From an uncultured Clostridia bacterium (GTDB lineage: Bacteria; Bacillota; Clostridia; Christensenellales; UBA3700), in the NCBI GenBank assembly GCA_947177795.1, contig CAMWVR010000001.1, positions 6,101 through 70,100 on the forward strand: 64,000 bases of DNA. Direction: 5' to 3'. Of the stretch, positions 1-64,000 are shown piece by piece. Numbering within the stretch: position 1 is the stretch's first letter; each line of letters starts with the position of its first letter. Under the pieces are notes generated by a model, which was given only the letters and a program-made list of their open reading frames with translations, searched no databases and had not been told where the DNA came from. Both the position numbers and the translations under genes were made by a program.

Positions 1-758
1 GAAATAATTTTTTGCATGACTTGTCCAGTTGATTGTATTTTATCCTTTTTGTCATTCAGATAGTCGAATATTTTAGATAAATCGGAATACTGCGATCTAT
101 CAATTGAAAGATCTTTGTATCTTGGATGATTATCTGGTAAATAAACTGGTTGCAGTGTAATATAATTTATTCCATTTTCTATAGCCCAATCAATTAGATC
201 GTAAGCAAATTTTAAATTGTATTTTGTTAAAACACTATAAATTCCTACATCATAGCTTAAAAAATACTCCTTTCGCAATTGCAACACGTGTTTTATATTT
301 GCTAATGCGTTATCTCCATATAGTCGAGTTCTATTATTGATTTCAATGATATTAGAATCAATTGAAGTAGAAATCATTTTAATCATTCCTTTCTTAAGCA
401 TCACATCTATAGATTGCGGCCAAAAAGAGAAATTTGATAACAAGCACACATTAATGCCATTATTATTAAATTGAGCAATTATATCTTCTAGATCATCTCT
501 TAAAAACGGCTCGCCACCACATATATGTACCACTTCCAAGCCTTTTTTTGCTAAAAAGGCAATTCCATTGCAAATATCTTCAAACGAGGCCTCACGCGCT
601 ATGGAGTTTTGCGCTAAATAGGAGCTCCCATCGAAAGTTCCATAGCAGTAAATACAATTTGAATTGCATCGTGAAGTAATATGCCAAAGTGCACACTTCC
701 TTTTAGGGGAAGGTACTTCTACTTCAGCGAACGAATTTCTAATCAATACATTTGGCAT
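1..758 (-). CDS. radical SAM enzyme; 3' end runs off the window
   Basis: Absent from the ORF track because there is no stop in the window. My translation from the ATG at 756-758 reads MPNVLIRNSFAEVEVPSPKRKCALWHITSRCNSNCIYCYGTFDG...VVHICGGEPFLRDD...ISTSIDS. It contains the CxxxCxxC cluster (CNSNCIYC) and a GGEPFL SAM-binding motif. The start lies 4 nt after the stop of the upstream ORF. Confidence 0.8.
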   Translation of the reverse strand, partial: MPNVLIRNSFAEVEVPSPKRKCALWHITSRCNSNCIYCYGTFDGSSYLAQNSIAREASFEDICNGIAFLAKKGLEVVHICGGEPFLRDDLEDIIAQFNNNGINVCLLSNFSFWPQSIDVMLKKGMIKMISTSIDSNIIEINNRTRLYGDNALANIKHVLQLRKEYFLSYDVGIYSVLTKYNLKFAYDLIDWAIENGINYITLQPVYLPDNHPRYKDLSIDRSQYSDLSKIFDYLNDKKDKIQSTGQVMQKII

Positions 759-762
759 AATT

Positions 763-2952
763 CTATTCCTTACTTTTTTTCATATAGGTAGATCGCAATA
801 TTTCTTCGCATGGATGAATATCAAAATAGGTCCATACATCATTAATATTTCTTTTGAAAGCATAAAACCATTCGGCTAGCAAAGGAGCCTCATCCAAAGG
901 AAGCTTTCTGTCTCCTAGAAAATATATTTCCTTACGCAGGTCATAGTGACGGTTTAATGATTCCTTCACAAGATTAACAATCTCTGCATTAATTAAATCA
1001 ATAATGCTGTAAGTCAAACTAATTGTGTCCTTTCTATAAAAATTAACAGGATACCCATCTGCGATTAAAGTAATACTTTTACCATTGGAATTATAAATAA
1101 AGCTACACTCCGTTCCGAAATTTTTCCTTGTAATTTTAATGGAATTTATTTCGTCAGCAATTTCATTCTCCAAATGATGGTGACTACCATCAAAGAATTC
1201 AATTACACTTTGAAATTCAACACGTTTAGAAGATGCACTTGCTAAATAGATATGGGAAATATTGCTACAAATAAACTGCCTAAGCATTTCAAAAGTAAAA
1301 GAAGAGTTTCCTGTTGCTCCAATGATTATAATATCATCTGCGTCAGTAAAAGGAAATAGGTTGTCATCACATACTATGGTGAAACCATCATTTTTAGCGG
1401 CTTGTATTATCTTTTCAGAGATATCATATACATATACATTGCATTTCATTGCTTTTAGCGATAATGCAAGATTCCTGCCTATACTACCATATCCAATAAC
1501 CACGACTGTATGATAGGATAAAAAACAGTCGGCCATATATAATAAATAATTTAATTCATCAATAACACGGCGAGCGACAAAAAAAGACTCCATTCTCATT
1601 TTAATATTAGAACGTGCTACCGTTAACACGGGGTAATTAAGCGAATTTGTTTCATAGAAATGTAGGCATCTTCTTACCCCAGACGCCGTTTGTTCTATGC
1701 TACCAATTATACGATTTCTATCAATTAATCCTTTTTTAATTTGTTTATCTAATCTAACGTAATGAAACCCTCCGTCCTCTACTATTAAAAGTCTTAAAGA
1801 TCTATCTTCATTTAATTTAGGAACAATTACCTCTTCTATTGCATAATCAATTAATTTATCCATTGTAGCACTAAAATCATCAACTGTTTCAATGTTTTTT
1901 TTATCATCTTTTAGAAAGAATTGACCATTATCTACATTGGCATAAAGTGTTTTATAAATTGGAACGGGTGCTATTTCATAATTACTATACGGAATAGCGA
2001 TATATATTAAAGAAGACGACAGACTAGCAAAAAGCTTGTTTAATTCTAGGATATCTGTTAAATAATGGTTAATATGTAGTATTATAGTTTTTTTCGAGTT
2101 TGCAGTATTAATTTGTAGTGCCACTTTATTTGTTGTAGGCATATTCTCACAACGATAAACTGTATCATTGTCTGGAAGCTTTATCCCTGTAAAAGTATAT
2201 ATTGTTGAAAAGAATTGTTTGATTGGGAGCATCATCCATTCTTCTGCAGACATTGAATCGCTCGATGAGTCTGAATCTATATTAAATAACTTATCTTCTC
2301 CAATAATTTTTGAGTAATTTTTTGTGGAAAGGTCAAGCAATAATCTTTTTATTGAAAAAGCGGCTGATTCAAAACCAAATTTATAGATGGGATGAGAGAA
2401 ATATCTTTTGTATGCAATAGATGGTTGATAAATTTCACTACTAACATCTAGATAATGAAGAAAAATTATATCGGATATTATCACCTTGTTATCCTCATTA
2501 ATAAATATGCCTACTGGATCAATATTGCCGCACAATATGTGTTGGTTGTTGCATAATTGCAAATAGTTGCAACTTGAACTAAGTATTTGTGTTAATAATG
2601 AGATATGTTCTATTTTAGTAAAATCCAAATGGGATAATGGAATACATCGTTTGTATGCATAATAAATCGACTGCGAATTATTATCCCAGCCTAAGTCTTC
2701 CAATTCATCATATAGAGAGGGATTATTCCTCCGTGATTTTTCTATTGCTACATGGAGGAGATCAAAATCATCACGAGTACAGCTCTTTAGTTGTATTAAT
2801 AAAACAACTTTATTTTTTGCAAACGAAAACGCGTAACTTATTATTTTCTTTTCAGTAAAATATATTATTTTATGAATTCTGTACTGCAGGTTAGATATTT
2901 TTTCGTCACTATTTATACTGTCGATCCTATTATAAAGTTCTTCAAAATTCAT
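763..2952 (-). CDS. fusion protein: unknown N-terminal region plus adenosylhomocysteinase-like NAD-binding C-terminal domain
   Basis: 729-aa ORF. The C-terminal ~400 aa carry SAH-hydrolase family signatures in the canonical order: LLIVEDGG (cf. DDGGD), GSIEQTASGVRR (cf. EETTTGVHR), VVVIGYGSIGRNLA (Rossmann GxGxxG), DIIIIGATGN and ADGYPVNF (cf. AEGRLVNL). The N-terminal ~330 aa are unassigned. HILCGNIDPVGIFINEDNKVIISD is only weakly kinase-like. Confidence 0.7.
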   Translation of the reverse strand: MNFEELYNRIDSINSDEKISNLQYRIHKIIYFTEKKIISYAFSFAKNKVVLLIQLKSCTRDDFDLLHVAIEKSRRNNPSLYDELEDLGWDNNSQSIYYAYKRCIPLSHLDFTKIEHISLLTQILSSSCNYLQLCNNQHILCGNIDPVGIFINEDNKVIISDIIFLHYLDVSSEIYQPSIAYKRYFSHPIYKFGFESAAFSIKRLLLDLSTKNYSKIIGEDKLFNIDSDSSSDSMSAEEWMMLPIKQFFSTIYTFTGIKLPDNDTVYRCENMPTTNKVALQINTANSKKTIILHINHYLTDILELNKLFASLSSSLIYIAIPYSNYEIAPVPIYKTLYANVDNGQFFLKDDKKNIETVDDFSATMDKLIDYAIEEVIVPKLNEDRSLRLLIVEDGGFHYVRLDKQIKKGLIDRNRIIGSIEQTASGVRRCLHFYETNSLNYPVLTVARSNIKMRMESFFVARRVIDELNYLLYMADCFLSYHTVVVIGYGSIGRNLALSLKAMKCNVYVYDISEKIIQAAKNDGFTIVCDDNLFPFTDADDIIIIGATGNSSFTFEMLRQFICSNISHIYLASASSKRVEFQSVIEFFDGSHHHLENEIADEINSIKITRKNFGTECSFIYNSNGKSITLIADGYPVNFYRKDTISLTYSIIDLINAEIVNLVKESLNRHYDLRKEIYFLGDRKLPLDEAPLLAEWFYAFKRNINDVWTYFDIHPCEEILRSTYMKKSKE

Positions 2953-2969
2953 CTTTTGTAAATTTCAGT

Positions 2970-3347
2970 CTACTCCTCATCATAATATATGCTATTATCT
3001 GGGGTCCAAGCTGGAGCACAAACAACTATAAACTCTAGATCACAGTCGCCTTCACAAAAAATCTGGTGCTTCTCATTTTGCTGAATCAAGATAGCATCTC
3101 CAGGTGTAAGATGATAGTCCTTATCATCAACTACCATTTTAGCAAATCCCTTCAATATATAATAAGTTTCTTCTGCAATAGGATGAGAATGCTTTTGCGA
3201 TGAACAATTCTTAGGAATGATAACATACCCAAAACTATGGTACAACGCTTTTCCTAATTCTATAGGGGCCCCTATCATCTCAAAAACTTGTTCCCCAGTT
3301 TTACTAACACAGGGCGCTTTGACGAAATCTTTTCTTGTTAGTCTCAT
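2970..3347 (-). CDS. cupin domain protein
   Basis: The ORF 2970..3392 contains the cupin_2 pattern HSHPIAEETYYILKGFAKMVVDDKDYHLTPGDAILIQQNEKHQI. I prefer the internal start MRLTRKDF at 3347 because AAGGAG lies 7 nt upstream. Confidence 0.75.
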   Translation of the reverse strand: MRLTRKDFVKAPCVSKTGEQVFEMIGAPIELGKALYHSFGYVIIPKNCSSQKHSHPIAEETYYILKGFAKMVVDDKDYHLTPGDAILIQQNEKHQIFCEGDCDLEFIVVCAPAWTPDNSIYYDEE

Positions 3348-3445
3348 AAAATTCTCCTTAATTAATAAAATTATATTTATATTATAAAACATTTCAACTC
3401 AAAAGTCAATGTTTTTCTGTAATTGTTAATGGTTTTGTCACTTTG

Positions 3446-4144
3446 TTAGTTCATAAGTTCTTTTTTATATTTGTAATAGCTATTTCTACTACACCCACAT
3501 AGTTTAATAACTTCATCATCAGAAAGACTTCCGCCAAAACTCTTGGAATGAGTTTGTATTATCTTCTTACAGTCTATGGACTTCTTCGTAGTTAGGCTAG
3601 TACCTTTCACCAAACCTATTTGACTTCCCTTTACCTTGCCTTCTCTCATTCCTTCTGATATTCTTTGATGCAAGTCTGTTACTTCCTTTTCTGACTGCTC
3701 GAATGCTACCTTAATTTGTTGTTGAGCGAGTTTCATCAATAGTTTATTTACAAGTTCCATATTACCTACAAAATATTCGTCAATAGCATCGTTACCTGTA
3801 TTGACTTCTATATCCAAAACCTTTGCTACTGACTTCCTATAGACTTCCGTATTTATATGGGGCTCTTTAAGAAAAACTAAATTTATATCTTTGTTGAACA
3901 ATTCTTGATAGTTTGCAAACCCTTCGTCTGCATTTCTACTCATACGGCTCACGCTGTCAAAAACTACAATATCCCCACTCCTAAGCATCTTCTTCAACCT
4001 CTCCCACTCTGGACGAAGTGTAGTTGTACCGGTATAAAATTCGCTTTTAATTATTGCTGATGGGTAGACTGACGTTATGTTTGTTATCTGCCTATCTAAC
4101 TTTTGCTTTCTTGTACTTACTCTAACGTATCCGTATATTGCCAT
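3446..4144 (-). CDS. serine recombinase (resolvase/invertase family)
   Basis: N-terminus MAIYGYVRVSTRKQKLDRQ carries the catalytic Ser motif, followed by DSVSRMSRN. The C-terminal part LSDDEVIKLCGCSRNSYYKYKKEL is HTH-like. Confidence 0.9.
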   Translation of the reverse strand: MAIYGYVRVSTRKQKLDRQITNITSVYPSAIIKSEFYTGTTTLRPEWERLKKMLRSGDIVVFDSVSRMSRNADEGFANYQELFNKDINLVFLKEPHINTEVYRKSVAKVLDIEVNTGNDAIDEYFVGNMELVNKLLMKLAQQQIKVAFEQSEKEVTDLHQRISEGMREGKVKGSQIGLVKGTSLTTKKSIDCKKIIQTHSKSFGGSLSDDEVIKLCGCSRNSYYKYKKELMN

Positions 4145-4158
4145 ACTCTTTCTCTCCG

Positions 4159-4263
4159 CACCAAAAGAAACTATACTTACTTTTGGTACAGACCTGATAC
4201 GGGATTATATCCCTGAAGTCAAGCAATTTTGGTACAAATTATTTTAAGGATTGTTTTGGTACT
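4159..4263. promoter_or_regulatory. res-like recombinase site cluster (four copies of TTTTGGTAC, one inverted)
   Basis: GCACCAAAAG (4159-4168, inverted) and CTTTTGGTACA (4180-4190) form an inverted pair around a 12-bp core. Further direct copies lie at about 4227-4236 and 4254-4263. All sit immediately upstream of the recombinase start. Confidence 0.45.
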
Positions 4264-4271
4264 ATACCCCT

Positions 4272-5327
4272 TTAATTGTTTGTCCTAGAATTTAACAACT
4301 CTGTCAAATAATCTGCTACTTCTTTTGTGATGGTCACCGCTACGTCTTTGTGATGCGTTTGTATCCAAATGTGAAACATATCTCTTTGCCATGTAGCAAA
4401 ATAATGTTTATCGTCTAATATCATTTCAAGTTCCAATCCTCTCGGATTGATAGGAGCATAACGAACATATTTCTTTTTTACCGAAAGAATAGTTAACATA
4501 TTCAAACTATAGACTTGTCTTTGTGGCACACAGCGATTTTGCCCGTCAAGTTTGGTCAAATAATCAGCAATCTTTTGAGTTGCACAATCGCAAAGATACT
4601 TACACTCATAACGTAAATACATATCACCTGCATTCAATAATGGAAAATCTCCACCTTTAACCCAAGCAATAAGTTTGTCAGAGAGTCTATTCTGCTGTTG
4701 CTCTATAGCACCGAAGAAAGTAGATTTCTTCAAAAAAGTCTGTACACTGCAGACGTCTTGTCTTATATCATCCTTTTTCCCTACACTTATGAATTGATAG
4801 CGAAAGTCTGGTAACCTTCTAAAATATATCTTTTTATCTATGAATGTCGCACACAAGAACCCATCATCCATCTGTATTGCCTTCTTGTATTCTACAAGGA
4901 AATCTCGAAAGCACTCATTCAATAATTTTACCTGCTCGGATGTTGGCGCATAAATTTTATTCTTTCGTCTTATTCTTCCACCTAGCAAAGTAAATTCGTC
5001 TTCATAAAAATAGTGCTTGACGGCATAGGTACGGTTATTCCCTGATACCCCTTTAAATATAATTTTCTCATTATCAAATTTAGGTCGGCTTCTATCTGCA
5101 CGAATTCTCTCCAACCAATCCACAACTAACTGATTGCTCAACAAATCGTGAACTTCTGCCCAATCTACAAGCCATGTCAATGGAATATTATCTAGTTCTT
5201 GCTTTGAAAAACTACGAATATCCTCCACCGACACTTGCTCTAACTTCTCAAAGTATTTATCATCTAAACAGTTGTACTGCCATATATATTGTTTGCTTTT
5301 CAATTTAGATTGCTTGTCGTTTTCCAT
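4272..5327 (-). CDS. hypothetical protein
   Basis: 351-aa ORF with ATG start and island-like AT-rich composition. I recognise no motif. Confidence 0.6.
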   Translation of the reverse strand: MENDKQSKLKSKQYIWQYNCLDDKYFEKLEQVSVEDIRSFSKQELDNIPLTWLVDWAEVHDLLSNQLVVDWLERIRADRSRPKFDNEKIIFKGVSGNNRTYAVKHYFYEDEFTLLGGRIRRKNKIYAPTSEQVKLLNECFRDFLVEYKKAIQMDDGFLCATFIDKKIYFRRLPDFRYQFISVGKKDDIRQDVCSVQTFLKKSTFFGAIEQQQNRLSDKLIAWVKGGDFPLLNAGDMYLRYECKYLCDCATQKIADYLTKLDGQNRCVPQRQVYSLNMLTILSVKKKYVRYAPINPRGLELEMILDDKHYFATWQRDMFHIWIQTHHKDVAVTITKEVADYLTELLNSRTNN

Positions 5328-5656
5328 TTCCTAACCTCAAAATTTATTCCATAAAGAGGCATTGAAAAAAGCCCATCGTTCGATGAGCTTTGATATGCTA
5401 AATATGAAAACCCATCATTCAGATTTTAGCACCTTGCCTATTGGTAGGTTGCTGTGTGTTCACAGTGTCTGTCACTCCCACACTCTTCATGGTAGTATAA
5501 TTATATAACTTTTTTACAGAGAAGTCAACTAAATCCAACAATACCCACATAATATATTACTCATTCCAAAACTATCTTCTATAATTGAATTTAAATATGA
5601 CCAAATGTAACTCACTCAAATGATTTACTTTGAAATAACAGCGTGATATAATTATA

Positions 5657-5745
5657 TTGCTACACATCTTAATAACCTTATGTAAAGGGAATAGTTTTGC
5701 AAAAAATGTATTCTCTCGCCTTTGCATAAGGATGATGTGTAGCAA
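5657..5745. repeat. 89-nt imperfect palindrome
   Basis: TTGCTACACATC (5657-5668) pairs with GATGTGTAGCAA (5734-5745). CCTTATGTAAAGG (5676-5688) pairs with CCTTTGCATAAGG (5719-5731), with one mismatch. Confidence 0.6.
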
Positions 5746-5807
5746 CATTGAGAGATATGTTTTCAGCGTATTTCTCATTGAAATACGCTTTTTTATTGGA
5801 GGTATAT

Positions 5808-6002
5808 ATGAAAAAGAATATCGCTACAATATTTTTATGTATCTTATGCATGTTAATTTTTGTTATTTGCTTAGTTGCCTGCACACCAAACAACAGCAAT
5901 CAAAATCCTGACAACAATTCAGAAACGCTCAGTCTAATATCGGTTCAGGCGTTTCACAGTCTAATAGTGGCTCAGATAATTCTCAACCCAATAATGGTTT
6001 AG
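5808..6002 (+). pseudogene. lipoprotein signal-peptide fragment, out of frame with the downstream LRR ORF
   Basis: GGAGG RBS precedes ATG at 5808. MKKNIATIFLCILCMLIFVICLVAC has a lipobox (LVAC). The natural Ser/Asn/Gln-rich linker continues in the frame of ORF 6047..8014, which is open from 5912. This implies a 1-nt frameshift around 5912-5935. Confidence 0.55.
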
Positions 6003-6046
6003 ACGATTCTCAACAGCACACTCATAATTATTCCGCCACATGGAAA

Positions 6047-8014
6047 ATGGACAAAAATAGTCATTGGTTAGAATGTGAAACTTGTAATAATAAAACTCAA
6101 CTCGAAAATCATATTGCAGGAGCAAACGCAACAGAAACTACTCCACAGACCTGTACTGTGTGTGGCTATATTATTGCCACTCCAATAGGTCATACTCATA
6201 ATCCAACTCCTGTTGCTGCTAAATCTGCTACTTGCACTGAAGATGGAAACTTGCTTTATTACGTTTGTTCATGTGGAAAATGGTTTCTTGATAGCAATGC
6301 TACTAATGAAATAATTGACCACACCAGTATAGTTACAAAGGCTACTGGACATACATACTCTACTGACTGGACATATAATTCCACTTACCATTGGCATTCC
6401 TCAACATGTGAACATTCTGCTGAAAGAGGTGACGTTTCCGAGCATACTTTTGTGAATAACATTTGTTCAGTTTGTACTTATACCAAACCTACTACACCAA
6501 TTGCAATTTCAGAAGTCTACTTAAATAAATCTTCAATTAATTTAGATATTAATGAAAGCGAAACACTTGTAGAAACAATTATACCTACAAATGCAACAGA
6601 AACTATAAATTGGATAAGTACTGCCCCATCTATCGCTACAGTGAATAATGGTAAAGTAACAGGCATAAGTAATGGCTCAGCCGTAATTATCGCAATTTCT
6701 CCAAGTGGAATTACTGCAACGTGCGAAGTCACAGTTGCAGAAAATACTAATGGCTTTACATTTGAAGAGTTTGGCGAAGGATATGCAGTTGTTAATTATA
6801 CTGGCAAAGAAACTTCATTAGCGATTCCATCAACATACAATGGCAAGCCTGTCATTTCTATAGGTAGAATATACGGATACCCAATCGGTGAAGGCTTAAT
6901 AAATAGCTCTAATATCAAAAATGTCACTCTTCCAAATACATTAAAATACATAGGCGTCCTTTCTTTTGCAAACTGTACGTCTTTGCAAACCATTAATATT
7001 CCAAACAATGTAGTTGCTATTTATCAAGCTGCATTCTCAGGTTGCACTTCCCTTTCGAGCATAACAATTGGAAGTGGAATAAACACTATTCCTGATAAGT
7101 GTTTCTACAACTGTAAAACTTTAACAGCCGTTAGCCTACCGGATACAATTGAAAGCATTGGACAGCAAGCATTTCAAAATTGTGTTTCTTTAAAAACTTT
7201 AGATTTAGGAAATAAGTTAGAATCTATCGGCGAACAAGCATTCTTTGGTTGTGAAAAACTTGAGAGTATCGATATACCAAGCAGTATTAAGTATTTTGAC
7301 TTCTTCCCTAGATTATTTGAAAAGTGTAATAGTTTGAAAAAATTAACTGTTCCATCGCTTTCGTGCGAACTAACCGCTTTATTTTATGAAAATGCTATAC
7401 CCAGCTCATTAATAGAATTAATTGTTTTGGGTGGAAATACAATCAAGGAAGGTGCATTGTCAGGATGTGGAAGTCTTGAAAAACTAACACTCCCTTTCAT
7501 AGGTGCAAACGCTTCAGAAACTACAGCATCCCCATCAACTCTATTCGGTTACGTATTTGGTAAAACAAGCTATACCGGTTCAGCCACAACTAGACAACGT
7601 TATGTTTTAGGAGATACTTATACAACATACCACATCCCTACTAGCTTGAAGCATGTTTCCATATTGGGAGGGGTAATTTTTTTCGGAGCATTTATTAATT
7701 GTGTTAACCTTGAAAGTATTAGCATTTCTAATAACGTAACAAGCATAGGCGACGATGCATTTGAATTATGTAAGAGTTTGACAAGCGTATCATTTGAAGA
7801 TAACTCACAATTGACGAGTATAGGCAATCTCACATTCTATAACTGTAGCAGTTTGTCAAACATGGTAATACCAAGTAGCGTGACAGGTATAGGCGAATAT
7901 GCATTCTCAGGATGCAGCAGTTTGACTATCTACTGTGAGGCAAGTAGTACGCCAAGTGAATGGAGTAGCAATTGGAATCCCGACAATAGACTTGTTGTAT
8001 GGAATTATAAATAA
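6047..8014 (+). CDS. BspA-type leucine-rich-repeat surface protein with Big_2-like Ig domain
   Basis: Cys/His-rich repeats (HTHN...C..CG) are followed by an Ig-like segment ISEVYLNKSSINLDINESETL...TATCEVTV. Then come many LRR_5-type repeats (IPNNV..I...AFSGCTSLSSITI). The frame is open upstream to 5912. Confidence 0.8.
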   Translation: MDKNSHWLECETCNNKTQLENHIAGANATETTPQTCTVCGYIIATPIGHTHNPTPVAAKSATCTEDGNLLYYVCSCGKWFLDSNATNEIIDHTSIVTKATGHTYSTDWTYNSTYHWHSSTCEHSAERGDVSEHTFVNNICSVCTYTKPTTPIAISEVYLNKSSINLDINESETLVETIIPTNATETINWISTAPSIATVNNGKVTGISNGSAVIIAISPSGITATCEVTVAENTNGFTFEEFGEGYAVVNYTGKETSLAIPSTYNGKPVISIGRIYGYPIGEGLINSSNIKNVTLPNTLKYIGVLSFANCTSLQTINIPNNVVAIYQAAFSGCTSLSSITIGSGINTIPDKCFYNCKTLTAVSLPDTIESIGQQAFQNCVSLKTLDLGNKLESIGEQAFFGCEKLESIDIPSSIKYFDFFPRLFEKCNSLKKLTVPSLSCELTALFYENAIPSSLIELIVLGGNTIKEGALSGCGSLEKLTLPFIGANASETTASPSTLFGYVFGKTSYTGSATTRQRYVLGDTYTTYHIPTSLKHVSILGGVIFFGAFINCVNLESISISNNVTSIGDDAFELCKSLTSVSFEDNSQLTSIGNLTFYNCSSLSNMVIPSSVTGIGEYAFSGCSSLTIYCEASSTPSEWSSNWNPDNRLVVWNYK

Positions 8015-8052
8015 AAATTTAGAGGGGGTAAATTTATAATCACCCTAATGTC

Positions 8053-8087
8053 AAAAAGCACCGCAACTCTTTAGCGGTGCTTTTTTC
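8053..8087. terminator. rho-independent terminator, A-run/T-run flanked (bidirectional)
   Basis: AAAAAGCACCGC-aactcttta-GCGGTGCTTTTTT lies between convergent genes. Confidence 0.75.
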
Positions 8088-8279
8088 TTTTAAATATCTT
8101 TATGTTGATAAGTTGTTGAACTCAAATCTACTGCCAACTATATCGCCCACTAATGTTCCCCACATAATTAAATCTCCTATTAATTCTGTGCGACTATTAT
8201 ATTTACTTTATTATTCAAAAGTCAAGTATCAGTCTATATTTTGCAAAGTTGCCTTGATGATATATAAATTTTTTTCTTA

Positions 8280-9667
8280 TTATTTCCCTTCTACCTTCTT
8301 ATACTCATTAAAACTTTCCTCAATATATCTATCTATAGTTTCTGAATAAGTTTCCTTGTCTTCACCTTCTAAGCCACTACAGTAGAAACAATCGTACAAT
8401 AACCAACATTTACGTCCCGATTCCAACAATCTCTGCAAAACTCGCAAGTACACACAAGATTCAGCCAAGAATATTTCAGTTCCATATATCTTGCCACAGG
8501 TTTTTTCGATGGCAACTTTTAATTTTCGCATTTGTTCGTCAACATCTTGCTTCGTAACGCCACTTTTTTTCATATCACGCCAAGTATGATTAACCATATT
8601 TCTCTCAGTGCTGTCAAAATACGCTCTCATAAACAACTTTTTTATTGCTTCCCGCATTTTGTCTGTAAAAGCCTCGTCTTGGTTACAATTCATATAAATT
8701 TTCCCGTATAAATCTACATTTTCTAAAAACCACTCATCATTATTTAAAGATAATGTCAATCTTGGCACAGACGCTCTTACATCTTTCTCTTTTTCTTTAT
8801 CTAATCCATACTTCTCTAATAAAGCATCTCTATCTGCTTTTTTAGTATTATTTAGTGCGGTTGTAGCCCGTATCCCAATTTTCGTAATACTTTTCCTTGA
8901 GTCAGACCATTTAAATGACGGCTTAAACACAATGCTCATTTCTTCCAAACCAGTATAATATATTTCATTTATAGAATCTGCCAATTTTTGATAATATTCT
9001 AATTGTGGATAGTTTTTATTTAAACACCTCGTAAGAAACTTCTCAAACTCAATTTCGCCCATTCCTTCAGGTTTACGTAATCTTAAATTTGATTTAAACA
9101 ACACTCTTGCTTTATTAAAGTTTGAAAGTTTGTCATCATCGTCAATATCTTTACTATCATAGTCATAGTTCTTAATAACATAAGGCTCGATATTATTGTC
9201 TTTACAATACTTAATAAAATTATCTGCGTTCTCCCTATAGAATTTGTATTCACAACATTTGTTCCTCTCGGAAGAATTGTAATTGTAATCAATATTATAA
9301 CCTAGGCTCAAAAGCCCCATATTAATCATTTTTTTTATAGCTTTGCCTATGGTTGTGTGACACCCCAAATATGATGATTTGTTTTACTTCTTGTAGATAC
9401 ATATATCATTGAACATTTTTTTTGCACATATTGGTGTCTCTTAATAAAAGTAAGTATTTTGCTTAATCCTTCTCTCCACTTTTTTTCTGCACCTTTTGCC
9501 GTAGAGCAAGGGGGGATATTTAAAAGTGGTTGTTTATAATAAGGAGCATCTGCTATATCAGCTAACTCAACTTCATCATCTTCTATGTTCAATTTGATTT
9601 TTATATTGCCTAACCTATTAGCAATTTCTTCATATGAAATCATATATATCTCCGTCTTTTGCAACAT
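8280..9667 (-). pseudogene. HTH / replication-initiator-like protein split into two ORFs by a frameshift
   Basis: ORF 9347..9667 ends ...MIYVSTRSKTNHHIWGVTQP*. ORF 8280..9368 begins with a TTG-derived M at GCHTTIGKAIKKMINMGLLSL. Joined, they give a typical winged-helix recognition segment. The shift lies in CATCATATTTGGGGTGTCAC near 9350-9370. Confidence 0.5.
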
Positions 9668-9797
9668 TAATTAATAATAATATTATAATATCATATAATA
9701 TGAAATTCAACAAAAAAAATAAAGATTATTTATGTCATTAAGGCAACTTTGCAAGACAGACAAAATTATGCTTATTTAATAGTTAATCAAGTGGATT

Positions 9798-11066
9798 TTA
9801 TTGGCTGGTTATCTTTTTATAGTTACTAATCATCTTCTGTAATCTAGGCAAGTTACGTAGGCTCTTATCTTTTAGATTGAATAATTCCCCTACTATTCGT
9901 CTACTGATAATAGTCTTAGGATTACTTGCAATATAGTTTTCTACTTTACTGTTGAACTCTTTACAGCATTTGTCGTCTATGGTTTCCCAATCCCATTTTT
10001 TACTTCTATATGGGCTATAAGAACCTTGTGGTTTGGGTTTGTCGTATGTTCCCATTAATACCTGCCTTACTACTTCGTGGCATACATTCATTGCGTTGGC
10101 TATCTCGTATGTATTCTTACCTTGTTGACTTAGTTCTCTAACTCTTCTATCAAAGGTAATATGCTTTGGCTCGGTATAACCTTTATATAAGCACAACTCT
10201 TTAGGTGTTATATCTTCAAACATTGCAACTAATAATATTTCATAGGCATTGAAGAACTTATTCCTAAATATATAAGCAAGCCGAAGTTTATTAATATCAT
10301 AGGACTTTAATCCATCATAATACATTGCCATATCTCTTTCTAGTTCAACTAAATTCCTTTGTTCCCCACGTGGCGATACGTACTCATCTTTTAACTTAAC
10401 TGTAAGATAGTCTCCTAGCGATATATCCGTATCTAAATCAAACGGCTGATGAATAACGTCATTAATATACTTTGCTACTCTTATATTTATATCGTCTTCT
10501 TTATATTCTACTACCTTACCTACTCCACTTGAAGATATAATTTGCTCTAACGGAATTAAAGTTGCACTCCTTCCTTTATTGGGTAACACGGTATCAACTA
10601 ATTCACAGTTATGAAATGGACAAACGTGGATTGACGGTATTAAATGCTGAATATGAAAATAACACTCCCCATACTGCCGTCTATCTTCTTCTACACACTT
10701 GGGGCAATAACTCAAAAAATATTCATTCTTCCTTTGTGATATTGGGAGGTACTGACGAAGTAACGGCTTATTTGTCATAGCGTAATTATAGGCTTTTACT
10801 CTTTTCTCTTTGGGTAGAAATCTTGCATAATAGGCAAATAGAGTATGCTCTAATAGTAATTCTTTATATGGAATAAATCTTTCAAGTGTCTTTCTAAATT
10901 CTTTGCTTAAAGAGTTAATAAAATTATACTCTGGATTCTCATTCCACCGAGCAAATACGTCATTTGCAAACCCTCTGTGCCACACATAACCACTATGAAC
11001 ATAAAGCCTGCATAGATAAGAGTATACGCTCTCATCAGGATAAATAGTGTCAATATACTTTATCAT
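9798..11066 (-). CDS. tniQ: TniQ/TnsD-family transposition target-selection protein
   Basis: The N-terminal YPDESVYSYLCRLYVHSGY is the TniQ signature. The zinc-finger pattern CPKCVEED...YFHIQHLIPSIHVCPFHNCEL is present. The start overlaps the tnsC stop by 4 nt. Confidence 0.85.
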   Translation of the reverse strand: MIKYIDTIYPDESVYSYLCRLYVHSGYVWHRGFANDVFARWNENPEYNFINSLSKEFRKTLERFIPYKELLLEHTLFAYYARFLPKEKRVKAYNYAMTNKPLLRQYLPISQRKNEYFLSYCPKCVEEDRRQYGECYFHIQHLIPSIHVCPFHNCELVDTVLPNKGRSATLIPLEQIISSSGVGKVVEYKEDDINIRVAKYINDVIHQPFDLDTDISLGDYLTVKLKDEYVSPRGEQRNLVELERDMAMYYDGLKSYDINKLRLAYIFRNKFFNAYEILLVAMFEDITPKELCLYKGYTEPKHITFDRRVRELSQQGKNTYEIANAMNVCHEVVRQVLMGTYDKPKPQGSYSPYRSKKWDWETIDDKCCKEFNSKVENYIASNPKTIISRRIVGELFNLKDKSLRNLPRLQKMISNYKKITSQ

Positions 11067-12280
11067 AGTTTGACATACTCCACGTTGATATTATCTTTGA
11101 GCAAGTTGATAAACAAAGTAAGGTCTTTCTTTGACTGCTTTCTGATACTATATAGCAACTGCTGATTATCTAATGGAACGACTACACTTGACTTTACTTC
11201 TTTAATTTCCTTCGTCTTTGCTACCTTTATCTCATCCAACTTGATATACGGTGACATCGTTGCAAAGTTCTCTTGGAAAGTATTCTCAAATTCAATAGTA
11301 CTTAGTTCCTCTTTGCCATTTAATATTACGTTACGTTGCGTTTCTACAAACAAACTGACGAGCATAGATGGGATGCCATTAGATAACTTATATAAAGTCC
11401 TTGCGAACTCGGCATTAAACTCAACCCTTTTTAAAGTGTACTGATATTTAAACAGTATTCTCACGAAGTTAAAATAGTATTCGTCATAGTCCATTTTCTC
11501 TATAGATATTCCTATAGTCCTACGACTTAAATACTCCTTTGTTTCAAAATATCTATTAGCCGATTCATTCCCCACAAAGCAAACTGCAATGTTGGATTGA
11601 TTAACAAGTTGAGTTAAATAATTTATAAGAGTAATTCCTTTTCTGCTGTCATTTGCCACACGCTATATCTCATCTATTACAAGAAGTGCAACATGATTTA
11701 TTAGCACGTTGCTCACCGCAGCTAATAATGCGTCTGTGGTTGCTGTAACGTAGTTATTTGCAACGAAATAATTCGTGCCGAGCAATCTGTCAACCCCTTG
11801 TAAAATTGCGTATAAAAGGCTTTTAAATGAACCGTCTGAAACGCACTCTATGAACAGGATCGGGATAATCTCTCGATATGGTTTTTGGCTAATGAGTATT
11901 TTGTCTGCAATAATGTCAGCACATCTTTGGACACTCGAAGTTTTCCCTAATCCTGCAGTTCCTGTTATCTTAAAAGATTCCAAACCGCCAACCAAGCCAT
12001 AGCGTTTCAAGCCTTTAATTGCCCTAAAATTATCGTTCTGCAAGCTAACTTCCAATAGCGTACTCTTCTTTTCCAACGAATTAAGAATCGCCATATAAAG
12101 CCTATTATAGACGTATAGTGTTATCTTGTTGGGGATATAGAGTTTGTATACGTCTATAAGTGCTGTAAGTCTATCGGGCATCTCTATTAAGCCTTCTTGA
12201 TAGTGTGGCAATACTGTGAGTGCCTTAATAAGTTCCTCGCTTGAAAGGTACTTATTTAACTGTTCTTTTATTCTATCCAT
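11063..12280 (-). pseudogene. tnsC: TnsC/TniB-like AAA+ ATPase interrupted by an in-frame TAG
   Basis: Walker A is GTAGLGKTS and Walker B is LLVIDEI. The next codon (11663-11665) is TAG, and the same frame continues RVANDSRKGITLINY.... The two track ORFs (11663..12280 and 11063..11659) are in one frame. Confidence 0.8.
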
Positions 12281-14060
12281 TATTACCTCCTCTGTTTATC
12301 TCCGACTTTCTATGTTGGCGTACATTTGTTAAGTCTACCTTTTGACCTAAGATAGAGTTGGCAATCAGTTCTATATCCCTTGATAGGTCAATACTACCTT
12401 GTATAGCTATATCCTCAACACTTCTCTCTACTTGCTTCTTTTTCTCTTTTATAGCTTGTACTTCTTCCATATCCATATCGGTAAAATATGATTCTATAAT
12501 CTCAAAAGGTGTGTAAACGCCATTTTCGCACAGCCATACTCTACTTACATTGTTGGGATTGTAGGCAACAACACATTCGCCACCTTTTAGGTATCTTTCA
12601 GTATAGTTTAAATTCTTGTATCTTTCTTTATTTACGTGTAGTCCGTCTCTCTTAAAATAGCCTTTGCCTCTTGGTAATAATGTAAGCCAAAGCATTTCGT
12701 CATCAACTTTTATAAGGTTATTTTTGCTTGACGGCAGACAATAATTCCACAACTCATTTGCAAATGGCTGAACGATTCCTACAGTCTCATATGGTAGATT
12801 TATAATCCTCTTAGAGTTGTATTTGATAATGCAAAGCAAGACTATCTTTTCAAATTCTTTTAATGTGAGCGTAGCATTTTTCCTATAGTCAACACCGCCA
12901 CGCTCTTGATAGTGCTCAAATATTACGCCTTTATTTGCAAGTTCCGTCTTATAGGAGTTCTGTATGATACCAAAGAATCGCTCGACTAAACTCTTTTGGT
13001 CAGGACGATAAGGTGGAAGATTTATTATTTCTACGCCTAATTCTGCAACTTGAGAGAATGTCTCTGAAGTGTATTCTCGACCTTTATCCGTAACGAATTT
13101 GTGGGGTAAACTACTGCAGTCCCATGTGTTAGAATCTATCTCAATGCCAAACTTTTTACAATGCTCTTGCTTATCTGCAACGATATTCTCTATCAATGCT
13201 TTCAGTGAGTTTATACCCTTATCGAAGCATAAAGAATACCCCATACAAAGAGAAGTGTAACCATCCACGCAAGCCGTTAACGTTGGACGTCCCAACAATT
13301 CTCCTTTATCGTTGACTAAAAATATATCGCATACAGTACTATCAAATAATCCAACGCCTATAGAAGAGCAAAAGTCTCTGACATTACCGAGCATAACACG
13401 ATGATTTCTTAAGAACTCCCCCTTGCCCTCTCTCGATATAATCAGATTCTCTCGTTTTACTGTCTTATGGAAAAAGTAATCGAACTGCCTGAAGGTTGGG
13501 ATATGAGAGAGCAATCTACCTTGTTTATCACAGTACTTGTCTTTCAACATTCGGCGGTAGCACTCTATTAAAGGCATTTTAAGAGCATTGAAATAATATT
13601 TGTTCAATGCCCATCTATAGTTTTTCTCATCTGCTGTAAGCGGTTTTTCTTTGCATTTACTGTTGGGCAAAAAGATGCAGATGTCTTGGAAAGCTAAGTA
13701 ATCGCACAATCTACTCTTGATTGTATTCTTACTCAAATGAAACCTCTCGGCACATAAAGCAATGGCTTGATTTCTTTCGTAGTCATTTCCTACAGTTGGA
13801 ATGATAAAACTGATACTGCCATATTTGCTATGAATTATTTGCTTTTGCTGTTGAGAGAGACTGTCATAGCTCACAAGATTAACACCGACTCTTACTCTCA
13901 ACTCCTCCTCTTCTATCTGTAGATAATCTGATAAGAAGTCCTCGCCCACCCAATAAGGCATATTCCTCTTGACGCAATCAATAATCTGTATGCGGTCATC
14001 TTCAATAGTTAAGACCCTATAAATACAGTCGCCTTTATAGAATAAATCATTAATCTTCAT
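12273..14060 (-). CDS. tnsB: TnsB-like DDE (Mu/rve-type) transposase
   Basis: 595 aa. DDE context: STVCDIFLVND, FVTDKGREYTS, QKSLVERFFG. The stop overlaps the tnsC ATG (ATGGATAG). Confidence 0.88.
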   Translation of the reverse strand: MKINDLFYKGDCIYRVLTIEDDRIQIIDCVKRNMPYWVGEDFLSDYLQIEEEELRVRVGVNLVSYDSLSQQQKQIIHSKYGSISFIIPTVGNDYERNQAIALCAERFHLSKNTIKSRLCDYLAFQDICIFLPNSKCKEKPLTADEKNYRWALNKYYFNALKMPLIECYRRMLKDKYCDKQGRLLSHIPTFRQFDYFFHKTVKRENLIISREGKGEFLRNHRVMLGNVRDFCSSIGVGLFDSTVCDIFLVNDKGELLGRPTLTACVDGYTSLCMGYSLCFDKGINSLKALIENIVADKQEHCKKFGIEIDSNTWDCSSLPHKFVTDKGREYTSETFSQVAELGVEIINLPPYRPDQKSLVERFFGIIQNSYKTELANKGVIFEHYQERGGVDYRKNATLTLKEFEKIVLLCIIKYNSKRIINLPYETVGIVQPFANELWNYCLPSSKNNLIKVDDEMLWLTLLPRGKGYFKRDGLHVNKERYKNLNYTERYLKGGECVVAYNPNNVSRVWLCENGVYTPFEIIESYFTDMDMEEVQAIKEKKKQVERSVEDIAIQGSIDLSRDIELIANSILGQKVDLTNVRQHRKSEINRGGNNG

Positions 14061-14397
14061 TAAGTACTATCCCCCAATCCACTATTCCTTTAGACAACCA
14101 ATAATTCCTACTCTCATCAAGTATCTTAATGTAATATGGTTTAAGTAGCTTATCTTTATAGACACACTCTCTAACCATTATCTCGCCATTAGTTTTAATG
14201 CAATAAAAATCTGTAGTAAAACTGCCTTCTACGTTAGAGACATCTATAGGAACATTGCACTTTATCTCTGCTATCTCACTGCTTGAATCTAACTGACAGC
14301 CGTACTTGTACTGCAACTCACTGTAAGCATAAAATATCAAACGACACTTGCTCAGTTTCTTCTTCATTGTTACGCTATGAGTATTCTTGTTCCGCAT
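14050..14397 (-). CDS. tnsA: short TnsA-like endonuclease (restriction-endonuclease fold)
   Basis: 115 aa with the spaced acidic/lysine pattern YSELQY ... TTDFYCI ... RECVYK, like the TnsA E-D-K catalytic core. It overlaps the tnsB start by 11 nt. The assignment rests on position plus a weak motif. Confidence 0.55.
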   Translation of the reverse strand: MRNKNTHSVTMKKKLSKCRLIFYAYSELQYKYGCQLDSSSEIAEIKCNVPIDVSNVEGSFTTDFYCIKTNGEIMVRECVYKDKLLKPYYIKILDESRNYWLSKGIVDWGIVLNED

Positions 14398-14430
14398 CCT
14401 AAAAACTTCCTTTTTTTTCTTTAAATATTA

Positions 14431-14520
14431 AATTAAGAAGATTTTGCTTTTCGAATTTAAGAAGAATTTCACTCTTAAACTTATAAAATTCTTCTTTTTT
14501 CTATTTAAATTCTTCTTTAT
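14431..14520. promoter_or_regulatory. four copies of AAGAAGA(A)TTT, two forward and two inverted, between tnsA and the element end
   Basis: AATTAAGAAGATTTT (14431-14445) and AATTTAAGAAGAATTT (14454-14469) are forward. AAAATTCTTCTTTT (14486-14499) and TAAATTCTTCTTTAT (14507-14520) are inverted. Confidence 0.5.
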
Positions 14521-14544
14521 TTCTCATTTTGCTCAATCACTCTA

Positions 14545-14568
14545 TGTCTTCCGACAAGACTGATTTAC
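14545..14568. repeat. 24-bp terminal-repeat copy, inverted orientation (TGTCTTCCGACAAGACTGATTTAC)
   Basis: Perfect reverse complement of 14761-14784. Confidence 0.85.
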
Positions 14569-14638
14569 GCAAGCCAGACAATTTTCTTTGACACTTCCCC
14601 CAATCAAGTTAGGCTTGTTCCAAGTCTCCTAAGCATAG

Positions 14639-14665
14639 AAAAAAGACCCTACTTTTGTAAGGTCT
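14639..14665 (-). terminator. rho-independent terminator inside the transposon right-end region
   Basis: The minus strand reads AGACCTTAC-aaaa-GTAGGGTCT followed by TTTTTT. It is the first terminator downstream of rpsR. Confidence 0.6.
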
Positions 14666-14760
14666 CCTACTATTTTTTGTTTATTATATAGTTTTTTCTC
14701 TTTGTCTATCTTCCTACATTACTTACCTAATCTACTGCAAGTCTTTTTTGGTAGATTTGT

Positions 14761-14784
14761 GTAAATCAGTCTTGTCGGAAGACA
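14761..14784. repeat. putative Tn7-like right terminus (GTAAATCAGTCTTGTCGGAAGACA)
   Basis: It ends in ACA at 14784, 9 nt before the rpsR stop codon (14794-14796). It coincides with the abrupt change from AT-rich to ~50% GC sequence. Confidence 0.7.
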
Positions 14785-14793
14785 CCAACTGTC

Positions 14794-15045
14794 TTACTCA
14801 GCTACGTATGGGAGCAAAGCCATTTCTCTTGCCCTCTTGACAGCCTCGGTAACTACTCTTTGGTGCTTAGCGCACGTTCCGCTCATTCTTCTGGGAACAA
14901 TCTTGCCCTTCTCCGTGATGAACTTGCGCAATTTTGCAACGTCTTTATAATCTAATTCGTCCACACCGTCTGCGCAAAAGATGCAAACCTTTTTGCGTGA
15001 CATTTGCTTTTTAGCGGGACGCTTAACTACCTTTTCTTCGCTCAT
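14794..15045 (-). CDS. rpsR: 30S ribosomal protein S18
   Basis: [46 protein letters not shown] is classic S18. It sits in rpsF-ssb-rpsR synteny. Confidence 0.97.
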
Positions 15046-15062
15046 TGTCTTAAATCTCCTTA

Positions 15063-15488
15063 TTAGAATGGTAAATCGTCTTCGTCTACGGGAGTCAAAC
15101 CGCCGTTGTTAGACTTTGCGTTTGAGCCGTATCCATTATTCTCACTGCTTTGAGTGTTGTCGCCGTCAGTTCTGCCGGCGCCGGACGGAAGAAATTCAAC
15201 TTCGTCGGCAACTATGTCGTACGCCGTACGCTTGGAACCGTCCTGAGCGTCGTATTGGCGCGTCTGGATAGCGCCTACTACGCAGACCTTTCTGCCTTTT
15301 TGCAAAATCTTAGCGCAATTCTCTGCCAAGCCTCTCCAGCAAACCACGTTGAAAAAATCAGTAGCGTCGTTTTCTCTGCTGAATCTGCGATTGACAGCTA
15401 TTGAAAATCTGCAATAAGACACTCCGCTTTGCGTTGCGCCCGACTCGGGATCCCTCGTCAAGTTGCCTATCAATATAACTCTGTTCAT
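15063..15488 (-). CDS. ssb: single-stranded DNA-binding protein
   Basis: [17 protein letters not shown]-fold start, a Gly/Asn-rich tail and the terminal DDLPF motif. Confidence 0.97.
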
Positions 15489-15498
15489 AATCTTCTCC

Positions 15499-15780
15499 TT
15501 ACTTTTTGATAATCATTGATCTTACGACTTCGTCTGTAATACGGTTCATTCTCTTGAGTTCTTCGGGAACGTTAGCGGGAGCCGTAAAGTTTACCAAAAC
15601 GTAATAGCCTTCCGTGGTGTAGTCGATAGGGTAAGCGTATTTCTTGGTACCCCACTTGTCGGTGTTTTCGATTTCTCCGCCGTTTGACGTGATAACCGAA
15701 GCCATTTTGTCAACTACTTCCTGTTTTGCCTCGTCGGTAATATCATTCTTGATGATATACAACATTTCGTACTTGTTCAT
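15499..15780 (-). CDS. rpsF: 30S ribosomal protein S6
   Basis: MNKYEMLYIIKNDITDEAKQ...WGTKKYAYPI, at the first position of the S6-SSB-S18 operon. Confidence 0.95.
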   Translation of the reverse strand: MNKYEMLYIIKNDITDEAKQEVVDKMASVITSNGGEIENTDKWGTKKYAYPIDYTTEGYYVLVNFTAPANVPEELKRMNRITDEVVRSMIIKK

Positions 15781-15944
15781 TTTTATACCTCCTTTTGGTC
15801 TGATGGCTCGGACTTTTTGGTCCGAACAAGGGTGCGTATTTTTTAACTTTTGTCAAAAGATACGTTAAAATAATATCACAACAAATAAAAGTTGTAAAGA
15901 AATTTAACTTAATTTAATATAATTTTTTAACGTCAATAACGTCT

Positions 15945-16112
15945 TAGACTCTTCGACTCCACTGCGTTTCGCTCAGAGTGACGTAATTCTATATGTCACC
16001 TCGAGCGAAGTCGAGAGGTCTTATCCGTATTAGATTTCTCCGCTTCACTGCGTTTTGGTCGAAATGACATTGGATTTTGTCATTTCGAGCGAAGTCGAGA
16101 AATCTCTATCCG
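15945..16112. repeat. intergenic repeat cluster A (R-F-R-F units)
   Basis: Units are AGACTCTTCGACTCCACTGCGTTTCGCTCAGAGTGAC, GTCACCTCGAGCGAAGTCGAGAGGTCTTATCC, AGATTTCTCCGCTTCACTGCGTTTTGGTCGAAATGAC and GTCATTTCGAGCGAAGTCGAGAAATCTCTATCC. F and R units are imperfect reverse complements. Confidence 0.85.
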
Positions 16113-16118
16113 TTTAAT

Positions 16119-17567
16119 TCACTGCATATCACGCGCAAGCAGATCTATCGAGAAGTCAAGTCTTCTCATGCTCTCTTCTTTGCCGAGAAGTTCCGCCATT
16201 TCCGTAGCTCCGCCCGGAGTGCTTGCCACGCCCGTGATCGCCAAACGCAATGGCAGGAATATCTGTCCGCTCTTGCAAGCGAGTTTTTCCGCAAGCGCCA
16301 TACCTCTTTGCTTAAGCGCCTCGTCGGTCCAATCCTCAAAGTCTTTGAAGTCCTCTCTGATAGCTTTTAAATTGTTGAGAGCTATCTCTTTGGTAATCTT
16401 CATCTTTTTATGCTCAAACATAGCAGTGTCGTACTCGCCGAACTCCTCGAGAAAATCCACCTTTTCGGCAATTTCGCCAAGCACTTCCACTCTGGGAATC
16501 AAGAGTTTTGCAAGCGCAAGATAATCATATTTGCCTGCGATTTTACTGCTCTCAAAATACGGTTTTGCCACTTCGACAAACTCCTCGGGAGTCATTTGCT
16601 TGATATATTCGCCGTTGAGCCAACGCATCTTTGCTTCGTCGAAAATACTCGGCGACTTGGATATGCCGTCGACGTCGAATTGCTCGACGAGCTCGTCCAT
16701 ACTCAACTTTTCCTCGTTGCCCTTGGGCGACCAACCGAGAAGCGCAATATAGTTGACGATTGCCTTTGGCAAATATCCCTTTGCAAGGAAGTCCTCGAAG
16801 TTTGCGTCGCCGTATCTCTTGGACAACTTGCGTTGGGCGTCTTTCATGATTGGCGAAAGGTGCATATAATGCGGTCTTTCCCAACCAAACGCGTCGTACA
16901 TAAGATTATATTTTGGCGTAGAAGAAAGATACTCGACGCCTCTTATTACGTAATTGATTGCCATAAGATGATCGTCCACGACGTTGGCAAAATTATAGGT
17001 AGGCATACCGTCCGACTTGATAAGCACGCCGTCTTCCATATCCTCGTTGGGTACGCTGATATGTCCGAATACCATATCGTCGTACTCACTTACGCCCTCC
17101 GTCGGAATATTCTGTCTGATGACGTACGGCTCGCCGTCTGCAAGTCTCTTGTCGACCTCTTCTTTTGACAATGATAAACAATGCTTGTCGTATTTTGCTA
17201 TTCCCTTATCGTCCTTGAGAGAGTCAAGTCTCTCCTTGTCGCAAAAACAATAGTACGCCCCGCCCTTGTCGACAAGTTCTTTGGCGTAATCGAGATAGAG
17301 CGACTTGCGCTCGCTTTGGATATAAGGTCCGTACCCGCCGTCCTTGTCTGGACCTTCGTCGTGCTGTATACCTGCTTTCTTAAGCGTACTGTATATCACG
17401 TCGACTGCGCCTTCGACGTATCTCTCTTGGTCGGTATCTTCTATTCTCAGCACGAATTCGCCGTTGTTTTTCTTGGCGAAAAGATACGCGTAAAGACACG
17501 TTCTTAAATTCCCTATATGCATAAATCCCGTGGGTGATGGGGCAAATCTCGTTCTTACCTTGCTCAT
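16119..17567 (-). CDS. gltX: glutamate--tRNA ligase
   Basis: RTRFAPSPTGFMHIGNLRT (HIGH region) and KLSKR (KMSKS region), in 482 aa. Confidence 0.95.
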   Translation of the reverse strand: MSKVRTRFAPSPTGFMHIGNLRTCLYAYLFAKKNNGEFVLRIEDTDQERYVEGAVDVIYSTLKKAGIQHDEGPDKDGGYGPYIQSERKSLYLDYAKELVDKGGAYYCFCDKERLDSLKDDKGIAKYDKHCLSLSKEEVDKRLADGEPYVIRQNIPTEGVSEYDDMVFGHISVPNEDMEDGVLIKSDGMPTYNFANVVDDHLMAINYVIRGVEYLSSTPKYNLMYDAFGWERPHYMHLSPIMKDAQRKLSKRYGDANFEDFLAKGYLPKAIVNYIALLGWSPKGNEEKLSMDELVEQFDVDGISKSPSIFDEAKMRWLNGEYIKQMTPEEFVEVAKPYFESSKIAGKYDYLALAKLLIPRVEVLGEIAEKVDFLEEFGEYDTAMFEHKKMKITKEIALNNLKAIREDFKDFEDWTDEALKQRGMALAEKLACKSGQIFLPLRLAITGVASTPGGATEMAELLGKEESMRRLDFSIDLLARDMQ

Positions 17568-17710
17568 AACATCTTCCTTTTTACGTTTTTGTGATATTTT
17601 CGATTAATAATATAACACATTCTTAACAATTTGTGTATAATAATTATGCAATAAATCAAAAAACTTTGATATCCGACCTTTTTTAAATCAAGTCGGGCGC
17701 AGGAGAAACA

Positions 17711-19018
17711 ATGAAAGATCATTTCCAAGTAATGCTACAAAAGACAATGCAGCTCATCGCCATTGACAGCGTGCAGTCAACTCCCTGCTCGCAATCCCCA
17801 TTCGGCGAGGGCGTGGCAAAGTGTCTCGACCTCGTATGCGAGACTGCCGAGGCAATGGGTATGACGACGCATAACGAGGGCGGATATTACTGCACTTGCG
17901 ACGTGGGCGAAGGCGAAACCTTCGGCATACTCGGTCATATCGACGTCGTGCCTTATGACGACGATTGGTCGGCAAATCCTCTCGGCGAAATAAAGGGCGA
18001 TACTATATACGGCAGAGGCATACTCGACGACAAAGGACCTATGATCTGCTGTCTTTACGCCGTCAATCAACTGCTTGAAGAGGGGTATAAACCAAAATGC
18101 AAGATACGATTCATCTTCGGCGGAAACGAAGAGAGCGGTTGGAAGTGCATTGACAAATACAACGAAGTCGACGTAATGCCCGAGAAAGGCTTTTCCCCCG
18201 ACGGAGACTTCCCCGTCATCAACTGCGAAAAAGGCTTGGTAGGTTACGACGTATATCTCGACGTACCCAAAGGCATGATAGACGTCGACGGCGGTAGCCG
18301 AGGCAATATCGTCATGTCAAAGTGCAGTTGCGTAATCGACGGCGAACTTTGCGGCAACGACGACGAAAAATTGCAAGTCAAGATTAAGGACGGCAAAACC
18401 TATATCACCTCTTACGGCAAACCTGCTCACGCCTCTACCCCTTGGGAAGGCGACAATGCGCTGTGGAGACTTCTGAACTTTTTGAGCGAAAAACTCGGCG
18501 GCGAGTATACTTTCCTCAAAGAAAAACTGTGTCACAACGACGGCAGCGGCGCCGACGTCAAACTTGCAGACGAAAAGAGCGGAAAACTCACTTTCAACGT
18601 GGGCGTGGTCAATATAGAAAAATCCGCCGACGGAAAAGACAAACTACACCTCATTATAGACATACGCCACCCCGTGACTTACACCAAAGAAGATATATTG
18701 CAAAGATTGAAAAAGAGTCTTTTCGCAAAAGACGTAAGCGTACGCAACTTCCACGATCCACTCTACATCGACAAGGACAACGAGCTTGTGCAAAGCCTTC
18801 TCAAATCCTATAACAAAGTCACTGGCGAAAACGCTTCGCCCATCACAATAGGCGGCGGCACTTACGCAAGAGCTCTCAAGTGCGGAGTTGCTTTCGGTCC
18901 TATGTTCCCGGGTATGGAAAGCACGATACACCAAAAAGACGAAAGATTGAGCATAGCCGATTTCAAAAAAATATATGACGTGTACTACACGGCTATCAAG
19001 GACTTGCTCTTTAATTAG
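17711..19018 (+). CDS. M20-family dipeptidase (PepV/Sapep-like)
   Basis: GHIDVVP, GRGILDDKGP and GGNEESG metal-ligand motifs. GGAG RBS upstream. Confidence 0.8.
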   Translation: MKDHFQVMLQKTMQLIAIDSVQSTPCSQSPFGEGVAKCLDLVCETAEAMGMTTHNEGGYYCTCDVGEGETFGILGHIDVVPYDDDWSANPLGEIKGDTIYGRGILDDKGPMICCLYAVNQLLEEGYKPKCKIRFIFGGNEESGWKCIDKYNEVDVMPEKGFSPDGDFPVINCEKGLVGYDVYLDVPKGMIDVDGGSRGNIVMSKCSCVIDGELCGNDDEKLQVKIKDGKTYITSYGKPAHASTPWEGDNALWRLLNFLSEKLGGEYTFLKEKLCHNDGSGADVKLADEKSGKLTFNVGVVNIEKSADGKDKLHLIIDIRHPVTYTKEDILQRLKKSLFAKDVSVRNFHDPLYIDKDNELVQSLLKSYNKVTGENASPITIGGGTYARALKCGVAFGPMFPGMESTIHQKDERLSIADFKKIYDVYYTAIKDLLFN

Positions 19019-19208
19019 GAGACTTTGCTTAATTTCTCACGGCAGAATTGCTTTCGATTTACGCGCTAAGTTCGTCTAGACAACACGCTCGTAACTCTGC
19101 TACGAGCGTAACGCCTATCCTCCTTATCACAAAAATCGCTAACGCAATTTTGCTCGCGTCAATTAATAAAGTCTCCTATGAAGAAGAAACATATATGAGG
19201 AAAAAACT

Positions 19209-20369
19209 ATGAAAATACAACTTGATAAAAATATAGAAACCGCTTTGGCAAAACAATATTCACAAAGAGACGAACTTTTGAGCAAATTCGCCGCAAAAGA
19301 CGCTAAGGCTGTCCGCAAAGACGAATATACTCCCAAGATATTCAGACGGCAGTACATACGCGATTGCGAAGTCGTGCTAAACTTGCCTTTGTTCAACAGA
19401 TACGCAGGCAAAACTCAAGTCTTCTCTCTCCTCGACAACGACGATATTTCCACTCGCGCCTATCACGTCCAACTCGTGTCGAGAATTGCCCGCACGATAG
19501 GTTCTGCCCTGTCGCTCAACTGCGACTTGATTGAGGCGATAGCGTTGGCGCACGACCTCGGACACTGCCCCTTTGGACACCGAGGAGAAAAACTGCTTGA
19601 CAACGTGGCTAAAAGATACGGATATAGATTCTTCCACCACGTGCAGGGCGCAAGATACCTGCTGAGCATCGTCAAAAGCGATTTATCATTGCAAGTAATT
19701 GACGGAGTGCTGTGCCACAACGGCGAAGAGATCTTGCCCTGCTATGCGCCCAACGAAAAGTCTTGCAAAAATTTCGACGATCTGCAAAACAAGCTCGATC
19801 AGGCTTACGTCGGCAAACTCAACGACGCAGGGCTTATGGCAAGCACTCTCGAGGGCTGTCTCGTACGCATATGCGACGTTATTGCGTACGTCGGCAAGGA
19901 CAGACAGGATGCGGAAAAGTTGAGATACGCGCGATTCGACGACTTCTCCGACACGATACTCGGCAAATTCAATCACGAAATTATCTCCTCTCTTTGCTCT
20001 GATATTATCAATAATTCTTATGGAAAAAATCATATCAAAATGAGCGACAATGCCTTTGACGCGCTGATGAAAATCAAGGACGAGAATTACGCTTTGATAT
20101 ACAAGAGCGACCACTCCAAAGTCGACGGCTACAGCGACGGCGATTTGCAAAAGATCGTAGACGACGTCTTCGAGTTGATAATGACAGACTTAAAAGGCGA
20201 AAGAAAAATCGTAGACAAATACTACCGTCCTTACATCTACCCCAACAGCAAAAAGGTCGAGGAATACTTCCAAGAAAATCTAGACTTTCCTCACAGAGTG
20301 GCGATAGATATGATTGCGGGAATGAGCGATAAATATCTCTTGACTTTCCACGAAAAACATTGCAAATAA
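19209..20369 (+). CDS. HD-domain dNTP triphosphohydrolase-like protein (dGTPase family)
   Basis: RAYHVQLVSRIARTIG...IALAHDLGHCPFGHRGE is the dGTPase-type HD motif. Confidence 0.8.
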   Translation: MKIQLDKNIETALAKQYSQRDELLSKFAAKDAKAVRKDEYTPKIFRRQYIRDCEVVLNLPLFNRYAGKTQVFSLLDNDDISTRAYHVQLVSRIARTIGSALSLNCDLIEAIALAHDLGHCPFGHRGEKLLDNVAKRYGYRFFHHVQGARYLLSIVKSDLSLQVIDGVLCHNGEEILPCYAPNEKSCKNFDDLQNKLDQAYVGKLNDAGLMASTLEGCLVRICDVIAYVGKDRQDAEKLRYARFDDFSDTILGKFNHEIISSLCSDIINNSYGKNHIKMSDNAFDALMKIKDENYALIYKSDHSKVDGYSDGDLQKIVDDVFELIMTDLKGERKIVDKYYRPYIYPNSKKVEEYFQENLDFPHRVAIDMIAGMSDKYLLTFHEKHCK

Positions 20370-20376
20370 TACGCCG

Positions 20377-21111
20377 TCAATCATTGTAATGCGTATAATC
20401 GATATACTTTCTGTCCAACGCTTTGCTGTGTTCTTTATACAGCGGATCGAGCGTCGACAGCAATCCGTAAAAATCCTTATCGTGATGAATATGATAAAAA
20501 TGGCAAAACTCGTGCAATATGACTGAATCAATGAGTTCAATCGGCGCATAAATCAATCTGAAGTTGAGCGTAACGACGCCTTTGCTCACGGCGCAAGTTC
20601 CCCAAGTGGACACGCCCTTTTTTATCTTGAGTTGATAATTCCCTGCGAATTTATCTTTATGCAAAAACTTCAAATATGAAAATCTGTCGGCAAAAATCTT
20701 GTTTGCCTGCGACTTATACCACTTATCCAGCAAAGCTCTCTTATCTTCAAAATCCCACAGATCGTATACCGTCATGAAGATATAATCCCCTGCGGACTGC
20801 ACTTTTCTCTCGGCTCCCTCTTTTACCATGAGCGTATATTCTTTGCCAAGATACAAGAACTTTTCGCCCGTCATATACTCGTATCTTTCAAGCGACGTGG
20901 CGTTTTGCAAAATGCTCTGTTGCGACTTCTTTATCCAATCCAAGTTTTTTTCAATAAACTTCTCGACGTCGGCTATCGGAGTGTGAAAAGGACATGATAC
21001 CGTCACTTCGCACTTCGAAGTGATTCTCATTCGCATATTGCGCATCTTCTTGCGCGTCAAAATATATTGGATATTCTCCTGTCCCAATTGCAGAGTACGT
21101 CTTTCGCTCAT
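20377..21111 (-). CDS. YgjP-like (DUF45/SprT-like) metal-dependent hydrolase
   Basis: WGTC motif followed by the zinc site HEFCHFYHIHH (HExxH). Confidence 0.75.
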   Translation of the reverse strand: MSERRTLQLGQENIQYILTRKKMRNMRMRITSKCEVTVSCPFHTPIADVEKFIEKNLDWIKKSQQSILQNATSLERYEYMTGEKFLYLGKEYTLMVKEGAERKVQSAGDYIFMTVYDLWDFEDKRALLDKWYKSQANKIFADRFSYLKFLHKDKFAGNYQLKIKKGVSTWGTCAVSKGVVTLNFRLIYAPIELIDSVILHEFCHFYHIHHDKDFYGLLSTLDPLYKEHSKALDRKYIDYTHYND

Positions 21112-21229
21112 AATATAATTCTAGCATTTTTAAATTGCATTTGCAATTAACTTACTATTTTAATCCATTTTGTCCATAATATTTATAATAAATTATACTT
21201 TTATGATATTGCTAACGAATATATAATTA

Positions 21230-21238
21230 TGGTATAAT
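21230..21238 (+). promoter_or_regulatory. extended -10 element (TGGTATAAT) upstream of the mannosidase gene
   Basis: TGnTATAAT match about 60 nt upstream of ATG 21300. I found no convincing -35. Confidence 0.3.
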
Positions 21239-21299
21239 ATGCATTGATAGAAAATATATTCGGCGGCAACAAAAGCGTAAACGCCTAAGAGGAGAACTA

Positions 21300-24200
21300 A
21301 TGGGATACGATAAAAAAGTCATCGTAAAAAAAGCCTTGTCCAAATCTGGACATATCTTCAATATATGGGATCTGAAATGCTCTATCAACAAAAAGGTAGG
21401 CGACCTCAAAGCAGAGGTAATCAAAAGCAAAGAGCCTATCAAATGGGACGATCTCGATAAAAGCGCCTTTAAACCTATCAAGCAATGGCAGGCTTGGGGC
21501 AAACGCAAAGAATACGCAGACAGTTTTGATTGCGCCTGGTTCCACTTCACGGGACAGGTACCGCCCAAGGCAAAGGGCAAAAGCGTGATATGCAGAATCA
21601 AGTTGCAAGGCGAAGGCTTGGTATTCAATCCCGACGGCATTGTTTTGCAAGGTATCACCCAAGTGCTTAGCAAAGGCGACGTCTTCCACTCCCTCATTGC
21701 AAAACAGCGCATAGATATCACGGACAATTCGACGGGCGACGAAAAAATAGACCTATACGTCGACGCAGGGTTCAACGGCAAGTTTAGAATACGCAAATGC
21801 ACGGCGCACTTGAGACGCTGCGATATATGCATACACGACGAAGAGATAAATCAATATTACTACGATTATATCGATCTTTTCTTCATCATGACCGTGCTCG
21901 ATAAAGACAGTCAAAGATTCAAAGAGATAGACAAAGCTCTTAAGCAGAGCTATAAAGTATACAAAAAGCAAGGAGCAAGCGCGGCAAGAGAGTTCTTAAA
22001 ACCCACTATAGAAAAAAAGCCCGAGTACCAAGCGACGACTTATTACTGCATAGGTCACGCGCATATCGACCTCGGCTGGCTTTGGCCTATACGTGAAACA
22101 AAGAGAAAAGTCGCGCGCACTTTTGCAAATCAAATTCGCAACCTTGCAATATACGACGGCTTTTATTTTGCCGAGTCCCAACCGCAAATGTTCGAGTGGC
22201 TGCACGAAGAATACCCCGAACTCTTTGAGAGAGTAAAAAAATACGTTCTCGAAGGCAGAATAGAACTTCAAGGCGGTATGTGGGTAGAAAGCGACACCAA
22301 TCTCACAGGCGGCGAGTCTTGGATAAGACAGTGCCTTTACGGTCAGAAATATTGGAAAGATAACTTTGATTTCAAGTCGAGAATGTGTTGGCTTCCCGAC
22401 GTATTCGGATTCCCCGCTACTCTTCCGCAGGTGCTCAAAAAGAGCGGAATGGATTACTTCATGACAATCAAGTTGACGTCCAACGATTTCAACAGATTCC
22501 CCTACCGCTCCTTCAACTGGGTGGGACTTGACGGCACCAAGTTGCTTGCGCATATGGAGCCGCTCGGCGATTACAACGCAGGCAACTCTCCTCTTGCGAT
22601 CATAAGGTCGGAAGACAGATATTCCGAAAAAGATATATGCGACAAGGCGCTTTTGATATACGGCGACGGCGACGGCGGCGGCGGTCCGGGCGAAGGTCAC
22701 CTAGAATATATGATGCGTCACCAAAAGAATATCGACGGATTGGCGCCTTGCAAAACTTCTCCCGCAGTCAATTTCTTTGACGATATAAAAGATATGGCGG
22801 ATAAGTTGCCTACGCACGAAGGCGAGCTTTATTATGAAAGACACCAAGGTTGTTACACTTCGCAAGCTGACGCAAAGAAATGGAACAGGCGTATCGAAGA
22901 AAAACTGCACAAACTCGAATGGCTTGGCGCAGTGGCTTTCTTGCAGGGTATAAATTACGACAGACAAAAAGTCGAAACGATTTGGAAAGAAGTGTTGTTG
23001 TATCAATTCCACGACATACTCCCCGGCTCGTCCATTAAGCGAATTTACGACGAAGCGTACGCAAGATACAAGATTATGTACGACGAACTGTCGGAGATAG
23101 AAAAGACGATTTTGGAAGCTCTGTCTACGGAAAAATCTACGAGCGCCGTCAATCCCGTCGACTTTGACAGAAGCGAATACGTCAAGGTGGGAGACGAATG
23201 GTATCTTGCCGATCTCAAGGCGCATTCTGTCGGCAAACTCACGCCGGCAAGTCTTGACACAAGTCAATTCGTTTACGACGAAAAATCTATTGAAAACGCA
23301 AAACTCAAAGTGACTTTCGGCGAAAACGGCGAGATAATCTCTCTCATCGACAAAGCCGAGAATAAAGAACTCGTCAAGGAGTATTTCAACAAACTCGTCG
23401 TATACTCCGACCCGTTCAAGTATTACAACGCTTGGGATATATCTTGGGGCAAAGACAAAGACACCAATTATATGATGATGAAGAAGTGGGAGTTTAAGTT
23501 GACGTCCTCCAACACCTATATCGACGGAGCGTATCTCGTGAGAGAAAACTCATTTAATTACCACGACTCGTCTATAGTGCAAAAAGTCACGTTGAGATTA
23601 GACGGCGATATGGTCAATTTTGACACCGCAGTAGATTGGCATGAAGAACTCAAAATGCTCCGCGCAGACTTCGTACCCACCGTCTTTGCCGACAACGTCA
23701 AGTGCAATATACAATTCGGCAACTTCGACCGCACGACGAGCGAAGACGACAAGGACGAAGATTACAATCCAAAGTGGGCGCAATTCGAAGTATGCGCGCA
23801 CAAGTTCGTCAATATCGACGGAGAGGACTACGGTTTTGCGCTACTCAACAATTGCAAGTACGGTCATCGAGCAAAGAGCGGTTTTCTGTCGTTGGCGCTG
23901 CTCCGCTCGCCTATTTTCCCCGACCCGACTTGCGACAGAGGTTCTCACTCTTTTAGTTACGCTATCTATCCGCATAAAGAAAAGTTCGAAGACACAGACC
24001 TCATGGCAAAGGGATATTGCTTCAACAATCCTATAGACGTCATCGAAGAAGATCTTGAGATAGACACGCTCGTCAAATTCGACAGCAAAAATATCGTCGT
24101 CGAAACTATCAAAGTTGCCGAAGACCAAGAAGGCATAATCGTCAGAGCGTACGAAAGCCTCGGTCAAAAAGTCAAAACTTCTTTGGATATCAACTTCGAC

Positions 24201-24311
24201 AACTCTTCTGTCTACGAATGCGATATGCTGGAGAATAAAGAGAAATTCGTCAAGGGTACGACCTTTGAATTTACCCCTTACGAAATCAAGACGATCTATA
24301 TCAAAAAATAA
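21300..24311 (+). CDS. GH38 alpha-mannosidase
   Basis: GHAHIDLGWLWPIRETKRK is the GH38 catalytic-site region. 1003 aa. AGGAG RBS. Confidence 0.9.
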   Translation: MGYDKKVIVKKALSKSGHIFNIWDLKCSINKKVGDLKAEVIKSKEPIKWDDLDKSAFKPIKQWQAWGKRKEYADSFDCAWFHFTGQVPPKAKGKSVICRIKLQGEGLVFNPDGIVLQGITQVLSKGDVFHSLIAKQRIDITDNSTGDEKIDLYVDAGFNGKFRIRKCTAHLRRCDICIHDEEINQYYYDYIDLFFIMTVLDKDSQRFKEIDKALKQSYKVYKKQGASAAREFLKPTIEKKPEYQATTYYCIGHAHIDLGWLWPIRETKRKVARTFANQIRNLAIYDGFYFAESQPQMFEWLHEEYPELFERVKKYVLEGRIELQGGMWVESDTNLTGGESWIRQCLYGQKYWKDNFDFKSRMCWLPDVFGFPATLPQVLKKSGMDYFMTIKLTSNDFNRFPYRSFNWVGLDGTKLLAHMEPLGDYNAGNSPLAIIRSEDRYSEKDICDKALLIYGDGDGGGGPGEGHLEYMMRHQKNIDGLAPCKTSPAVNFFDDIKDMADKLPTHEGELYYERHQGCYTSQADAKKWNRRIEEKLHKLEWLGAVAFLQGINYDRQKVETIWKEVLLYQFHDILPGSSIKRIYDEAYARYKIMYDELSEIEKTILEALSTEKSTSAVNPVDFDRSEYVKVGDEWYLADLKAHSVGKLTPASLDTSQFVYDEKSIENAKLKVTFGENGEIISLIDKAENKELVKEYFNKLVVYSDPFKYYNAWDISWGKDKDTNYMMMKKWEFKLTSSNTYIDGAYLVRENSFNYHDSSIVQKVTLRLDGDMVNFDTAVDWHEELKMLRADFVPTVFADNVKCNIQFGNFDRTTSEDDKDEDYNPKWAQFEVCAHKFVNIDGEDYGFALLNNCKYGHRAKSGFLSLALLRSPIFPDPTCDRGSHSFSYAIYPHKEKFEDTDLMAKGYCFNNPIDVIEEDLEIDTLVKFDSKNIVVETIKVAEDQEGIIVRAYESLGQKVKTSLDINFDNSSVYECDMLENKEKFVKGTTFEFTPYEIKTIYIKK

Positions 24312-24328
24312 TCGATCCAACAATTTAA

Positions 24329-24366
24329 ATACCCCTTGAACTTTTATAATTCAAGGGGTATTTTTG
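24329..24366 (+). terminator. rho-independent terminator
   Basis: ATACCCCTTGAA-cttttataa-TTCAAGGGGTAT followed by TTTTT. Confidence 0.85.
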
Positions 24367-24411
24367 CGTCAGGCAACGTTTTTTATACTTTCCCGAATGC
24401 GATTTTATTAT

Positions 24412-24624
24412 TTAAATATCGGTAAGTCCCAATAAATAATCGGCGGAGACGTTGAGTATCTTGCATACCTTTATCAACTTTTCGTAATCCATTTGGTACC
24501 TTCCGCTCTCGTATGTCTGATATTGTTGCAAAACAATGCCTAGCATTTCACTTATTTCCCTTTGAGTGAGTTTGTTTGCCTTACGACATTCCTTTAATCT
24601 TTTGCCGACTTCTATATTTACCAT
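24412..24624 (-). CDS. XRE-family HTH transcriptional regulator
   Basis: GKRLKECRKANKLTQREISEMLGIVLQQYQTYESG...VSADYLLGLTD. I chose the internal start MVNIEVGK at 24624. The upstream part of the track ORF is AT-rich leader. Confidence 0.8.
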   Translation of the reverse strand: MVNIEVGKRLKECRKANKLTQREISEMLGIVLQQYQTYESGRYQMDYEKLIKVCKILNVSADYLLGLTDI

Positions 24625-24753
24625 AAAAATATTGTAGTATATTACACTGTATTTTTCTTGACTTGCAGTGCTTTGCACTGTATAATTAAAAATAATAACC
24701 ATTTAAATTATAAGCAATAAAAATTTTTATATTATTGCGCAAAGGAGGAAATT

Positions 24754-26121
24754 ATGGAATGTTATCACTGCGGACAGGAAAACAATGACGGCGCCGTATT
24801 TTGTAAGCAATGCGGTCAACGCATCGACGGCAAAGAACAATGCCCCTCGTGCGGTCAATTGATCGATTGCGACTCTATGTTTTGCGAATATTGCGGTTGC
24901 AATATCCAAGAGGCAAACAATGACGACGTCGATATAAAAGACGGAGCTTATGCGGAAAAACCTTTTGCAAACAAATTGACAAGATTAAGAAGAAAAGGCG
25001 AAACTTGTTGCGGGATTTTTTCTTTGGCAGCAGTGTTTTTCTCACTACTCTTTACGTTCTTTATCGGCATCAGCTTTTCGGACGCAAAGATAGTGGGCTC
25101 GGAAGCGGCAGTTATGCCGTCTTTAGAAGTAAATTTATATTATTACTTCGGCGAATGTTATAAGCAAATCGATTTGATTAAGGACCTCGGGCTCCCCGAT
25201 TTCTGTATGTCGCATTATTATTTCTACGCAATATTCGGCACGATATTTTCTTTGGCAATAATGCTTAGCGTAGTAATTCTCGCAATAGTTACGCTGACGA
25301 AATATATAAACTACGTTAAAAACGATAGCGAAAACACGTATTTTAAATATGCGCTTGCTACGTATATCGCTTATATTTTAGGGCTGACGCTTTTCTGCGC
25401 CTTTAACGGCAATTCAGCAAGAATCGGCAACGAGATTGTAAGCTTTAAACCAAACGCTTACTCTATATTCGGCATCGTATTGACGACGGTATGTATCATA
25501 CCTGCGATAGTGGGCAAAACTTCGACTTTGGGCAATCAACTCTCTGCGCAACGCAACGTGTCCAAAATATCTTTTGCCGCATTAAGCGTAGTGACGCTGG
25601 CATTTTTGGCAATACTCACGGCAATGCCGTCAATGACCGTCACCGCAGAAAGCAACGAGACAGTTCATTACAACTTCTTTACTGCATTGACGATGGTAGC
25701 GACGATATTTATATTCAAAGAACCTACGGTTTCTCCCGTAACGGGATTAGTCGCTTACCCCGACCCTCCGACAGAACTGTATACGAACTTGCTGTTTGCG
25801 CTTATCTTTCAAGTAGCGATAATAATCATTGTTTCAATAATGATCGTCGCATATATCCACAGCATGTCAAACGACAAGAAGAATCGTTCTTTTGCAAAAG
25901 TCGGCGCAAGCGTCGCGGTTGCGTTGTTGGCTATAATCTATTTGATTGTGACCGTCAACGCTCAAGGTCAATATATCGAATATATATCTTCCGATACCGA
26001 CGATATATCCGCAAACGTGATAAATCTCGTAATGATAGCGATAATAGGCATAGCTCAACTCGTCATATCTATTTCTCAAGCCGTGACGAGTCACCGAATA
26101 ATAAAACGCAGCGACTATTAA
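24754..26121 (+). CDS. double zinc-ribbon membrane protein
   Basis: N-terminus CYHCGQEN..FCKQCGQ...CPSCGQ...FCEYCG is followed by multiple hydrophobic helices. GGAGG RBS. Confidence 0.8.
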   Translation: MECYHCGQENNDGAVFCKQCGQRIDGKEQCPSCGQLIDCDSMFCEYCGCNIQEANNDDVDIKDGAYAEKPFANKLTRLRRKGETCCGIFSLAAVFFSLLFTFFIGISFSDAKIVGSEAAVMPSLEVNLYYYFGECYKQIDLIKDLGLPDFCMSHYYFYAIFGTIFSLAIMLSVVILAIVTLTKYINYVKNDSENTYFKYALATYIAYILGLTLFCAFNGNSARIGNEIVSFKPNAYSIFGIVLTTVCIIPAIVGKTSTLGNQLSAQRNVSKISFAALSVVTLAFLAILTAMPSMTVTAESNETVHYNFFTALTMVATIFIFKEPTVSPVTGLVAYPDPPTELYTNLLFALIFQVAIIIIVSIMIVAYIHSMSNDKKNRSFAKVGASVAVALLAIIYLIVTVNAQGQYIEYISSDTDDISANVINLVMIAIIGIAQLVISISQAVTSHRIIKRSDY

Positions 26122-26134
26122 TTACAGACTGATA

Positions 26135-26170
26135 AAAACACAGCGCTCCATACGGGGCGCCGTGTTTTTT
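26135..26170 (+). terminator. rho-independent terminator
   Basis: CACAGCGCTCC-atac-GGGGCGCCGTG followed by TTTTTT. Confidence 0.7.
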
Positions 26171-26215
26171 AGGGGGTAAATTACAAAATCTATATTAGAT
26201 ATGTGTAAAGCTGAA

Positions 26216-27229
26216 TTATTTGCAGATCTCGTCAAGTCTGACGGGTCTGCCCTCTTGCAAAGACTTCTTTGCGGCAACGCCTATTACCACTGCCTGCAAT
26301 CCGTCTTCAATGCTGACGGGTACTTCTTTGTCGTTGACGATACAATCAACAAATTGATTGATTTCATTTACGTATGCTTGCATATATCTCTCCAAGAAGA
26401 AAAGCAAAGGCTTCTCTGCCGTTACGCCGTCACTGTTGGAAATGACAGCGTTGGAAGCGCAGTCGTTGGATATCGCAACTTGACCGAGTTCGCCAAAGGC
26501 TTCGGCTCTTTGATCGTATCCGTAAGTAGCTCTGCGGCAGTTGTCGATGACTGCCAAAGCGCCGCTCTTAAGTCTCAACGTAATCACGGCAGTGTCAATA
26601 TCTCCCGCTTCGCCAATAGCCTTGTCGACCATTACTCCGCCCATAGCGAATACGCTCTCGACCTCTTCTCCCGACAGGTATCTTACCATATCAAAATCGT
26701 GAATAGTCATATCAAGGAAGATTCCGCCGCTTACCTTGATGTAAGACACAGGAGGAGCGCCGGGATCGCGAGAACATATCTTAAGCACGTTGAGCGCGCC
26801 TATCTTGCCTTGCTTGACAGCCTCTCTAACCGCCATAAAGTTGTGGTCAAAGCGACGGTTGAATCCCACTTGATATTTGACCTTGCTGCCCTGCAAAGCC
26901 TTCTTAACTTCATTGATTTTTTCAATATCGTGATCTACGGGCTTTTCGCAGAACACGTGCTTGCCCGCCTTGATAGCTTCGATAGATATCGGCGCGTGCG
27001 TGTCGGTTGACGAGCAAATAAGCACTGCGTCAATTGCCTTGTCGTTGAGAATATCTCGATAGTCCTTGGTCGTCTTCTCGACTCCCATGCTCTTGAGCCA
27101 TTTCTCCGTCTCTTCATTCATAAACGGGTCGGCAACGCTCTTTACCGTTGCGCCCTTTGCGTAACACATAATTGATTCGCAGTGAACTTTGCCTATTCTG
27201 CCTGCGCCGATAATTCCTATATTTATCAT
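26216..27229 (-). CDS. iolG: inositol 2-dehydrogenase (Gfo/Idh/MocA family)
   Basis: MINIGIIGAGRIGKVH Rossmann start after a GAGG RBS, as the last gene of the iol cluster. The track ORF adds 14 N-terminal codons that I do not use. Confidence 0.8.
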   Translation of the reverse strand: MINIGIIGAGRIGKVHCESIMCYAKGATVKSVADPFMNEETEKWLKSMGVEKTTKDYRDILNDKAIDAVLICSSTDTHAPISIEAIKAGKHVFCEKPVDHDIEKINEVKKALQGSKVKYQVGFNRRFDHNFMAVREAVKQGKIGALNVLKICSRDPGAPPVSYIKVSGGIFLDMTIHDFDMVRYLSGEEVESVFAMGGVMVDKAIGEAGDIDTAVITLRLKSGALAVIDNCRRATYGYDQRAEAFGELGQVAISNDCASNAVISNSDGVTAEKPLLFFLERYMQAYVNEINQFVDCIVNDKEVPVSIEDGLQAVVIGVAAKKSLQEGRPVRLDEICK

Positions 27230-27278
27230 AACTTTACCTCTATTTGTTGTCGCATTGCGACAGTTATTCATACTGATT

Positions 27279-27375
27279 TAGATTTCTCCGCTCGGTCGTA
27301 AGGAGCGCAGCGACGGCATAGCGAGCGAGCAGGTGCGTCTTGCGCGAGCGTCAATGACATTGGAGTATTGACACA
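27279..27375. repeat. intergenic repeat cluster B (variant R unit)
   Basis: TAGATTTCTCCGCTCGGTCG ... TCAATGACATTGGAGTATTGACAC shares its ends with the R units of the other clusters. Confidence 0.6.
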
Positions 27376-27397
27376 TTATATAATACTACCTCGCTTG

Positions 27398-27528
27398 AGC
27401 GAGTGCGGAGAGTGGTGCGTTTTTCGCTTTAGCAAGGGCGAGCGGTATCGTCAAGTGTACTTGCCGTACACGTCGATACCCCGAGTCCCGATGATCAAGC
27501 GGAAGGCGCACCGCTATATGCGTCTCGC
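27398..27528. ncRNA. structured ~125-nt repeat element, copy 1
   Basis: 27404-27518 matches 50165-50279 with only 2 substitutions. The internal stems are AGTGGTGCG/CGCACCGCT, GGTATCG..CGATACC and GTGTAC-ttgcc-GTACAC. It abuts the iolA stop codon (27529). Confidence 0.5.
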
Positions 27529-29037
27529 CTAAATAGTGCCGTCCCAGGTAGATACCTTCGTCGACTTCGCCTCATGCTCGTCAAACCAATGCGTAGTGAC
27601 GGTCTTGCTGTCGGTATAGAACTTGAACGAATCTCTGCCGAGGCAATGGAGATCGCCGAAGAATGAATACTTATGTCCAGTAAAGGAGAATACGCCTACG
27701 GGTACGGGAATACCTACGTTGACGCCTACCATACCGCCGTGGGTATTGCGGACGAACTCTCTTGCGTAATATCCGTTTTGCGTATAGATTACCGAACCGT
27801 TGGCAAACGGATTTGCATTCATTACTTCAAGTCCCTCTTCAAAGTTCTTGACTCTCTTTATGCAAAGCACGGGTCCGAATATTTCTCTTTGACCCACCGT
27901 CATTTCGGGAGTCACGTTGTCGAGAATGGTAGGTCCGAGGTAGAATCCGTTCTCAAATCCTTTGACCGTCGTCTTTCTGCCGTCGAGCACCATTTTAGCG
28001 CCCTCGTCGATGCCCTTCTGTATCCACGCCTCGACGCTCTTCTTGTGCTCTGCGCTGTATACGGGACCGAGGTTGGTCGTCTTGTCATATGCAGGACCGA
28101 CTTTGATATTCTTTGCCAAAGCCACGAGTTTTTCCACGAGTTTATCTGCGATACTCTCTTGAGCGACTACTACAGGCAAAGCCATACATCTCTCGCCTGC
28201 GCAACCGTAAGAGGCGTTGATAATACCTGCCGCCGTTCTGTCCAAAGCGGCGTCTTCAAGCACTAGAGCATGGTTCTTTGCCTCGCAAAGACATTGCACT
28301 CTCTTACCGTGCTTAGCTGCCGTTTCATAGATATATCTGCCGACAGTCGTCGAACCGACGAAAGTTATGCCTACGACCTTGGAGTTGGAAATGAGTTCTT
28401 GCGTGTCGTTGCGGTCGCAACTTACGATATTAAGCACGCCGTCGGGAAGTCCCGCTTCGCGGTAAAGCTCTGCGATTCTCAAAGACGTCATAGGAGTTGC
28501 GCCTGCCACTTTGAGTACGATTGCGTTGCCGCAAGCAATACATACCGGAGCCATCCAGCCCATGGGTATCATTGCCGGGAAGTTAAACGGCGCTATGCCC
28601 ACGAATACGCCCATAGACTCTCTATAAAGCACGGTATCGTATCCCGCAGATGCGTCCATGAGGCTTTCGCCCTGCAAAAGCGACGGCATGGAGCAAGCAA
28701 GTTCAGTGCCTTCCTTTGCCTTGAGAATATCACCCTTGCTCTCTTCCCAATTCTTGCCGTGTTCCGTTGCGCAAAGCTGCGTAAGCTCGTCCATATGCTC
28801 GATGAGCAAATCTCTTACCTTATAGAGTATCTGCACTCTCTTTATCACAGGTACTTTAGACCACTTTTTGTACGCCTCGTGCGCATTGTCTATTACTTTG
28901 CTGACCTCTGCCGTCGTACAACGGGGCATTTGCGCGATCTGCTCGCCCGTGGACGGATTGAAAACGGGATAATACTTATCCGTCGTCGATTGAACGAACT
29001 CGTTGTTGGTAAAATACCCGAGTGTCTTTATTGCCAT
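27529..29037 (-). CDS. iolA: CoA-acylating methylmalonate-semialdehyde dehydrogenase
   Basis: 502-aa aldehyde dehydrogenase with FNPSTGE and the catalytic region CAGERCMA, in iol operon context. Confidence 0.85.
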   Translation of the reverse strand: MAIKTLGYFTNNEFVQSTTDKYYPVFNPSTGEQIAQMPRCTTAEVSKVIDNAHEAYKKWSKVPVIKRVQILYKVRDLLIEHMDELTQLCATEHGKNWEESKGDILKAKEGTELACSMPSLLQGESLMDASAGYDTVLYRESMGVFVGIAPFNFPAMIPMGWMAPVCIACGNAIVLKVAGATPMTSLRIAELYREAGLPDGVLNIVSCDRNDTQELISNSKVVGITFVGSTTVGRYIYETAAKHGKRVQCLCEAKNHALVLEDAALDRTAAGIINASYGCAGERCMALPVVVAQESIADKLVEKLVALAKNIKVGPAYDKTTNLGPVYSAEHKKSVEAWIQKGIDEGAKMVLDGRKTTVKGFENGFYLGPTILDNVTPEMTVGQREIFGPVLCIKRVKNFEEGLEVMNANPFANGSVIYTQNGYYAREFVRNTHGGMVGVNVGIPVPVGVFSFTGHKYSFFGDLHCLGRDSFKFYTDSKTVTTHWFDEHEAKSTKVSTWDGTI

Positions 29038-29094
29038 TACTATATCCTCCTAATTCTAACCTATTGTATATTGTATAATGTCCGACTGAGTCGG

Positions 29095-29988
29095 TTAAAT
29101 ATTTGCTACGTCTTTTATGTACTTTCTCGCTTTGAGCGCATATTCAAGCGGATTTGCCTTTGCGGGGTCTTGCTCTGCCTCGACTATCATCCAGCCTTGA
29201 TAATTAGCCTTATCGAGTATATCGAATATCGGCGCAAAATCAATGCAACCGTCGCTCGGCACTGTGAACGCTCCCTCTCTCACGCCTTGCAAGAAAGAGA
29301 GTTTTTGCTCTTTGACTTTCTTCACGACTTCGGGACGGATATCCTTGAGATGCACGTGCTTTACTCTGTCTGCATACTTTGCAAGAACCGCCAAATAATC
29401 CTGACCGCAGTACGCAAGATGACCGCTGTCAAAGAGCAACGAAAATTTGTCTTTGTCAGTCATCTTCATCATTCTGTCCACTTCTTCGGCAGTCTGCACG
29501 ACGGTGCCCATGTGATGATGATATACCAAAGATATGCCCATAGAATTTGCTATCTCGCCAAGTCTGTTCATACCTTTTGCAAACATATCCCATTCGCTAT
29601 CGTTCATCACGTACTTGCAGTCAAACACGGGAGTATTCATCTGTCCCTGTATGCTGTAGCTTTGCTCTGAAGCGCCTATTCTCTTTGCTCCCATTGCCTT
29701 GAGAAAATTGCATTGAGCGACAAAGTCTTTTTCCACTTCTTCCATTGGCTTGGTCAACACGAATGACGAGAACCATTGATTTGCAATGGCAAGCCCTCTC
29801 ATATCCAAAGCCTTTTTGAGCGCCGTAGTATCCTTTGGATATTTGTTGCCAACTTCGCACCCCTCAAAGCCTGCCAACGCCATTTCGCTGACGCATTGCT
29901 CAAAGGTATTCTCCGCTCCCAAATCGGGCATATCGTCATTGGTCCAAGCTATCGGAGCAATACCGAGTTTGATATTATTCTTATTCAT
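29095..29988 (-). CDS. iolE: myo-inosose-2 dehydratase
   Basis: MNKNNIKLGIAPIAWTNDDMPDLG is the IolE N-terminal signature. AGGTGG RBS precedes the start at 29988. Confidence 0.85.
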   Translation of the reverse strand: MNKNNIKLGIAPIAWTNDDMPDLGAENTFEQCVSEMALAGFEGCEVGNKYPKDTTALKKALDMRGLAIANQWFSSFVLTKPMEEVEKDFVAQCNFLKAMGAKRIGASEQSYSIQGQMNTPVFDCKYVMNDSEWDMFAKGMNRLGEIANSMGISLVYHHHMGTVVQTAEEVDRMMKMTDKDKFSLLFDSGHLAYCGQDYLAVLAKYADRVKHVHLKDIRPEVVKKVKEQKLSFLQGVREGAFTVPSDGCIDFAPIFDILDKANYQGWMIVEAEQDPAKANPLEYALKARKYIKDVANI

Positions 29989-30007
29989 AATTCCACCTAT
30001 ATCGATT

Positions 30008-31927
30008 TTAATATTTTCTAGCCTTGTCAAGCATTTGTTTTTTCTCGGACAAAGCCTTTTCTTGCTTTTTGTTTCTCGGGTTTTGGCTGCAGCCTACGTT
30101 CCACCAACCGTCGTAACCGTGCGTCATAGACTTGGGCAATACCTTGATATCTATCAGCGTCGACGTCGTCTGCTTAAGGCTGTCGGCGATCGCCTCTTCA
30201 AGCTGTTTTTCGTTGCGTACCGTATAAGTCGCAAAGCCGTATCCTCTTGCGCTCATTGCGTAATCTATATTCAAAAACTTGCCTTCGCGTATCGGCTTGT
30301 CGCCCTCTCTGTATCTCAACTCGGTGCAAAGCGAATCCACGCCCTGTCCCATCTGCAAGTTGTTGATACATCCAAACGAAGCGTTGTCAAAAAGCAATAC
30401 GTTGATTTTTATTCCCTCTTGAATTGCCGTGACCATTTCGCTGTGCAACATAAGATAACTGCCGTCTCCCACCATTGCGTATACTTCTTTGTCTGGGCGC
30501 GCCATCTTACTTCCAAGACAGCCTGCAATCTCATATCCCATGCATGAGTAGCCGTATTCCATATTGTAGCTATCCTTTTCGTCGCTCGTCCACATTCTTT
30601 GCAGATCGCCCGGCAGACTTCCTGCCGAACCGACTATTATAGCGTCTTTGGGTATACAGCGTCTTATCACGCCAATCGCCGTCGTCTGCGCCATAGCCTC
30701 TCCGTGTTCTTTGAGGTAATCTTCCACAACTTTGGGCATATGTTCGTCGATCTCGGGCTTGTAATCCTTGCCGACGGCAATATGAGTGAGTCTGTCCATT
30801 TCTCTATCCCAAGCCTGCTTTGCGTCTGCAATTTGAGTGGTATATCCGCTCTTATAATCTCCAAGCAATTCGTCAAGAGCAAGTATGCCCGCTTTTGCGT
30901 CGCCCACGGCTTTGACAGCATCGAGTTTTGACGCATGGAACGGAGACGTATTCAAAGTAACGACCTGCTTGTCGGAATAAAGCGATTTCGACGCCGTAGT
31001 GAAGTCCGTAAATCTCGTGCCTACGGCAATGATAAGATCGCAATCTTTTGCAAGAGTGTTTGCGCTTGAGTTGCCCGTTACGCCAAGTCCGCCCACGTTT
31101 AGCGGATGCGACGACCTGATTGCGCTCTTGCCCGCCTGCGTCTCACAGAAAGGTATATTGCGTTTTTGACAGAAGTCTGCGACGACTTCGCCCGCCTCGC
31201 TGTATTTCACTCCGCCGCCCACGATAAGCAGCGGCTTCTTGCTTTTCTTTATGGCTTGCGCCAAATCGTCTAGTTCTTCCTTGACGGGCGTGGGACGAGT
31301 GATCCTATGCACTCTCTTTTTGAGGAAGTCCGTCGGAAAGTCGTATACTTCTCCCTGCACGTCTTGCGGCATGGCGATCGCTACGGCGCCCGTGTGCGCA
31401 GGATCGAGCAAAACTCGCATTGCGTTGAGCATAGCGCTCATAAGCATTTCGGGACGAGATACTCTGTCAAAATATCTACTCACCGCCTTGAATGCGTCGT
31501 TGGTCGTAACGCCTGCGTCATAAGGCTGTTCTATCTGTTGAAGCACGGGATCGGGCTGACGCGTCGCAAAAGTGTCGCCCACGAAGAGCAACAGCGGTAT
31601 GTTGTTTGCCGTAGCCGTACCTGCCGCCGTAACCATATTCGCCGCTCCGGGACCTATGGAAGACACGCAAGGCATGATCTTGCGTCTGTTGTTCTGTTTT
31701 GCGTATGCGGTAGCGACTTGCGCCATACCTTGCTCGTTTTTGCCTTGATACACTTTCAACGAATGCTTGCCCATTGACAATGCCTCGCCTATGCCAAGCA
31801 CGCAACCGTGACCGAATATCGTAAATACTCCCTCGACGAATTTATTTTCTTTGCCGTCGAAGCTCACGTATTGATTGTCCAAAAATCTGACGACTGCCTC
31901 GCCGACGCTCATTCTCTCGCTCTTCAT
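30008..31927 (-). CDS. iolD: 3D-(3,5/4)-trihydroxycyclohexane-1,2-dione acylhydrolase (ThDP-dependent)
   Basis: 639-aa ThDP enzyme (GDGSYLM motif) between iolB and iolE. Confidence 0.85.
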   Translation of the reverse strand: MKSERMSVGEAVVRFLDNQYVSFDGKENKFVEGVFTIFGHGCVLGIGEALSMGKHSLKVYQGKNEQGMAQVATAYAKQNNRRKIMPCVSSIGPGAANMVTAAGTATANNIPLLLFVGDTFATRQPDPVLQQIEQPYDAGVTTNDAFKAVSRYFDRVSRPEMLMSAMLNAMRVLLDPAHTGAVAIAMPQDVQGEVYDFPTDFLKKRVHRITRPTPVKEELDDLAQAIKKSKKPLLIVGGGVKYSEAGEVVADFCQKRNIPFCETQAGKSAIRSSHPLNVGGLGVTGNSSANTLAKDCDLIIAVGTRFTDFTTASKSLYSDKQVVTLNTSPFHASKLDAVKAVGDAKAGILALDELLGDYKSGYTTQIADAKQAWDREMDRLTHIAVGKDYKPEIDEHMPKVVEDYLKEHGEAMAQTTAIGVIRRCIPKDAIIVGSAGSLPGDLQRMWTSDEKDSYNMEYGYSCMGYEIAGCLGSKMARPDKEVYAMVGDGSYLMLHSEMVTAIQEGIKINVLLFDNASFGCINNLQMGQGVDSLCTELRYREGDKPIREGKFLNIDYAMSARGYGFATYTVRNEKQLEEAIADSLKQTTSTLIDIKVLPKSMTHGYDGWWNVGCSQNPRNKKQEKALSEKKQMLDKARKY

Positions 31928-31945
31928 AATCCCTCCTTGATCTCT

Positions 31946-32716
31946 CTATTTCTCCCAATACTCGTATCTTGGGTCGACGATTCTCGTCTTGTCCCAAGGA
32001 TTGCCGTCAAGATGTCTTATCATCCAACAGCAATACATCGGATACCCGGGGGCAGTGACCTGAACGTGCGTCTTTCCGCCGGGGAAACATCCCACGCTGC
32101 CGTCCACTATCGTATGCGGTTCGAACTCGTCTATAAAGCAAGCTCCAAATGCTTCGGGGGTGGGCATCTTGTAATAATACACCTCGGGTTGCGGATGGGA
32201 ATGGGGAAGATAGCTCCACCATCTGCCCTGTCTTGCAATGACTTCTCCCACCACGAGATTGGAATATGGAGCGTTGGAATAGTCAAACACGGTGTTGACG
32301 TCTCTCACTGCCGTATTCTCCCACAGTCCCTCGCAAGACACACTTCTTATGACGTCTTTTTTATCGTAAAACTTTGCGGGAAATTCCCTCTCGTTGGTAG
32401 TGGCAAGATATATTATCTCGCTGTCGGCAAAAGCCTTGATCGTAATAGTATTACCTCTGCACACGTGCATTGTGACGGGCAAATCCTCGAATACGTTCTT
32501 TCTTACGCCGCTACCGACGAGTTCTCCGCACTTCATTTCCACTGCGCCTTCGGTGAGAAGTACGCACATTTCCTTGTCTTTTTGACTGTACGTCACGCTC
32601 TCGCCCTTTGCGATCTTGACGACGAGGATATCCATCAGCATATCCTTGTTTTTGCCGTCCATTTTAGCAAGCGTTTTGACGCCTTTGCTATTGAATTTTG
32701 GATAATTAAAAGCCAT
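31946..32716 (-). CDS. iolB: 5-deoxy-glucuronate isomerase
   Basis: 256-aa cupin-like protein in the iolC-iolB-iolD position. The assignment is mainly by context. Confidence 0.7.
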   Translation of the reverse strand: MAFNYPKFNSKGVKTLAKMDGKNKDMLMDILVVKIAKGESVTYSQKDKEMCVLLTEGAVEMKCGELVGSGVRKNVFEDLPVTMHVCRGNTITIKAFADSEIIYLATTNEREFPAKFYDKKDVIRSVSCEGLWENTAVRDVNTVFDYSNAPYSNLVVGEVIARQGRWWSYLPHSHPQPEVYYYKMPTPEAFGACFIDEFEPHTIVDGSVGCFPGGKTHVQVTAPGYPMYCCWMIRHLDGNPWDKTRIVDPRYEYWEK

Positions 32717-32719
32717 TGT

Positions 32720-33736
32720 TTAACCTCTTGCGATCATATCGCCAAATTGTTTTTTCTCCTCTGCAATAAACTTCTCGAGTTCTTTCACAGTCGGCATAAA
32801 CTCCGAGCAACCGTGCGCCGAAACGAGCATAGACGCCGACGCCGAGCCGAGTTCCAAGCAGTCCATTATGTCTTTGCCCTCAAACATGCCGTACATAAAC
32901 GCCGATCCGTAACCGTCTCCGCCGCCGAATGACTTAAACGCCTCAACGGGGAAAGGTTTGATATTGTATTTCTTGCCGTCGCAGGTGTGCGCCGTGCTCC
33001 CCTTTTTGCCGTGTTTGATAATGACGATCTTAGCTCTTTTGCCAAACCAATATTCAGCCGTCTGCTCGTCGTTCATATCGGGCGCAAAGATTGCTTGCGT
33101 CAAATCGTATTCTTCTCTCGAGCCCATAATGATATCGGCGTGTTCAGCGACTGCCGTATAATATACCGCGATTTCGTCTTTGCTCTTCCAATTATACGCG
33201 CGATAATCTATATCGAATATTATCTTGGTATTATTTTTTTCTGCAAGCTGCATAGCCTTGAGACAAGCCTCTCTCGAAGGGCTTTGCGCAAGCGCAGTAC
33301 CTGAAATGAGAAGAGCCTTGGAGCTTGCGATATACTCTTCGTCCACTTCGGACGGATCGAGCATAAGGTCTGCGACACCGTCTCTATACATCAAAATACT
33401 GCTCTCCGACGGCGAAAGAATTTCCGTGAAGGTCAAGCCGAGTTTTTCTCCGCCCTTGGCTCTCACGACCCCGGACACGTCGATTCCTTCCTTTGCAAAA
33501 AAGTCAGTCACGTAATCGCCGAACTGATCGTCCGACACCTTGCCGATAAATCCAACTTTCTTGCCAAGCCTTGCAAGTCCCACCGCCACGTTAGCGGGCG
33601 AGCCGCCGAGATACTTGCGGTATTGCTGACTCTCCGAAAGCGGCTTGAAATAATCCAACGGATTGAAGTCTATTGCTATTCTTCCTATCAATATTAAATC
33701 GAATTTTCTGTCTTTTTCAAACGTAACGTATTGCAT
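32720..33736 (-). CDS. iolC: 5-dehydro-2-deoxygluconokinase (PfkB family)
   Basis: GGSPANVAVGLARLG and the C-terminal GGGDGYGSAF PfkB motifs. Confidence 0.85.
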   Translation of the reverse strand: MQYVTFEKDRKFDLILIGRIAIDFNPLDYFKPLSESQQYRKYLGGSPANVAVGLARLGKKVGFIGKVSDDQFGDYVTDFFAKEGIDVSGVVRAKGGEKLGLTFTEILSPSESSILMYRDGVADLMLDPSEVDEEYIASSKALLISGTALAQSPSREACLKAMQLAEKNNTKIIFDIDYRAYNWKSKDEIAVYYTAVAEHADIIMGSREEYDLTQAIFAPDMNDEQTAEYWFGKRAKIVIIKHGKKGSTAHTCDGKKYNIKPFPVEAFKSFGGGDGYGSAFMYGMFEGKDIMDCLELGSASASMLVSAHGCSEFMPTVKELEKFIAEEKKQFGDMIARG

Positions 33737-33782
33737 TTTCTACCTCTTTTAATTATGAATATGCTTGATTTATCTTTGATAT

Positions 33783-34610
33783 TTAGTCAGGCTGACACAA
33801 TTTTATGATACTCATTGCCACTTCCTGCACTGCCTCTATTGCGTACGGCAAATACGTCTTGGGATCGTAAGTCGCGTCTTTGCTTGCCAAGCCCTTTTTG
33901 AGTCCTTGCGTAAACGCCTGTCTCAAGTGAGTTGCAAAATTTATCTTGCTTATTCCTGCATTGATACAGTTTCTTATCACCTCGTCGGAAAGTCCGCTTG
34001 CTCCGTGAAGCACCAAAGGTATATCCACTGCGCCCGCAATCTCTTTTATTCTGTCGATTGCGATATGCGGCTCACCTTTATACACGCCGTGCGCGGTGCC
34101 GACGCCAATCGCCAAAGAATCTACGCCTGTCAGCTCGGCAAACTTGACGGCTTCGTCCACTTCGGTATATTTAATCTGTGCTTCCGTCTCTTCCTTGCCG
34201 CCTATAGTACCCAGTTCCGCCTCGACGCTGACGCCGCAAGAATGCGCCATATCCACGACCTGCTTGGTCAATTGCACGTTCTTATCGAACTCAAGCGCAG
34301 ATCCGTCTATCATCACCGACGTATAGCCTGCGTCTATGCAATCTTTGCAGACCTGCAAATCGCCGCCGTGATCGAGATGTATTGCCAAATCCGCGCCGCC
34401 CTTGTAATTTGCCCTGACGAGCGAAGAATACGTAGCAACGCCTCCGTATTTCAAAGTACGCGGAATAGTCTGTATAATAATGGGTTTGGATAAAGAATTT
34501 GCGGCGTTAAGCACGCCCAAAACGCTTTCGAGATTGTCGACGTTAAAAGCCGGAACGGCATAGCCTTCCCTCTTGGCTTTCAACAACAATTCGCTGCCGG
34601 TAACGATCAT
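33783..34610 (-). CDS. iolJ: class II aldolase (6-phospho-5-dehydro-2-deoxy-D-gluconate aldolase-like)
   Basis: AVPAFNVDNLES...HLDHG...LVLHGASG class II FBA-family motifs, as the first gene of the iol cluster. Confidence 0.75.
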   Translation of the reverse strand: MIVTGSELLLKAKREGYAVPAFNVDNLESVLGVLNAANSLSKPIIIQTIPRTLKYGGVATYSSLVRANYKGGADLAIHLDHGGDLQVCKDCIDAGYTSVMIDGSALEFDKNVQLTKQVVDMAHSCGVSVEAELGTIGGKEETEAQIKYTEVDEAVKFAELTGVDSLAIGVGTAHGVYKGEPHIAIDRIKEIAGAVDIPLVLHGASGLSDEVIRNCINAGISKINFATHLRQAFTQGLKKGLASKDATYDPKTYLPYAIEAVQEVAMSIIKLCQPD

Positions 34611-34754
34611 AATTGATTTCTCCCAAAATCACATTTATACTGTTATTATACTATTGCGCTTTTGTCTTGTCAATATCTAAATCAAAAAATTTTACCAAAT
34701 TCGCCATAAAATTATTTAGCAATAATTTAATAAGATTTGCCCAATTCTTGCTAT

Positions 34755-34786
34755 AAAAAGGCAAAAACATCACATTTTTGCCTTTT
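34755..34786. other. palindromic terminator-like hairpin in the iol / decarboxylase divergent region
   Basis: AAAAAGGCAAAAA-catcac-ATTTTTGCCTTTTT. There is no upstream gene to terminate on either strand. Confidence 0.45.
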
Positions 34787-34921
34787 TCAACAAATTTTAT
34801 GGACAATTTTGACCCGACTTAATCACCATAATGTCCATATTTTTTAATATCGTCCATATCCGCAAAATTTTAAGCTCGACGCAACGCTCTGCAATAATTC
34901 CCGTCCACCTAGTCGAAAGAA

Positions 34922-34950
34922 TTGACAAAAAAACTTAAGGGATATATACT
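34922..34950 (+). promoter_or_regulatory. sigma-A type promoter (TTGACA - 17 nt - TATACT)
   Basis: Consensus -35 at 34922-34927, 17-nt spacer, and -10 TATACT at 34945-34950, about 34 nt upstream of ATG 34984. Confidence 0.6.
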
Positions 34951-34983
34951 TTTAATATCATAAACATGCGGAGACTGACGACA

Positions 34984-36240
34984 ATGAAAAAAGTACCCTT
35001 TGTGACAAAACAGCAAATCGAAGAAATAACCAAGACCTATCCCACGCCGTTTCACATCTACGACGAGAAAGGCATAAGAGAAAACGCAAGACTTCTCAAA
35101 AAGGCTTTTGCCTGGAATAAGGGATTCAAGGAATATTTTGCCGTAAAGGCGACCCCAAATCCGCACATTTTGAAAGTGCTGAGAGAAGAAGGCGCAGGCG
35201 CAGACTGCTCTTCTTTGACGGAACTTATGATGAGCGACAAAGTAGGATTTAAAGGACACGAGATAATGTTTTCGTCCAACGTAACTCCCAAGGAAGACTT
35301 CCGTCTTGCCGCAAAGCTTGGAGCGATCATCAACTTTGACGACCTCACGCACATAGATTATTACAAGGACTTGGCGCCATTCCAAGACACGATGTGTTGC
35401 AGATACAATCCGGGCGGCGACTTCACACTCAACAACGAGATCATGGACACGCCCAAGGACGCAAAATACGGAATGACCAAAGAGCAAATCAAGATAGCGT
35501 ACGCAAAGCTCAAGGAATACGGCGTCAAGAACTTCGGTATACACGCATTTTTGGCAAGCAACACCGTAGGCACGGGCTATTACCCCACGCTCGCCAAGAT
35601 ACTATTCAATCTTGCGGTAGAACTCAAAAACGAAATCGGCGTACACATATCTTTCATCAACTTATCGGGCGGCGTAGGCGTACAGTACCGTCCCGACAAA
35701 GAGGGCAACGACATACTTGCGATAGGCGAAGGCGTACGCAAAGCGTATGAAGAAGTCCTTGTGCCCAACGGAATGGACGACGTGGCGATATACACCGAGC
35801 TTGGCAGATTTATGCTTGCTCCATACGGCGCATTGATAGCAAAAGTAATACACAAAAAGCATATATGGAAAGAGTACGTCGGACTTGACGCTTGCGCGGC
35901 AAACCTAATGCGACCCGCAATCTACGGCGCATACCACCATATAACGGTGCTTGGCAAGGAGAACGCTCCCCTCACTTATAAGTGCGACGTGACGGGCGGA
36001 CTGTGCGAAAACAACGACAAGTTTGCCGTCGACAGAATGTTGCCCGAGGTGGAGATAGGCGATTACGTCAACATTCACGACGCAGGCGCGCACGGATTCG
36101 CAATGGGATATAACTACAATGGCAAACTCCGCTCTGCGGAACTTCTGCTCAAAGAAGACGGAAGCGTCAAACTCATCAGAAGAGCCGAGACTCCCGAGGA
36201 CTATTTTGCCACTCTCGACTTCTCCGAGTTCAAAAAATAA
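34984..36240 (+). CDS. PLP-dependent Orn/DAP/Arg decarboxylase family protein (diaminopimelate decarboxylase-like)
   Basis: TPFHIYDE, FAVKATPNPHILKVL (PLP lysine region) and HDAGAHG. I chose the start at MKKVPF, after GGAG. Confidence 0.75.
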   Translation: MKKVPFVTKQQIEEITKTYPTPFHIYDEKGIRENARLLKKAFAWNKGFKEYFAVKATPNPHILKVLREEGAGADCSSLTELMMSDKVGFKGHEIMFSSNVTPKEDFRLAAKLGAIINFDDLTHIDYYKDLAPFQDTMCCRYNPGGDFTLNNEIMDTPKDAKYGMTKEQIKIAYAKLKEYGVKNFGIHAFLASNTVGTGYYPTLAKILFNLAVELKNEIGVHISFINLSGGVGVQYRPDKEGNDILAIGEGVRKAYEEVLVPNGMDDVAIYTELGRFMLAPYGALIAKVIHKKHIWKEYVGLDACAANLMRPAIYGAYHHITVLGKENAPLTYKCDVTGGLCENNDKFAVDRMLPEVEIGDYVNIHDAGAHGFAMGYNYNGKLRSAELLLKEDGSVKLIRRAETPEDYFATLDFSEFKK

Positions 36241-36261
36241 CACAACCAACTCTGCAAAATC

Positions 36262-36292
36262 AAAAAACCTCTGTCGGAAGACGGAGGTTTTA
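36262..36292. terminator. rho-independent terminator between convergent genes
   Basis: AAAAAACCTCTGTC-ggaa-GACGGAGGTTTT. Confidence 0.8.
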
Positions 36293-36316
36293 ATTATCTT
36301 ATTTTAATTGTATCGC

Positions 36317-37099
36317 TTACTTTTTATCCGTGAACTTGCGGACTTTCATGGCGTACTTATCCGCCGCCTTTGCATTGTCCATATATACTTTAAAAGCTCC
36401 TGCGTAGTCGGAAAGCATATCGTTTTCTCTAAAAGAATAATAGCCGTCTGCGGCGATGATGATATGGTCAATCAGCGCAATACCAAGTACTTCGGCGAGC
36501 GAGATCAGCCACCTTGTGAACTCGCAATCGTCAAACGACGGCAAGTGACTGCCCGAGGGATGATTGTGAGCAATCATGATGCAGTTGCCTTGCGAATCTG
36601 CGGTACGCAGTATAAATTCTCGGGTATTGAGCTGACATGAAGAGAGCGTACCCACGCCCACCTTACAGCTTGACAACAGCGTACCTTTTGCGCTGAGGAT
36701 AAGCATATAGATAGACTCTTCTTTGTCGCCGAGAAAGAGCCGCTGAAGATACTCCACTGCGTGGGCGACGGTATCGAGCAAAGGCTTAGCCCCAAGCTTT
36801 TGCAAATTATATCTTTTGACGATTTGCGGGAATGCGCTGAGATACAGCGCGGCGTTGCGAGTCATATTCTTGACTTCGAGAAGCACTTTGGGAGAGGCGT
36901 CGAGCACGTTTTCGAGCGAGCCGAACCTCTCTATCAGATCGTGAGCGATAGGATTGGTATCTTTGAGCGGTATCAGCGGATACAGCAAAAACTCAAGGAC
37001 CTCATGCTCGGGCATGTTTTCAATGCCTTGGCTGACGACCCGTTCTCTCATTCTGTCTCTGTGACCTTGATGAGGGTTATTTTTCTTTTGTTGCGACAT
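36317..37099 (-). CDS. radC: RadC-family JAB/MPN domain protein
   Basis: HNHPSG JAMM motif and an HhH-like region. I chose the start at MSQQKKNNPHQGHRDRMRER (37099), because the upstream 33 codons of the track ORF translate repeat cluster C. Confidence 0.85.
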   Translation of the reverse strand: MSQQKKNNPHQGHRDRMRERVVSQGIENMPEHEVLEFLLYPLIPLKDTNPIAHDLIERFGSLENVLDASPKVLLEVKNMTRNAALYLSAFPQIVKRYNLQKLGAKPLLDTVAHAVEYLQRLFLGDKEESIYMLILSAKGTLLSSCKVGVGTLSSCQLNTREFILRTADSQGNCIMIAHNHPSGSHLPSFDDCEFTRWLISLAEVLGIALIDHIIIAADGYYSFRENDMLSDYAGAFKVYMDNAKAADKYAMKVRKFTDKK

Positions 37100-37146
37100 T
37101 TTTTCTTTAGTATAGTGTAATTTATTTTTATTTAGTTTTATATCGT

Positions 37147-37382
37147 TGAGATTTCTCCATTTCGCTTCGCTCAAGCGAAATGACGTTGGCTGTGTCATTT
37201 CGAGCGTACTTCCGTGTCACCTCGAGCGTACTTCCGTGTCATTTCGAGCGTAGTCGAGAAATCTAATCATTTTATATCTTTGAGATTTCTCCACTTCACT
37301 GCGTTTCAGTCGAAATGACATTGGGTTTGTCACCTCGACATACTTCCATGTCACCTCGAGCGAAGTCGAGAGGTCTCTATCC
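37147..37382. repeat. intergenic repeat cluster C
   Basis: R unit, three truncated half-units (GTCAYYTCGAGCGTACTTCC), F unit, R unit, half-unit, then the F unit ending GGTCTCTATCC. Confidence 0.85.
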
Positions 37383-37384
37383 TT

Positions 37385-38257
37385 TTACGCCACGTCTCCG
37401 CTGTTTACCGTCACGGGCGTAGTCTTATAATTGATCTTGACTGTCTTGATGCTGTCCAAAAAATCGAGGATAGTATCCGTAGCAATTGCGCAACCGATGC
37501 CGTAGGTATCCTTATTTGCGCCTTCGATTCTTGCGTAGACTATACCGCTGATTCTGCTATACGCATTAAAAAGCGGACCTCCGCTGTTGCCGTGATTGAT
37601 ATTGCCGTCGAGAATGACTGAATCGAATTCGTCGCTTTTGCCGAGTCGCATTGCGGGCGAAGCGATTGTCAATTCTGTGAGAATGAGTCCTATGTTCTCG
37701 GGATTGCCGATAGTATAGACTCTCTGACCGTAATACAGCTCTTCTTGCGTCTCGAAGACCAGAGCCTGGAACTTACTGCCGTCGGATATGAGCGGCAGAT
37801 TGAGGGTATTGATCTTAAGCACAGCGAGGTCGGCTGAAGAGCTGAAAGCCACGAGGCTCGCCGAATACTCTTTGTTGTCGGCGAAGACCACGCTGTAATT
37901 GGCGCTCATCGGCTTATCCGAGCTGAACATAGGCGTATCGCTGCCCGTCGTGCTGTACTTGACGACGCAATGCCTGTTAGTGAGCACGTAGCCGTCTTCC
38001 GTGATGATAAAGCCGCTGCTTGCGGTGCTGACGACGGTACTTCCGTTCTTATATTCGGTAATAACGCGTACGCAGGACGCAATAGTATTATTGGCGACGA
38101 TGCTTGCCGTACGGGCGTCGTCGACCTTGCCGATGTCGATAAAAAATCTTGAGGTATCGGAACTGTTAGCCAACCAACCGTTGCACGCAGTCAGCGACAG
38201 CGTCAAAACCACGGCGATTAAGACCAATGCGATTGCAAATCCGCGCTTTTTTTTCAT
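37385..38257 (-). CDS. trypsin-like (S1C) serine protease lipoprotein
   Basis: Lipobox LSLTAC, His region LTNRHCV and Ser region GNSGGPLFN. The start MKKKRGF overlaps the upstream stop as TAATG. Confidence 0.85.
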   Translation of the reverse strand: MKKKRGFAIALVLIAVVLTLSLTACNGWLANSSDTSRFFIDIGKVDDARTASIVANNTIASCVRVITEYKNGSTVVSTASSGFIITEDGYVLTNRHCVVKYSTTGSDTPMFSSDKPMSANYSVVFADNKEYSASLVAFSSSADLAVLKINTLNLPLISDGSKFQALVFETQEELYYGQRVYTIGNPENIGLILTELTIASPAMRLGKSDEFDSVILDGNINHGNSGGPLFNAYSRISGIVYARIEGANKDTYGIGCAIATDTILDFLDSIKTVKINYKTTPVTVNSGDVA

Positions 38258-39102
38258 TATTTTGTAAGACTCCATTTTTCGATATGTACTGCTTCTTCGC
38301 CGACAGCCAAGCTCTTGATAGGCGAAAGCGTCTCGATCTCAAGCATGATATCGTTGGTATACGTCTCGATATTGCAGTTGTGATCGCCGTATTCGCCGTC
38401 GGGCGAGTTGATCTCTATAGTAAATTTCATACCCTTGATATCCACGCTGACGGGGCCGCAGGCAAACGTGCCTATCTTGATAGGTTGAGCGACGTTCTTT
38501 TGTTGCAAAGTGATAGCGTCGTTCAGAATACTAAGTCTGTCGTCTTTGAGGTCGGTATAGCTCCAAAGCGTGATATTTCTGTTGGGCAAAAGACCCGTAT
38601 CCTGCGTACTGATAGGGATATACGCCTTTGCGCCCTTATCCATGACGGAGAGCGCCCACAGAGCCACGGGCGGAGTTGCGCTCTTGCCTTTGTTGACGAA
38701 CTTATGCTCGACAGTGGCGTTGCCGTCGCCGTCCATAGCAATCTTGACGGTCTTTTGCAATCCCGTGGTGCATTCGATTTCGCTGACGAAAGTCACGCTC
38801 TCGCCCTCTTCGACGACGTCGACGGGAGCATTGTCGGGATAATACGTATCCAGGTATTCGGGACACTTCCAAAGTCTGTGACCGCCGTAAATATGCCAAA
38901 TGCCCTTGCCGGGGAGATTGGTATCGAAGTATTCGCCGCCCTTGTTGATGAGGTCTTGAGCGTCCTCATAGAATATGTTTTCTCCGCCGTCAAAGCCGTA
39001 ATAAATTACTCTCGGACCGACGTCGACGGTGACGAGCATAGTCTTGCCGCCCTTTGACAATTTTGCGCATTTTCCGTATTGTTTATAATCGATATATTGC
39101 AT
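38257..39102 (-). CDS. hypothetical protein (possibly beta-sandwich, mutarotase-like)
   Basis: I chose the start MQYIDYKQYG, after GGGAG. I can name no diagnostic motif with confidence. Confidence 0.6.
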   Translation of the reverse strand: MQYIDYKQYGKCAKLSKGGKTMLVTVDVGPRVIYYGFDGGENIFYEDAQDLINKGGEYFDTNLPGKGIWHIYGGHRLWKCPEYLDTYYPDNAPVDVVEEGESVTFVSEIECTTGLQKTVKIAMDGDGNATVEHKFVNKGKSATPPVALWALSVMDKGAKAYIPISTQDTGLLPNRNITLWSYTDLKDDRLSILNDAITLQQKNVAQPIKIGTFACGPVSVDIKGMKFTIEINSPDGEYGDHNCNIETYTNDIMLEIETLSPIKSLAVGEEAVHIEKWSLTK

Positions 39103-39313
39103 ATAATCAAGTCTCCCTTGGATTAGTTCTCTTAATCGATATTTTAACACAATCTTTTTGCAATTTCAAGACTAATAAAATTATTTTAATATAATATGGG
39201 GAAAAATATATCAAAACTTTACAAAAATAAAAGTTGCGCCCAAGGTATTGAGCGAAGTGTGAATATGGACTTCGTCTGCGGCTACCTTGAGCGCGTATTA
39301 AGGGGCTTAATTG

Positions 39314-39430
39314 TTGAGATTTCTCCACTCCGCTTCGCTCAAGCGAAATGACATTGGTTCTGTCAAGACGACGATTATGTCACCTCGACGTACTTTCCGT
39401 CACCTCGACCGCAGCGGAGAGGTCTAATCC
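39314..39430. repeat. intergenic repeat cluster D
   Basis: TTGAGATTTCTCCACTCCGCTTCGCTCAAGCGAAATGAC, then half-units, then GTCACCTCGACCGCAGCGGAGAGGTCTAATCC. Confidence 0.85.
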
Positions 39431-39436
39431 TTTTTT

Positions 39437-39469
39437 ACACCTCACCCCTCAAGGGGAGGGATGAGGTGT
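39437..39469. terminator. strong hairpin downstream of the giant surface-protein gene
   Basis: ACACCTCACCCCTC-aagg-GGAGGGATGAGGTGT. The T-run is on the plus-strand side only, so its function as the minus-strand terminator is uncertain. Confidence 0.45.
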
Positions 39470-39478
39470 CTTTTCTTA

Positions 39479-42400
39479 TTACAATCTATTCATCAATCTT
39501 TGCTCTTTGAGCAAATCCTGATATCTCTCGATCTGATCTTCTCTGAGGTCGATCATATTCTTTGCGGCTTTGCAAGCCTGAGCGTCGGCGACGACGACTT
39601 CGGTCTCTTTGACTTTGATCTTAGTGCCGTCGTTGGTGGCGTCTTTGCGGATATCCTTGAGATACTCGTCTTCCATTCTGAAGAGAGCCACGGTCGTGTC
39701 TTTCTTTATCGTCAGCTTGATGAGCGGATTGACCGAAGACTGACCCAAGAGAATGAAGTAAGTGGACTTTTTCTCTTTGCACTTGTCTTTCTTCAAAGCG
39801 TATTCTCTAAGGCTGTCAAAGTACTTTTGTTGGGTCTTGGAGAGTTTTGCATAAGCTTCGTCGAGCGTAAGTCTGGGAGCCTTTTCTTTGACTACCGCCG
39901 CGCGGGGAGCCGCGTGAACCTTGACTTCTTTCTCCACGACTTTTTCCACCACCTTCTCGACAGGCACTTCGACTCTCACTTCTTTTTCCACGATCTTTTC
40001 GACGGGCACCTCTTTCTCGACGATTTTCTCGACCTCTACGGGTACTTCGACAATCTTCTCCACGGGCACTTCCACGACTTTTTCGATTATCTGCGGTTCT
40101 GCCACTGCGGCGGCGAGAGGTCTCTCGTCGTTGCGCTCAAGGAGTTTTTCGATGAGCATCTCTTGATTTTTCATCATTTGATTCATACGCTCGTCGTTGC
40201 GCTCCATCATCTTTTGCATATTCTTATCGTTCTTGTCAATCAGCTCTTTGATCGTATTATCGTTGCTTGCAGGTTGAGGCAACATTTGTTGCATACCGGG
40301 GAGCAACGCCGTGACGGTGTCGGAGATGATAGCTCTGACGTCTTCGGGAGCCATGCCGCGCTGAATGCCCATATATGCGCCTCCGCCCTGCGGCGCGCCG
40401 TCGGGTCCGGGTCCCATATTGGCTCCGCCGAACATACGCATGAACATCATCTGCATATCCTCGTCTCTGCGGCGATACTCCTCTTCTCTGCGCATATTGT
40501 CTTCTTCGCGGTGACGGCGATATTCGTCGTCTCTGCGAGAATACTCTGCCTCTCTCTTGCGCTCGTCGAGGTCTTTTTGGTTGCGGTTATACTCTTCGAG
40601 GCTCTCCTCGTAATTCTCTTCCGCCTTGTTGCGTCTGCTCTTGGCGGCGACCATCATGATCAAAGACACCACTGCCAAGCCGATCATGACGCAGGCTATC
40701 GCCGTCCATATCGACATCGCAATACCCAAGAATGACGACGACGTTCCCAAATACGCCATTGCGTAGGCTGACGTATCCAGCTTATCGGATTTTTTCTTAT
40801 ACTTCTTACGCTCGTTGTCAAACTTGGCTGTCTTGGCGAGGAATATTATCGTCAGCAACAGCGAAATTGCAATGGCAATTATCTGCCAAATCGGATAGTC
40901 TTTGAATTTTTGGAGTATCGCGCCAAAGTCGATACCGTTGCCGTCGTTTCCGTCACTTCCACCCGGATTATTACCGCTCGGATTGCTAGGATTGCTTGGA
41001 TCGTCGGGATCGTTGGGAGTGGTATTGGGCGCGTCGGGATCGACGTTGGGATAATTTGGGTTTTTGGGATCGTTGGGGTCATAAAGTCCGCCTGCGATGT
41101 CCGCCTCCGTGAGGCTGAAGGTCAAATAATCCGTATCGAAGTCAGAGCCGTAGCCGTCTGCGACGGAGAATTTGATGTTGTTCTGATAAGCGGGCTTAAT
41201 AGACGCCTTGATCTTATATACGGTATCTTTGACGAGGTCTGTCACCGAAGTGATTTCGTTGCCTGCCTCGTCCGTGATAGTATACTCTATTGCGTTGATT
41301 TGACCGAATGCAAGATCGAGCACGGGCGGTCTTGCGGAATTCTTCCAAGTCGGAGTGATCTCTGCGGGAGTGATCTCAAATTCAAATCTCGTGTCGCCGT
41401 CGATGACGAATCTGTTGGCGTAAGCCGACTTGAGCGTGATCTCCACCCAATACTTACCGCACTCGACGGGAGCTCCGCCCATGAGCGTAAATCCGTCTTC
41501 TTTGAAATAAGCGAGGTCGAAATAACCGTTGTTGAGATTTGCGCCCGTAGTCTGCACCGTGACCTGTCTGGGTTGGGTATTATAAGAGAACGTCGTCTTT
41601 GCAGGCGACACGCCCACCTTGATGATAGAAGCGTTGATAGCGCCTATCATAAAAGGTCTGGACTGCGGATTGGACTTGTCGAACTTATAGTTGACGCTGT
41701 CGGTCAGCGACGGAACTGCCACGTACCACTTTGCGCCGTCCGCAGGCAACTCGAGATCGTTAGCAGTCAAGCCCGTTGCGCCCGCAGGTATAGTGCCGTT
41801 GGAATCCGTCTCGTAATACGTATATTGCACGATAGTGTCGGCTGCGGGGTCTTTGAGAGCCAATACGTTGAAATTCTTGTTGGTGTCGGGATGAGGCACG
41901 CTCTGCCAGCTTGCCGTAGATATCGTGCGAGGCACGACTTCCCAAGGCTGTTCCCAAGTGAACGTACCGTCGTAAGTGACGGGATCGTCTGGGTCTGAAG
42001 GATTAGGCTTGACGGGCAAGATATAATTGCCCACGTAATCGGGATCGAGCTCGAATTCCACCGACGCCGTACCCGTGTCGCCCACCGTTGCGCCTTGATT
42101 GGTGGAATATCCTTGAACCAACAAGCCCTTGGGCAGCGTCTTCGGGTCGAGCGTAGCAGACACTGCCACACCGCCGTTATACGCCAACTGTCCGTTGTCG
42201 AGCCACTTGACGTCGGTCAAGTCAAAGAGCGCAGGGTCTATCTTCCAATTTATCGTAAAGGTGATGACCGAAGCCAAATCGCCGTCTTTCCACACGTCGA
42301 CGATCGTCGTATAGCTGTCTACATTGTAGCCCTTCTTGGTATTGGTAGACGCAGGATCTGTGGTGTCCATCTTGTAGCCGTCGTTGTAACTCGTCGTCTT

Positions 42401-44929
42401 GACGGAATACCCCGTCGGACAAGCCGAAGCCTTGAACTCGGTGTATTTGCCCGAATAAGATATGGTCTGCTTTGTGAAAGTGACTTCTTTGGGATTGCTG
42501 TCTATGTCGCAATCCATATAAAAGCCCGTCTGCGCCTTTCCGCCGACGTACAACTGCCATCTGAGCACGTTTTTGCTCGACTCGTTCACTTGCAGCGTCG
42601 GAGAATTGGTAAACTCTATTTTATACTCCGCCGAAGAACAATTTCCCGTCAAAGTATATAAACTCGTATGGTGAGTCACGGTGGCGAGATTAAGCGTAAC
42701 GTTTTCCGATCCGCTTCCGTCCGTCAGCGTAACTTTGCTTGATATCGTCTTGGGAGAAGAACCCGACCGCTGAGCTCTCACTGTGAATTCTAATGGATAA
42801 TCCTCAAATATTTGATTGGGCTGAACTGTCAACACCGACTTGACGGTGTCGCCCTCTTTGCCCTTAAGGGCGGCGGTAGTTCCGTCGTCTGCCGTAAGCG
42901 TAGCTTTGACAGTCGCCTTCTCTATCTCGAATGCCAGCTTGCCGTCTGTCGGCGAGCCCTTTGCCCATTGATAATAATCGGGGAGTTTGAGACCAAAGGT
43001 CAATTCATATTTTTTGACGTCGACGGCTTTGTAATTCCAATCGTCCACGTTGGTCACGCCCGTAGGGGGCGTCACGCTGACTAAGTCGTCGAAATAATAT
43101 TTGCCCGTCAAGTCCTCAAGATCGTCTAAATAATCTTGATCGTAATACAGCTCGAATGTAACGCCGTTCTTACCCGCAAAGTCTTCTTTGCCGTCGCCGT
43201 TCCATTTGGGGAATGTCAAATACCTCTTGATTACTTTGAATTTAATAGTGATAGCGTCCGTCGTGCCGTCCGACCAACTGTCCGTCTTGTCTATGAGTTC
43301 CAACTTGACGGAATAAGAATCATACGGATCCTTAGGCATTTCCTCGACTGAGCCCTTGTAATACGTAGCCTTGACTCTGTCTTTAAAGTCCTTCGTCCAC
43401 CAATCTGCGGCGGCCGCTGACGCGGCAAAATCAAGATCCAAGGCGCTGCCCGTATACTCTACCTCTACGTCCTTTGGTTCAGCGAGTTTGGGCGCCGCGG
43501 CATCCGCGGCAGAGGAAAGATTTAAGTTAAGCGCAGGACGCACAGCGAACTCAGACGCGCGCACGTAATCATAGTCCCGATCGCCCGCGGAGGTCAGCGT
43601 ATAGGCACCGTTCGAATTACTGCCAGAGCCCGACCTCAGCCAGGCCTGCGCTGCGGTAGAAGAACTATTGCTATACTTACGTTGAGAGTCGTTAAGGGCC
43701 CAAAGTCCCGTAATGCCCGTACCCGTTCCGTTCTCGCCGACTTCTGCCCAGCTTGGGAGCCACAACAAGTCGTCGCCCCAATCAAAATAAGTCGGGTCGT
43801 TGCTCGCAGAGCTGTAGACCAACGTCGTCGAGCCGATCGAAACGTTGGTGTCTTTCACTGACTTTTCTTGCTCGTAATGCACGGGGCAAGATGCGTTATA
43901 TTGGTTATACCATCTATTGTTGTTATATCCGCTAGTGGGCATGCCCATAGACGAAGGCAACTTATTCTTCGACGCCTCGTTCTGTCCGCTGCCCCACTGG
44001 TGGCTTGAATCGTTTTTGCCGTTGACCGTCAATATGTCGTAGAAGTTCTCGTCTTGCATATAGAGCACGTCTTTTGGCTTGACGAGGAAGTTGGTGACGT
44101 TTTTCTTTGCGGTGATGTCCGTGAAAATCGACCAATCGGCGCTGTAATTGGATATTGCGTTGGCAGCCGTCAACGGCGTCAAAGTGCTTGCCGACGTTGC
44201 GTATTTCACGTCTTTTCCCGCGCTGTCTTTGCCGTTGAGCAAAATAGATCTTATCATCGACGAGCTGTAAAAAGACGAAGCGTATTTTTCGGTATGTTTC
44301 CAATGCGCGTTACCCGACGTGCTTTGTTGCCAACCGTTCCAATAAGTCTTATAGTTGTCGATCGGGTCCTTGAGCATCAAGGTGAGCACCACGTCGCCTT
44401 TGCTTACGTCAGCCGACGTACCCGTCGTGGTCAAAGCCACCACGCTCCACACGTGACCGCCGAAAGTGACTTCAATGTTCTTTCCGCCCGTCAAAGTGCG
44501 GATATCCTCGGAGTTCATACCGTAATGGATAGATCCCACGTATGCGTTGGAGTATCCATTGGTCGACGTGTTGGGGATATAGGTGTTGTCCCCCGCCTTG
44601 GTTGCGTTGTATTGCGACTTATCCATTTCCGTCTTCACGTCGGCAAGAGTTGCGTCGGCTGTCTTTCCCGACAGCGCGTTGAAGAGCGCAGTCAAATTGT
44701 CTATATTGAATATACTCTTGTCTTGAAGTTGAGTCGCATTGTCTCCTCGATTGGGCGAGAGCAACTCTCCTATCGGCACGATTCCCGACTCGTTGGTCGG
44801 ATTTACCTTTGCTGCATTAGCAACCAAATTGACTTGTCCAGCCAATACCAAACTCATTATTGCGCACAATACTATTATCATGCTGAGCAATAAATATAAT
44901 CGCTTTTTTGCATTCATAGTCCTTTGCAT
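39479..44929 (-). CDS. 1816-aa membrane-anchored surface protein; DGR target
   Basis: Signal peptide (LLLSMIIVLCAIMSLVLAGQVNLVANA). The N-terminal ~470-aa domain ends in the VR. A long stalk of Ig-like repeats follows, then hydrophobic segments IWQIIAIAISLLLTIIFLA and IAMSIWTAIACVMIGLAVVSLIMMVAA, then a highly charged tail. Confidence 0.9.
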   Translation of the reverse strand: MQRTMNAKKRLYLLLSMIIVLCAIMSLVLAGQVNLVANAAKVNPTNESGIVPIGELLSPNRGDNATQLQDKSIFNIDNLTALFNALSGKTADATLADVKTEMDKSQYNATKAGDNTYIPNTSTNGYSNAYVGSIHYGMNSEDIRTLTGGKNIEVTFGGHVWSVVALTTTGTSADVSKGDVVLTLMLKDPIDNYKTYWNGWQQSTSGNAHWKHTEKYASSFYSSSMIRSILLNGKDSAGKDVKYATSASTLTPLTAANAISNYSADWSIFTDITAKKNVTNFLVKPKDVLYMQDENFYDILTVNGKNDSSHQWGSGQNEASKNKLPSSMGMPTSGYNNNRWYNQYNASCPVHYEQEKSVKDTNVSIGSTTLVYSSASNDPTYFDWGDDLLWLPSWAEVGENGTGTGITGLWALNDSQRKYSNSSSTAAQAWLRSGSGSNSNGAYTLTSAGDRDYDYVRASEFAVRPALNLNLSSAADAAAPKLAEPKDVEVEYTGSALDLDFAASAAAADWWTKDFKDRVKATYYKGSVEEMPKDPYDSYSVKLELIDKTDSWSDGTTDAITIKFKVIKRYLTFPKWNGDGKEDFAGKNGVTFELYYDQDYLDDLEDLTGKYYFDDLVSVTPPTGVTNVDDWNYKAVDVKKYELTFGLKLPDYYQWAKGSPTDGKLAFEIEKATVKATLTADDGTTAALKGKEGDTVKSVLTVQPNQIFEDYPLEFTVRAQRSGSSPKTISSKVTLTDGSGSENVTLNLATVTHHTSLYTLTGNCSSAEYKIEFTNSPTLQVNESSKNVLRWQLYVGGKAQTGFYMDCDIDSNPKEVTFTKQTISYSGKYTEFKASACPTGYSVKTTSYNDGYKMDTTDPASTNTKKGYNVDSYTTIVDVWKDGDLASVITFTINWKIDPALFDLTDVKWLDNGQLAYNGGVAVSATLDPKTLPKGLLVQGYSTNQGATVGDTGTASVEFELDPDYVGNYILPVKPNPSDPDDPVTYDGTFTWEQPWEVVPRTISTASWQSVPHPDTNKNFNVLALKDPAADTIVQYTYYETDSNGTIPAGATGLTANDLELPADGAKWYVAVPSLTDSVNYKFDKSNPQSRPFMIGAINASIIKVGVSPAKTTFSYNTQPRQVTVQTTGANLNNGYFDLAYFKEDGFTLMGGAPVECGKYWVEITLKSAYANRFVIDGDTRFEFEITPAEITPTWKNSARPPVLDLAFGQINAIEYTITDEAGNEITSVTDLVKDTVYKIKASIKPAYQNNIKFSVADGYGSDFDTDYLTFSLTEADIAGGLYDPNDPKNPNYPNVDPDAPNTTPNDPDDPSNPSNPSGNNPGGSDGNDGNGIDFGAILQKFKDYPIWQIIAIAISLLLTIIFLAKTAKFDNERKKYKKKSDKLDTSAYAMAYLGTSSSFLGIAMSIWTAIACVMIGLAVVSLIMMVAAKSRRNKAEENYEESLEEYNRNQKDLDERKREAEYSRRDDEYRRHREEDNMRREEEYRRRDEDMQMMFMRMFGGANMGPGPDGAPQGGGAYMGIQRGMAPEDVRAIISDTVTALLPGMQQMLPQPASNDNTIKELIDKNDKNMQKMMERNDERMNQMMKNQEMLIEKLLERNDERPLAAAVAEPQIIEKVVEVPVEKIVEVPVEVEKIVEKEVPVEKIVEKEVRVEVPVEKVVEKVVEKEVKVHAAPRAAVVKEKAPRLTLDEAYAKLSKTQQKYFDSLREYALKKDKCKEKKSTYFILLGQSSVNPLIKLTIKKDTTVALFRMEDEYLKDIRKDATNDGTKIKVKETEVVVADAQACKAAKNMIDLREDQIERYQDLLKEQRLMNRL
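43529..43650 (-). repeat. DGR variable repeat (VR), codons ~427-467 of the target
   Basis: Gap-free 122-nt alignment to TR 45599-45720. All 13 mismatches are at plus-strand T of TR, which is A on the coding strand. It encodes AQAWLRSGSGSNSNGAYTLTSAGDRDYDYVRASEFAVRPAL. Confidence 0.9.
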
Positions 44930-44970
44930 TTTTCTCTATCTCCTGTCGCTTTTTAAGCTATAATCTGAAT

Positions 44971-45000
44971 ATCGAATTTTCTATGTATCGAATTTTCTAT
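44971..45000. promoter_or_regulatory. tandem ATCGAATTTTCTAT motif upstream of the DGR target gene
   Basis: Two copies (44971-44984 and 44987-45000) lie 40-70 nt upstream of start 44929. A third copy lies upstream of the RT gene. Confidence 0.45.
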
Positions 45001-45187
45001 ACCTCTATTGTACAAAATCTCAAAAATTTTAGCAATACTTTTTTTACAATTTCGTTGTTTTTTCGGATTTCGTTTGAATTATATAACTTTTGTTTACAAA
45101 AAAGTAGCCTACCGCTTGCATTTTTACTGAGATTTTTATGCTTTTCGCAATTATTGCGAGGTTTTTTGTCGATTTTTGCTTACGTTA

Positions 45188-45406
45188 TTGAGATTTCTCC
45201 GCTCCACTTCGCTTCGGTCGAAATGACATTATGAGGTGTCGTTACTTCGACATTATTTTGTCACTCCGACATTCTTTTGTCATTTCGAGCGCAGTCGAGA
45301 AATCTAATCCTTTTTGTCACCTCGACCGCAGCGGAGAGGTCTAATCCTTTTATCTTCATACTGTTTGAGATTTCTCCGCTCCGCTTCGCTTCGGTCGAAA
45401 TGACAT
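45188..45406. repeat. intergenic repeat cluster E
   Basis: R unit, two half-units, two F units, then TTATCTTCATACTGTTTGAGATTTCTCC...TCGAAATGACAT. Confidence 0.85.
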
Positions 45407-45410
45407 AATT

Positions 45411-45598
45411 AAAAAAGTCCGACTGCCTTACCCAAAAGGCTGGTATTCACAAAGTCGGTTCTCGACGTCGTTATACAGTCGGACAGGTTTCGCCGTAATT
45501 ACTCACGGCAGGACGCAAGCCCCTTCATACTCTTTTCATCAGTCCGCCTATCCTTGAATATGACGGATACGGGAAAACTTGCTCTGGGCAAGCGAGTG
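45411..45598 (-). ncRNA. structured region 3' of TR (candidate DGR RNA spacer/priming region) ending in a terminator
   Basis: On the minus strand it lies immediately after TR. Nested stems are GCCGT/ACGGC (45492-45509) and GCCTT/AAGGC (45425-45440). A 9-bp closing stem GTCCGACTG/CAGTCGGAC (45417-45425 / 45476-45484) is followed by TTTTTT. Confidence 0.5.
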
Positions 45599-45720
45599 AA
45601 GCGCAGGACGCACAGCGAACTCAGACGCGCGCACGTTATCATTGTTTCGATCGCCCGCGGAGGTCAGCGTTTAGGCATTGTTCGAATTATTGTTATTGCC
45701 CGACCTCAGCCAGGCCTGTG
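45599..45720 (-). repeat. DGR template repeat (TR)
   Basis: Non-coding copy of the VR. In the VR frame it reads QAWLRSG NNNN S NN A (TAA) TLTSAGDR NN D N VRASEFAVRPAL, so AAY codons sit exactly at the VR-variable positions. It lies 70 nt downstream of avd. Confidence 0.9.
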
Positions 45721-45789
45721 AGCCTTCCTTGAATCAGAAAACTTACGCCCTTCTGTATATATTATATTACAATATATGTCGAAATGCAA

Positions 45790-46275
45790 TCATAATTTGT
45801 CTTTTGTCGCCTTGACCCAACCCGTCAAGAGCTTTCGCACGTCGGCAATCTGCTTGACGATGATCGTCATCTGTCTGACGCTTATCGCCTGCTTGGTCTT
45901 GGCGGTCTCGGTATAGAAGTCCAACAGATTGAGCGAGACCATGGCTTTCTTTTGCCATGTGATACGATCTTCGCCCCGCATATAGTTTGCCATATATAGA
46001 TTCTCGATGACGTCGATCGAGCAATTGATGAGTCGCGAGACGATATTCCACCTCAATTTGGCGGGCGACTTCTCCGTGATGACGAAAATATATTCGCTCA
46101 GCTTCTTGGCGTGAGTGAACACTGCCATTTCCTTATCCCTCGGCGTGTCGAAATCGTGAATTCGGAATGGCTTGCGGCTTGCTTTGCCAAGCTCGGGTTG
46201 ACACGGCGGTACGCCGAGTTCTGCATCAATCTCTTTGTTCAAGGCCTCTAAAGCCTTGTCTTCTTCGTTTTGCAT
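45790..46275 (-). CDS. avd: DGR accessory variability determinant (Avd, four-helix-bundle protein)
   Basis: Small helical basic protein between the RT and TR. The ATG at 46275 follows AAGGAG and lies 1 nt after the RT stop. The track ORF begins at an upstream TTG (46302). Confidence 0.75.
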   Translation of the reverse strand: MQNEEDKALEALNKEIDAELGVPPCQPELGKASRKPFRIHDFDTPRDKEMAVFTHAKKLSEYIFVITEKSPAKLRWNIVSRLINCSIDVIENLYMANYMRGEDRITWQKKAMVSLNLLDFYTETAKTKQAISVRQMTIIVKQIADVRKLLTGWVKATKDKL

Positions 46276-46276
46276 A

Positions 46277-47398
46277 TTATTCTTTTTCTCCTTTGTGTTC
46301 AAAAGTCAATTTTGACTCCAATTCTTTCTCGAATTTGTAGCTGTGCGCATGCGTCAAATGCCCGTGGAACGCCGCCTGCGAGCTCTTGACCCGCTCAAGC
46401 GGTATCAAATCTTCAAGATAAGCCTTCTTGAGCAATCTCGCCCGCCACCTCAAACGCCGCTTGGTGGCTTTTTTGACGACTTTCACTACCCTGCCGTCTT
46501 CCGTCATGATAAAGCGGAATCCAAGATACGTCACGCCGTTTTTGATTGGGAATATCTGCGTCTTGTCATTGAGATAAAGCCCCAATTCTTTGACGGTCTT
46601 TTTGATCTCTTCAAGGGCGAGTTTCACAACCTCCAAGTCTTGGTGCAACAGCACGAAGTCGTCCATATACCTAGAGTATACCTTGAATCGCAGTTTTTCC
46701 TTGACGAGTCTGTCGACCTTGTCGAGATAGAACATCCCAAAGACTTGGCTCGTCTGATTGCCGATAGGTATCCCCCTGCCCGTCGTCTTGCCGTCTGCGC
46801 CCAACGGCTCTATGCCGTATTTGGTCAAGAAAGACTTGCCCGAATGGTAACTGTCTATTATGTCCCGCACTATCTTCTTGATCTTCTCGTCTTGGATATG
46901 CTTGCATACCGTCTGCTTTAAAAGCGTGTGCGGCATGCTTGGAAAATATTTCAATATGTCGCACTTGAGAAAATACCCCGTCCTGCCGTGCTGTCTCACG
47001 TAGTCCTTGAGCTTTCTCTCAAATCTGTCCAATGCAAAATGCGCCCCCTTGCCCTCTTGGCAGGCGCAATTGTCTACTATCGTGTGCCGTAAAAAATAAG
47101 GGGCTAGCAAGTCGTCGCATATGACGTGCTGCACCACCCTGTTTGCATACGGCAACGTCTGAATTTCTCTCTTCTTGGGTTCTTCGATTATAAAGCTGTG
47201 GTATCTCCCCACCTTGTACCTGCCGCTCATCAGCTCCGAATGCAATTCGTTGAGATGACTCAACATCGTCATTTCAAAGCGTACCAACGGCTTTTTGTCC
47301 CTCTTGCAGCGTCTTCCGCGCAAGTGCGCTCTATAGAGCGCCTCGTAAGTAAATAGTTCTTCAAAAGTTTTTGTAATCACTTCTATATGATACAGCAA
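46277..47398 (-). CDS. DGR-type reverse transcriptase
   Basis: RT motifs include IPIGNQTSQ (the DGR-specific I/LGxxxSQ) and the YMDD catalytic box (SRYMDDFVLL). The start codon is uncertain (TTG at 47398 or GTG at 47380). Confidence 0.9.
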   Translation of the reverse strand: MLYHIEVITKTFEELFTYEALYRAHLRGRRCKRDKKPLVRFEMTMLSHLNELHSELMSGRYKVGRYHSFIIEEPKKREIQTLPYANRVVQHVICDDLLAPYFLRHTIVDNCACQEGKGAHFALDRFERKLKDYVRQHGRTGYFLKCDILKYFPSMPHTLLKQTVCKHIQDEKIKKIVRDIIDSYHSGKSFLTKYGIEPLGADGKTTGRGIPIGNQTSQVFGMFYLDKVDRLVKEKLRFKVYSRYMDDFVLLHQDLEVVKLALEEIKKTVKELGLYLNDKTQIFPIKNGVTYLGFRFIMTEDGRVVKVVKKATKRRLRWRARLLKKAYLEDLIPLERVKSSQAAFHGHLTHAHSYKFEKELESKLTFEHKGEKE

Positions 47399-47487
47399 AA
47401 CGGCTTTTTTTCAAAGTGATTTCAAAGCAATTCAAGTAAAAAAACGCTTACTTTCGCCGCCTTATTCAACCGCCGCAAAATTCTTAT

Positions 47488-47501
47488 ATCGAATTTTCTA
47501 T
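47488..47501. promoter_or_regulatory. ATCGAATTTTCTAT motif upstream of the RT gene, inside an AACCGCCG/CGGCGGTT stem
   Basis: The same 14-mer as at 44971 and 44987, about 90-100 nt upstream of the RT start. Confidence 0.4.
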
Positions 47502-47544
47502 ATCGGCGGTTTTGCCACGGTTTGCAGTGGTATAATATATAGTT

Positions 47545-47570
47545 AAAAACGGTCACATCGACCGTTTTTT
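47545..47570. terminator. bidirectional rho-independent terminator
   Basis: AAAAACGGTC-acatc-GACCGTTTTTT. Confidence 0.7.
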
Positions 47571-47572
47571 CC

Positions 47573-47876
47573 GTCACCTCAACACTCTTCTGTCACCTCG
47601 ACACTCTTCTGCCACTACGATACTCTTCTGCCACTCCGACACTTTTCTGTCACCTCGAGCGAAGTCGAGAGGTCTCTATCCGTTTATCTTCATACTGTTT
47701 GAGATTTCTCCATTCCGCTACGCTACAGTCGAAATGACATTTCATAGATTCTTCGACTTCGTTTCACTACGCTCAGAATGACTCGTTTAGAGCGATTGTG
47801 ACACATTCAACGAGTCACCCCGAGCGTAGTCGAAGGGTCTTTTTGTCACCTCGACCGCAGCGGAGAGGTCTCTATC
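47573..47876. repeat. intergenic repeat cluster F
   Basis: Four tandem ~19-bp half-units (GTCACCTCGACACTCTTCT-like), then F, R, R-variant and two F units. Confidence 0.85.
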
Positions 47877-47907
47877 ATTTTAAATCGAATAGACTTGTCG
47901 ACTTCAC

Positions 47908-49182
47908 TTAATTCTTCAGCGCGGTGATTGGAACAACGTAAACTCCGTCTTCACGCATATAGGCGGCGTTTGACATACCGCATATTACGCACAGCGCCGA
48001 AGGCGCAATGCCGCCTTTGCTTTTGATATCGTTGCTCAACGCCAATAGATTTTTTGCCGCATTGTCTATCTGCTTTGCGCCGAGTTTTATTTCAAATGCG
48101 CACCACCTGCCGTCTTGAAGTTCTATTACCGCATCTATTTCTCTATTCTTGTAATCTTGATAATGATATAAATTTGCGTCAAACGACTCCGCATATATTC
48201 TCAAGTCTCTTTCGCAAAGACTCTCAAACATGAATCCAAACGTCTCCAAGTCTCCCATCAATCTTTCGGGATTGGCTTTCAATATTGCGCATGCCAAAGA
48301 CGGATCGCAAAAATGTCGCTTTTCACTTTGCTTTACTCTTACCGAAGAACGGATGTTAGTCGAAAAAGGTTGTTGATTGTCCAACAAAAACAATCTGTTG
48401 AATACGTCTATATATCTGACGAGAGTATCTGCGTCAATGCTTTCGCCGTCATATTCTTTTATGTCGCCGATTATACTGTTGTTGCTGGCTGTGGTACTTT
48501 CGTTGCGCGCAAGCGAACGCAACAACAACTTCATTTTGTGTACGTCGTACTTGATATCGTCGATTCTGCTTGCGTCATCGTCAAGGATTGCATTGATATA
48601 CGACTCCGCCAAATACTGCGCATCTTCCGCCTTGACGTCTAAATTGCCCGGCCAACCGCCTCTGACTATGCAGTTTGCTAAGGATTTTAACTCGACTTCG
48701 CCTGTCAGCGCCGTGACGAATTTTCCGTCGCATATATCTTTTAAAGATATTTTTCCGCTCGAATCTCCCGACTCAAATAATGACATCGTGCGCATGCGAA
48801 GCTTACCTATACGCCCCGCTCCGCTGTGCAGTACGCCTTTTCTATTCGGCGTCGACGAACCTGTCAAAATAAACTGTCCCTTTTCTGCCCGTTGATCTAC
48901 GGTGTATCTCACCGCATCCCACAACGGCGGCACTTCTTGCCACTCGTCTAATAATCTCGGCGTCGCTCCCTCTAATACCGTCGACGGCGAAAGTTCTGCA
49001 ATTTGTCTGTTTTGAAAATTGTTGGAGGGGTCGCCTATCATAATCTCGCTTTTGCTATGAAATGACGACGTGCGCGTTTTTCCGCACCACTTCGGTCCCT
49101 CAATGCATATCGCACCAAACATGTTTAAGTATTTCTCTACCTTATCGTCAATTATCCTTGCTTTGTAATCGCCCTTTTTCAC
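47908..49182 (-). CDS. AAA-family ATPase with DUF4143-like C-terminal domain
   Basis: Walker A GPKWCGKT near the N-terminus. 424 aa, with the architecture typical of the AAA_14/DUF4143 family. Confidence 0.7.
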   Translation of the reverse strand: MKKGDYKARIIDDKVEKYLNMFGAICIEGPKWCGKTRTSSFHSKSEIMIGDPSNNFQNRQIAELSPSTVLEGATPRLLDEWQEVPPLWDAVRYTVDQRAEKGQFILTGSSTPNRKGVLHSGAGRIGKLRMRTMSLFESGDSSGKISLKDICDGKFVTALTGEVELKSLANCIVRGGWPGNLDVKAEDAQYLAESYINAILDDDASRIDDIKYDVHKMKLLLRSLARNESTTASNNSIIGDIKEYDGESIDADTLVRYIDVFNRLFLLDNQQPFSTNIRSSVRVKQSEKRHFCDPSLACAILKANPERLMGDLETFGFMFESLCERDLRIYAESFDANLYHYQDYKNREIDAVIELQDGRWCAFEIKLGAKQIDNAAKNLLALSNDIKSKGGIAPSALCVICGMSNAAYMREDGVYVVPITALKN

Positions 49183-49342
49183 AATGACCCGCTCCTTTTG
49201 ACCTTTTTATATATTATATATCCTTTTTTTTGTTTTGGCAATACTATTCGGTCAAATTTTCAATTTTCATTCGGTCATTTTTTTTAATTTCTATTCGGTC
49301 AAATTTTCAATTTTCATTCGGTCATTTTTTAGACTGCTTTTA

Positions 49343-49891
49343 TTAATACTTGGTCAGCTTGCCCTCTTCGCTCAATCCCTTATATCCGTGCTGACGGTGA
49401 TACTCGTAGATTATGATTGCCACGCTGTTGGCAAGATTGAGCGAGCGAGCCTCCGCGCGCATGGGAATGCGAATGCAATCGGCGTAGTTTTCATGAAGAA
49501 GTTCTTCGTCAAGCCCCTTGGTCTCTCTGCCGAAAAATACCCAGCACTCCTCGTCGTACTTCACGTCGGTGTGGTTGTGGTCGGACTTGGTGGAAGCAAA
49601 GAAGAACTGCTTGCCCGAATTGATCTTGGTATTCTTGACCGCCAAAGCTACGCTGTCGCAAACGTCAGCCTTGCCGCCGAAGTTCGCCGACAAGAACGCC
49701 TGCATATTCTCGTATCTGTTGACGTCGGATATCTCCCAATAGTCAAGCCCGCTGCGCTTGAGATATTTGTCTTCCCAACTGAATCCGCAGGGCTCGATTA
49801 TATGTAACTTTGCGCCCGTCACTGCGCAGGTGCGGACTATGTTGCCCGTGTTGTTGGGGATTTCGGGGTTTACTAGTACTACGTTTATCAT
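49343..49891 (-). CDS. trmL: SpoU-family tRNA (cytidine/uridine-2'-O-)-methyltransferase TrmL
   Basis: MINVVLVNPEIPNNTGNIVRTCAVTGAKLHIIEP...LNLANSVAI. GGAG RBS precedes 49891. The upstream 37 codons of the track ORF translate repeat cluster G. Confidence 0.85.
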   Translation of the reverse strand: MINVVLVNPEIPNNTGNIVRTCAVTGAKLHIIEPCGFSWEDKYLKRSGLDYWEISDVNRYENMQAFLSANFGGKADVCDSVALAVKNTKINSGKQFFFASTKSDHNHTDVKYDEECWVFFGRETKGLDEELLHENYADCIRIPMRAEARSLNLANSVAIIIYEYHRQHGYKGLSEEGKLTKY

Positions 49892-49960
49892 ATTTACTCC
49901 ATTAAGACAGCGTATATCGACGCGCCTTCCGCTTGATCTGATTTGTATTATAATCAATGT

Positions 49961-50155
49961 TTGAGATTTCTCCGCTCCACTTCGTTGCGGTCGAAATGAC
50001 ATTATTGATATCCGTCACTTCTTCACTATTCCCTATTACTTATTACCTAATTTTCTCGTCACCTCGACCGAAGCGGAGAGGTCTCTATCCGTTTAAGTTA
50101 ATCTGTTGAGACTTCTCGACTTCGCTCGAAGTGACATTGAATTAGACTATGACAC
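49961..50155. repeat. intergenic repeat cluster G
   Basis: R unit, spacer, F unit (GTCACCTCGACCGAAGCGGAGAGGTCTCTATCC), then the palindromic R-variant GAGACTTCTCGACTTCGCTCGAAGTGAC. Confidence 0.85.
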
Positions 50156-50160
50156 TTGCG

Positions 50161-50287
50161 CGACTGCGGAGAGTGGTGCGATTTTCGCTTTAGCAAGGGC
50201 GAGCGGTATCGTCAAGTGTACTTGCCGTACACGTCGATACCCCGAGTCCCGATGATCAAGCGGAAGGCGCGCCGCTATACGCAGTCG
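50161..50287. ncRNA. structured ~125-nt repeat element, copy 2
   Basis: 50165-50279 is nearly identical to 27404-27518. The closing stem is CGACTGCG/CGCAGTCG (50161-50168 / 50280-50287). It ends 1 nt before the dus stop codon. Confidence 0.5.
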
Positions 50288-50288
50288 G

Positions 50289-51212
50289 TCACTCAAAATA
50301 ATTATCTATCACTCGCCTTATATCATCTATCGTCCGACAGGCGTACGCATCGAGTTTGATTTGCCGCTGTCCTCTCATACCTCTGCAATAATACGCAAGG
50401 TGTTTTTTAAAATTGCACGCCACGAAATTTTGATGATGAAACTCCAGCATCGTCTCGAGGTGCGTCAATATGTCTTGCTTGAGCGAGTAATTGGGCAAAT
50501 CTACGTCTTTCAAGTCGCTGAAAAGCTTGGGATTGCCCAATGCGCCTCTTGCAATCATTGCGCCGTCGCAACCCGTCGTCTCCATTGCCTCGACGTAACT
50601 TGCTTTGTCCGTGATATCGCCGTTGACGAATACGGGTATGTCCACAGTCTTTTTGACTTTGGCTATCTCGTGCCAATTGGCTTTGCCTGCGTACATCTGC
50701 TCTCTCGTGCGACCGTGCACCGTGATTGCGCTTGCGCCTGCGTCCTGCATAGCTTTGCCGAAGTCTACGGCAATTATTCTGTCGTCGCTCACACCTATGC
50801 GATACTTGACCGTCACGGGCTTGCCTGCCACTCTCGCCGCCTTGACTATCTCTTGCGCCAAGGGGATATTTTCAAGCAATGCGCTGCCCTCGCCGTTCTT
50901 GACGATCTTGGGCACGGGACAACCCATATTGATATCTATTACGTCGAATTTCTCCAGCGCCTTGTGCTCAACCGCCTTGGATATATAATACGGCTCGCTG
51001 CCGAATATCTGAACGCACTTGACCTTTTCGCTGTCGGTGGTACGCAAGAGGTCTTCAGTCTTCTCACTGCCGTATACCAAGCCTTTTGCGCTGACCATCT
51101 CGGTATAAGTCATATCCGCTCCCCGCATTGCGCTGACCTTGCGCGCGCCTACGTCGCTATACCCTGCGATAGGCGCAAAGACTACGCCTTTGAACTCAAC
51201 TCTTTGCGACAA
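50289..51212 (-). CDS. dus: tRNA-dihydrouridine synthase
   Basis: FAPIAGYSDVGARK and INMGCPVPKIVKNGEGSALL Dus motifs. I prefer the TTG start at 51212, 9 nt after GGGAGG. The track ORF starts at ATG 51248. Confidence 0.85.
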   Translation of the reverse strand: MSQRVEFKGVVFAPIAGYSDVGARKVSAMRGADMTYTEMVSAKGLVYGSEKTEDLLRTTDSEKVKCVQIFGSEPYYISKAVEHKALEKFDVIDINMGCPVPKIVKNGEGSALLENIPLAQEIVKAARVAGKPVTVKYRIGVSDDRIIAVDFGKAMQDAGASAITVHGRTREQMYAGKANWHEIAKVKKTVDIPVFVNGDITDKASYVEAMETTGCDGAMIARGALGNPKLFSDLKDVDLPNYSLKQDILTHLETMLEFHHQNFVACNFKKHLAYYCRGMRGQRQIKLDAYACRTIDDIRRVIDNYFE

Positions 51213-52575
51213 TTTTTGCTTCCTCCCAAAGTTTGTTGAGTTCGTCAAGGCTCATGCTCTGCATATCTCCGCCGCACTTGTCCTCGACGTATTTAAATCT
51301 CTTGACGAACTTATCTATGGCTCTCGACAGCGCAATTTCCGGCTCGACGTTTTTCCACCTCAAAGCGTTGACTGCGGCAAGGAGAATATCTCCGCCCTCG
51401 TCTTCCGACTCGTCTGCCGTCTTTGCCTTGCAAAACTCGTCTACCTCTTCTCTTATCTTGCCCACGACTTGCTCGAAGTCGTCGAATTCAAAGCCCACTT
51501 TGCTCACAGCTTTTTGCACCTTGTACGCTCTCATGAGCGCAGGCAAAGCCCCTGCGATCTTGTCTATCTTGTCGCTTGCGGAAGCGTAACGCTTCTCCTT
51601 GGCTTTGGCGTTGTCCCACGCCTTGAGCGCCTCTTCGGGAGTGTTGGCGACGACGTCGCCGAATATGTGCGTGTGTCTGTCAATAAGCTTTCTGCATATT
51701 CCGCTGAGGCAGTCTTCGAGACTGAACTCGCCGCAGTCCTCGGCTATCACGCAATGGAAGATACTCTGCAAAAACAAGTCTCCGCTCTCTTCGATGATAT
51801 TGTCAATATCGTCGTTGTTTATCGCCTCGACGAGCTCGTAAGCCTCTTCTACGGCGTTTTGTCTAATGCTCTCGTGAGTCTGGACTTTGTCCCACTGACA
51901 GCCGTTTTCCCCGCGCAGTATTCGCATAATCTGATATAGGTCCGCGAAGTTGAATCTGCTCTTGTCGACGAGATTTTTCGGCGGGACGTAAAGCGTCGTC
52001 GCATAATCGTAATTCCCCTGTCTGTCAAGCTCGTAGATTGCTATCTGCTTGCCGTTGAAATACGCCGCCTCCTCGTCGCCGAGGATATTTTGCAAAATCA
52101 GTTTGACCTCGCCCGCAATAAATGAGTTGTCGATATCGCTGATACAAAGCGACGTTCTCGTGTCGTAATTGAAGCCTTTCATGCCGACGAGTTCGTATGC
52201 GCTGATCAACAAGTTGGCTACGCTCGGCTTGCCGCCCGATATGCCAAACGACGCCGACGGCATTATCTCGATTTCGCTTTTCTGCGCAAGCAAAGCCACG
52301 GACCTGTCTTCGTATCCGCTGCCGTTTACGCAATAGACTATATCGCCCTGCTGCGACAAAAGATAGTCTGCAATCTCGCTGTCAAGCTCGTCAAAGTTTT
52401 GGGATTTTTCATAGATAAAATCAAGGGTCTCGCAAGCTATGCCCTCGTCTTTAAAATAATCGTATGTATCCGTGAGCGCAGTCTTGACAAAGACCTTTTT
52501 TGCTTTGTCTATCGCCTCCGCTCCCGCAATCGTCAACTGCCCTTTTTTGCACCCCAACGCAACTACTTTGATCAT
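51196..52575 (-). CDS. mazG: YabN-like fusion: tetrapyrrole-methylase-like domain plus MazG NTP pyrophosphohydrolase
   Basis: 459 aa. The C-terminal half has MazG repeats (EEAYELVEAI... / EEVDEF...GDILL). It sits in spoVT-yabM-yabN synteny. Confidence 0.8.
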   Translation of the reverse strand: MIKVVALGCKKGQLTIAGAEAIDKAKKVFVKTALTDTYDYFKDEGIACETLDFIYEKSQNFDELDSEIADYLLSQQGDIVYCVNGSGYEDRSVALLAQKSEIEIMPSASFGISGGKPSVANLLISAYELVGMKGFNYDTRTSLCISDIDNSFIAGEVKLILQNILGDEEAAYFNGKQIAIYELDRQGNYDYATTLYVPPKNLVDKSRFNFADLYQIMRILRGENGCQWDKVQTHESIRQNAVEEAYELVEAINNDDIDNIIEESGDLFLQSIFHCVIAEDCGEFSLEDCLSGICRKLIDRHTHIFGDVVANTPEEALKAWDNAKAKEKRYASASDKIDKIAGALPALMRAYKVQKAVSKVGFEFDDFEQVVGKIREEVDEFCKAKTADESEDEGGDILLAAVNALRWKNVEPEIALSRAIDKFVKRFKYVEDKCGGDMQSMSLDELNKLWEEAKIVAKS

Positions 52576-52621
52576 GATTCGCTCCTTTTCTCAAGACGGC
52601 TCATCAAGTTGATATCACGCA

Positions 52622-54181
52622 TCACAAGCTCTTGTAATATCCCGTCTTTGTCAACAACTTCGTGAGTTTGTTGCCCAGCGGAAGCATTTGCATTTCTTTT
52701 TGCTCCACCGCCCTCATCACAAGCAACGATACGATATACGCCGCCGCTCCTGCAAAAACCGCATAGACAAGCGACCATATATTGTTGCGTATGAATACGC
52801 TCGGCAACATTGCTATTGACATTATAGCACCCGACAGCGATATTTTACTAATACTTTTGAAGAGTTTTGCATTTTTGCCTACGAGTTTGTTGTAGTATAC
52901 GCCGTTGAGAACGAACGCCGTCAGATAAAAGAGAATTGAGGATACGCCACTCGCCGCAATTCCCCACCTCGGCACAAACAAAAGCTCGACGAGAATCTTC
53001 AACGCTCCGCCTACCGCTATGTTGACCAGCACGGGTCGAAGTCTGCCCAACCCCTGCAATATCGCATCCAATGCCTCCAGCATCGACAACAACAGCACGT
53101 TGATCGCCGTCAGCGAAAGTAGATATGCCGTCAGATCTCTGTGCGACTGACTGAGCGAGGGATATAATATCCCCACGATCTGCCTCGACGTGATTGCTCC
53201 GCCCAAAAAGAACGGCATGGCTATCATCATGCACATCTTGAGCGTCGTAGCCGTCTTTTGCTTGACGGATATCACGTCGTAGCCCGCCATTGCGCTCGCC
53301 ACCGCAGGCACGATCGCCACGGATATCGACATTGCAAGCACGATTGGCATGTTTATCACGGACGCAACAGGCCCCGTGAGTATACCGTATTGACTTACGG
53401 CGTCGCTTGCGCCGCCTTTGATGAGCAGGTTGACGACCATTACGCTGTCGATAAAGGCTATCAGCGGAAAGATAAGACCGCTTGCCGTGATAGGCAAAAA
53501 GGTCGGGAAAAATCTATACTCCGTCGTCAGCGGCGGCAACCGTCTCTCGGTCTTTGCCGATACCGCATACCATATGAAGACCGTCAGGAGCGATACGAAT
53601 TCGCTGACGCTCACTGCGACCAATGCGCCTGCGACGGCTTGCAATATACCCCTCGGCATCAAAAGATAGGCAAAGACTAATCCGAGCGCAAACTTGACGA
53701 ATACCTCGACGATTTGGCTCACGCCCGACGGGGTGGTGTTGCCGTGTCCCAAGAACCAGCCTTTGAATACGCCCGCCAAGGCTACGAAGATTATCGCAGG
53801 AGCTATGGCGATATAACAGATATACACGCCCGACTGCGACTGCGCTCTTGCCATGACTCCGGAGAGCAACGCCGTGACCGTTGCTCCCACTGCTCCCGCA
53901 AAGACGGCGTACAACGCCGCCTTTCTGACGATAGCGCGCACCGCTCCGCCCCTGTCTCTCGACAGCTCCGCCGATATCTGCCTGGACAGCGTAAGCGGTA
54001 TCGCATTGCTGGTAATGGCAAGCAACAGCGCAAAGAATGGGAATACCAATTGATAATACCCTATTCCCTCTGCGCCCATAACGTAAGTGAGCGCTATGCG
54101 GTAAGCTCCGCCGAGCAACTTCGCCGCTATCGAGCATACCGCAAGCAATATTGCGCCTTGCGCTATCGTCCGTCTCTTCAT
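52622..54181 (-). CDS. MOP-superfamily flippase (YabM / SpoVB / MurJ-like)
   Basis: 519-aa polytopic membrane protein directly downstream of spoVT, as in Bacillus yabM. Confidence 0.8.
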   Translation of the reverse strand: MKRRTIAQGAILLAVCSIAAKLLGGAYRIALTYVMGAEGIGYYQLVFPFFALLLAITSNAIPLTLSRQISAELSRDRGGAVRAIVRKAALYAVFAGAVGATVTALLSGVMARAQSQSGVYICYIAIAPAIIFVALAGVFKGWFLGHGNTTPSGVSQIVEVFVKFALGLVFAYLLMPRGILQAVAGALVAVSVSEFVSLLTVFIWYAVSAKTERRLPPLTTEYRFFPTFLPITASGLIFPLIAFIDSVMVVNLLIKGGASDAVSQYGILTGPVASVINMPIVLAMSISVAIVPAVASAMAGYDVISVKQKTATTLKMCMMIAMPFFLGGAITSRQIVGILYPSLSQSHRDLTAYLLSLTAINVLLLSMLEALDAILQGLGRLRPVLVNIAVGGALKILVELLFVPRWGIAASGVSSILFYLTAFVLNGVYYNKLVGKNAKLFKSISKISLSGAIMSIAMLPSVFIRNNIWSLVYAVFAGAAAYIVSLLVMRAVEQKEMQMLPLGNKLTKLLTKTGYYKSL

Positions 54182-54182
54182 C

Positions 54183-54707
54183 TTAGCCGATATTATAAGT
54201 CAGATATCCTGCCATTGCGTCGCAAAGAGCCATGTCTACTGCGCCGAGCTTTTCTGCCGAAAGAATGATTCCGCCGTATAAATCGCCGCTGCTGATGAGC
54301 GGCACGATATACTGCTCGCCGCTTCTCGTGACTTGCATGTCGTCGACGAGTCGCACGCTTTTGTCCTTGATGAGCCTTGACCTTCTGTCGTCAAGCACGC
54401 CGTAAAGCTCGTCGCTGATGTCTTCGCCCTGCAAGCCCTCTTTGCCGCCTACATGCGCCAAAATGCTGCTCGTGTCGCAGATTGCGACTTCCTTGCCCGT
54501 GTTCTTGTAAAGCACCTTGCTGATTGCGTCAAGCTGCTCGGGCGTGGCGCCCACTTCGTTGTATTTCTTGAATACCAATTCACCGCTTTCGTTGGTAAAG
54601 ATCTCAAGCAATTCTCCCTCTTTGAGTTTGAGTACCTTTCTCAATTCTTTGGGGATGACGACTCTTCCCAATTCGTCGATTCTTCTTACTATACCTGTCT
54701 CTTTCAT
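54183..54707 (-). CDS. spoVT: stage V sporulation protein T (AbrB-family regulator)
   Basis: MKETGIVRRIDELGRVVIPKELRKVLKLKEGE is the SpoVT/AbrB swapped-hairpin N-terminus, with a GAF-like C-terminus. GGAGG RBS precedes 54707. Confidence 0.9.
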   Translation of the reverse strand: MKETGIVRRIDELGRVVIPKELRKVLKLKEGELLEIFTNESGELVFKKYNEVGATPEQLDAISKVLYKNTGKEVAICDTSSILAHVGGKEGLQGEDISDELYGVLDDRRSRLIKDKSVRLVDDMQVTRSGEQYIVPLISSGDLYGGIILSAEKLGAVDMALCDAMAGYLTYNIG

Positions 54708-54798
54708 ATTGACCTCCGAGCATAGTATAAGCAAAGCAAATCGTTTTATGTATCCGTCAAAAAGTTTTGTCAACGAGGTTTTTAAGCGCAATACGCGC

Positions 54799-54828
54799 AA
54801 AAAAAATGCGCCTTTTTGCAAAGACGCA
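54799..54828 (-). terminator. rho-independent terminator after the LRR protein gene
   Basis: The minus strand reads TGCGTC-tttgcaaaaa-GGCGCA followed by T8. Confidence 0.6.
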
Positions 54829-54852
54829 TTTAAAAGTTTATCACGTTTTTAC

Positions 54853-56520
54853 TTATTGCAAAGTGCCGCTATAAGTTCTTGCCTCGATTCCGTATTCGCC
54901 GAGCGTACGCATAAAGTCTTCCATACCTGCGGTGTTCTTGAGCAACAATACTTCGATCTCGGGATCGCCCTCGGTGGCCTTGCTGAAAGAATATTTAGTC
55001 AATTCCCACGGCACTGCGGAAGTGTAACAAGCCGCGATCTTGCTTCCGTAGAAGATATAATCGCCCACTTCTTTCATTGTCGTCGGAAGTTGGATATACT
55101 CAAAGTCTACGCCTGCAAAAGCGTAAGCCTTAATCGTGGTTATGCTTGTCAAGAAGTTGCCTTCTACGTCCAAAAATCTGAAAGTTCTGCCCATGGAATT
55201 CGTCGACGCCGAGTCGTAAGAGCCGTAGTATGCGTATACCGTCGAGCCGTCTGCGTTCGTGAGCAAACCTTGCTGATACGTTGAGGTGGTGTTGCCGTCT
55301 CTTCTGTTGTCTTCAAGTCTAGTGATGACGAAGTTCTCGTTCTCCTCGTCCACTTTCAATACGTGTCTGGAGTAAGTCGTGACGTTGACGTTGGTGCCTC
55401 TGCCCGTGTATATAGCAAATGCTCCGTCGCCGATAGTCTCCACGCTCTTGCCTATCACGAAGTCGTTGTTGTATAAGAGTCTGTAACAGCCCATAAAGGT
55501 CTTTGCGGGGATCTCCTTGATCTCGGTAGGCAAAGTCACGCTCGTCAACTGCGTACAGCCCTCGAATACGCCCTCGCCCATCGTCTCGATTTGAGCTTCT
55601 TCCGACATTACGAACTTGCTCAAAGAAGTGCATTCCGCAAATGCGCTCTCGCCTATGCTCTTGATAGACTTTGGCAAAGCGAAATACGAGAAGTTGGTCT
55701 TGACGCTCTTAAATGCGCTTGCGCCTATCGACACGAGGTTGGGGAAAGAAAGCTTGTTGGACTCGGTCGAGCTGAGCATGGTGTTGTAAAAAGCTCTCTC
55801 GCCGATATTCGTCACTTCGATATCCGCGTCGACTTCGAGATCGCTGAGTCTCGTGCATCCGTTGAAAGCGTAGCTTCCGATTATCTCCAAGTCCTTTGCC
55901 AAATGCGCCTCAACTATTGCGGTGCAACCGTCAAAAGCGTTTGCGCCTATCTCAAGCAAGGATTGCGGAAAATACATTGCGTCGCTCTTGATAGCGCCGT
56001 CTCCCTCGGTGGTATAATTTTCGCTGTTGTACATGAATTTCAACGACGTACAGCCCTTGAAAGCGTTTTCGCCTATCAAGGTCACGCTGTTGGGCATAAT
56101 CACGTTTTTGAGCGACGTACAGCCTCTGAATGCGCCGTCGGATATCTCCTTTAGATTTGCAGGCAAGACGACTTTTTCAAGAGCAGTCATGTCCTTGAAA
56201 GCCTCGCTCGCAAATGCAAAAGAAGTGTAAGTGCAGTTGAATTTGATAGACTTGATCGAACCCGCCAAATCCTTGAATGCGTCCTTTTCTATTCCGACGA
56301 CTCTGTTGCCTTTGACTTTGTCAGGCACCACAACGTCCGTGTCGCTCCCCTCGTATCCGACTATGGTTGCTCTCGAACCGTTGAGTTCGTATCTGAATCC
56401 GTTGGAATACTCGGACATCTGTCCGGTGTTGACCAAAAGTCCGATCACCGTGCCTAGCGACGCCAACGCAATTGCGAATACTGCAACCACAACGATTATT
56501 TGTCTTGTCTTGTTTGTCAT
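54853..56520 (-). CDS. BspA-type leucine-rich-repeat surface protein with N-terminal membrane anchor
   Basis: Anchor IIVVVAVFAIALASLGTVIGLLV, then repeated LRR_5 units (I..NAF.GCTSL..V..P). Confidence 0.8.
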   Translation of the reverse strand: MTNKTRQIIVVVAVFAIALASLGTVIGLLVNTGQMSEYSNGFRYELNGSRATIVGYEGSDTDVVVPDKVKGNRVVGIEKDAFKDLAGSIKSIKFNCTYTSFAFASEAFKDMTALEKVVLPANLKEISDGAFRGCTSLKNVIMPNSVTLIGENAFKGCTSLKFMYNSENYTTEGDGAIKSDAMYFPQSLLEIGANAFDGCTAIVEAHLAKDLEIIGSYAFNGCTRLSDLEVDADIEVTNIGERAFYNTMLSSTESNKLSFPNLVSIGASAFKSVKTNFSYFALPKSIKSIGESAFAECTSLSKFVMSEEAQIETMGEGVFEGCTQLTSVTLPTEIKEIPAKTFMGCYRLLYNNDFVIGKSVETIGDGAFAIYTGRGTNVNVTTYSRHVLKVDEENENFVITRLEDNRRDGNTTSTYQQGLLTNADGSTVYAYYGSYDSASTNSMGRTFRFLDVEGNFLTSITTIKAYAFAGVDFEYIQLPTTMKEVGDYIFYGSKIAACYTSAVPWELTKYSFSKATEGDPEIEVLLLKNTAGMEDFMRTLGEYGIEARTYSGTLQ

Positions 56521-56666
56521 ATTTACCTCATAACAAATTACTCTGTTTATAGCGAAGAATGGCGTATACTGATTATTCCCATATCTCCGTTTTTATATTA
56601 TAACATACCAAAAAGCAAATTACAATTATTTAAATATACTATATATTAGAAGAAAAGGCGAAAATA

Positions 56667-58262
56667 TTATCGGTCTTGGAACAATTTGCGTATGTATTTA
56701 AGAGCGATATTGACGCCGTCCACGCTTGCGGAAGTGATACCGCCTGCGTATCCCGCTCCCTCTCCGCACGGCATAAGCCCTTCGATAGAGCTGTCTCCCG
56801 CCTCGTTGCGGATCATTCTAATCGGACTTGAAGAACGGCTTTCCACGCCCGTCAAGAGAGCGTCGCCGTCGGCAAACCCCTTGAGTTTTCTGTCAAAGAC
56901 CTTTATTGCTTGCGCTATGCTGTCAGTGACGTAACCCGGAAGACACGCCCTCAGATCTGCCGTCTCGACTCCGATAGGATACGTCGGCAACACCTGCCCG
57001 AATCCCTTACTTGCTCTGCCTTTTGCAAAGTCCTCGTACCTTTGACAAGGCGCCTTATACGAGCCTGACAGCGAATAAGCAAGCCTTTCGTATTTGCGTT
57101 GGAACTCCACGCCTGCCAACGGATGCGACGAATTGAAATCCTGCGGCTGTACGCCCACTAGCAAAGCGCTGTTGGCGTTGACTCCGTCGCGGGCAAAATA
57201 ACTCATACCGTTGGTAACGACGGCGTTTTCCTCCGAAGTCGCAGGCATCACGTAACCGCCTGGACACATACAAAAGGTATAACACGATCTGCCGTTGTCA
57301 AGATGACAAGACAGCGAATAGCTTGCCGGCGGAAGCCCTTTTTGCTCGCCGTACTGCCCTACGTCTATCGCCTTTTGAAGATGTTCTATCCTCACGCCTA
57401 TGGAAAACGGCTTTTGTTCTATCATGATCTTTGACGCAAGCGTCTCGAAAGTATCCCTTGAGCTGTGACCTATCGCAAGTATGCAGCAGTCGCAATCCAC
57501 GCTCCAAAGACCTCTGTCCTTAGATTCTATCTCCAATGCAACGAGTTTTCCGCCTTTGGTCTTGACGTCGACGAGACGGCTGTCAAAAAATACTTCTCCG
57601 CCGAGCGAAAGTATCTCGTTGCGCATATTCTTGATGACGTCTCTCAACTTGTCCGTGCCTACGTGAGGTTTTGCGTCATAAAGTATCTGTTTAGGAGCTC
57701 CGAACTTGACGAATTCTCCAAAGACGACGCTTATCAGCGCCGACCCCGTACCCGTATTGAGCTTGCCGTCGGAAAAAGTGCCCGCTCCGCCTTCGCCGAA
57801 TTGCAAGTTGCTCTGCGTGTCGAGTACGCAAGTCTCGATAAAATCTCTCACGCTCTTTTCTCTCTCGTCGACGCTTTTGCCACGCTCTATAATTATGGGT
57901 CTAAGACCTGCCTTTGCGAGCGTCAAGCCTGCAAAAAGTCCTGCCGGTCCCAGACCGACGATCACGGGTCTTTTGGACGGCGTGGGGATATCTTTTGGCA
58001 GTACGCTTTCGATCTGCCTGGCGGGAGCGTCGTATTTCTTTGCGTTGGGGTGTCGTGAAATATAATGCTTTTCGCGATCCAGCTCTACCGCAACGCTGAG
58101 CGCGTATCTTATACGGCTCTTGTCTCTGCTGTCGATAGACTTCTTTATGAGTTCAAAGTCTTTTATATCTTTTGCATTTACGCCGAGAGTTTTGGCGACG
58201 GCAATTTTGACGTCGCTTTCGCAGTAACCTATGGGAAGTTTTATCTGATCGACTTTAATCAT
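56667..58262 (-). CDS. FAD-dependent oxidoreductase (COG2509-like)
   Basis: VIVGLGPAGLFAGLTLAKAGLRPIIIERG dinucleotide-binding motif. The start MIKVDQIKLP overlaps the upstream stop as ATGA. Confidence 0.8.
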   Translation of the reverse strand: MIKVDQIKLPIGYCESDVKIAVAKTLGVNAKDIKDFELIKKSIDSRDKSRIRYALSVAVELDREKHYISRHPNAKKYDAPARQIESVLPKDIPTPSKRPVIVGLGPAGLFAGLTLAKAGLRPIIIERGKSVDEREKSVRDFIETCVLDTQSNLQFGEGGAGTFSDGKLNTGTGSALISVVFGEFVKFGAPKQILYDAKPHVGTDKLRDVIKNMRNEILSLGGEVFFDSRLVDVKTKGGKLVALEIESKDRGLWSVDCDCCILAIGHSSRDTFETLASKIMIEQKPFSIGVRIEHLQKAIDVGQYGEQKGLPPASYSLSCHLDNGRSCYTFCMCPGGYVMPATSEENAVVTNGMSYFARDGVNANSALLVGVQPQDFNSSHPLAGVEFQRKYERLAYSLSGSYKAPCQRYEDFAKGRASKGFGQVLPTYPIGVETADLRACLPGYVTDSIAQAIKVFDRKLKGFADGDALLTGVESRSSSPIRMIRNEAGDSSIEGLMPCGEGAGYAGGITSASVDGVNIALKYIRKLFQDR

Positions 58263-59422
58263 ATCATATCCTTGCTTGCCGCCATAGCGCTTGCCCAAGC
58301 CCAATGAAGATTGCAACCACCGCAAAGACCGTCTACGTCCGCGCTTTCGCCTATGCAATAAAGTCCGCCGTGTAACTTAGACTGCAAAGTATGCGTATCC
58401 AACTCGTCAAGAGCCACGCCGCCGCATGCGACTTGAGCGTTTGTCCTAGGACCGACGCCTAGTATATTTACCTCAAAGACTTTGCACGATTTGGCTATAT
58501 CGTTGGCTTTTTTATGCGACATTATCCAAGATCTGTCCATAGGCGTACGGGCTATCACGTTTTGAGCAATGGCTTTGTGAAGTACGCCTTCAAGAGGAGA
58601 ATAAGGACTGCAATTGCCGTAGATAAACTCCGCAAGTTGCTGCTGCGACATATCGGGAACAAAGTCTATCGTCACCTTGCAACTCTCGACTTTTTCTCTA
58701 CGTCTTGCGAGAGCCGACGACAGACGAAAGGCAAGTATGCCCGACAAAGCGTCGTCTTTAAACAAAATTTCTCCCCGCTCTCCCATCGTCTCCTTGCCGT
58801 CGATTGACAGAGCGGCGTATACTTTTGCCCTTACTCCGCTCAATCCTTTGATGCCGTCGCAGATAAGCGAAGCGATTGCGTACGCAAACGGCAAAACTCT
58901 GTGTCCAAGATTGTTCATCAGACCAAGGCTGTCAAGTCCGCTCGTAGCGTTGCTGCCGCAAGCAAACACGACTTTGTCGCCCGTATATTCTCTATTCGTC
59001 GTAACGACTCTCCATTTGCCGCCGAGCGGAGCGATTTTTTCTACAAGAGTATCGCAAACGACGTTGACTCCGTATTCGTCGAGTCTGCGAAGCAATATAT
59101 TGAGCACGGTATTTGCGCTCTCGCTGTAAGGGTAAACTCTGCCCTCGGAATCGGTTTTTGTCAAAAGACCTATCTTGGCGAACTCTTCGACGATGCTTTG
59201 CGGAGAATACTCGTCCAAAATATATTTAATATCTGGGGTATTGTAATCTTTGATTGATAAATTTAAGTTGGTGAGATTGCACTTACCGTTGCCAGTAGCA
59301 AGCAGCTTTTTGCCGACTCGCTCGTTTTTTTCCAACACCGTTACGCTCTTTCCGCTCATTGCGAGTTGCAAAGCGCACATAAGTCCGCTTGCTCCGCCTC
59401 CGATTATCAAGATATTATCCAT
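58259..59422 (-). CDS. HI0933/BaiN-like NAD(P)/FAD-dependent flavoprotein
   Basis: ILIIGGGASGLMCALQLA...VTVLEKNERVGKKLLATGNGKCNLTN is the family signature. Confidence 0.85.
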   Translation of the reverse strand: MDNILIIGGGASGLMCALQLAMSGKSVTVLEKNERVGKKLLATGNGKCNLTNLNLSIKDYNTPDIKYILDEYSPQSIVEEFAKIGLLTKTDSEGRVYPYSESANTVLNILLRRLDEYGVNVVCDTLVEKIAPLGGKWRVVTTNREYTGDKVVFACGSNATSGLDSLGLMNNLGHRVLPFAYAIASLICDGIKGLSGVRAKVYAALSIDGKETMGERGEILFKDDALSGILAFRLSSALARRREKVESCKVTIDFVPDMSQQQLAEFIYGNCSPYSPLEGVLHKAIAQNVIARTPMDRSWIMSHKKANDIAKSCKVFEVNILGVGPRTNAQVACGGVALDELDTHTLQSKLHGGLYCIGESADVDGLCGGCNLHWAWASAMAASKDMI

Positions 59423-59579
59423 CCCGCTCTCCTTTTGTGTTGACGTATATTTATTATAGATTATAGGTCGCCGATTTGCAAGCGAAGAATAGACTTTGGC
59501 TTTTGATAAAAAGACCGACGCAAATCAAACTGCGTCGGTCTCAAAAAGTTGGATTCCTCTCATATCCAAAACTTTAAAA

Positions 59580-62500
59580 TCATTTGACTTTGACGGAAAT
59601 AGTCACGTTGTACGTTATACCCGCGCTGACCACGTCGTAACTTACGTCCAAGGTATTGAGACTCTTCTTTTGGGTGTCGACTGCGACGGATACTTTTCCG
59701 TTGACGGCGTTGTTTACTCCCAAGAACACCAACGTCTCTCTTATATCGGCGTTGAACGTAGCCGTATCCTCTTGGATATCGAATTGAGCGTTGGCAAAAT
59801 ACAAGTCGTCAAATTCAAAGCCTATGCCGTCTGCGCCAAAGGCGATATTCGACACTTCGAGTCTATCGTCCACTATCTCTCTGCCATTCTCATACTTATA
59901 CAAAGACATACCGCCCGACTTGACTTCAATCGTCAAGTCGCGATTGGTCGACTGCCCGTCTTCTTGATAGGACGCAATTCTATAGAGATCTTCCCTGGAA
60001 AACTCGCCGTTGTCTTCGCTCGGCGTACAGCCTGCGAATACAGTCGAGCATACGAGAACTACCGCTACGGCAATTACGAATACCTTGCTTGCTCTCTTGA
60101 CGCCGACGCTCTTTGCCTTATTGCTGCGTTGCGCTTCTTGCTCGCCCTCTTTCTTTTTCTTTGCGAACAACATCATACCGGCTGCAAACAACACGCCTGC
60201 TCCGCTCATCGACAGCGCGACCGTCTTTGCCGCAGTATTTGTTTTGCCTGCTTTGCCCACAGCCGTAGCGCCTGCCTTTTGAGCGCCTGCGATAACGCTG
60301 TTGGCTCCACGGAGAAGCTGCTCGTAAGACGCCTGTAACTTAGCGAACTTAGCTTGATCTATGAGCAACATATCCTCTTGAGATACCGAATTGATAAACG
60401 CAAGGACTTTGCTCTCGTACTCTTGGATATTGGAGAAGTCGATTTTGTCAAACTTCGCAAGAGTGCTTTGGATTGCAGATATATCGATACCAGTATGCAG
60501 ATTCAACGTTATCTCTTGGGATTGCAGATAGTTTGCCGTCTCTGCAAATCTCACTTTGACAACGTAAGATGTATCTGCGTGTAGGTCGACGAAAGTATTT
60601 CTGTTGACGTAACCTGCTCCGTTGAAGCTTACTTCCATTCCCTCTATGTGGCTTGAGATCGTGATCTGGTTGTAGTTGACGGTGATTTTGAGATCGTTTG
60701 CGCTGACTTGACGCTCAGCCTTGGTTATCGTAAAGGAAATCTTATCCGATACGCCGCTGAAGATATTTGCGTCTGCGTCGGCAGGCTCGATATGCACGAA
60801 GTATTTACCTGCGTTGACGATCTTATCGCTGACGGAGTCTCCGTTTTCCACTCTGCGGTAGAACTTTCTTACGTACGTACCCGCTTCGTCGTCTCTCTCA
60901 TATTTGATTTCGCCGTTCTCTTCAATTTGAGTATACTTGCCGTGAGCTTTTGCTAAAGCGTCTGCCTCAGCCTTGGAAAGACTTGAGATAGCGACGTATT
61001 GGAATACGCTGAACTTAAGCGCTTTTGCGATATTCTCGTTAGACGTAACGACTCTGAAGTCGTCGTATCTGTCCTGTCCGTTGTAGACCTGCTCGTAACT
61101 ATGTAAACTTACGTATCTTTCAACGTCGGACAACTCTCCGCCAAGCACGTGCAAGTCGCCGAAGTTCATTTCGATATTGTAGTTGCGGTATCTCGGCATG
61201 ATGATTTGGATGATCTCGCCGTCAGAACCCACTACCTCTTCGGTAATCCAATTTCCGTCTTCGTCCAAGAAGTCGGGATCGGGAACTAGACCGTCGAATG
61301 CCAACTTGACCACGCCTCTCTTGACTCCGAGTTCTTTATAATACTCGTCGATATACATCGTAGCCTTGAGATCCTCTTCGTTCTGCACGAATTGATCTTG
61401 AGAATCTTCTGCGTACTTATAAGGCTTATAGAAGTCGTCGCCGTAAATTTGCTCCGCCTCTTCCTTAGTATAATAATGCCAGCCGGCTTCTTCGTGGATC
61501 TCTCCTCTCATAATAGGAGTCAACGAACCCGTTACCGAATAAATTCTGTAAGCAGGCAAGACGTCGATTTTGACGTTGAGCTTTTGTACGATTACTTCTA
61601 CCGAACCGCGAACGTAATTGCTGTCAAACACGAGCGTATAGTTGGGATTGTCTATCTCGGAGATAAAGACTTTATATCTTCCAACGTTTCTCGGTTCGCT
61701 TGCCTCGGTAGACGGCACTCCGTCCACGACTTCAAAATAATCATAGACCAATCCGATGCCGGCGCTTGCGCCGTCATCCAATTCTGCGAAGTGCGCTTTG
61801 ATTTTTTCGTTGAGCGTTGCGTCGTAATTTGCGCCGTTGAACTTGACTTCGACGATTGTTTCGCCCTCTATGTCAACGCCTGTCAGCGTAAGCGACTTAG
61901 GAGTTATTTCAAACTCGGCTTCTTCGATATCCAAATAGTAATTGCCATATCTATCGTTGGGCAACTCTACCTTAGTTGATATGTAATACGTTCCGACAGG
62001 ACTTCCCTTTTCGACTCCGTCACGCAATTCTATAAGATTTATGTTGTCGCTCTCAAAGAAACCGTTTTCGCCGACGACGATTGCCTCCAAAAACTTTGGC
62101 AAATCTTCTCCGTAGACCACGCTGTAGGTATTGAGGAACACCTTTATCTTGACCGTTCTCTTATTGACCGTATAATTGCCTTCCGTTACGTGAACGATAT
62201 AGTTGGAGATCTTGTTGTATCCGTGCTCGTCGACGTCGCCCGTCATATCTTCTTCTCTATAGAGAACTCTGTAAGTCTGACTTATTGCCGCAAATCTGTC
62301 GCTATCGCTCAAATACGGAGTGATGACTATGTTGTCCTCTTCCAAGAATCTATTGACTTTATTTTTCCCGTCGTCTTTGAGGTCGGTATATCTCCAGGCT
62401 CTGACCGTTTCGTCATTCACGTTGGCGTTGCCGATAAACGGTTTCATCTCGTCACCGTAATTTCTCGTTACGTCATTGAGCGTAATAAATACCTCTCTTT

Positions 62501-64000
62501 GCTTGACCACGATACGGTAGGGATCATGTACGACGTTATAGTTATACTTTGTATTTTCATTCGTCGTCCAGCTACCGCTGCTTATTATCTTAAAGTCAAT
62601 CTCTACTTTTACTTCATACGCGCCTGCATCTTTAGGCGAATCTACCCAAATATCGGTATTGTTGCCTTTGTCGTCCAACTTATTATACTTAAAGATCGCA
62701 ACGCCGTATTGATATTCATATTGATAAATACCCTTATCGCCCGCTTGTCTTTGGAACACGACTCCAAAGTCTGTCGACTCTATGGCAACGCCGTACTCAA
62801 GGTTCATTACTCTATTTTCGTCGTTGACGTTAAAAGTAAGCCCCACGTCTCTTTGTTTGATCTTGACGTCGACCAAAATCGAAGCGTCCTTATAGTTGCT
62901 GAATACAGAATTGAGTATTTCGTATTTTATTTGATATTCGCCTGCGTCAAAAGGCTCTTCATTAATGACTTCGTAAACTCCGTTGACCTTTTTATAATAA
63001 GTCGATTTGGTAGACGCCATAGGTATGCCGTCCACGCCCGTAAACGTGACGAAAGGTTTTACCTTGTTTTTTATAAGATTTCCGTAAGCAAATTCAAAAT
63101 AAGTTTGATCGCTTAACGTTGCGTCTGCCGGCTCTATTTCCACGACGAATTTGGTGACGTCAGGCAAAACGTAGTTGGCGGAGACATTACCGCCGACCAA
63201 GCTCAATATCATTTCAAATTGACCGACGTTGAGCATATTCAACTCTCCGTCGCCGTGAGCGATATAACTGAATTTGAGCAAGCTCTCGTCTTTTGCAAGC
63301 ACGTTATAGAATGCGAGTTTAGCATTCGAAGCGATAGCTTGTTCCTTTTTGGAAAAGATTTTTACCTCGTCCGCCAGCGTCAAGTTTTTTGCCGCATATG
63401 GGACTTTGATATAATAATATTTATCGTCTCCGTCTTCTATCAATTCGGCGCTCATATTGTCAACAAAGCCGATTTCAAGTTGCTCTATGACGAAGTCAAT
63501 GCAATACTCTACTTTTCCCGCGCCCGCAAGCTCGTAATTCTTGTTGGACAGACTTGTGACGACCACTTTATATTTACCTGCGTTGACACAGCTGTCCGTC
63601 TTGACGTAAGATTGTGAAAAAGAATCCCACACTCTATACTCGTAATTTGCGCTACACGTCTCATTGTTGATGATTGCGCCGCTTGGGAAGTAAATATCAA
63701 ACACGACAGGATCGCCGTCATAAGGCGTCGTATACTTGCCGTAAGATATGATGTCTTGCGTAATAGGATCTTGTTCGATATCACCGATTTTGTTAATATC
63801 ATTGGCATAATTGAATCCGACTGTCACCGATTTGGGATTGACTGTCTGAATTACTCTTTGCTGCCAATCTATGAGCTTCTCGCCGTCTTTGTTGACAGGC
63901 TCGTAATCCGGGTGCGTCTCTTTATATGCATTGAAGACGGGATCGTCGTAGATATACGAGACGTATCTATACGTTGCGTTGAGAAATTGGATATAACTGT
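59580..64000 (-). CDS. giant surface protein with MBG/Ig-like repeats; 5' end beyond the window
   Basis: The frame stays open from the track start (GTG 63827) to 64000. Repeated ...ITPK.LT... / NY.L modules. Near the C-terminus come TM LSMSGAGVLFAAGMMLFA, a basic loop, a second TM VFVIAVAVVLVCSTVFAGC and a ~165-aa terminal domain. Confidence 0.85.
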   Translation of the reverse strand, partial: SYIQFLNATYRYVSYIYDDPVFNAYKETHPDYEPVNKDGEKLIDWQQRVIQTVNPKSVTVGFNYANDINKIGDIEQDPITQDIISYGKYTTPYDGDPVVFDIYFPSGAIINNETCSANYEYRVWDSFSQSYVKTDSCVNAGKYKVVVTSLSNKNYELAGAGKVEYCIDFVIEQLEIGFVDNMSAELIEDGDDKYYYIKVPYAAKNLTLADEVKIFSKKEQAIASNAKLAFYNVLAKDESLLKFSYIAHGDGELNMLNVGQFEMILSLVGGNVSANYVLPDVTKFVVEIEPADATLSDQTYFEFAYGNLIKNKVKPFVTFTGVDGIPMASTKSTYYKKVNGVYEVINEEPFDAGEYQIKYEILNSVFSNYKDASILVDVKIKQRDVGLTFNVNDENRVMNLEYGVAIESTDFGVVFQRQAGDKGIYQYEYQYGVAIFKYNKLDDKGNNTDIWVDSPKDAGAYEVKVEIDFKIISSGSWTTNENTKYNYNVVHDPYRIVVKQREVFITLNDVTRNYGDEMKPFIGNANVNDETVRAWRYTDLKDDGKNKVNRFLEEDNIVITPYLSDSDRFAAISQTYRVLYREEDMTGDVDEHGYNKISNYIVHVTEGNYTVNKRTVKIKVFLNTYSVVYGEDLPKFLEAIVVGENGFFESDNINLIELRDGVEKGSPVGTYYISTKVELPNDRYGNYYLDIEEAEFEITPKSLTLTGVDIEGETIVEVKFNGANYDATLNEKIKAHFAELDDGASAGIGLVYDYFEVVDGVPSTEASEPRNVGRYKVFISEIDNPNYTLVFDSNYVRGSVEVIVQKLNVKIDVLPAYRIYSVTGSLTPIMRGEIHEEAGWHYYTKEEAEQIYGDDFYKPYKYAEDSQDQFVQNEEDLKATMYIDEYYKELGVKRGVVKLAFDGLVPDPDFLDEDGNWITEEVVGSDGEIIQIIMPRYRNYNIEMNFGDLHVLGGELSDVERYVSLHSYEQVYNGQDRYDDFRVVTSNENIAKALKFSVFQYVAISSLSKAEADALAKAHGKYTQIEENGEIKYERDDEAGTYVRKFYRRVENGDSVSDKIVNAGKYFVHIEPADADANIFSGVSDKISFTITKAERQVSANDLKITVNYNQITISSHIEGMEVSFNGAGYVNRNTFVDLHADTSYVVKVRFAETANYLQSQEITLNLHTGIDISAIQSTLAKFDKIDFSNIQEYESKVLAFINSVSQEDMLLIDQAKFAKLQASYEQLLRGANSVIAGAQKAGATAVGKAGKTNTAAKTVALSMSGAGVLFAAGMMLFAKKKKEGEQEAQRSNKAKSVGVKRASKVFVIAVAVVLVCSTVFAGCTPSEDNGEFSREDLYRIASYQEDGQSTNRDLTIEVKSGGMSLYKYENGREIVDDRLEVSNIAFGADGIGFEFDDLYFANAQFDIQEDTATFNADIRETLVFLGVNNAVNGKVSVAVDTQKKSLNTLDVSYDVVSAGITYNVTISVKVK

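Follow-up and report, generated by a model that had tools for sequence, protein, structure and literature searches.

Bacterial NACHT/STAND proteins of the Avs/bNACHT type that carry FGE-sulfatase (FGS) sensor domains have a tripartite layout (a variable N-terminal effector, a P-loop NTPase and the FGS domain) and have been reported as defense-associated (PMC13581612; bioRxiv 10.1101/2022.07.19.500537; PMC7159879). The described systems are single genes or are encoded with adaptors, and none has been reported with an obligatory trio of cupin, adenosylhomocysteinase (SAHH)-like and radical SAM proteins. Radical SAM enzymes are essential in the Ophion (rSAM+PHP+PRTase) and HXS anti-phage cassettes (bioRxiv 10.1101/2025.09.30.679545; PMC13128918), and in plants the NLR protein ZAR1 is paired with the pseudokinase adaptors RKS1 and ZED1 (PMC6634424). 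The locus analyzed here encodes such a trio, and the partner protein of such trios, apart from the window-lineage copy described below, has the same tripartite layout as the STAND proteins with FGS sensors.

In the 64,000-nt stretch of Clostridia DNA that was analyzed (the window), three minus-strand genes occupy positions 1–3347: one for a metal cupin, one for a fusion protein of 729 aa and a third for a radical SAM enzyme, of which the first 252 aa lie inside the window (Table 1). An earlier note, made from the sequence alone, described these genes as tightly coupled, and the coordinates agree: 17 nt separate the cupin stop codon (2972–2970) from the fusion ATG (2952), and 4 nt separate the fusion stop codon (765–763) from the radical SAM ATG (758), whose ORF runs off the window edge after 252 visible codons. 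The suggestion that the operon extends past position 1 was also correct. Contigs 100% identical to the window (L009 and L010) supplied the complete radical SAM protein (P0012). To the left, such contigs encode an 893-aa STAND-like protein with a terminal FGS domain, 2 nt from the radical SAM gene, and then a 159-aa multi-pass membrane protein.

Table 1. Position of the cassette genes, their domains and neighboring features in the window
Feature	Position	Strand	Evidence or remark
Radical SAM enzyme, 5' part, aa 1-252 of 331	1..758	-	Pfam Radical_SAM 3.7e-14; translation
729-aa fusion: predicted pseudokinase domain + SAHH-fold NAD enzyme	763..2952	-	profile searches, AlphaFold, Foldseek
Whole SAHH-like two-domain fold, about aa 270-729	766..2145	-	profiles, Foldseek
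Predicted pseudokinase (Hanks-type kinase fold), about aa 20-255	2188..2895	-	family profile, orthologue Pfam match
Single-domain metal cupin, 125 aa	2970..3347	-	Pfam Cupin_2 1e-14; alignment
Two overlapping sigma-70-like promoter matches, 11/12 positions	3370..3409	-	weak; just upstream of cupin start
Serine recombinase (resolvase), directly upstream of cassette	3446..4144	-	Pfam Resolvase 1.8e-17
Tn7/Tn5053-type transposition genes, same low-GC island as cassette	9798..14060	-	Pfam matches
TniQ	9798-11066	-	3.8e-17, above cut-off
TnsC/TniB-like ATPase, in-frame TAG at 11663-11665	11063-12280	-	AAA_22 above cut-off
TnsB-like DDE transposase	12273-14060	-	rve and Mu-transpos_C below cut-off
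Island boundary, adjoins rpsR	14543..14784	.	repeats, GC shift

The genes for the cupin, the fusion, the radical SAM enzyme and the STAND-FGS protein are conserved as a set, with 30–45% protein identity, in about 10 independent lineages (the window plus L009, L001/2, L004, L005/6, L007, L008, L011, L035–37, L038/39 and L040–42; L043 is truncated). This recurrence makes the gene set more than a chance association and disposes of the concern, raised in the note, that the trio might not be conserved together. The cassette is a horizontally mobile set of four genes, and of five in the window lineage, the only one in which the membrane protein is a member. It occurs in two gene orders among the loci compared, with intergenic gaps mostly of −23 to +40 nt (full range −23 to +198) and a GC content spanning 29–62%, and it is extremely rare and patchy, with about 8 clusters (50% identity) in a set of 1.84 billion representatives. 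Across eight lineages, the mean pairwise identity was 66% for the cupin, 56% for the FGS domain, 46% for the SAHH-like part, 44% for the radical SAM enzyme, 27% for the STAND core and 24% for the kinase-like part.

The note had placed the trio on a Tn7-like element that could carry a defense cassette, and the surroundings fit such a setting. Transposition genes share the low-GC island with the cassette. Near 14.5 kb, the GC content climbs from 0.30–0.38 to 0.43–0.48. A 55-bp sequence at 14730–14784 is a direct repeat of L009:5803–5857, some 4.0 kb beyond the left edge of the window, and an inverted 26-bp copy of this boundary repeat lies at 14543–14568. The island counts as accessory, with 54 members in the cluster of the host GltX vs one in that of the fusion. 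As in the window, genes of resolvases or large serine recombinases border the cassette in L001, L005, L035 and L038. Elsewhere, it often adjoins Abi, restriction or recombinase genes, as in L001 (AbiLi 8.5e-49, AbiGi 1e-84, AbiGii 3e-66 and an HNH gene) and L038 (PbeA-like helicase 2.9e-53, XhoI and IS110); this evidence comes from only a handful of loci with informative flanks. The cassette was searched for among known systems. PADLOC returned nothing for the fusion, cupin or FGS protein, every NCBIfam match of the cassette proteins was far below cut-off, and homologues were not found in phage, viral-contig and plasmid collections. The gene combination is not described in the profile libraries and papers searched, as the note had supposed, and the genes could be placed in no known biosynthetic cluster or curated family.

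The N-terminal half of the fusion, previously called weakly kinase-like, is a genuine kinase relative: the fusion family profile matches TTK and PknB at 3e-8, and the orthologue P0008 clears the Pfam Pkinase threshold (1e-7). Alignment of the kinase half with Aurora A revealed HGL in place of HRD, with the DFG Asp and APE retained; in the window fusion, CGN replaces HRD and the β3 Lys is missing. With the catalytic Lys, Asp and Asn all absent, this half is classed as a catalytically dead pseudokinase. It is also the fastest-evolving part of the fusion.

The remainder of the fusion was described in the note as an SAHH-like NAD domain. The likeness held in profile searches and in the fold, but it extends to the whole SAHH fold and not just to the NAD domain. 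Pfam AdoHcyase_NAD matches at 3.4e-8, above the cut-off; NCBIfam adenosylhomocysteinase matches residues 389–678 at 2.8e-17; and SAHH chains in the PDB match at 1e-15. The AlphaFold model of the fusion (mean pLDDT 85.7) returned SAHH for all top Foldseek matches (E 7e-18, target-normalized TM 0.70–0.73 over about 460 columns). As in AhcY and AHCYL1/IRBIT, there is a two-domain fold with a GxGxxG NAD site and an acidic ribose ligand, here a predicted Rossmann site formed by G487-x-G489-x-x-G492 and D510. The core residues are invariant in 136 family members and include D393, E420-Q421-T422, K451, E455, S574-S575 and N637. In HMMER alignments, EDGG corresponds to DDGGD of SAHH, EQTxSG to EETTTG and K451...E455 to the catalytic Lys...Asp; the roles of these SAHH motif residues in catalysis are generally known, and the mapping combines profile alignments with motif knowledge. 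Neither the NAD site nor the Lys/acid core varies in the family, and of the catalytic SAHH residues sought in the fusion, this core is present but the hydrolytic histidines are not. Assignment as an SAHH orthologue was rejected: identity is about 15–18%, the NCBIfam score is 63 against a cut-off of 275, and the hydrolytic His positions are Ser or nonconserved. The fusion to a predicted pseudokinase also sets the protein apart from AhcY, and canonical SAHH motifs were found in none of 100 further family members checked (P0067–P0166). By these sequence criteria, the SAHH-like part is assigned to a superfamily of its own that lacks annotation. Among the distant members are fusions to cytidine/dCMP deaminase, PRTase-CE and an RsbW-type HATPase_c_2 kinase; close standalone paralogues lie in STAS/RsbW-like kinase/SpoIIE-PP2C/GGDEF operons at 15 of 22 loci, in ordinary partner-switching signaling operons of Lachnospiraceae. 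Given these fusions and links to signaling and nucleotide-processing domains, we do not favor the reading in which the SAHH fold disposes of radical SAM by-products.

All the radical SAM motifs named in the note were found (CNSNCIYC, corresponding to C31-x3-C35-x2-C38; GGEPFL; LLSNFS; ISTSIDS), and the Pfam Radical_SAM match exceeds the curated cut-off. The further claim of a viperin/MoaA-type layout did not survive as a specific likeness. Viperin profiles score the core best, though weakly (NCBIfam 4.5e-18; PADLOC pVip 1e-19), reaching 64–65 bits against a cut-off of 180; HxsB is weaker (1.1e-8, 34 bits, cut-off 370), and no curated family reaches its cut-off. Beyond C31/C35/C38 (CX3CX2C), the alignment contains four invariant cysteines, C266, C285, C311 and C318, in the pattern C-x13-G-x4-C plus two more. 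These are predicted to bind an auxiliary cluster of the twitch/SPASM type, although Pfam SPASM was not detected in the window protein. Outside the family, the closest database sequences are those of SPASM-domain enzymes. The AlphaFold model (pLDDT 88.8) matched SkfB best (E 6e-14, TMq 0.66), and its nearest structural relatives include the peptide maturases SuiB, CteB and anSME as well as SkfB; BlsE and viperins (TMq about 0.6) are also among the matches. The same cysteine patterns unite it with SkfB, BtrN/BlsE, anSME, CteB and SuiB; the cassette differs in having no precursor peptide gene. Like prokaryotic viperins (pVips), the enzyme lies in a mobile, defense-type setting, but viperins partner nucleotide kinases and lack the C-terminal domain. 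The Ophion and HXS cassettes share with this one a radical SAM component in a multigene set, whereas their partner proteins are entirely unlike those found here.

The cupin is the most conserved cassette protein, with invariant H53, H55, E59 and H94 (a 3-His/1-Glu site). Its PDB matches are to generic small cupins only, and acireductone dioxygenase was not matched in Pfam or PDB searches.

Every STAND protein of the cassette carries the FGS domain (E 1e-27 to 1e-37). The L004 protein matches NACHT (7e-11) plus AAA, and the 1054–1065-aa forms contain a Walker A motif (GxxGTGKS). The N-termini differ, being PNP/MTA-nucleosidase-like, AAA, a weak Mrr_cat match, a one-TM helical domain or none; in L035, PNP_UDP_1 matches at 6e-10, and the best NCBIfam match is an MTA/SAH nucleosidase. 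In most lineages, an effector-type N-terminal domain is present. The window-lineage protein lacks both this domain and Walker A, and has a C-terminal coiled-coil extension next to the membrane-protein gene. The missing P-loop and the nonsense codon in the tnsC-like gene mean that this copy could be partly decayed. The FGS domain gave weak EgtB, OvoA and SenA matches, but where EgtB has a DinB-type iron domain, the N-terminal part of the FGS protein is a STAND NTPase. In contrast to the described STAND systems, the FGS domain is conserved and not diversified, exceeding even the SAHH-like and radical SAM enzymes, and a constant ligand fits this conservation better than an evolving phage protein. 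With this partner in view, the cassette is better seen as an enzyme module connected to an NLR-like protein than as an antimetabolite operon standing on its own.

We tentatively propose, with not quite even confidence, that the trio is the enzyme core of an undescribed STAND-linked anti-phage or conflict system built around nucleoside chemistry. That the cassette serves conflict or defense is probable; since PADLOC has no model for the fusion, the cupin or the FGS protein and the phage, viral-contig and plasmid collections yielded no homologue, this role rests on architecture and neighborhood. A nucleoside or nucleotide substrate is moderately likely. The cofactor and catalytic motifs of all three enzymes are intact, and the enzymes, co-translated and predicted to be active, are inferred to act on one substrate of this type. 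Hydrogen-atom abstraction at the sugar or base would fall to the radical SAM enzyme; with tightly bound NAD+, the SAHH-fold enzyme would carry out a transient 3'-oxidation that allows elimination or epimerization, because the Lys/acid core is kept and the SAHH hydrolytic histidines are not; and the cupin would perform metal-dependent isomerization, dehydration or oxygenation. The product may be either a signal or a poison. Our preferred wiring, itself rather doubtful, is that the fast-evolving pseudokinase half would provide an infection-sensing or regulatory surface, the enzymes would produce a small-molecule ligand, the unusually conserved FGS domain would read it and the STAND protein would fire a lineage-specific effector, a part that its coiled coil and the adjoining membrane protein could play in the window lineage. 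Known STAND sensors bind phage proteins, and we know of no bacterial STAND protein gated by a small molecule. By analogy with ZAR1, also an NLR-type protein paired with pseudokinases, the fast-evolving cassette pseudokinase could act as bait or adaptor; no homology is argued, the cassette version forms part of an enzyme fusion and its interaction with the STAND protein is hypothetical.

Other explanations account for parts of the same evidence. The STAND-FGS protein may instead sense a phage component, with the trio making a toxic or chain-terminating nucleoside or nucleotide analogue or destroying an essential adenosine-type metabolite, in the manner of viperin; this is essentially the idea of the earlier note plus a sensor. 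It would suit the viperin profile scores, the constancy of the trio beside STAND N-termini that are variable or absent, and the fusion of distant SAHH-like proteins to nucleotide-modifying domains; the window-lineage protein lacks an effector and Walker A, and its output would therefore come from the enzymes or the membrane protein. We consider it unlikely, however, given the subthreshold score (65 bits vs 180), the auxiliary-cluster domain, the effector-type domain already present in most lineages and an FGS conservation unexpected for a phage-protein sensor. To our knowledge, prokaryotic viperins also need no dedicated sensor.

Alternatively, the radical SAM enzyme might modify the STAND-FGS protein or an unrecognized peptide post-translationally with the aid of the cupin and SAHH-like protein, for example by Cys/Ser oxidation or a thioether cross-link, with the pseudokinase as a substrate-docking module. 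The SPASM-type relatives and structural neighbors, the CX13GX4C motif with its two additional cysteines and the 2-nt gene spacing all point this way, and HXS offers the precedent of a radical-SAM-matured defense effector (PMC13128918). This is nevertheless quite improbable: no conserved small ORF was seen with the cassette at the loci examined, an NAD-dependent SAHH-fold enzyme with a nucleoside-type core has no obvious part in peptide maturation, and twitch enzymes such as BlsE, among the matches, act on nucleosides and sugars. In our judgment, it is highly improbable that the cassette is non-defense cargo hitch-hiking on mobile elements, a small module for metabolism, salvage or regulation that handles, for example, SAM-derived nucleosides such as SAH, MTA or 5'-deoxyadenosine, with the STAND-FGS protein as regulator or enzyme. 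Its folds (SAHH, the MTA/SAH-nucleosidase-like domain of L035, kinase-like, cupin) loosely echo SAM by-product metabolism, close SAHH-like paralogues occupy ordinary operons, and the FGS domain is as well conserved as an enzyme and weakly matches EgtB, OvoA and SenA. However, the matches of the kinase half are to Hanks-type protein kinases, not to small-molecule kinases, and its catalytic site is dead, the cupin does not match acireductone dioxygenase, the STAND NTPase takes the place of the iron domain of EgtB, and an extremely rare, patchy cassette over such a GC range has Abi, restriction and recombinase neighbors.

The mechanical cupin ORF extends to 3392; the 125-aa product was taken because all orthologues begin at the Met of MRLTRK. 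Promoter matches are not enriched (5 found, 4.9 expected), and the position of the two in Table 1 fits this start.

The three tightly coupled minus-strand genes described in the earlier note were confirmed, as were the gaps of 17 nt and 4 nt between them. Their products are a cupin, a fusion protein and a radical SAM enzyme, with Pfam matches above the curated cut-offs to Cupin_2 (1e-14), AdoHcyase_NAD (3.4e-8) and Radical_SAM (3.7e-14), and all four motifs read from the radical SAM protein (CNSNCIYC, GGEPFL, LLSNFS, and ISTSIDS) were found in its translation. The mechanical ORF of the cupin reaches 3392; the internal Met of MRLTRK, which is the start in all orthologues, was used here. An exact look-up of the window fusion protein returned no record, and the left flank was obtained instead through the full-length window radical SAM protein (P0012, 331 aa), recovered by a search with a radical SAM orthologue. 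Contigs L009 and L010, which come from other assemblies, match window positions 1-1801 and 1-1787, respectively, at 100% identity and reach further left. The suspicion that the operon continues beyond position 1 was borne out, since these contigs add genes for 893-aa and 159-aa proteins. The first lies 2 nt downstream of the radical SAM gene and its product ends in an FGE-sulfatase-like (FGS) domain (E=1.6e-32); the second begins 22 nt past it and encodes three to four hydrophobic segments. This multi-pass membrane protein, encoded directly after the larger gene, was seen only in the window lineage.

Positions of the genes, ORFs and repeats discussed (window coordinates unless a contig is named)
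Feature	Position	Strand	Remarks
Radical SAM gene	starts 758, runs off position 1	minus	
Fusion gene	763..2952	minus	729 aa
Cupin gene	2970..3347	minus	125 aa
STAND-FGS gene, window lineage	L009:2042-4723; L001:13190-15871		Immediately left of window; 893 aa in window lineage
Island ORF	4272-5327	minus	351 aa; no Pfam, NCBIfam or PADLOC match
BspA-type leucine-rich-repeat protein with Big_2	6047-8014	plus	655 aa; LRR_5 E=7e-71; strand opposite to cassette
Island ORF	8280-9368	minus	362 aa; no Pfam, NCBIfam or PADLOC match
TnsC/TniB-like ATPase	11063-12280	minus	AAA_22/TniB-like match passes; in-frame TAG at 11663-11665 gives ORFs of 205 and 198 aa
TnsA-like ORF, picked by eye	14053-14397		115 aa; no Pfam match
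26-bp inverted copy	14543-14568		160 bp further inside the island than the 55-bp repeat
55-bp direct repeat	14730-14784; L009:5801-5857		Just after rpsR; second copy 100% identical, about 4.0 kb left of window
Long ORF	39479-44929	minus	1816 aa
Long ORF	59580-63827	minus	1415 aa

The fusion family is very rare: an indexed search of 5.8 billion proteins gave 10, and 1.84 billion representatives gave about 8 full-length clusters at 50% identity. The three genes proved to be co-conserved, keeping the same partners wherever the flank sufficed: the order cupin, fusion, radical SAM, together with an FGE-sulfatase-ended protein of 0.9-1.2 kaa, is common to all loci with enough flank (the window plus L009, L001/2, L004, L005/6, L007, L008, L011 from a Ruminococcus MAG, L035-37, L038/39 and L040-42; L043 is truncated). 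The large gene follows the trio in low-GC lineages and otherwise precedes it, the intergenic gaps are mostly -23 to +40 nt (range -23 to +198), and the GC content of the loci runs from 29 to 62%. The sole exception is a Rhodobacterales MAG (L003/L013, 7954-12211), where the fusion gene is preceded by fragments of the large gene spread over three ORFs and no cupin or radical SAM gene was found near it; this looks like a decayed locus. Mean pairwise identity across eight lineages is 66% for the cupin, 56% for the FGS domain, 46% for the C-terminal half of the fusion, 44% for the radical SAM enzyme, 27% for the core of the large protein and 24% for the N-terminal half of the fusion.

The C-terminal half of the fusion had been assigned to a divergent adenosylhomocysteinase-like NAD domain. 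The likeness to S-adenosylhomocysteine hydrolase (SAHH) is supported by profile, PDB and fold comparisons, but its extent was understated, as residues about 270-729 constitute the complete two-domain SAHH fold, a substrate domain plus a Rossmann NAD domain, and not the NAD domain only. In the NCBIfam adenosylhomocysteinase model, residues 389-678 correspond to profile positions 122-380 of 418, comparison with SAHH chains in the PDB scored 1e-15, and the 50 best listed Foldseek matches of the fusion model (mean pLDDT 85.7) comprise nothing but SAHH and human SAHH-like proteins (best E 7e-18; target-normalised TM 0.70-0.73). HMMER paired EDGG with DDGGD, EQTxSG with EETTTG, the K451...E455 segment with TK...D, and GYGxIGR with GYGxVGRG. 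Across 136 family members D393, E420, T422, K451, E455, the GxGxxG glycines (G487, G489, and G492), the acidic D510 and S575 are invariant or nearly so, and N637 slightly less. The SAHH-equivalent motif residues presumably bind ribose and NAD and remove the proton at C4'. Their conservation across the family argues for an active enzyme. The full catalytic set that the earlier note proposed to look for is not kept: the Lys/acid core is retained, and no conserved counterpart of the hydrolytic His residues was found, their places being taken by S575 and variable residues. The protein scores 50-63 bits against AhcY models with cut-offs of 275-498, and the window fusion contains none of the canonical motifs DDGGD, EETTTG, GHFD, and GHP. 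Since the residues for ribose, NAD and proton abstraction persist and the hydrolytic His residues do not, we infer that this half carries out NAD-dependent 3'-oxidation of a nucleoside-like substrate but not SAH hydrolysis.

Canonical SAHH motifs were likewise found in none of 100 family members checked (P0067-P0166, from the top 150 matches), and these SAHH-like proteins form a separate, largely unannotated family, comprising 116 clusters at E<1e-30 among 1.84 billion representatives and bearing the signature EDGG / EQT / K...E / SS / GxPxNF; a Pfam scan of one standalone member gave no match. Lachnospiraceae, Blautia, Chloroflexi and Rhodospirillaceae have close paralogues of 430-490 aa that stand alone, and 15 of 22 loci place these immediately upstream of proteins from a single neighbour cluster. 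The neighbours were identified by Pfam in one locus (L028), where STAS is followed by SAHH-like, MatE plus HATPase_c_2, a SpoIIE/PP2C phosphatase and a small HATPase_c_2 kinase, and GGDEF lies nearby; a STAS-type protein precedes the paralogue in nine loci and a GGDEF protein is close by in five. This is a partner-switching signalling operon in which an unannotated enzyme is embedded. The operon loci (L015, L017-L019, L021-L030, and L033) belong to Lachnospiraceae, Blautia and related MAGs and isolates, and Blautia schinkii DSM 10518 has two. Three distant members of the superfamily, P0064, P0126 and P0157, are fused to an RsbW-type HATPase_c_2 kinase, PRTase-CE and a cytidine/dCMP deaminase. 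From the paralogue operons and these fusions it follows that the SAHH-like fold is repeatedly tied to phospho-signalling and nucleotide processing.

The N-terminal half, previously left unassigned as weakly kinase-like, does have a kinase fold, and its uncertain status can be replaced by that of a dead Hanks-type pseudokinase. The family profile matches the TTK and PknB kinase domains at about 3e-8, the orthologue P0008 passes Pfam Pkinase and matches MkoA and PD-T4-6 in PADLOC, and the AlphaFold model arranges the strands and helices of this half as expected of a kinase, with pLDDT 80-90. In a residue alignment of P0008 with Aurora A, HRDIKPEN corresponds to HGLITPD-, so that the catalytic Asp, Lys and Asn are gone, and the DFG Asp and APE motif are kept; the window fusion has CGNIDP at the HRD position, and the β3 Lys is absent from nine of nine fusion sequences. 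Of the residues expected in an active Hanks-type kinase (β3 Lys, HRD Asp, the Asn of HRDxxxxN and DFG Asp), only the last is retained, and with the first three missing this half is a pseudokinase.

The radical SAM enzyme has the invariant C31-x3-C35-x2-C38 and GGEPF motifs of its superfamily, scores 53.7 bits against PF04055 (cut-off 29.5) and folds as a radical SAM core in the model (pLDDT 88.8). Eight orthologues share, besides CX3CX2C, invariant C266, C285, C311, and C318. Twitch/SPASM domains are recognized by a C-terminal CX9-15GX4C motif plus further Cys for at least one auxiliary cluster; the motif part is present here as C266-x13-G280-x4-C285, and the four extra Cys are the signature of a predicted auxiliary cluster of this type. 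One orthologue (P0173) carries Pfam SPASM, and beyond the roughly 11 clusters of the family itself (E<1e-88) the next are SPASM-domain enzymes at about 1e-19. In Foldseek the best match was SkfB (E 6e-14; TMq 0.66), followed within two orders of magnitude by SuiB, CteB, viperin, BlsE, anSME and MoaA. The substrate class cannot be read from homology. The cupin, the most conserved protein of the cassette, matches generic small cupins only; it scores 54.4 bits against PF07883 (cut-off 27.2) and keeps the 3 His and 1 Glu that serve as metal ligands in Cupin_2 metallo-cupins, as invariant H53, H55, E59, and H94.

The large partner is predicted to be an NLR-like protein of the STAND class of NTPases and is called STAND-FGS here. 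NACHT matches were obtained for the versions in L004 (7e-11; 42.6 bits against a cut-off of 26.7) and L038 (1e-6), both with an N-terminal AAA domain. A Walker A motif (GxxGTGKS or GxxGTGKT) lies near residue 356 in L005, L007 and L008, with an equivalent in L011 by alignment, and the L004 protein also has one. All tested versions end in an FGE-sulfatase domain (>96 bits). The N-termini vary: that of L035 (L035:6166-9600) matches PNP_UDP_1 (6.4e-10), with MTA/SAH nucleosidase as the top NCBIfam match; that of L040 weakly matches Mrr_cat; and those of L005, L007, L008 and L011 are helical domains that span about 280 aa and include a single hydrophobic segment. The nucleosidase-like domain in L035, beside SAHH-fold and SAM-consuming enzymes, hints that adenosine-type metabolites may be central to the system. 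The 893-aa protein of the window lineage aligns throughout with its orthologues, lacks an N-terminal domain, has IESSDLDIQL in place of IIGxxGTGKS and carries an acquired C-terminal extension of about 110 aa. Because it has neither P-loop nor N-terminal effector, the window copy may represent a derived form or one in partial decay. An association with defence has been described for STAND/NACHT proteins whose sensor is of FGS type and whose N-terminal effectors vary, nucleoside phosphorylase-type domains among them (PMC13581612; bioRxiv 10.1101/2022.07.19.500537; PMC7159879); none of these three sources mentions a trio of radical SAM, SAHH-like and cupin proteins.

None of the cassette proteins is claimed by a curated family or defence model in Pfam, NCBIfam or PADLOC-DB v2, and in the last the window fusion, cupin and FGS proteins are without a match. 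Relatives of the fusion were absent from viral contigs, GenBank phages and PLSDB plasmids, and a full-text literature search found no paper with this gene combination, in agreement with the earlier statement that no such system had been described. Several known pathways were considered and set aside. For a RiPP cluster, a conserved small ORF was sought across the gene tables of all loci and none was found. Homology to methionine salvage (MtnK, MtnD, MtnN) fails, since the kinase half is Hanks-type and dead, the cupin has no acireductone dioxygenase match, and a PNP/MTA-nucleosidase-like domain occurs in L035 alone. The FGS protein does not qualify as an EgtB/OvoA-type enzyme, its N-terminal part being a STAND NTPase and its matches falling far under the cut-off. 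Both kinds of part, STAND-FGS proteins and defence-associated radical SAM enzymes, are already known; what is new, as far as we can tell, is that they are obligatorily tied to a pseudokinase-fused SAHH-fold enzyme and a cupin.

We infer that the substrate of the trio is a small molecule of nucleoside or nucleotide type and that STAND-FGS couples this chemistry to a cellular output. The reading tentatively favoured, though still open to considerable doubt, is one of signalling, in which the trio enzymes would synthesise a ligand, the FGS domain would read it, and the STAND protein would fire an effector. It is preferred because of the conservation pattern, the interchangeable N-terminal effector domains and the signalling context in which SAHH-like paralogues occur. 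Fast divergence is expected of a sensor that follows phage proteins; in the eight lineages FGS is the second most conserved element of the cassette, and the STAND core and pseudokinase evolve fastest. An effector acting in the style of viperin is a less likely reading. The earlier note had seen a viperin/MoaA-type motif layout in the radical SAM protein. A viperin model is the best match of this enzyme in both NCBIfam and PADLOC (pVip), at a sub-threshold 64-65 bits (NF038283 cut-off 180) that covers core residues 25-183 only. Viperin has no auxiliary Fe-S cluster and an NTP-binding C-terminal extension, whereas four extra invariant Cys occupy the C-terminal region here. MoaA models gave 52-54 bits against cut-offs of 231-325, and a Mob_synth_C-type domain (PF06463) was not detected. 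With scores this far under the cut-offs, the twitch/SPASM Cys set and SPASM enzymes as the nearest relatives, the enzyme is neither viperin nor MoaA, and that part of the note was abandoned. A model of protein maturation by the cassette is improbable, and a metabolic module unconnected with defence is slightly less probable still. The L001 cassette, 86% identical to that of the window, lies elsewhere, between mgsA and genes for HNH, AbiLi (8.5e-49), AbiGi (1e-84), AbiGii (3e-66) and a large serine recombinase; that of L038 neighbours a PbeA-like helicase, XhoI and IS110.

The signalling reading can be made more specific, in a form we regard as rather unlikely as it stands: a small-molecule-gated bacterial NLR, in which a pseudokinase-regulated complex of radical SAM, SAHH-fold and cupin proteins would make a new nucleoside-derived second messenger on infection, with the FGS domain of STAND as the receptor that switches on interchangeable effectors. 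If true, this would join signalling logic of the CBASS or Thoeris type to NLR-type execution and give the large unannotated SAHH-like superfamily its first function. Should the cassette be anti-phage, an NLR-like STAND protein would be wired directly to nucleoside chemistry of the radical SAM and NAD-dependent kind, extending both the viperin and the STAND paradigms. The substrate of the SAHH-like superfamily, once found, could reveal a new nucleoside signal or antimetabolite. The cassette is compact (four to five genes), and its catalytic residues are clear enough for the direct design of point mutants.

The earlier view of the trio as cargo of a Tn7-like transposon was sustained in part: mobile, defence-island cargo is supported by the neighbours, but the Tn7-like nature of the element is only partly demonstrated. 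GC content is 0.30-0.38 from position 1 to about 14.5 kb, against 0.43-0.48 further right, and the low-GC island encodes a resolvase, the BspA-type protein, TniQ, the TnsC/TniB-like ATPase and a TnsB-like transposase. The island is accessory, because the host GltX cluster has 54 members on many contigs and the fusion cluster has one. Tn7-like or Tn5053-like elements are defined by TnsB/TniA, TnsC/TniB, TniQ/TnsD, an optional TnsA and defined ends. Here TniQ scores 63.7 bits, and the rve and Mu-transpos_C matches are under the cut-off. The transposition machinery may be inactive, or the TAG within the ATPase gene may be read through. The island adjoins rpsR, its sole boundary inside the window. 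The direct repeat, whose left copy stands at the end of L009, puts the length of the island at about 18.8 kb and the cassette at the distal end. The repeat could be an att duplication or reflect tandem elements or a circular form. The 26-bp inverted copy forms a TGT...ACA unit of about 242 bp; such repeats of 23-26 bp were rejected as Tn7-like ends because, as oriented, they do not enclose the tns genes. The two long ORFs fall within the higher-GC host DNA of the window.

Follow-up and report, generated by a model that had tools for sequence, protein, structure and literature searches.

A probable Tn7-family transposon with a TnsD-like target selector at the 3' end of rpsR in an uncultured Clostridia bacterium

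Results

Gene content of the locus

Within the window (the whole 64,000-nt stretch of DNA analysed), tnsA, tnsB, tnsC and tniQ are read on the minus strand inward from a terminus at 14784 that lies close to the rpsR stop codon (14794-14796), an arrangement that a preliminary description of this DNA had proposed and that the minus-strand open reading frames bear out (Table 1). The tns proteins were identified using ORF calls, Pfam, PDB sequence search, AlphaFold2 and Foldseek. The best PDB sequence match of TnsB is Tn7 TnsB (7pik, E = 4.5e-31) and that of TniQ is the N-terminal domain of Tn7 TnsD (8glu, 1.2e-10); TniQ also matches PF06527 (3.8e-17) and has 76 homologues, and Cys/His positions are invariant in an alignment of the family. 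Beyond tniQ lie cargo genes, for which PADLOC returned no matches (4272-9667), and the gene for a serine resolvase that is kept in every relative examined (L005, L007 and L008, all three at 60-61% identity, and L012, L026, L036 and L042-L051).

Table 1. Features of the rpsR-proximal island and its surroundings, in window coordinates.
Feature	Position	Strand	Basis and remarks
rpsR (ribosomal protein S18, 83 aa)	14794..15045	-	ORF; same protein annotated PF01084; last in rpsF-ssb-rpsR
CCAAC (GTTGG on rpsR strand), predicted target-site duplication, window copy	14785..14789	.	Adjoins right end; common to L017/L019/L022
Unit U1, right-end module, 240 bp	14545..14784	-	Inverted-repeat search; alignment with relatives
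Terminator-like hairpin and U-run, inside U1	14639..14668	-	Oriented to stop rpsR transcripts; fold -17.4 kcal/mol, z -4.5
AAGAAGA(A/T)TTT sites, n = 4 (2 direct, 2 inverted)	14435..14517	.	Just upstream of tnsA'
tnsA', 115 aa	14050..14397	-	TnsA N-terminal nuclease-fold domain alone, without C-terminal domain
tnsB, DDE transposase, 595 aa	12273..14060	-	Weak Pfam matches to rve and Mu-transpos_C; HTH_TnsB precomputed
tnsC, AAA+ regulator	11063..12280	-	Adjoins tnsB; Pfam AAA_22/TniB, N-terminal half
tniQ, TnsD-like target selector, 422 aa	9798..11066	-	N-terminal zinc-ribbon TniQ domain and C-terminal extension
Cargo: 106 aa and 362 aa (-), 655-aa LRR/Big_2 surface-type (+), 351 aa (-)	4272..9667	.	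ORFs, Pfam
Small serine recombinase, resolvase type, 232 aa	3446..4144	-	PF00239, 1.8e-17
Promoter TTGACT-17-TATAAT	3409-3381	-	Heads distal block 1..3409
Cupin	2970-3347	-	Distal block 1..3409
729-aa protein with NAD-binding domain	763-2952	-	Distal block 1..3409
Viperin-like radical-SAM protein, cut by window edge	1-758	-	pVip, 1e-19

The shortness of TnsA, already remarked on in the preliminary description, is a trait of its family, whose members are uniformly about 115 aa long and of which 26 of 30 match PF08722. The AlphaFold2 model of the protein (pLDDT 92.6) has Tn7 TnsA (1t0f/1f1z) as its top Foldseek matches (TMq 0.80, E = 1e-6) and, as modelled, TnsA' has the TnsA nuclease fold. Q29, D63, E77 and C78 are invariant in the family; the first acidic position of the active-site motif varies, and Val occupies the expected PD-(D/E)xK lysine position in nearly all members. 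Judged from inspection of this motif, TnsA' would be a non-cleaving remnant of TnsA. The tnsC gene of the window carries an in-frame TAG (11663-11665) directly 3' of the Walker B motif VIDEI, at a codon that reads GAA (Glu) in relatives, where TnsC is intact at 405 aa; the window copy is therefore probably dead, or most likely immobile unless complemented.

The junction with rpsR

The terminus reads ...GGAAGACA up to 14784, leaving a gap of 9 nt to the rpsR stop codon and not the 10 bp first described. Composition changes abruptly here, as had been noted, GC content rising from 0.28-0.39 before about 14500 to 0.44-0.51 after it, and the host intergenic repeat GTCAYYTCGAGCGAAGTCGAGARRTCT is indeed absent from the island, all eight of its copies in the window lying beyond 15990. 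Comparison with strains of the same species places the boundary to the nucleotide: four loci with an identical S18 protein (L003, L017, L019 and L022) have ...TAAGACAGTTGG in common with the window and diverge from it exactly at 14784/14785, and in the last three of these, which look unoccupied, TAAGACAGTTGG runs directly into GCGAGAAG and unit U is absent. A near-identical contig from another sample (L001) ends exactly at 14784. The junction is real. The AT-rich DNA is not ancestral, as same-species strains carry after rpsR either different DNA or none of the island DNA.

Relatives at the same site

Surveying TniQ homologues for linkage to rpsR, as had been suggested, recovered relatives 43-85% identical in TniQ at the same site and in the same orientation, in at least seven host neighbourhoods. 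They lie directly after rpsF-ssb-rpsR with the tnsA-proximal end leading, in several unrelated host neighbourhoods. The elements found directly 3' of rpsR with tnsA' first, in differing neighbourhoods, include those with TniQ identities of 79% (L010/L011), 64% (L039), 64% (L012/13/16) and 43% (L007 and L042-L050). By hand counts, the distance from the conserved Leu-Leu-Pro codons of rpsR to the terminus is 25-27 nt at eight loci in different hosts, and this spacing is kept in L007/L049 despite an rpsR tail one codon longer. The right end faces rpsR at every rpsR-linked locus. One identical TniQ occurs at ten places, of which a single one (L051) is away from rpsR, and a relative whose TniQ is only 31% identical sits behind guaA. 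Because one identical TniQ is found in several different host backgrounds, the element is spreading actively.

Two complete relatives, each on a single contig, have perfect 5-bp target duplications: TTATG in ERZ14208516 NODE_114 and TTTAG in Ga0530620_0012, both lying outside the two end modules described below. With site and orientation shared among relatives and duplications in two of them, the proposal of a TniQ-directed, Tn7-like insertion at the 3' end of rpsR is upheld. The conserved 3' coding segment of rpsR (..MALLPY..) is presumably the sequence that TniQ recognises, and binding of TniQ to rpsR is predicted here from the geometry of the insertions.

Directly repeated end modules

The right terminus of the window, TGTCTTCC... 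at 14784, is of the TGT...ACA type. It belongs to a 240-bp unit, U1, whose outer arm (14757-14784), which on the rpsR strand reads 5'-TGTCTTCCGACAAGACTGATTTAC, forms the true right terminus and whose inner arm (14545-14572) is an inverted, left-end-like copy of it. The terminal 24-mer, the inverted match to which was expected to lie leftwards, off the contig, is thus already present within the window at 14545-14568, where it belongs to an inverted repeat of 28 nt whose arms agree at 27/28 positions (two matches to the 24-mer in the window, none expected). In complete relatives, an outer arm at one extremity is matched by an inner arm at the other.

Across relatives U measures 240-400 bp and carries both end types together with a terminator. 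The hairpin within U1 has equivalents in the U of L010, L039, L043 and L012, and takes the place of the rpsR terminator that the insertion displaced; at 14639-14668 it escaped a simple scan for terminators. The AAGAAGA(A/T)TTT sites form a single cluster in the island, and the motif is kept 5' of tnsA' in L005, L010, L012, L039 and L007; these sites are probably an operator/promoter region or accessory TnsB sites. Conserved blocks in U and AAGAAGAATTT repeats near tnsA' are candidate TnsB-binding repeats, with no clear array matching the terminal sequence.

Complete relatives have the structure U-E-U, in which identical copies of U flank, as a direct repeat, a segment E that holds all the genes. 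The two copies are the same base for base in two independent lineages (399/399 in Ga0530620_0012). Since each end module holds both end types, the smallest unit with inverted repeats at its borders does not include the tns genes. No second U occurs at positions 1-14544, and the left end of the window's element is off-window.

Discussion

Insertion behind rpsR and its mechanism

The island very probably represents the portion nearest to rpsR, 14.8 kb or more in length, of a Tn7-family transposon whose TnsD-like TniQ directs insertion to the 3' end of rpsR. TniQ would recognise the conserved 3' coding end of the gene, and the element would insert right end first at a fixed point 25-27 bp downstream, which in this genome is 9 nt past the rpsR stop. 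Two observations count against this reading: neither a left end nor a CCAAC duplication is seen for the window's own copy, positions 1-14544 having no second U, and L051, one of the ten loci that carry the identical TniQ, is not at rpsR.

How an element built as U-E-U moves is less certain. The mechanism that we tentatively prefer, while giving it something short of an even chance, is that U is a mini-transposon and that the genes are integrated with it as a cointegrate. The non-coding U of 240-400 bp would then be the sole true transposon, with the tns genes, cargo and resolvase riding on a donor circle. With TnsA' a non-cleaving remnant, TnsB would copy-and-paste U from a circular E+U donor, and under the guidance of TniQ, with the reduced TnsA' assisting, this would fuse the entire circle into the chromosome. 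The resolvase (or RecA) could later recombine U with U and release the circle, making the resolvase an excisionase. Such a cointegrate would be consistent with genes outside the unit that has both ends, with identical U1 and U2, with Val in place of Lys in TnsA' and with the retained resolvase. Tn7-type systems without a functional TnsA produce cointegrates, in which the transposon is duplicated and the backbone inserted as well (PMC8188705), and a replicative pathway is predicted where tnsA has been lost and a resolvase gained (PMC8649781). Neither a circular E+U contig nor a clean solo U followed by a target duplication was found, which counts against the cointegrate mechanism; in L004, what comes after U is TAG and then GC-rich DNA of no relation.

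The same static structure would result, again to the detriment of the cointegrate mechanism, from a compound transposon that uses its outermost ends to move, an alternative that we regard as possible if somewhat doubtful. Here two U miniature elements would flank the tns genes and cargo and the whole U-E-U block would move, by cut-and-paste or replicatively, using the outer end of U1 and the inner end of U2 and leaving the inner ends redundant. The 5-bp duplications outside U1 and U2 and the proper inverted repeats formed by the outermost ends agree with this, and the two U copies of L007, only about 94% alike, count against cointegrate formation and fit copies passed on by inheritance and not made anew with every move. 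However, the compound arrangement has to keep redundant inner ends across lineages whose TniQ proteins are merely 43% identical, needs gene conversion to make U1 and U2 the same in two independent lineages, where a fresh cointegrate gives this automatically, and offers no role for the conserved resolvase or the degenerate TnsA motif. We consider it improbable that two unrelated residents are present, U being an independent MITE behind rpsR and the real right end of the tns island lying at about 14541. In a near-identical strain (L004, 99.985%), rpsR, U and TAG do lead into different, GC-rich DNA, an L012-type Logan contig begins inside the inner arm, and the AAGAAGAATTT repeats beside tnsA' resemble an array of end-binding sites; yet in five lineages U has diverged in step with the tns genes and is present to either side of them, neither terminal inverted repeats nor a second AAGAAGA cluster occur in the segment that the U copies enclose, the target duplications enclose U-E-U and not E, and U is not multicopy in the window.

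An integrase-type genomic island, integrated at rpsR by the serine recombinase and with U as a duplicated att sequence, is very improbable. In staphylococci, integrase-borne islands of the SaPI4 family are known to converge on the 3' end of rpsR (PMC8407400), a chromosomal safe harbour that they share with the present island, which also has flanking direct repeats and a conserved recombinase. That recombinase, however, is a 232-aa protein of the resolvase/invertase type and no large serine integrase, a conserved tyrosine integrase is absent, and the unoccupied-looking sites (L017/L019/L022) are without U; DDE transposition shows its hallmarks in the TGT...ACA ends, the complete tnsA'BCQ set and the 5-bp duplications beyond U. 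SaPI4-family islands use a tyrosine recombinase and a 15-bp att core that overlaps rpsR, and are without tns genes, TGT...ACA ends and a 5-bp duplication; neither a tyrosine or large serine integrase nor an att core at both ends and at the empty site was found here.

Comparison with known systems

The closest parallel is Tn7 itself (TnsABC+D, attTn7 downstream of glmS), with which the element shares homologous TnsB, TnsC, TnsD-like TniQ and a TnsA-fold protein, TGT...ACA ends and a 5-bp target duplication (here in two complete relatives), a right end, nearest tnsA, that points towards the 3' end of a gene which is essential and conserved and stays intact, and a constant spacing of about 25 bp between a conserved coding motif and the insertion point. 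It differs from Tn7 in its target (rpsR, not glmS), its conserved serine resolvase, the absence of TnsE, a TnsA reduced to a 115-aa N-terminal domain with Val at the canonical Lys position, and ends in the form of 240-400-bp directly repeated modules that each have both end types.

In IS26-type cointegrates and pseudo-compound transposons, a short mobile unit occurs in direct copies to either side of a segment, the target duplication lies beyond them, and the segment can be released with one unit as a circle. IS26 encodes its transposase within the repeated unit and has little target specificity, whereas the repeated unit here is non-coding and the machinery lies in the bracketed segment.

Tn5053/Tn402 and type V-K CASTs (TniA/B/Q with or without TniR), which are replicative, cointegrate-forming relatives of Tn7, share the TnsB-TnsC-TniQ core and resolvase, and are likewise expected to give cointegrates in which the donor backbone separates two direct copies of the transposon (PMC8188705, PMC8649781). 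Their genes, however, lie inside the transposon and they have no TnsA, whereas here a TnsA-fold gene is retained and conserved alongside the resolvase. Tn5053 inserts at res sites and V-K CASTs rely on RNA guides, whereas the target here is the end of a protein-coding gene, and among solved structures TnsB is by sequence closest to that of Tn7.

A docking site behind rpsR

The preliminary description knew of no Tn7-like attachment site at rpsR, and we likewise found no paper in the literature searched that links Tn7 or Tn7-like elements to this gene. The rpsR gene is a real Tn7-type docking site, apparently unreported, which joins the short list of essential-gene ends recognised by Tn7-type selectors and is found in gut Clostridia and Bacilli, groups poorly sampled for such elements. 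The minimal 115-aa TnsA domain, resolvase and directly repeated end modules together provide a natural case for the choice between cut-and-paste and copy-and-paste in Tn7 relatives; if the cointegrate interpretation is true, transposition would here have been turned into integration, making the family one of integrative elements derived from Tn7. The rpsR family could also serve as a compact, protein-guided system for insertion at a single site.

For annotation, the variable DNA behind rpsR in these bacteria is to be read as stacked mobile elements with defence-type cargo. The distal block (1..3409) is either further cargo or an older resident island, and it is separable from the rest, as the near-identical contig L001 stops exactly at 3373.

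An element bounded behind rpsR

The preliminary description had reported tnsA-tnsB-tnsC-tniQ reading inward from a terminus behind rpsR, with a sharp change of composition and no host repeat in the island, and this account of genes and composition is correct. From position 1 up to about 14500, GC content lies at 0.28-0.39; past that point it rises to 0.44-0.51. The gap between rpsR and the first island reading frame is 396 nt. Compared with solved structures, the 595-aa protein matched Tn7 TnsB (4.5e-31) and the 422-aa protein the N-terminal part of Tn7 TnsD (1.2e-10). The host intergenic repeat has eight copies, every one right of 15990 (core GTCAYYTCGAGCGAAGTCGAGARRTCT; eight copies against zero expected) and none in the island.

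Features of the island and its flank (window coordinates)
Feature	Coordinates	Strand	Remarks
rpsF	15499-15780	-	first in the order rpsF, ssb, rpsR
ssb	15063-15488	-	between rpsF and rpsR
rpsR	14794-15045	-	third of rpsF-ssb-rpsR
Inverted terminal sequence and its partner	14545-14568, 14761-14784		192 nt apart
tnsA' (115-aa ORF)	14050-14397	-	Pfam search of the window protein: no match
tnsB (595-aa ORF)	12273-14060	-	Pfam rve and Mu-transposase-C, both weak
tnsC, N-terminal piece (205-aa ORF)	11663-12280	-	Pfam AAA_22/TniB
tnsC, second piece (198-aa ORF)	11063-11659	-	same frame as the 205-aa ORF
tniQ (422-aa ORF)	9798-11066	-	Pfam TniQ, 3.8e-17
655-aa cargo	6047-8014	+	leucine-rich-repeat/Big_2 surface-type protein
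Near-consensus promoter	3409-3381		drives the cupin/729-aa/radical-SAM block
Cupin/729-aa/radical-SAM block	1-2952	-	729-aa AdoHcyase/NAD-binding-domain protein, then viperin-like radical-SAM protein; the cupin precedes both, at 2970-3347
Host intergenic repeat copies	15995-16105, 37238-37376, 45279-45305, 47649-47675, 50058-50135

An inverted terminal sequence, expected by the preliminary description beyond the window, does exist but lies inside it, close to its partner. The repeat (28 nt, 27 matches; two occurrences in the window where none are expected) forms the two arms that delimit a 240-bp unit, U. Folding clearly shows a strong hairpin followed by a run of uridines within U, in the same direction as rpsR (-17.4 kcal/mol, z -4.5), which a simple terminator scan did not flag. 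A terminator-like hairpin faces rpsR in all five U types examined, so that insertion brings a substitute for the displaced terminator. U was rejected as a known RNA gene, as an Rfam search of 14300-15100 gave chance-level matches only, and a metagenome scan with the U arm returned just two loci.

Position 14784 is a real element boundary. Strains with an identical S18 protein have ...TAA GACAGTTGG in common and diverge at exactly this base, and contig L001, from another sample and 99.99% identical to the window, terminates on it to the base. Past the junction, the related loci L017, L019 and L022 continue with GCGAGAAGTG..., a terminator and another gene set, and are the best candidate for the unoccupied site; L023 and L024 carry a related arm and then other genes. 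Since same-species DNA behind rpsR is highly polymorphic, the alternative raised in the preliminary description, that relatives carry the AT-rich DNA as ancestral sequence, is excluded. L003, which has a different U-type arm past the junction, was rejected as an empty site because its tail resembles the outer arm of an L012-type U. The unoccupied-looking flank of L017 (10257-10418) carries an inverted repeat as well, with two copies of GTTGGGCGAGAAGTG separated by 132 nt. The pair recurs in L018, L020 and L025, and L019 and L022 have a single copy only.

rpsR as the attachment site in relatives

A TniQ search returned 76 homologues, and every one with a readable upstream flank, down to 43% identity, lies directly behind rpsF-ssb-rpsR with tnsA' nearest rpsR, apart from the single locus L051. 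The linkage to rpsR that the preliminary description had proposed to survey thus extends over several host neighbourhoods: that of the window itself (L010/L011, TniQ 79% identical), a TilS...DnaA-like one (L039, 64%) and a SpoIIE-DAGK-poly(A) polymerase one (L012/L013/L016, 64%), with the 43% homologue, L007, likewise behind rpsR. An identical 423-aa TniQ (P0056) is found at rpsR in nine of its ten places, in at least four different neighbourhoods. The tenth, L051 (ERZ15185904 NODE_478, 6100-6160), has its end abutting ...GGTACTTCCCTCCTGAACGCAGGAAGAGATAAA beside another gene; this insertion may be an off-target event, and GGTACTTCCCTCCTGAACGCAGGAAGAGATAAA could be a pseudo-site faintly like the Leu-Leu-Pro region of rpsR or could reflect a second targeting mode. 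A more distant Tn7-like relative, at L009 (4600-5200; TniQ 31%, with a TnsD-type extra domain), lies behind guaA, not rpsR: it sits just past the 3' end of this guaA-like gene (...TIEFE and stop), and its own end has repeated TTTTTGGGA motifs.

Between stop codon and TGT terminus the spacing is variable, at 6 to 11 nt; measured from the conserved Leu-Leu-Pro codons it is constant, at 25 nt in the window, L023 and L049, 26 nt in L010, L012, L007 and L043, and 27 nt in L039, as counted by hand from the printed sequence. S18 is one codon longer in L007 and L049, and the spacer is correspondingly shorter. At glmS, TnsD recognises conserved coding sequence and directs insertion to a point at a fixed distance from it; to judge from these spacings, the geometry at rpsR is as would be expected for a selector of this kind.

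Complete relatives carry two copies of U

The left end and 5-bp target duplication sought by the preliminary description could be examined in complete relatives. On a single contig, ERZ14208516 NODE_114 (L039 + L036) reads rpsR-TAA-TACCTT-TTATG, U1 (236 bp), TAGAC...E...TATAATA, U2, TTATG-GCGGG..., where E is a segment holding tnsA'BCQ, cargo, a resolvase and three genes. U1 equals U2, the duplication TTATG encloses the whole element, and the flank past U2 is host DNA with HTH/DUF6809 genes, the same as behind rpsR in L017. L043 is on a 927-kb contig from a distant lineage; its U1 and U2 agree at 399/399 positions, its duplication reads TTTAG, and past U2 comes the native rpsR terminator. The same plan recurs in L026 (L010 type). 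After its U2 come TTATTTGT(TG) and what is left of an older element, namely U3 with an HTH gene, a 300-aa gene and a radical-SAM gene. Since this remnant stands directly behind rpsR in L023, L024 and L034, elements stack behind rpsR with the newest closest to the gene. In L034 (Ga0209064_1000013, 1200-1260), an arm-like TCGTTCGACAAGACGATG... truncates the older element's 85-aa HTH gene behind rpsR, which points to one more related insertion, nested within the stack.

Junctions between E and the arms read ...ACA/TA...TA/TGT... in all lineages. No terminal inverted repeats of E's own were found in any lineage, and neither AAGAAGAATTT clusters nor inverted repeats were seen on the far side of the tns segment. 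To the left of the window, a second U would be expected, ending ...GTCGGAAGACA and followed by GTTGG GCGAGAAGTG..., the L017-type flank.

A degenerate TnsA and an interrupted tnsC

The unusually short TnsA remarked on in the preliminary description proves to have the TnsA nuclease fold. Members of its family, TnsA', are uniform in length (113-118 aa), and 26 of 30 match the TnsA N-terminal Pfam model. The AlphaFold2 model of the 115-aa protein is confident (pLDDT 92.6), and among structural neighbours only Tn7 TnsA entries reach significance (TMq 0.80, E 1e-6; next match E 0.05); a family profile run against PDB sequences did not reach TnsA, and fold comparison alone did so. The Pfam and fold matches together identify the protein as the TnsA nuclease-fold domain without the C-terminal domain. 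Q29, D63, E77 and C78 are among the invariant residues. In the motif TTDF...VRECV, Val takes the place of the expected PD-(D/E)xK lysine, and the first acidic position is variable (E/D/N/A), so that on its residues the active site looks degenerate.

In the window, one in-frame TAG splits tnsC directly after Walker B (...VIDEI-TAG-RVANDSRKG). The codon is GAA (Glu) in four relatives, closer relatives have an intact TnsC of 405 aa, and L001 shares the TAG, so in both the window copy and L001 a gene essential for transposition is interrupted by a nonsense mutation. The window copy is incomplete within the window, the mutation is disabling, and the copy is probably inert.

Mode of transposition

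There is firm support for placing the element in the Tn7 family, with insertion behind rpsR that is protein-guided, specific in orientation and accompanied by 5-bp duplications. Its arrangement, two direct U copies with E as donor backbone between them and the duplication outside, has the exact form of a cointegrate. Tn7-type systems without functional TnsA yield cointegrate products (PMC8188705), and loss of tnsA with gain of a resolvase is predicted to mark a replicative pathway (PMC8649781). We therefore tentatively prefer a model, which we rate somewhat short of probable, in which U would be a mini-transposon and the element would exist as, or go through, an E+U circle that integrates via copy-and-paste transposition and is excised via U-by-U recombination. 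The model fits the degenerate TnsA' and the conserved resolvase, as well as a U1 and U2 that match base for base in two lineages and an arrangement conserved across lineages with TniQ only 43% identical.

Against this model, the U copies of L007 differ by about 6%, and L004, a locus of a near-identical strain, has U, TAG and then unrelated DNA; neither a circular E+U contig nor a clean solo U with duplication was found. The main rival, a compound transposon mobilised through its two outermost ends, we rate only slightly lower. L004 (GCA_029067405.1, 6847-6881; strain 99.985% identical to the window) was itself rejected as a clean solo U, as the TAG is followed at the contig end by CTGGCTCTGATAAACATCTGCCGCGGCCGACG, 32 nt of unrelated GC-rich DNA found nowhere else among the loci. 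This tail differs both from the tns genes and from the flank expected there, and may stem from an insertion sequence or from rearrangement where U meets E.

Relation to known elements, and cargo

The Tn7-like element at rpsR is real, and its interpretation in the preliminary description was right in the main point. No paper combining "Tn7-like" and "rpsR" was found in a literature search missing most subscription journals, and papers with "Tn7" and "rpsR" had unrelated subjects by title and abstract. Neither rpsR nor S18 appears in the main text of a survey of Tn7 target selectors (PMC10293859) or of one covering 6,549 Tn7-like elements (PMC8649781). The site is thus undescribed in the sense that the searched literature, including these two main texts, yielded no report. 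In staphylococci, the rpsR 3' end is a known hub for SaPI4-family islands (PMC8407400), which use the same 3' end by a different mechanism, that of a tyrosine integrase. The element is of the known Tn7 kind; its novelty lies in the attachment site at rpsR, combined with an unusual gene set and unusual architecture of the ends.

The block at the left edge of the window looks like an anti-phage defence cassette. Its radical-SAM protein, whose gene is cut by the window edge, matches PADLOC pVip (1e-19), and exact-protein look-ups of the 729-aa protein and two cupin versions matched no record. Since a near-identical contig of a different sample breaks off at 3373, the block is separable from the transposon core. 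The 655-aa cargo and the tns genes are encoded on opposite strands, and L005, a related locus, has a weakly similar leucine-rich-repeat protein (tblastn, 26-30% identity) at about the same position.

Follow-up and report, generated by a model that had tools for sequence, protein, structure and literature searches.

Apparent DGR diversification of a predicted lectin-like N-terminal head in a giant, probably membrane-anchored protein of a Christensenellales-type gut bacterium

The 64,000-nucleotide stretch of DNA analyzed here (the window), from an uncultured Christensenellales-type Clostridia bacterium, carries a 1816-aa target open reading frame (ORF) and a complete DGR on the same strand, with the genes for the reverse transcriptase (RT) and the accessory variability determinant (bAvd) and a 124-nt template repeat (TR) upstream of the target. 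We consider it likely that an active DGR varies the lectin-like tip of a stalked, anchored protein that shares a cytoplasmic module with its family, i.e., an adhesin or ligand-binding "tentacle." The variable repeat (VR) is internal and lies in the N-terminal third of the protein, as the preliminary description of this locus had noted, and 1349 residues follow it.

The RT gene (46277..47398, minus strand; 373 aa as listed, with a TTG start) matches PF00078 RVT_1 (E = 8e-18). Two other loci, L006 and L082, hold DGR cassettes orthologous to that of the window, with orthologous RT genes in an unchanged relative position. The bAvd gene (45790..46302, minus strand), found in L082 too, matches PF22296 (E = 1.4e-11) at 45.3 bits versus a gathering cutoff of 40. 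The TR (45595..45718, minus strand) is the direct repeat partner of positions 43525 to 43648, the pair being 124 nt long and 90% identical. All 12 mismatches fall at TR adenines, with 100% identity at non-adenine positions, and the TR/VR differences in L082 and L006, whose TRs are nearly identical, are likewise confined to TR adenines. Counted by hand from the sequence, the TR contains 28 adenines and nine AAY codons, and where it aligns with residue 443 it has an in-frame TAA codon. The last 36 nt of the VR are identical to the TR, at the position expected for the IMH, and this invariant 3′ part is present in exactly two copies in the window (0 expected by chance). Within the repeat match, the VR itself (43529..43648, minus strand) codes for aa 428 to 467, so that its earlier placement at residues ~427 to 467 of 1816 was correct. 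The DGR would replace these 40 codons by adenine-mutagenized cDNA.

A protein from another MAG (P0001) is 96% identical to the window protein overall, and over the 80 aa compared the two differ only at nine codons (435 to 438, 440, 441, 443, 444, and 450), all of which correspond to adenine-containing TR codons. Judging from this comparison of near-identical strains, the DGR is probably active and still diversifying the VR. Decay does occur among relatives, some of which, including L084 and L085, have decayed VRs and no adjacent DGR, and the consensus VR of L006 has a stop codon plus a −1/+1 frame disturbance. These cases would fit a fossil DGR, with a cassette that is no longer active and VR differences that are historical; we nevertheless regard this as very unlikely for the window, where the RT and Avd ORFs and a GC-rich hairpin (see below) are intact, TR and VR agree at every non-adenine position, and the 96%-identical strain varies only at TR-adenine codons.

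The target gene (39479..44929, minus strand), whose earlier ORF call was real, encodes all 1816 aa, and full-length homologues were found and aligned. Its signal peptide, as read from the sequence (aa 1 to 40; 44810..44929, minus strand), has a KKR n-region, a 21-aa hydrophobic core, and the end VANA|AK; A37 is invariant and A39 nearly so among homologues, and cleavage probably occurs after VANA. The putatively DUF6273/C-type-lectin-like N-terminal head that follows (aa 41 to 470, ~430 aa; 43520..44809, minus strand) contains the motifs LWLPSWAEV, AWLRSGS, and VRASEFAVRPAL pointed out previously, which are the most conserved head positions across 25 relatives. In an AF2 model of the head (pLDDT 79, pTM 0.86), the VR corresponds to strands 402 to 407 and 412 to 416 (model numbering) plus flanking loops, arranged as a beta-hairpin. 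Foldseek searches with this model gave 9qa6 as the best PDB match (probability 0.96, E = 5e-3, 338 aligned columns, 12% identity), CD23 lectins weakly (E values of 3 to 9), and, in BFVD, mostly phage DUF6273 proteins (probability 0.9 to 1.0); the E values for the head were modest (4e-3 to 1e-1) and the TM-scores low. PF19789 matches 9 of the 16 aligned relatives at E values up to 0.05 (best E = 2.4e-6), covering the VR-bearing end of their heads, and P0005 is the sole individually scanned homologue at the gathering score (24.1 bits versus 23.5). The window protein has no PF19789 match even at E values up to 10, and its head stays under every Pfam threshold. The AF2 model, the Foldseek matches, and PF19789 in the relatives suggest a lectin-type (DUF6273) fold with the VR at its end, where it may be exposed, the kind of scaffold that had been proposed. 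The replaced codons would form the beta-hairpin and flanking loops that close an exported N-terminal lectin-like head, and the internal position of the VR results solely from a head-first construction that puts the anchor C-terminally.

The best structural match of the head model belongs to ThomasA, an IgA protease of Thomasclavelia ramosa whose N-terminal domain, residues 31 to 322, is DUF6273 (PDB 9qa6; PMC12402451). Both domains are N-terminal heads of large Firmicute surface proteins with beta domains after them. ThomasA differs in its M64 peptidase domain and its sortase anchoring (SPXTG) and is not known as a DGR target, and the match to it is one of low identity and low TM-score. A VR-bearing lectin head placed N-terminally before a stalk, which the preliminary description had treated as a departure from established targets, has a precedent in the tentaclins, phage DGR targets of 313 to 650 aa in which an N-terminal DUF6273 C-lectin head is followed by Ig-like domains, between one and four of them, and then by a C-terminal Ig-like domain for virion anchoring that has a consensus of its own (PMC10743442). 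Like the tentaclins, the window protein is head-first: its VR lies in the gene's 5′ part, where it closes a putative DUF6273/C-lectin-like domain and falls in a predicted beta-hairpin with flanking loops, and presumed beta domains come next. Unlike them, it is cellular and chromosomal, is 1816 aa long, has a signal peptide and an ~850-aa stalk with weak MBG-like signals, and ends in TM segments plus a 387-aa, probably cytoplasmic tail with an unrelated conserved domain.

The relationship of the head to phage DUF6273 proteins, together with the head-first layout and N-terminal VR of tentaclins (PMC10743442), would also fit a phage-derived element, i.e., a cassette of a prophage or phage-like particle whose protein is a tentaclin-type receptor-binding protein. 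This origin is extremely unlikely given the setting of the cassette: the neighbors of the window locus are chromosomal housekeeping genes (iol genes, aldolase, Dus, SpoU methylase, MazG, and flippase), with no phage structural genes among them, and EF-G and EF-Tu genes adjoin the cassettes of L006 and L082. The protein itself has a signal peptide, TM segments, and a predicted cytoplasmic tail, and scans of IMG/VR returned no RT relative and one weak head relative.

Classical cellular DGR targets, such as Legionella LdtA, Treponema TvpA, and the membrane-bound clusters of Roux et al. 2021, carry a C-terminal C-type-lectin VR, and the usual account of C-terminal VRs is that cis-acting homing signals require non-coding DNA (PMC8144416). 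As in these targets, a chromosomal DGR with an Avd here varies the exposed face of a lectin-type surface domain (both predicted in our case) in an adenine-specific manner. Whereas those proteins have the VR at the extreme C-terminus and intergenic cis elements, the window protein continues well beyond its VR, and a GC-rich hairpin, GCCGCGG-ATG-CCGCGGC (43494..43510, minus strand), lies within the coding sequence 18 nt 3′ of the VR, where it encodes part of the head-stalk linker S-A-A-D-A-A-A-P. Its 7-bp stem is all GC (−10 kcal/mol, z −1.9). Phage DGR hairpins or cruciforms lie 4 to 34 bp 3′ of the VR and have a 7- to 10-bp stem and a 4-nt GRNA loop (PMC3240598); the hairpins of the window and the other DGR-bearing loci differ from these in having a 3-nt loop (ATG or TGA).

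The three loci that have a DGR next to the target (the window, L006, and L082) all carry the hairpin, at the same place. L006 and L082 carry the compensatory variant GCCGCGC-TGA-GCGCGGC (G:C to C:G), and base-pairing is preserved across the DGR-bearing loci although the linker amino acids differ. None of the DGR-less loci for which 6 kb or more of upstream sequence is available has the hairpin, and six further loci do carry it, their upstream sequence being of insufficient length to judge the presence of a DGR. Because the cassette lies 0.7 to 4.5 kb upstream of the target, L005, L007, L009, and L018, with less than 1.1 kb upstream, were excluded from the set of loci said to have no DGR. As the hairpin codes for an Ala-rich linker, protein-level conservation could add to its retention. 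Coding DNA of the head-stalk linker would here carry the cis signals, namely the VR's GC-rich, invariant 3′ end and a candidate hairpin 18 nt downstream of it.

Beyond the linker, the head would stand above the membrane on a beta-rich stalk (aa 481 to 1330, ~850 aa; 40940..43489, minus strand), in which a repeated MBG-like sequence pattern of presumed beta-rich modules is visible in the alignment and which ends in a Pro/Asn/Asp-rich linker. The earlier label of Ig-like stalk repeats is weakly supported: a Pfam search of the window protein's stalk returned nothing, and of the 16 family members 5 match MBG_3, at E values of 2e-3 or worse.

The membrane region (40643..40891, minus strand) comprises TM1 (aa 1347 to 1365), a Lys-rich loop (1366 to 1387), and a 42-aa hydrophobic stretch (1388 to 1429), which agrees with the two or three hydrophobic segments counted before. 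The 42-aa stretch is probably a helical hairpin, which would give three membrane passes in total. Next comes a tail whose first part (aa 1430 to 1684; 39878..40642, minus strand) consists of a long E/R/K-rich helix, the motif TALLPGMQQxLPQ, which is conserved among homologues, a coiled segment, and VEK/PVEK repeats (DNA repeats of family D4 at 39920 to 40111); AF2 models the helix at residues 1450 to 1500 with a pLDDT of 87 to 96. The remainder (aa 1685 to 1816; 39482..39877, minus strand), here called C-dom, is a conserved domain of ~130 aa, and with it the tail reaches 387 aa.

C-dom is an alpha/beta domain with many invariant columns (at about aa 1685 to 1811) and the signature LT..EAY..L...Q...F..L..YA ... 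KL.IK...T.A.F..ED ... K.KETE ... DLR..Q, and its identity across fragments is 68 to 92%. A profile search seeded with the window C-dom recovered 279 representative clusters (50% identity) at E values up to 1e-3, and among the 150 best matches listed nearly all lie at or close to the C-terminus of their proteins. A distinct C-terminal domain had been anticipated, and this family-wide profile and the invariant columns distinguish it from low-complexity sequence. C-dom belongs to no Pfam or NCBIfam family and has no significant PHROGs match, with distant relatives scanned against NCBIfam and PHROGs too. Pfam searches with the whole protein and three pieces gave no usable match, and a search of PDB sequences with the whole protein gave nothing; an RNase P subunit came up as a C-dom relative in PDB sequences at chance level (E = 0.04) and was rejected. 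The HMM searches of the C-terminal tail that the preliminary description had called for thus yielded no output domain from Pfam, NCBIfam, PHROGs, or PDB sequences. In the AF2 C-terminal model, the C-dom part has a pLDDT of 55 to 70, and Foldseek returned only non-significant matches (the T4 MotA C-terminal domain, YdhG-like proteins, and aminotransferases), the top fold matches of C-dom in this low-confidence model being the MotA DNA-binding domain (E = 0.06) and YdhG-like proteins (TMt 0.52 to 0.57).

The topology of distant C-dom homologues is unambiguous and, because of it, we place the tail on the cytoplasmic side, which sustains the earlier expectation of an intracellular domain. C-dom occurs in soluble coiled-coil proteins without a signal peptide (P0164, P0166, P0167, P0169, P0170, P0172, and P0178), after an N-terminal TM segment plus a K/R cluster (P0179, P0183, P0184, P0192, P0194, P0195, P0232, and P0239), and in type-I proteins that have a signal peptide and in which KRRGRR or KKQK comes after the only TM segment (P0165 and P0214); P0221 has the same TM-plus-KRK arrangement and no N-terminal signal peptide in its retrieved sequence. 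AF2, on the other hand, renders residues 1400 to 1500 as one continuous helix, leaving only two membrane helices after the ectodomain, a reading that, taken alone, would put the tail outside. Both ends would then be extracellular around a simple membrane hairpin, and the charged tail, the VEK/PVEK repeats, and C-dom would form a wall-spanning and wall-binding anchor. The strongly positive loop between the hydrophobic regions would suit a cytoplasmic loop, and charged Pro/Val/Glu/Lys repeats resemble the wall-spanning regions of Gram-positive surface proteins. We consider this arrangement quite improbable, because C-doms exist in proteins with neither signal peptide nor TM segment and lie C-terminal to a single TM segment and K/R cluster in signal-peptide type-I proteins. 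Moreover, the tail side of the hydrophobic stretch begins with KSRRNK, and in a relative (P0191) the long hydrophobic stretch is interrupted midway by a D-G...P-Q turn, which fits a helical hairpin. With the tail inside, TM1 and the hydrophobic hairpin would hold the protein in the membrane and the 387 aa would extend into the cell.

Only 22 proteins came back from a full-length homology search, whose candidate list was probably saturated by low-complexity words of the tail, and domain-wise searches plus a genome scan showed the real size of the family. The scan found 224 genomic stretches, and the TM-tail-domain module is shared by at least 7 to 16 paralogous loci per MAG, most of them without a DGR. 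Many family loci share only residues ~1200 to 1816, and the ectodomains joined to the module vary, including non-diversified, cadherin-like, and other heads or no ectodomain at all. Whether homologues without DGRs keep the tail had been raised as a question, and in the surveyed loci those with no adjacent DGR do retain it. Comparison showed that the window's second giant ORF (59580..63827) is not a paralogue. The TM-tail-domain block may be viewed as a family-wide cytoplasmic module that would anchor or organize giant surface proteins of Christensenellales-type gut Clostridia, with a DGR diversifying a small minority of the members; L083 and L001 are candidate targets in trans. Giant Gram-positive surface proteins such as S. 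aureus Ebh resemble the window protein in that they begin with a signal peptide, continue as a very long, repetitive ectodomain, and end in a C-terminal TM anchor and a charged cytoplasmic tail. To our knowledge, Ebh has no DGR, lectin head, or comparable conserved globular cytoplasmic domain, and no sequence relationship to the window protein.

The preliminary description had taken the topology to favor a diversified receptor over a simple adhesin. This step does not follow, as many paralogues whose ectodomains differ and are not diversified share the module, as do proteins with no ectodomain, and it lacks a recognizable signaling or output domain. A diversified transmembrane receptor, with ligand capture by the head relayed to an output of C-dom such as partner or DNA binding, would be in keeping with the cytoplasmic tail indicated by C-dom homologues, the strong purifying selection on C-dom and TALLPGMQQxLPQ, the three predicted membrane passes, which exceed the need of a simple anchor, and the weak fold matches of C-dom noted above. 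We judge it unlikely, however, because many non-diversified ectodomains, as well as cadherin-like and other heads, are joined to this module, which also occurs in ectodomain-less and soluble proteins; searches of Pfam, NCBIfam, PHROGs, and PDB sequences yielded no kinase, cyclase, HTH, or other output domain; no neighboring regulator is conserved among the homologue loci; and an ~850-aa stalk is a poor conduit for conformational signaling. More specifically, the weak MotA and YdhG-like resemblance would fit a partner- or nucleic-acid-binding C-dom, but a DGR-varied lectin head that a three-pass membrane region links with a new domain of that kind seems decidedly doubtful. If a receptor did exist, it would amount to "antigen-receptor-like" sensing in a gut bacterium, with the paralogues as a repertoire of surface sensors feeding one output module. 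Precedents for a DGR-varied lectin sensor on a larger protein with a second functional end are the DGR-diversified signaling and STAND proteins of cyanobacteria and multicellular bacteria, which are cytoplasmic, with kinase, NTPase, or effector domains and a C-terminal VR (PMC7517822; bioRxiv 10.1101/2023.09.22.558884). Unlike in these, the sensor of the window protein would be extracellular, and no output domain is recognizable.

With a putative anchoring module shared across the family and few diversified members, the most likely role of the protein is that of an adhesin with a variable tip, or of a ligand-binding "tentacle," in a Christensenellales-type gut bacterium, the binding of a ligand being predicted. 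The tentaclin layout, known mainly from gut phages, would then extend to a giant membrane-anchored cellular protein, in a lineage of interest in host-microbiome work. The locus would represent a natural solution for an internal VR, in which a putative GC hairpin is encoded in an Ala-rich interdomain linker. C-dom constitutes a newly described family that ends many giant Clostridia surface proteins and also occurs in soluble or minimally anchored ones, and it may provide a handle on how these bacteria anchor, sort, or organize very large surface proteins.

A repeat search recovered a 124-nt direct repeat pair on the minus strand, with one copy (43525-43648) inside the open reading frame of the giant surface protein, the target (39479..44929, minus strand, open over 1816 codons), and the other (45595-45718) upstream of it. 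All 12 of 12 mismatches have an adenine in the upstream copy and another base in the copy within the ORF, and the final 36 nt (GTGCGC...GCGCTT) are identical in both, with two exact occurrences in the window versus none expected by chance. Directly upstream of the target lies a gene for an accessory variability determinant (bAvd; 45790..46302, PF22296), followed by a reverse transcriptase (RT) gene (46277..47398, PF00078), both on the same strand, giving the minus-strand order RT, Avd, template repeat (TR), a spacer of ~0.67 kb with REP-like repeats, and target. The cassette belongs to the class of diversity-generating retroelements (DGRs). By hand count from the printed sequence, the TR holds 28 adenines and nine AAY codons (at 435-438, 440, 441, 452, 453, and 455). 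The variable repeat (VR) comprises the codons for residues 428-467 of 1816, in agreement with the preliminary description, which had placed it in the N-terminal third (residues ~427-467). Most genes near the DGR are bordered by these REP-like palindromic intergenic repeats (GAGATTTCTCC...GTCGAAATGAC and GTCACCTCGA...GAGAGGTCT; 37142-37387, 39310-39436, 45167-45406, 47576-47882, and 49958-50000), which also fill the TR-target spacer and recur in related genomes (loci L002, L006, and L022).

The RT and Avd genes are intact, and TR and VR agree at every non-adenine position. A protein from another MAG (P0001) is 96% identical overall to the target, and its sequence begins just before the VR, where assemblies typically break. 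Across the 80 compared residues, the two differ only at nine (435, 436, 437, 438, 440, 441, 443, 444, and 450), all at TR codons with adenine, and adenine substitutions alone suffice for each difference. Together, the intact RT and Avd, the adenine-only TR/VR differences, and the P0001 pattern provide evidence, at the level of sequence, that the DGR is alive.

The TR codon aligned with residue 443 is an in-frame TAA in three of three TRs, namely that in the window and those at L006 and L082, two related loci with an adjacent DGR, so that unmutated or A-to-G homing would cut the target short after its head. At this codon, relatives have Y, F, W, or L (T-N-N outcomes); in the L006 MAG consensus it is TAG (L006:11314-11316), and the ORF ends there, with a -1/+1 frame disturbance beyond it. 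This stop may act as a built-in ON/OFF switch, or it may be an artefact of assembling the hypervariable region.

Reviews credit the usual C-terminal position of the VR to a need for downstream cis-acting DNA (PMC8144416). Within the target's coding strand (minus), 18 nt past the end of TR/VR homology, lies a GC hairpin, GCCGCGG-ATG-CCGCGGC (43510-43494), with a perfect 7-bp GC stem (-10 kcal/mol), which codes for A-A-D-A-A-A within the head-stalk linker SAADAAAP. At the same position, L006 (Christensenella sp. MGBC114095) and L082 (encoding P0002) have GCCGCGC-TGA-GCGCGGC, a compensatory G:C to C:G change by which the peptide becomes A-A-L-S-A-A. The motif is absent from DGR-less loci with at least 6 to 10 kb of upstream sequence and is present in six more loci whose contigs end too near the gene to judge DGR presence. 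Published DGR hairpins have GC stems of 7 to 10 bp, 4 to 34 bp from the VR, and a GRNA loop (PMC3240598); the window hairpin fits in stem and distance, but its loop is 3 nt and not GRNA.

The whole architecture of the target is common to homologues from Clostridia MAGs, and 25 head sequences, 24 to 77% identical to the target's, keep the motifs DWGxDYLWLPSxxEVG, GLWxL, WLRSG, and AVRPAxHLNL. In 9 of 16 relatives, the end of the head that carries the VR is recognised by DUF6273 (PF19789; best E value, 2.4e-6); the target's own head fell below the threshold for this Pfam family. In an AlphaFold2 model of residues 40 to 480 (mean pLDDT, 79; pTM, 0.86), the VR forms strands 402-407 and 412-416 (model numbering) and their flanking loops. 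The only notable Foldseek match of the model in the PDB was the Thomasclavelia ramosa IgA protease (9qa6; probability, 0.96; E value, 5e-3), whose N-terminal domain is annotated as DUF6273 (PMC12402451), followed at nonsignificant E values by CD23 C-type lectin domains. Matches in BFVD were mostly gut-phage "DUF6273 domain-containing proteins" (probability, 0.9 to 1.0; E value, 4e-3 to 0.1), with DUF1566 proteins further down. Phage tentaclins carry an N-terminal C-lectin-like DUF6273 head, in which the VR is a beta-hairpin with two flanking loops, followed by Ig-like domains (PMC10743442), and the target's head is of the same domain class. On the basis of the relatives' matches, the model, and this shared class, we file the head, with reservations, as DUF6273/C-lectin-like, which agrees with the lectin-type N-terminal head proposed earlier. 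A 761-aa protein (P0032), 29% identical to the head domain, carries a dockerin (PF00404), so cellulosome-like scaffolds also bear such heads.

After the stalk come TM1 (residues 1347-1365), a loop with nine K/R, and a hydrophobic stretch of 42 residues (1388-1429) followed by KSRRNK. AlphaFold2 draws residues 1400-1500 as one helix, which, taken alone, would give two membrane passes and an external tail. The evidence on the side of the tail comes from its conserved C-terminal domain (C-dom), whose profile (A7), searched against 1.84 billion representatives, matched 279 clusters, with C-dom at or near the C terminus almost always among the hits listed. Some of these proteins lack a signal peptide or TM segment and consist of a coiled coil, a P/Q-rich linker, and C-dom (P0164, P0166, P0167, P0169, P0170, P0172, and P0178); others start with a TM segment with a K/R cluster directly after it (P0179, P0183, P0184, P0192, P0194, P0195, P0232, and P0239). 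Two type-I proteins (P0165, with a cadherin-like ectodomain, and P0214) have a signal peptide, an ectodomain, one TM segment, KRRGRR or KKQK, and C-dom, and P0221 likewise has a single TM segment, KRK, and C-dom, and its retrieved sequence shows no signal peptide. From these architectures we infer that C-dom, and hence the end of the tail, is cytoplasmic, as the preliminary description had supposed. This location would imply an odd number of membrane crossings after the ectodomain, for which TM1 plus a helical hairpin is the simplest arrangement. The matched proteins also include a closer relative (P0191), which has a D-G...P-Q turn midway along its long hydrophobic stretch.

The tail comprises an E/R/K-rich helix (residues 1430-1500; pLDDT, 87 to 96), a conserved motif, TALLPGMQQxLPQ (S1536-S1555), a coiled segment, VEK/PVEK repeats (DNA repeats at 39920-40111 in the repeat search), and, as its last element, C-dom, predicted as alpha-alpha-beta4-alpha-beta-alpha (pLDDT, 55 to 70). 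No matching sequence family was found in Pfam, NCBIfam, PHROG, or PDB for the tail or C-dom, and fold matches were nonsignificant (T4 MotA C-terminal domain, E value of 0.06; a Listeria YdhG-like protein, TMt of 0.52 to 0.57). A genome scan returned 224 stretches, many matching only residues ~1200-1816; among the best 80, single MAGs held multiple loci (at least 16 in CAMWQA01, 13 in JAIEDA01, 9 in CAJUBA01, and 7 each in CAMXSN01 and JAIDRT01). C-dom identity among fragments was 68 to 92%, and head identity went down to 24 to 30%. The distinct C-terminal domain noted earlier is real and strongly conserved, and its conservation beside divergent heads in a family-wide module suggests that TM-tail-C-dom serves generically in cytoplasmic anchoring or organisation and is not an output peculiar to the diversified member. 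The earlier suggestion of a diversified receptor rather than an adhesin is therefore unsupported, since the diversified protein shares this module with other family members and no output domain can be recognised in it. In another lineage (L088:460-8751 and L089), the gene for the signal-less coiled-coil C-dom protein P0166 lies two genes downstream of that for a 2284-aa protein, with an 83-aa coiled-coil ORF in between; the tail of the 2284-aa protein is likewise coiled and P/Q-rich but without C-dom, an arrangement that hints at joint action of tails and C-dom proteins.

At L006 and L082, the RT-Avd-TR-target set adjoins EF-G and EF-Tu genes, and the TRs are nearly identical to that of the window. 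The VRs of P0006 (L083) and P0004 (L001) differ from the L082/L006 TR only, or almost only, at adenines, respectively; neither locus has an RT within 8 to 10 kb, the hairpin of L001 is degraded, and L083 gave no match to the motif. Each of the two may be a remote (trans) target or a diversified copy spread by recombination. The VR is partly decayed in L085 and fully in L084, and the more distant paralogues have a head without a TR/VR pair (L002, L004, L008, L010, L011, L017, L020, L022-L024, L032, L015, L016, and L072). The tail is kept in L083, L001, L084, and L085 and in these distant head-bearing paralogues, which answers whether DGR-less homologues retain it. In P0018, the TM-tail block is near-identical to that of P0003-P0009 and the ectodomain only 39% identical, a pattern that suggests gene conversion among paralogues.

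The target's neighbours are chromosomal housekeeping genes (iolB/C/D-like, aldolase, Orn/DAP decarboxylase, RadC, trypsin-like protease, AAA_14/DUF4143 ATPase, SpoU methylase, Dus, MazG, and flippase). No phage genes were found around it in the window, and scans of IMG/VR, using the RT and the head profile, yielded essentially no match. Related loci occur in Christensenella, Christensenellaceae, and "Clostridia bacterium" MAGs, several from mouse-gut catalogues. Directly downstream of the target (37385-39150, minus strand) are a 297-aa ORF with no Pfam match and a trypsin-like peptidase gene (PF13365), an arrangement not conserved beside homologues in other genomes. The AAA_14/DUF4143 gene (47908-49182, minus strand) is directly upstream of the RT; another gene of its family is found close to that for a small TM-C-dom protein on an unrelated contig (L086:11415-12605), probably by coincidence. 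Other large surface proteins in the window are the product of a 1415-aa ORF (59580-63827, minus strand), which contains an MBG_2 domain and was tested and rejected as a paralogue of the target, and a 555-aa BspA-type LRR_5 protein (54853-56520, minus strand). Positions 1-16000, with a GC content of 31 to 39% versus 45 to 52% in the rest of the window, are probably an inserted mobile element ending beside gltX (16119..17567). They hold a minus-strand Tn7/Tn5053-like set (TniQ, 9798..11066; AAA_22 ATPase, 11663..12280; a 595-aa ORF without Pfam match, 12273..14060), a serine resolvase (3446..4144), a BspA-type LRR_5/Big_2 surface protein (6047..8014), and a gene for a 729-aa NAD-binding-domain protein.

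Phage tentaclins are the closest known proteins for the layout and head of the target, and classical cellular targets with a C-terminal VR are the closest for mechanism. The target itself falls outside the tentaclins, as it has neither their C-terminal anchor nor features of phage origin. At its other end, C-dom represents a previously undescribed, apparently cytoplasmic domain family.
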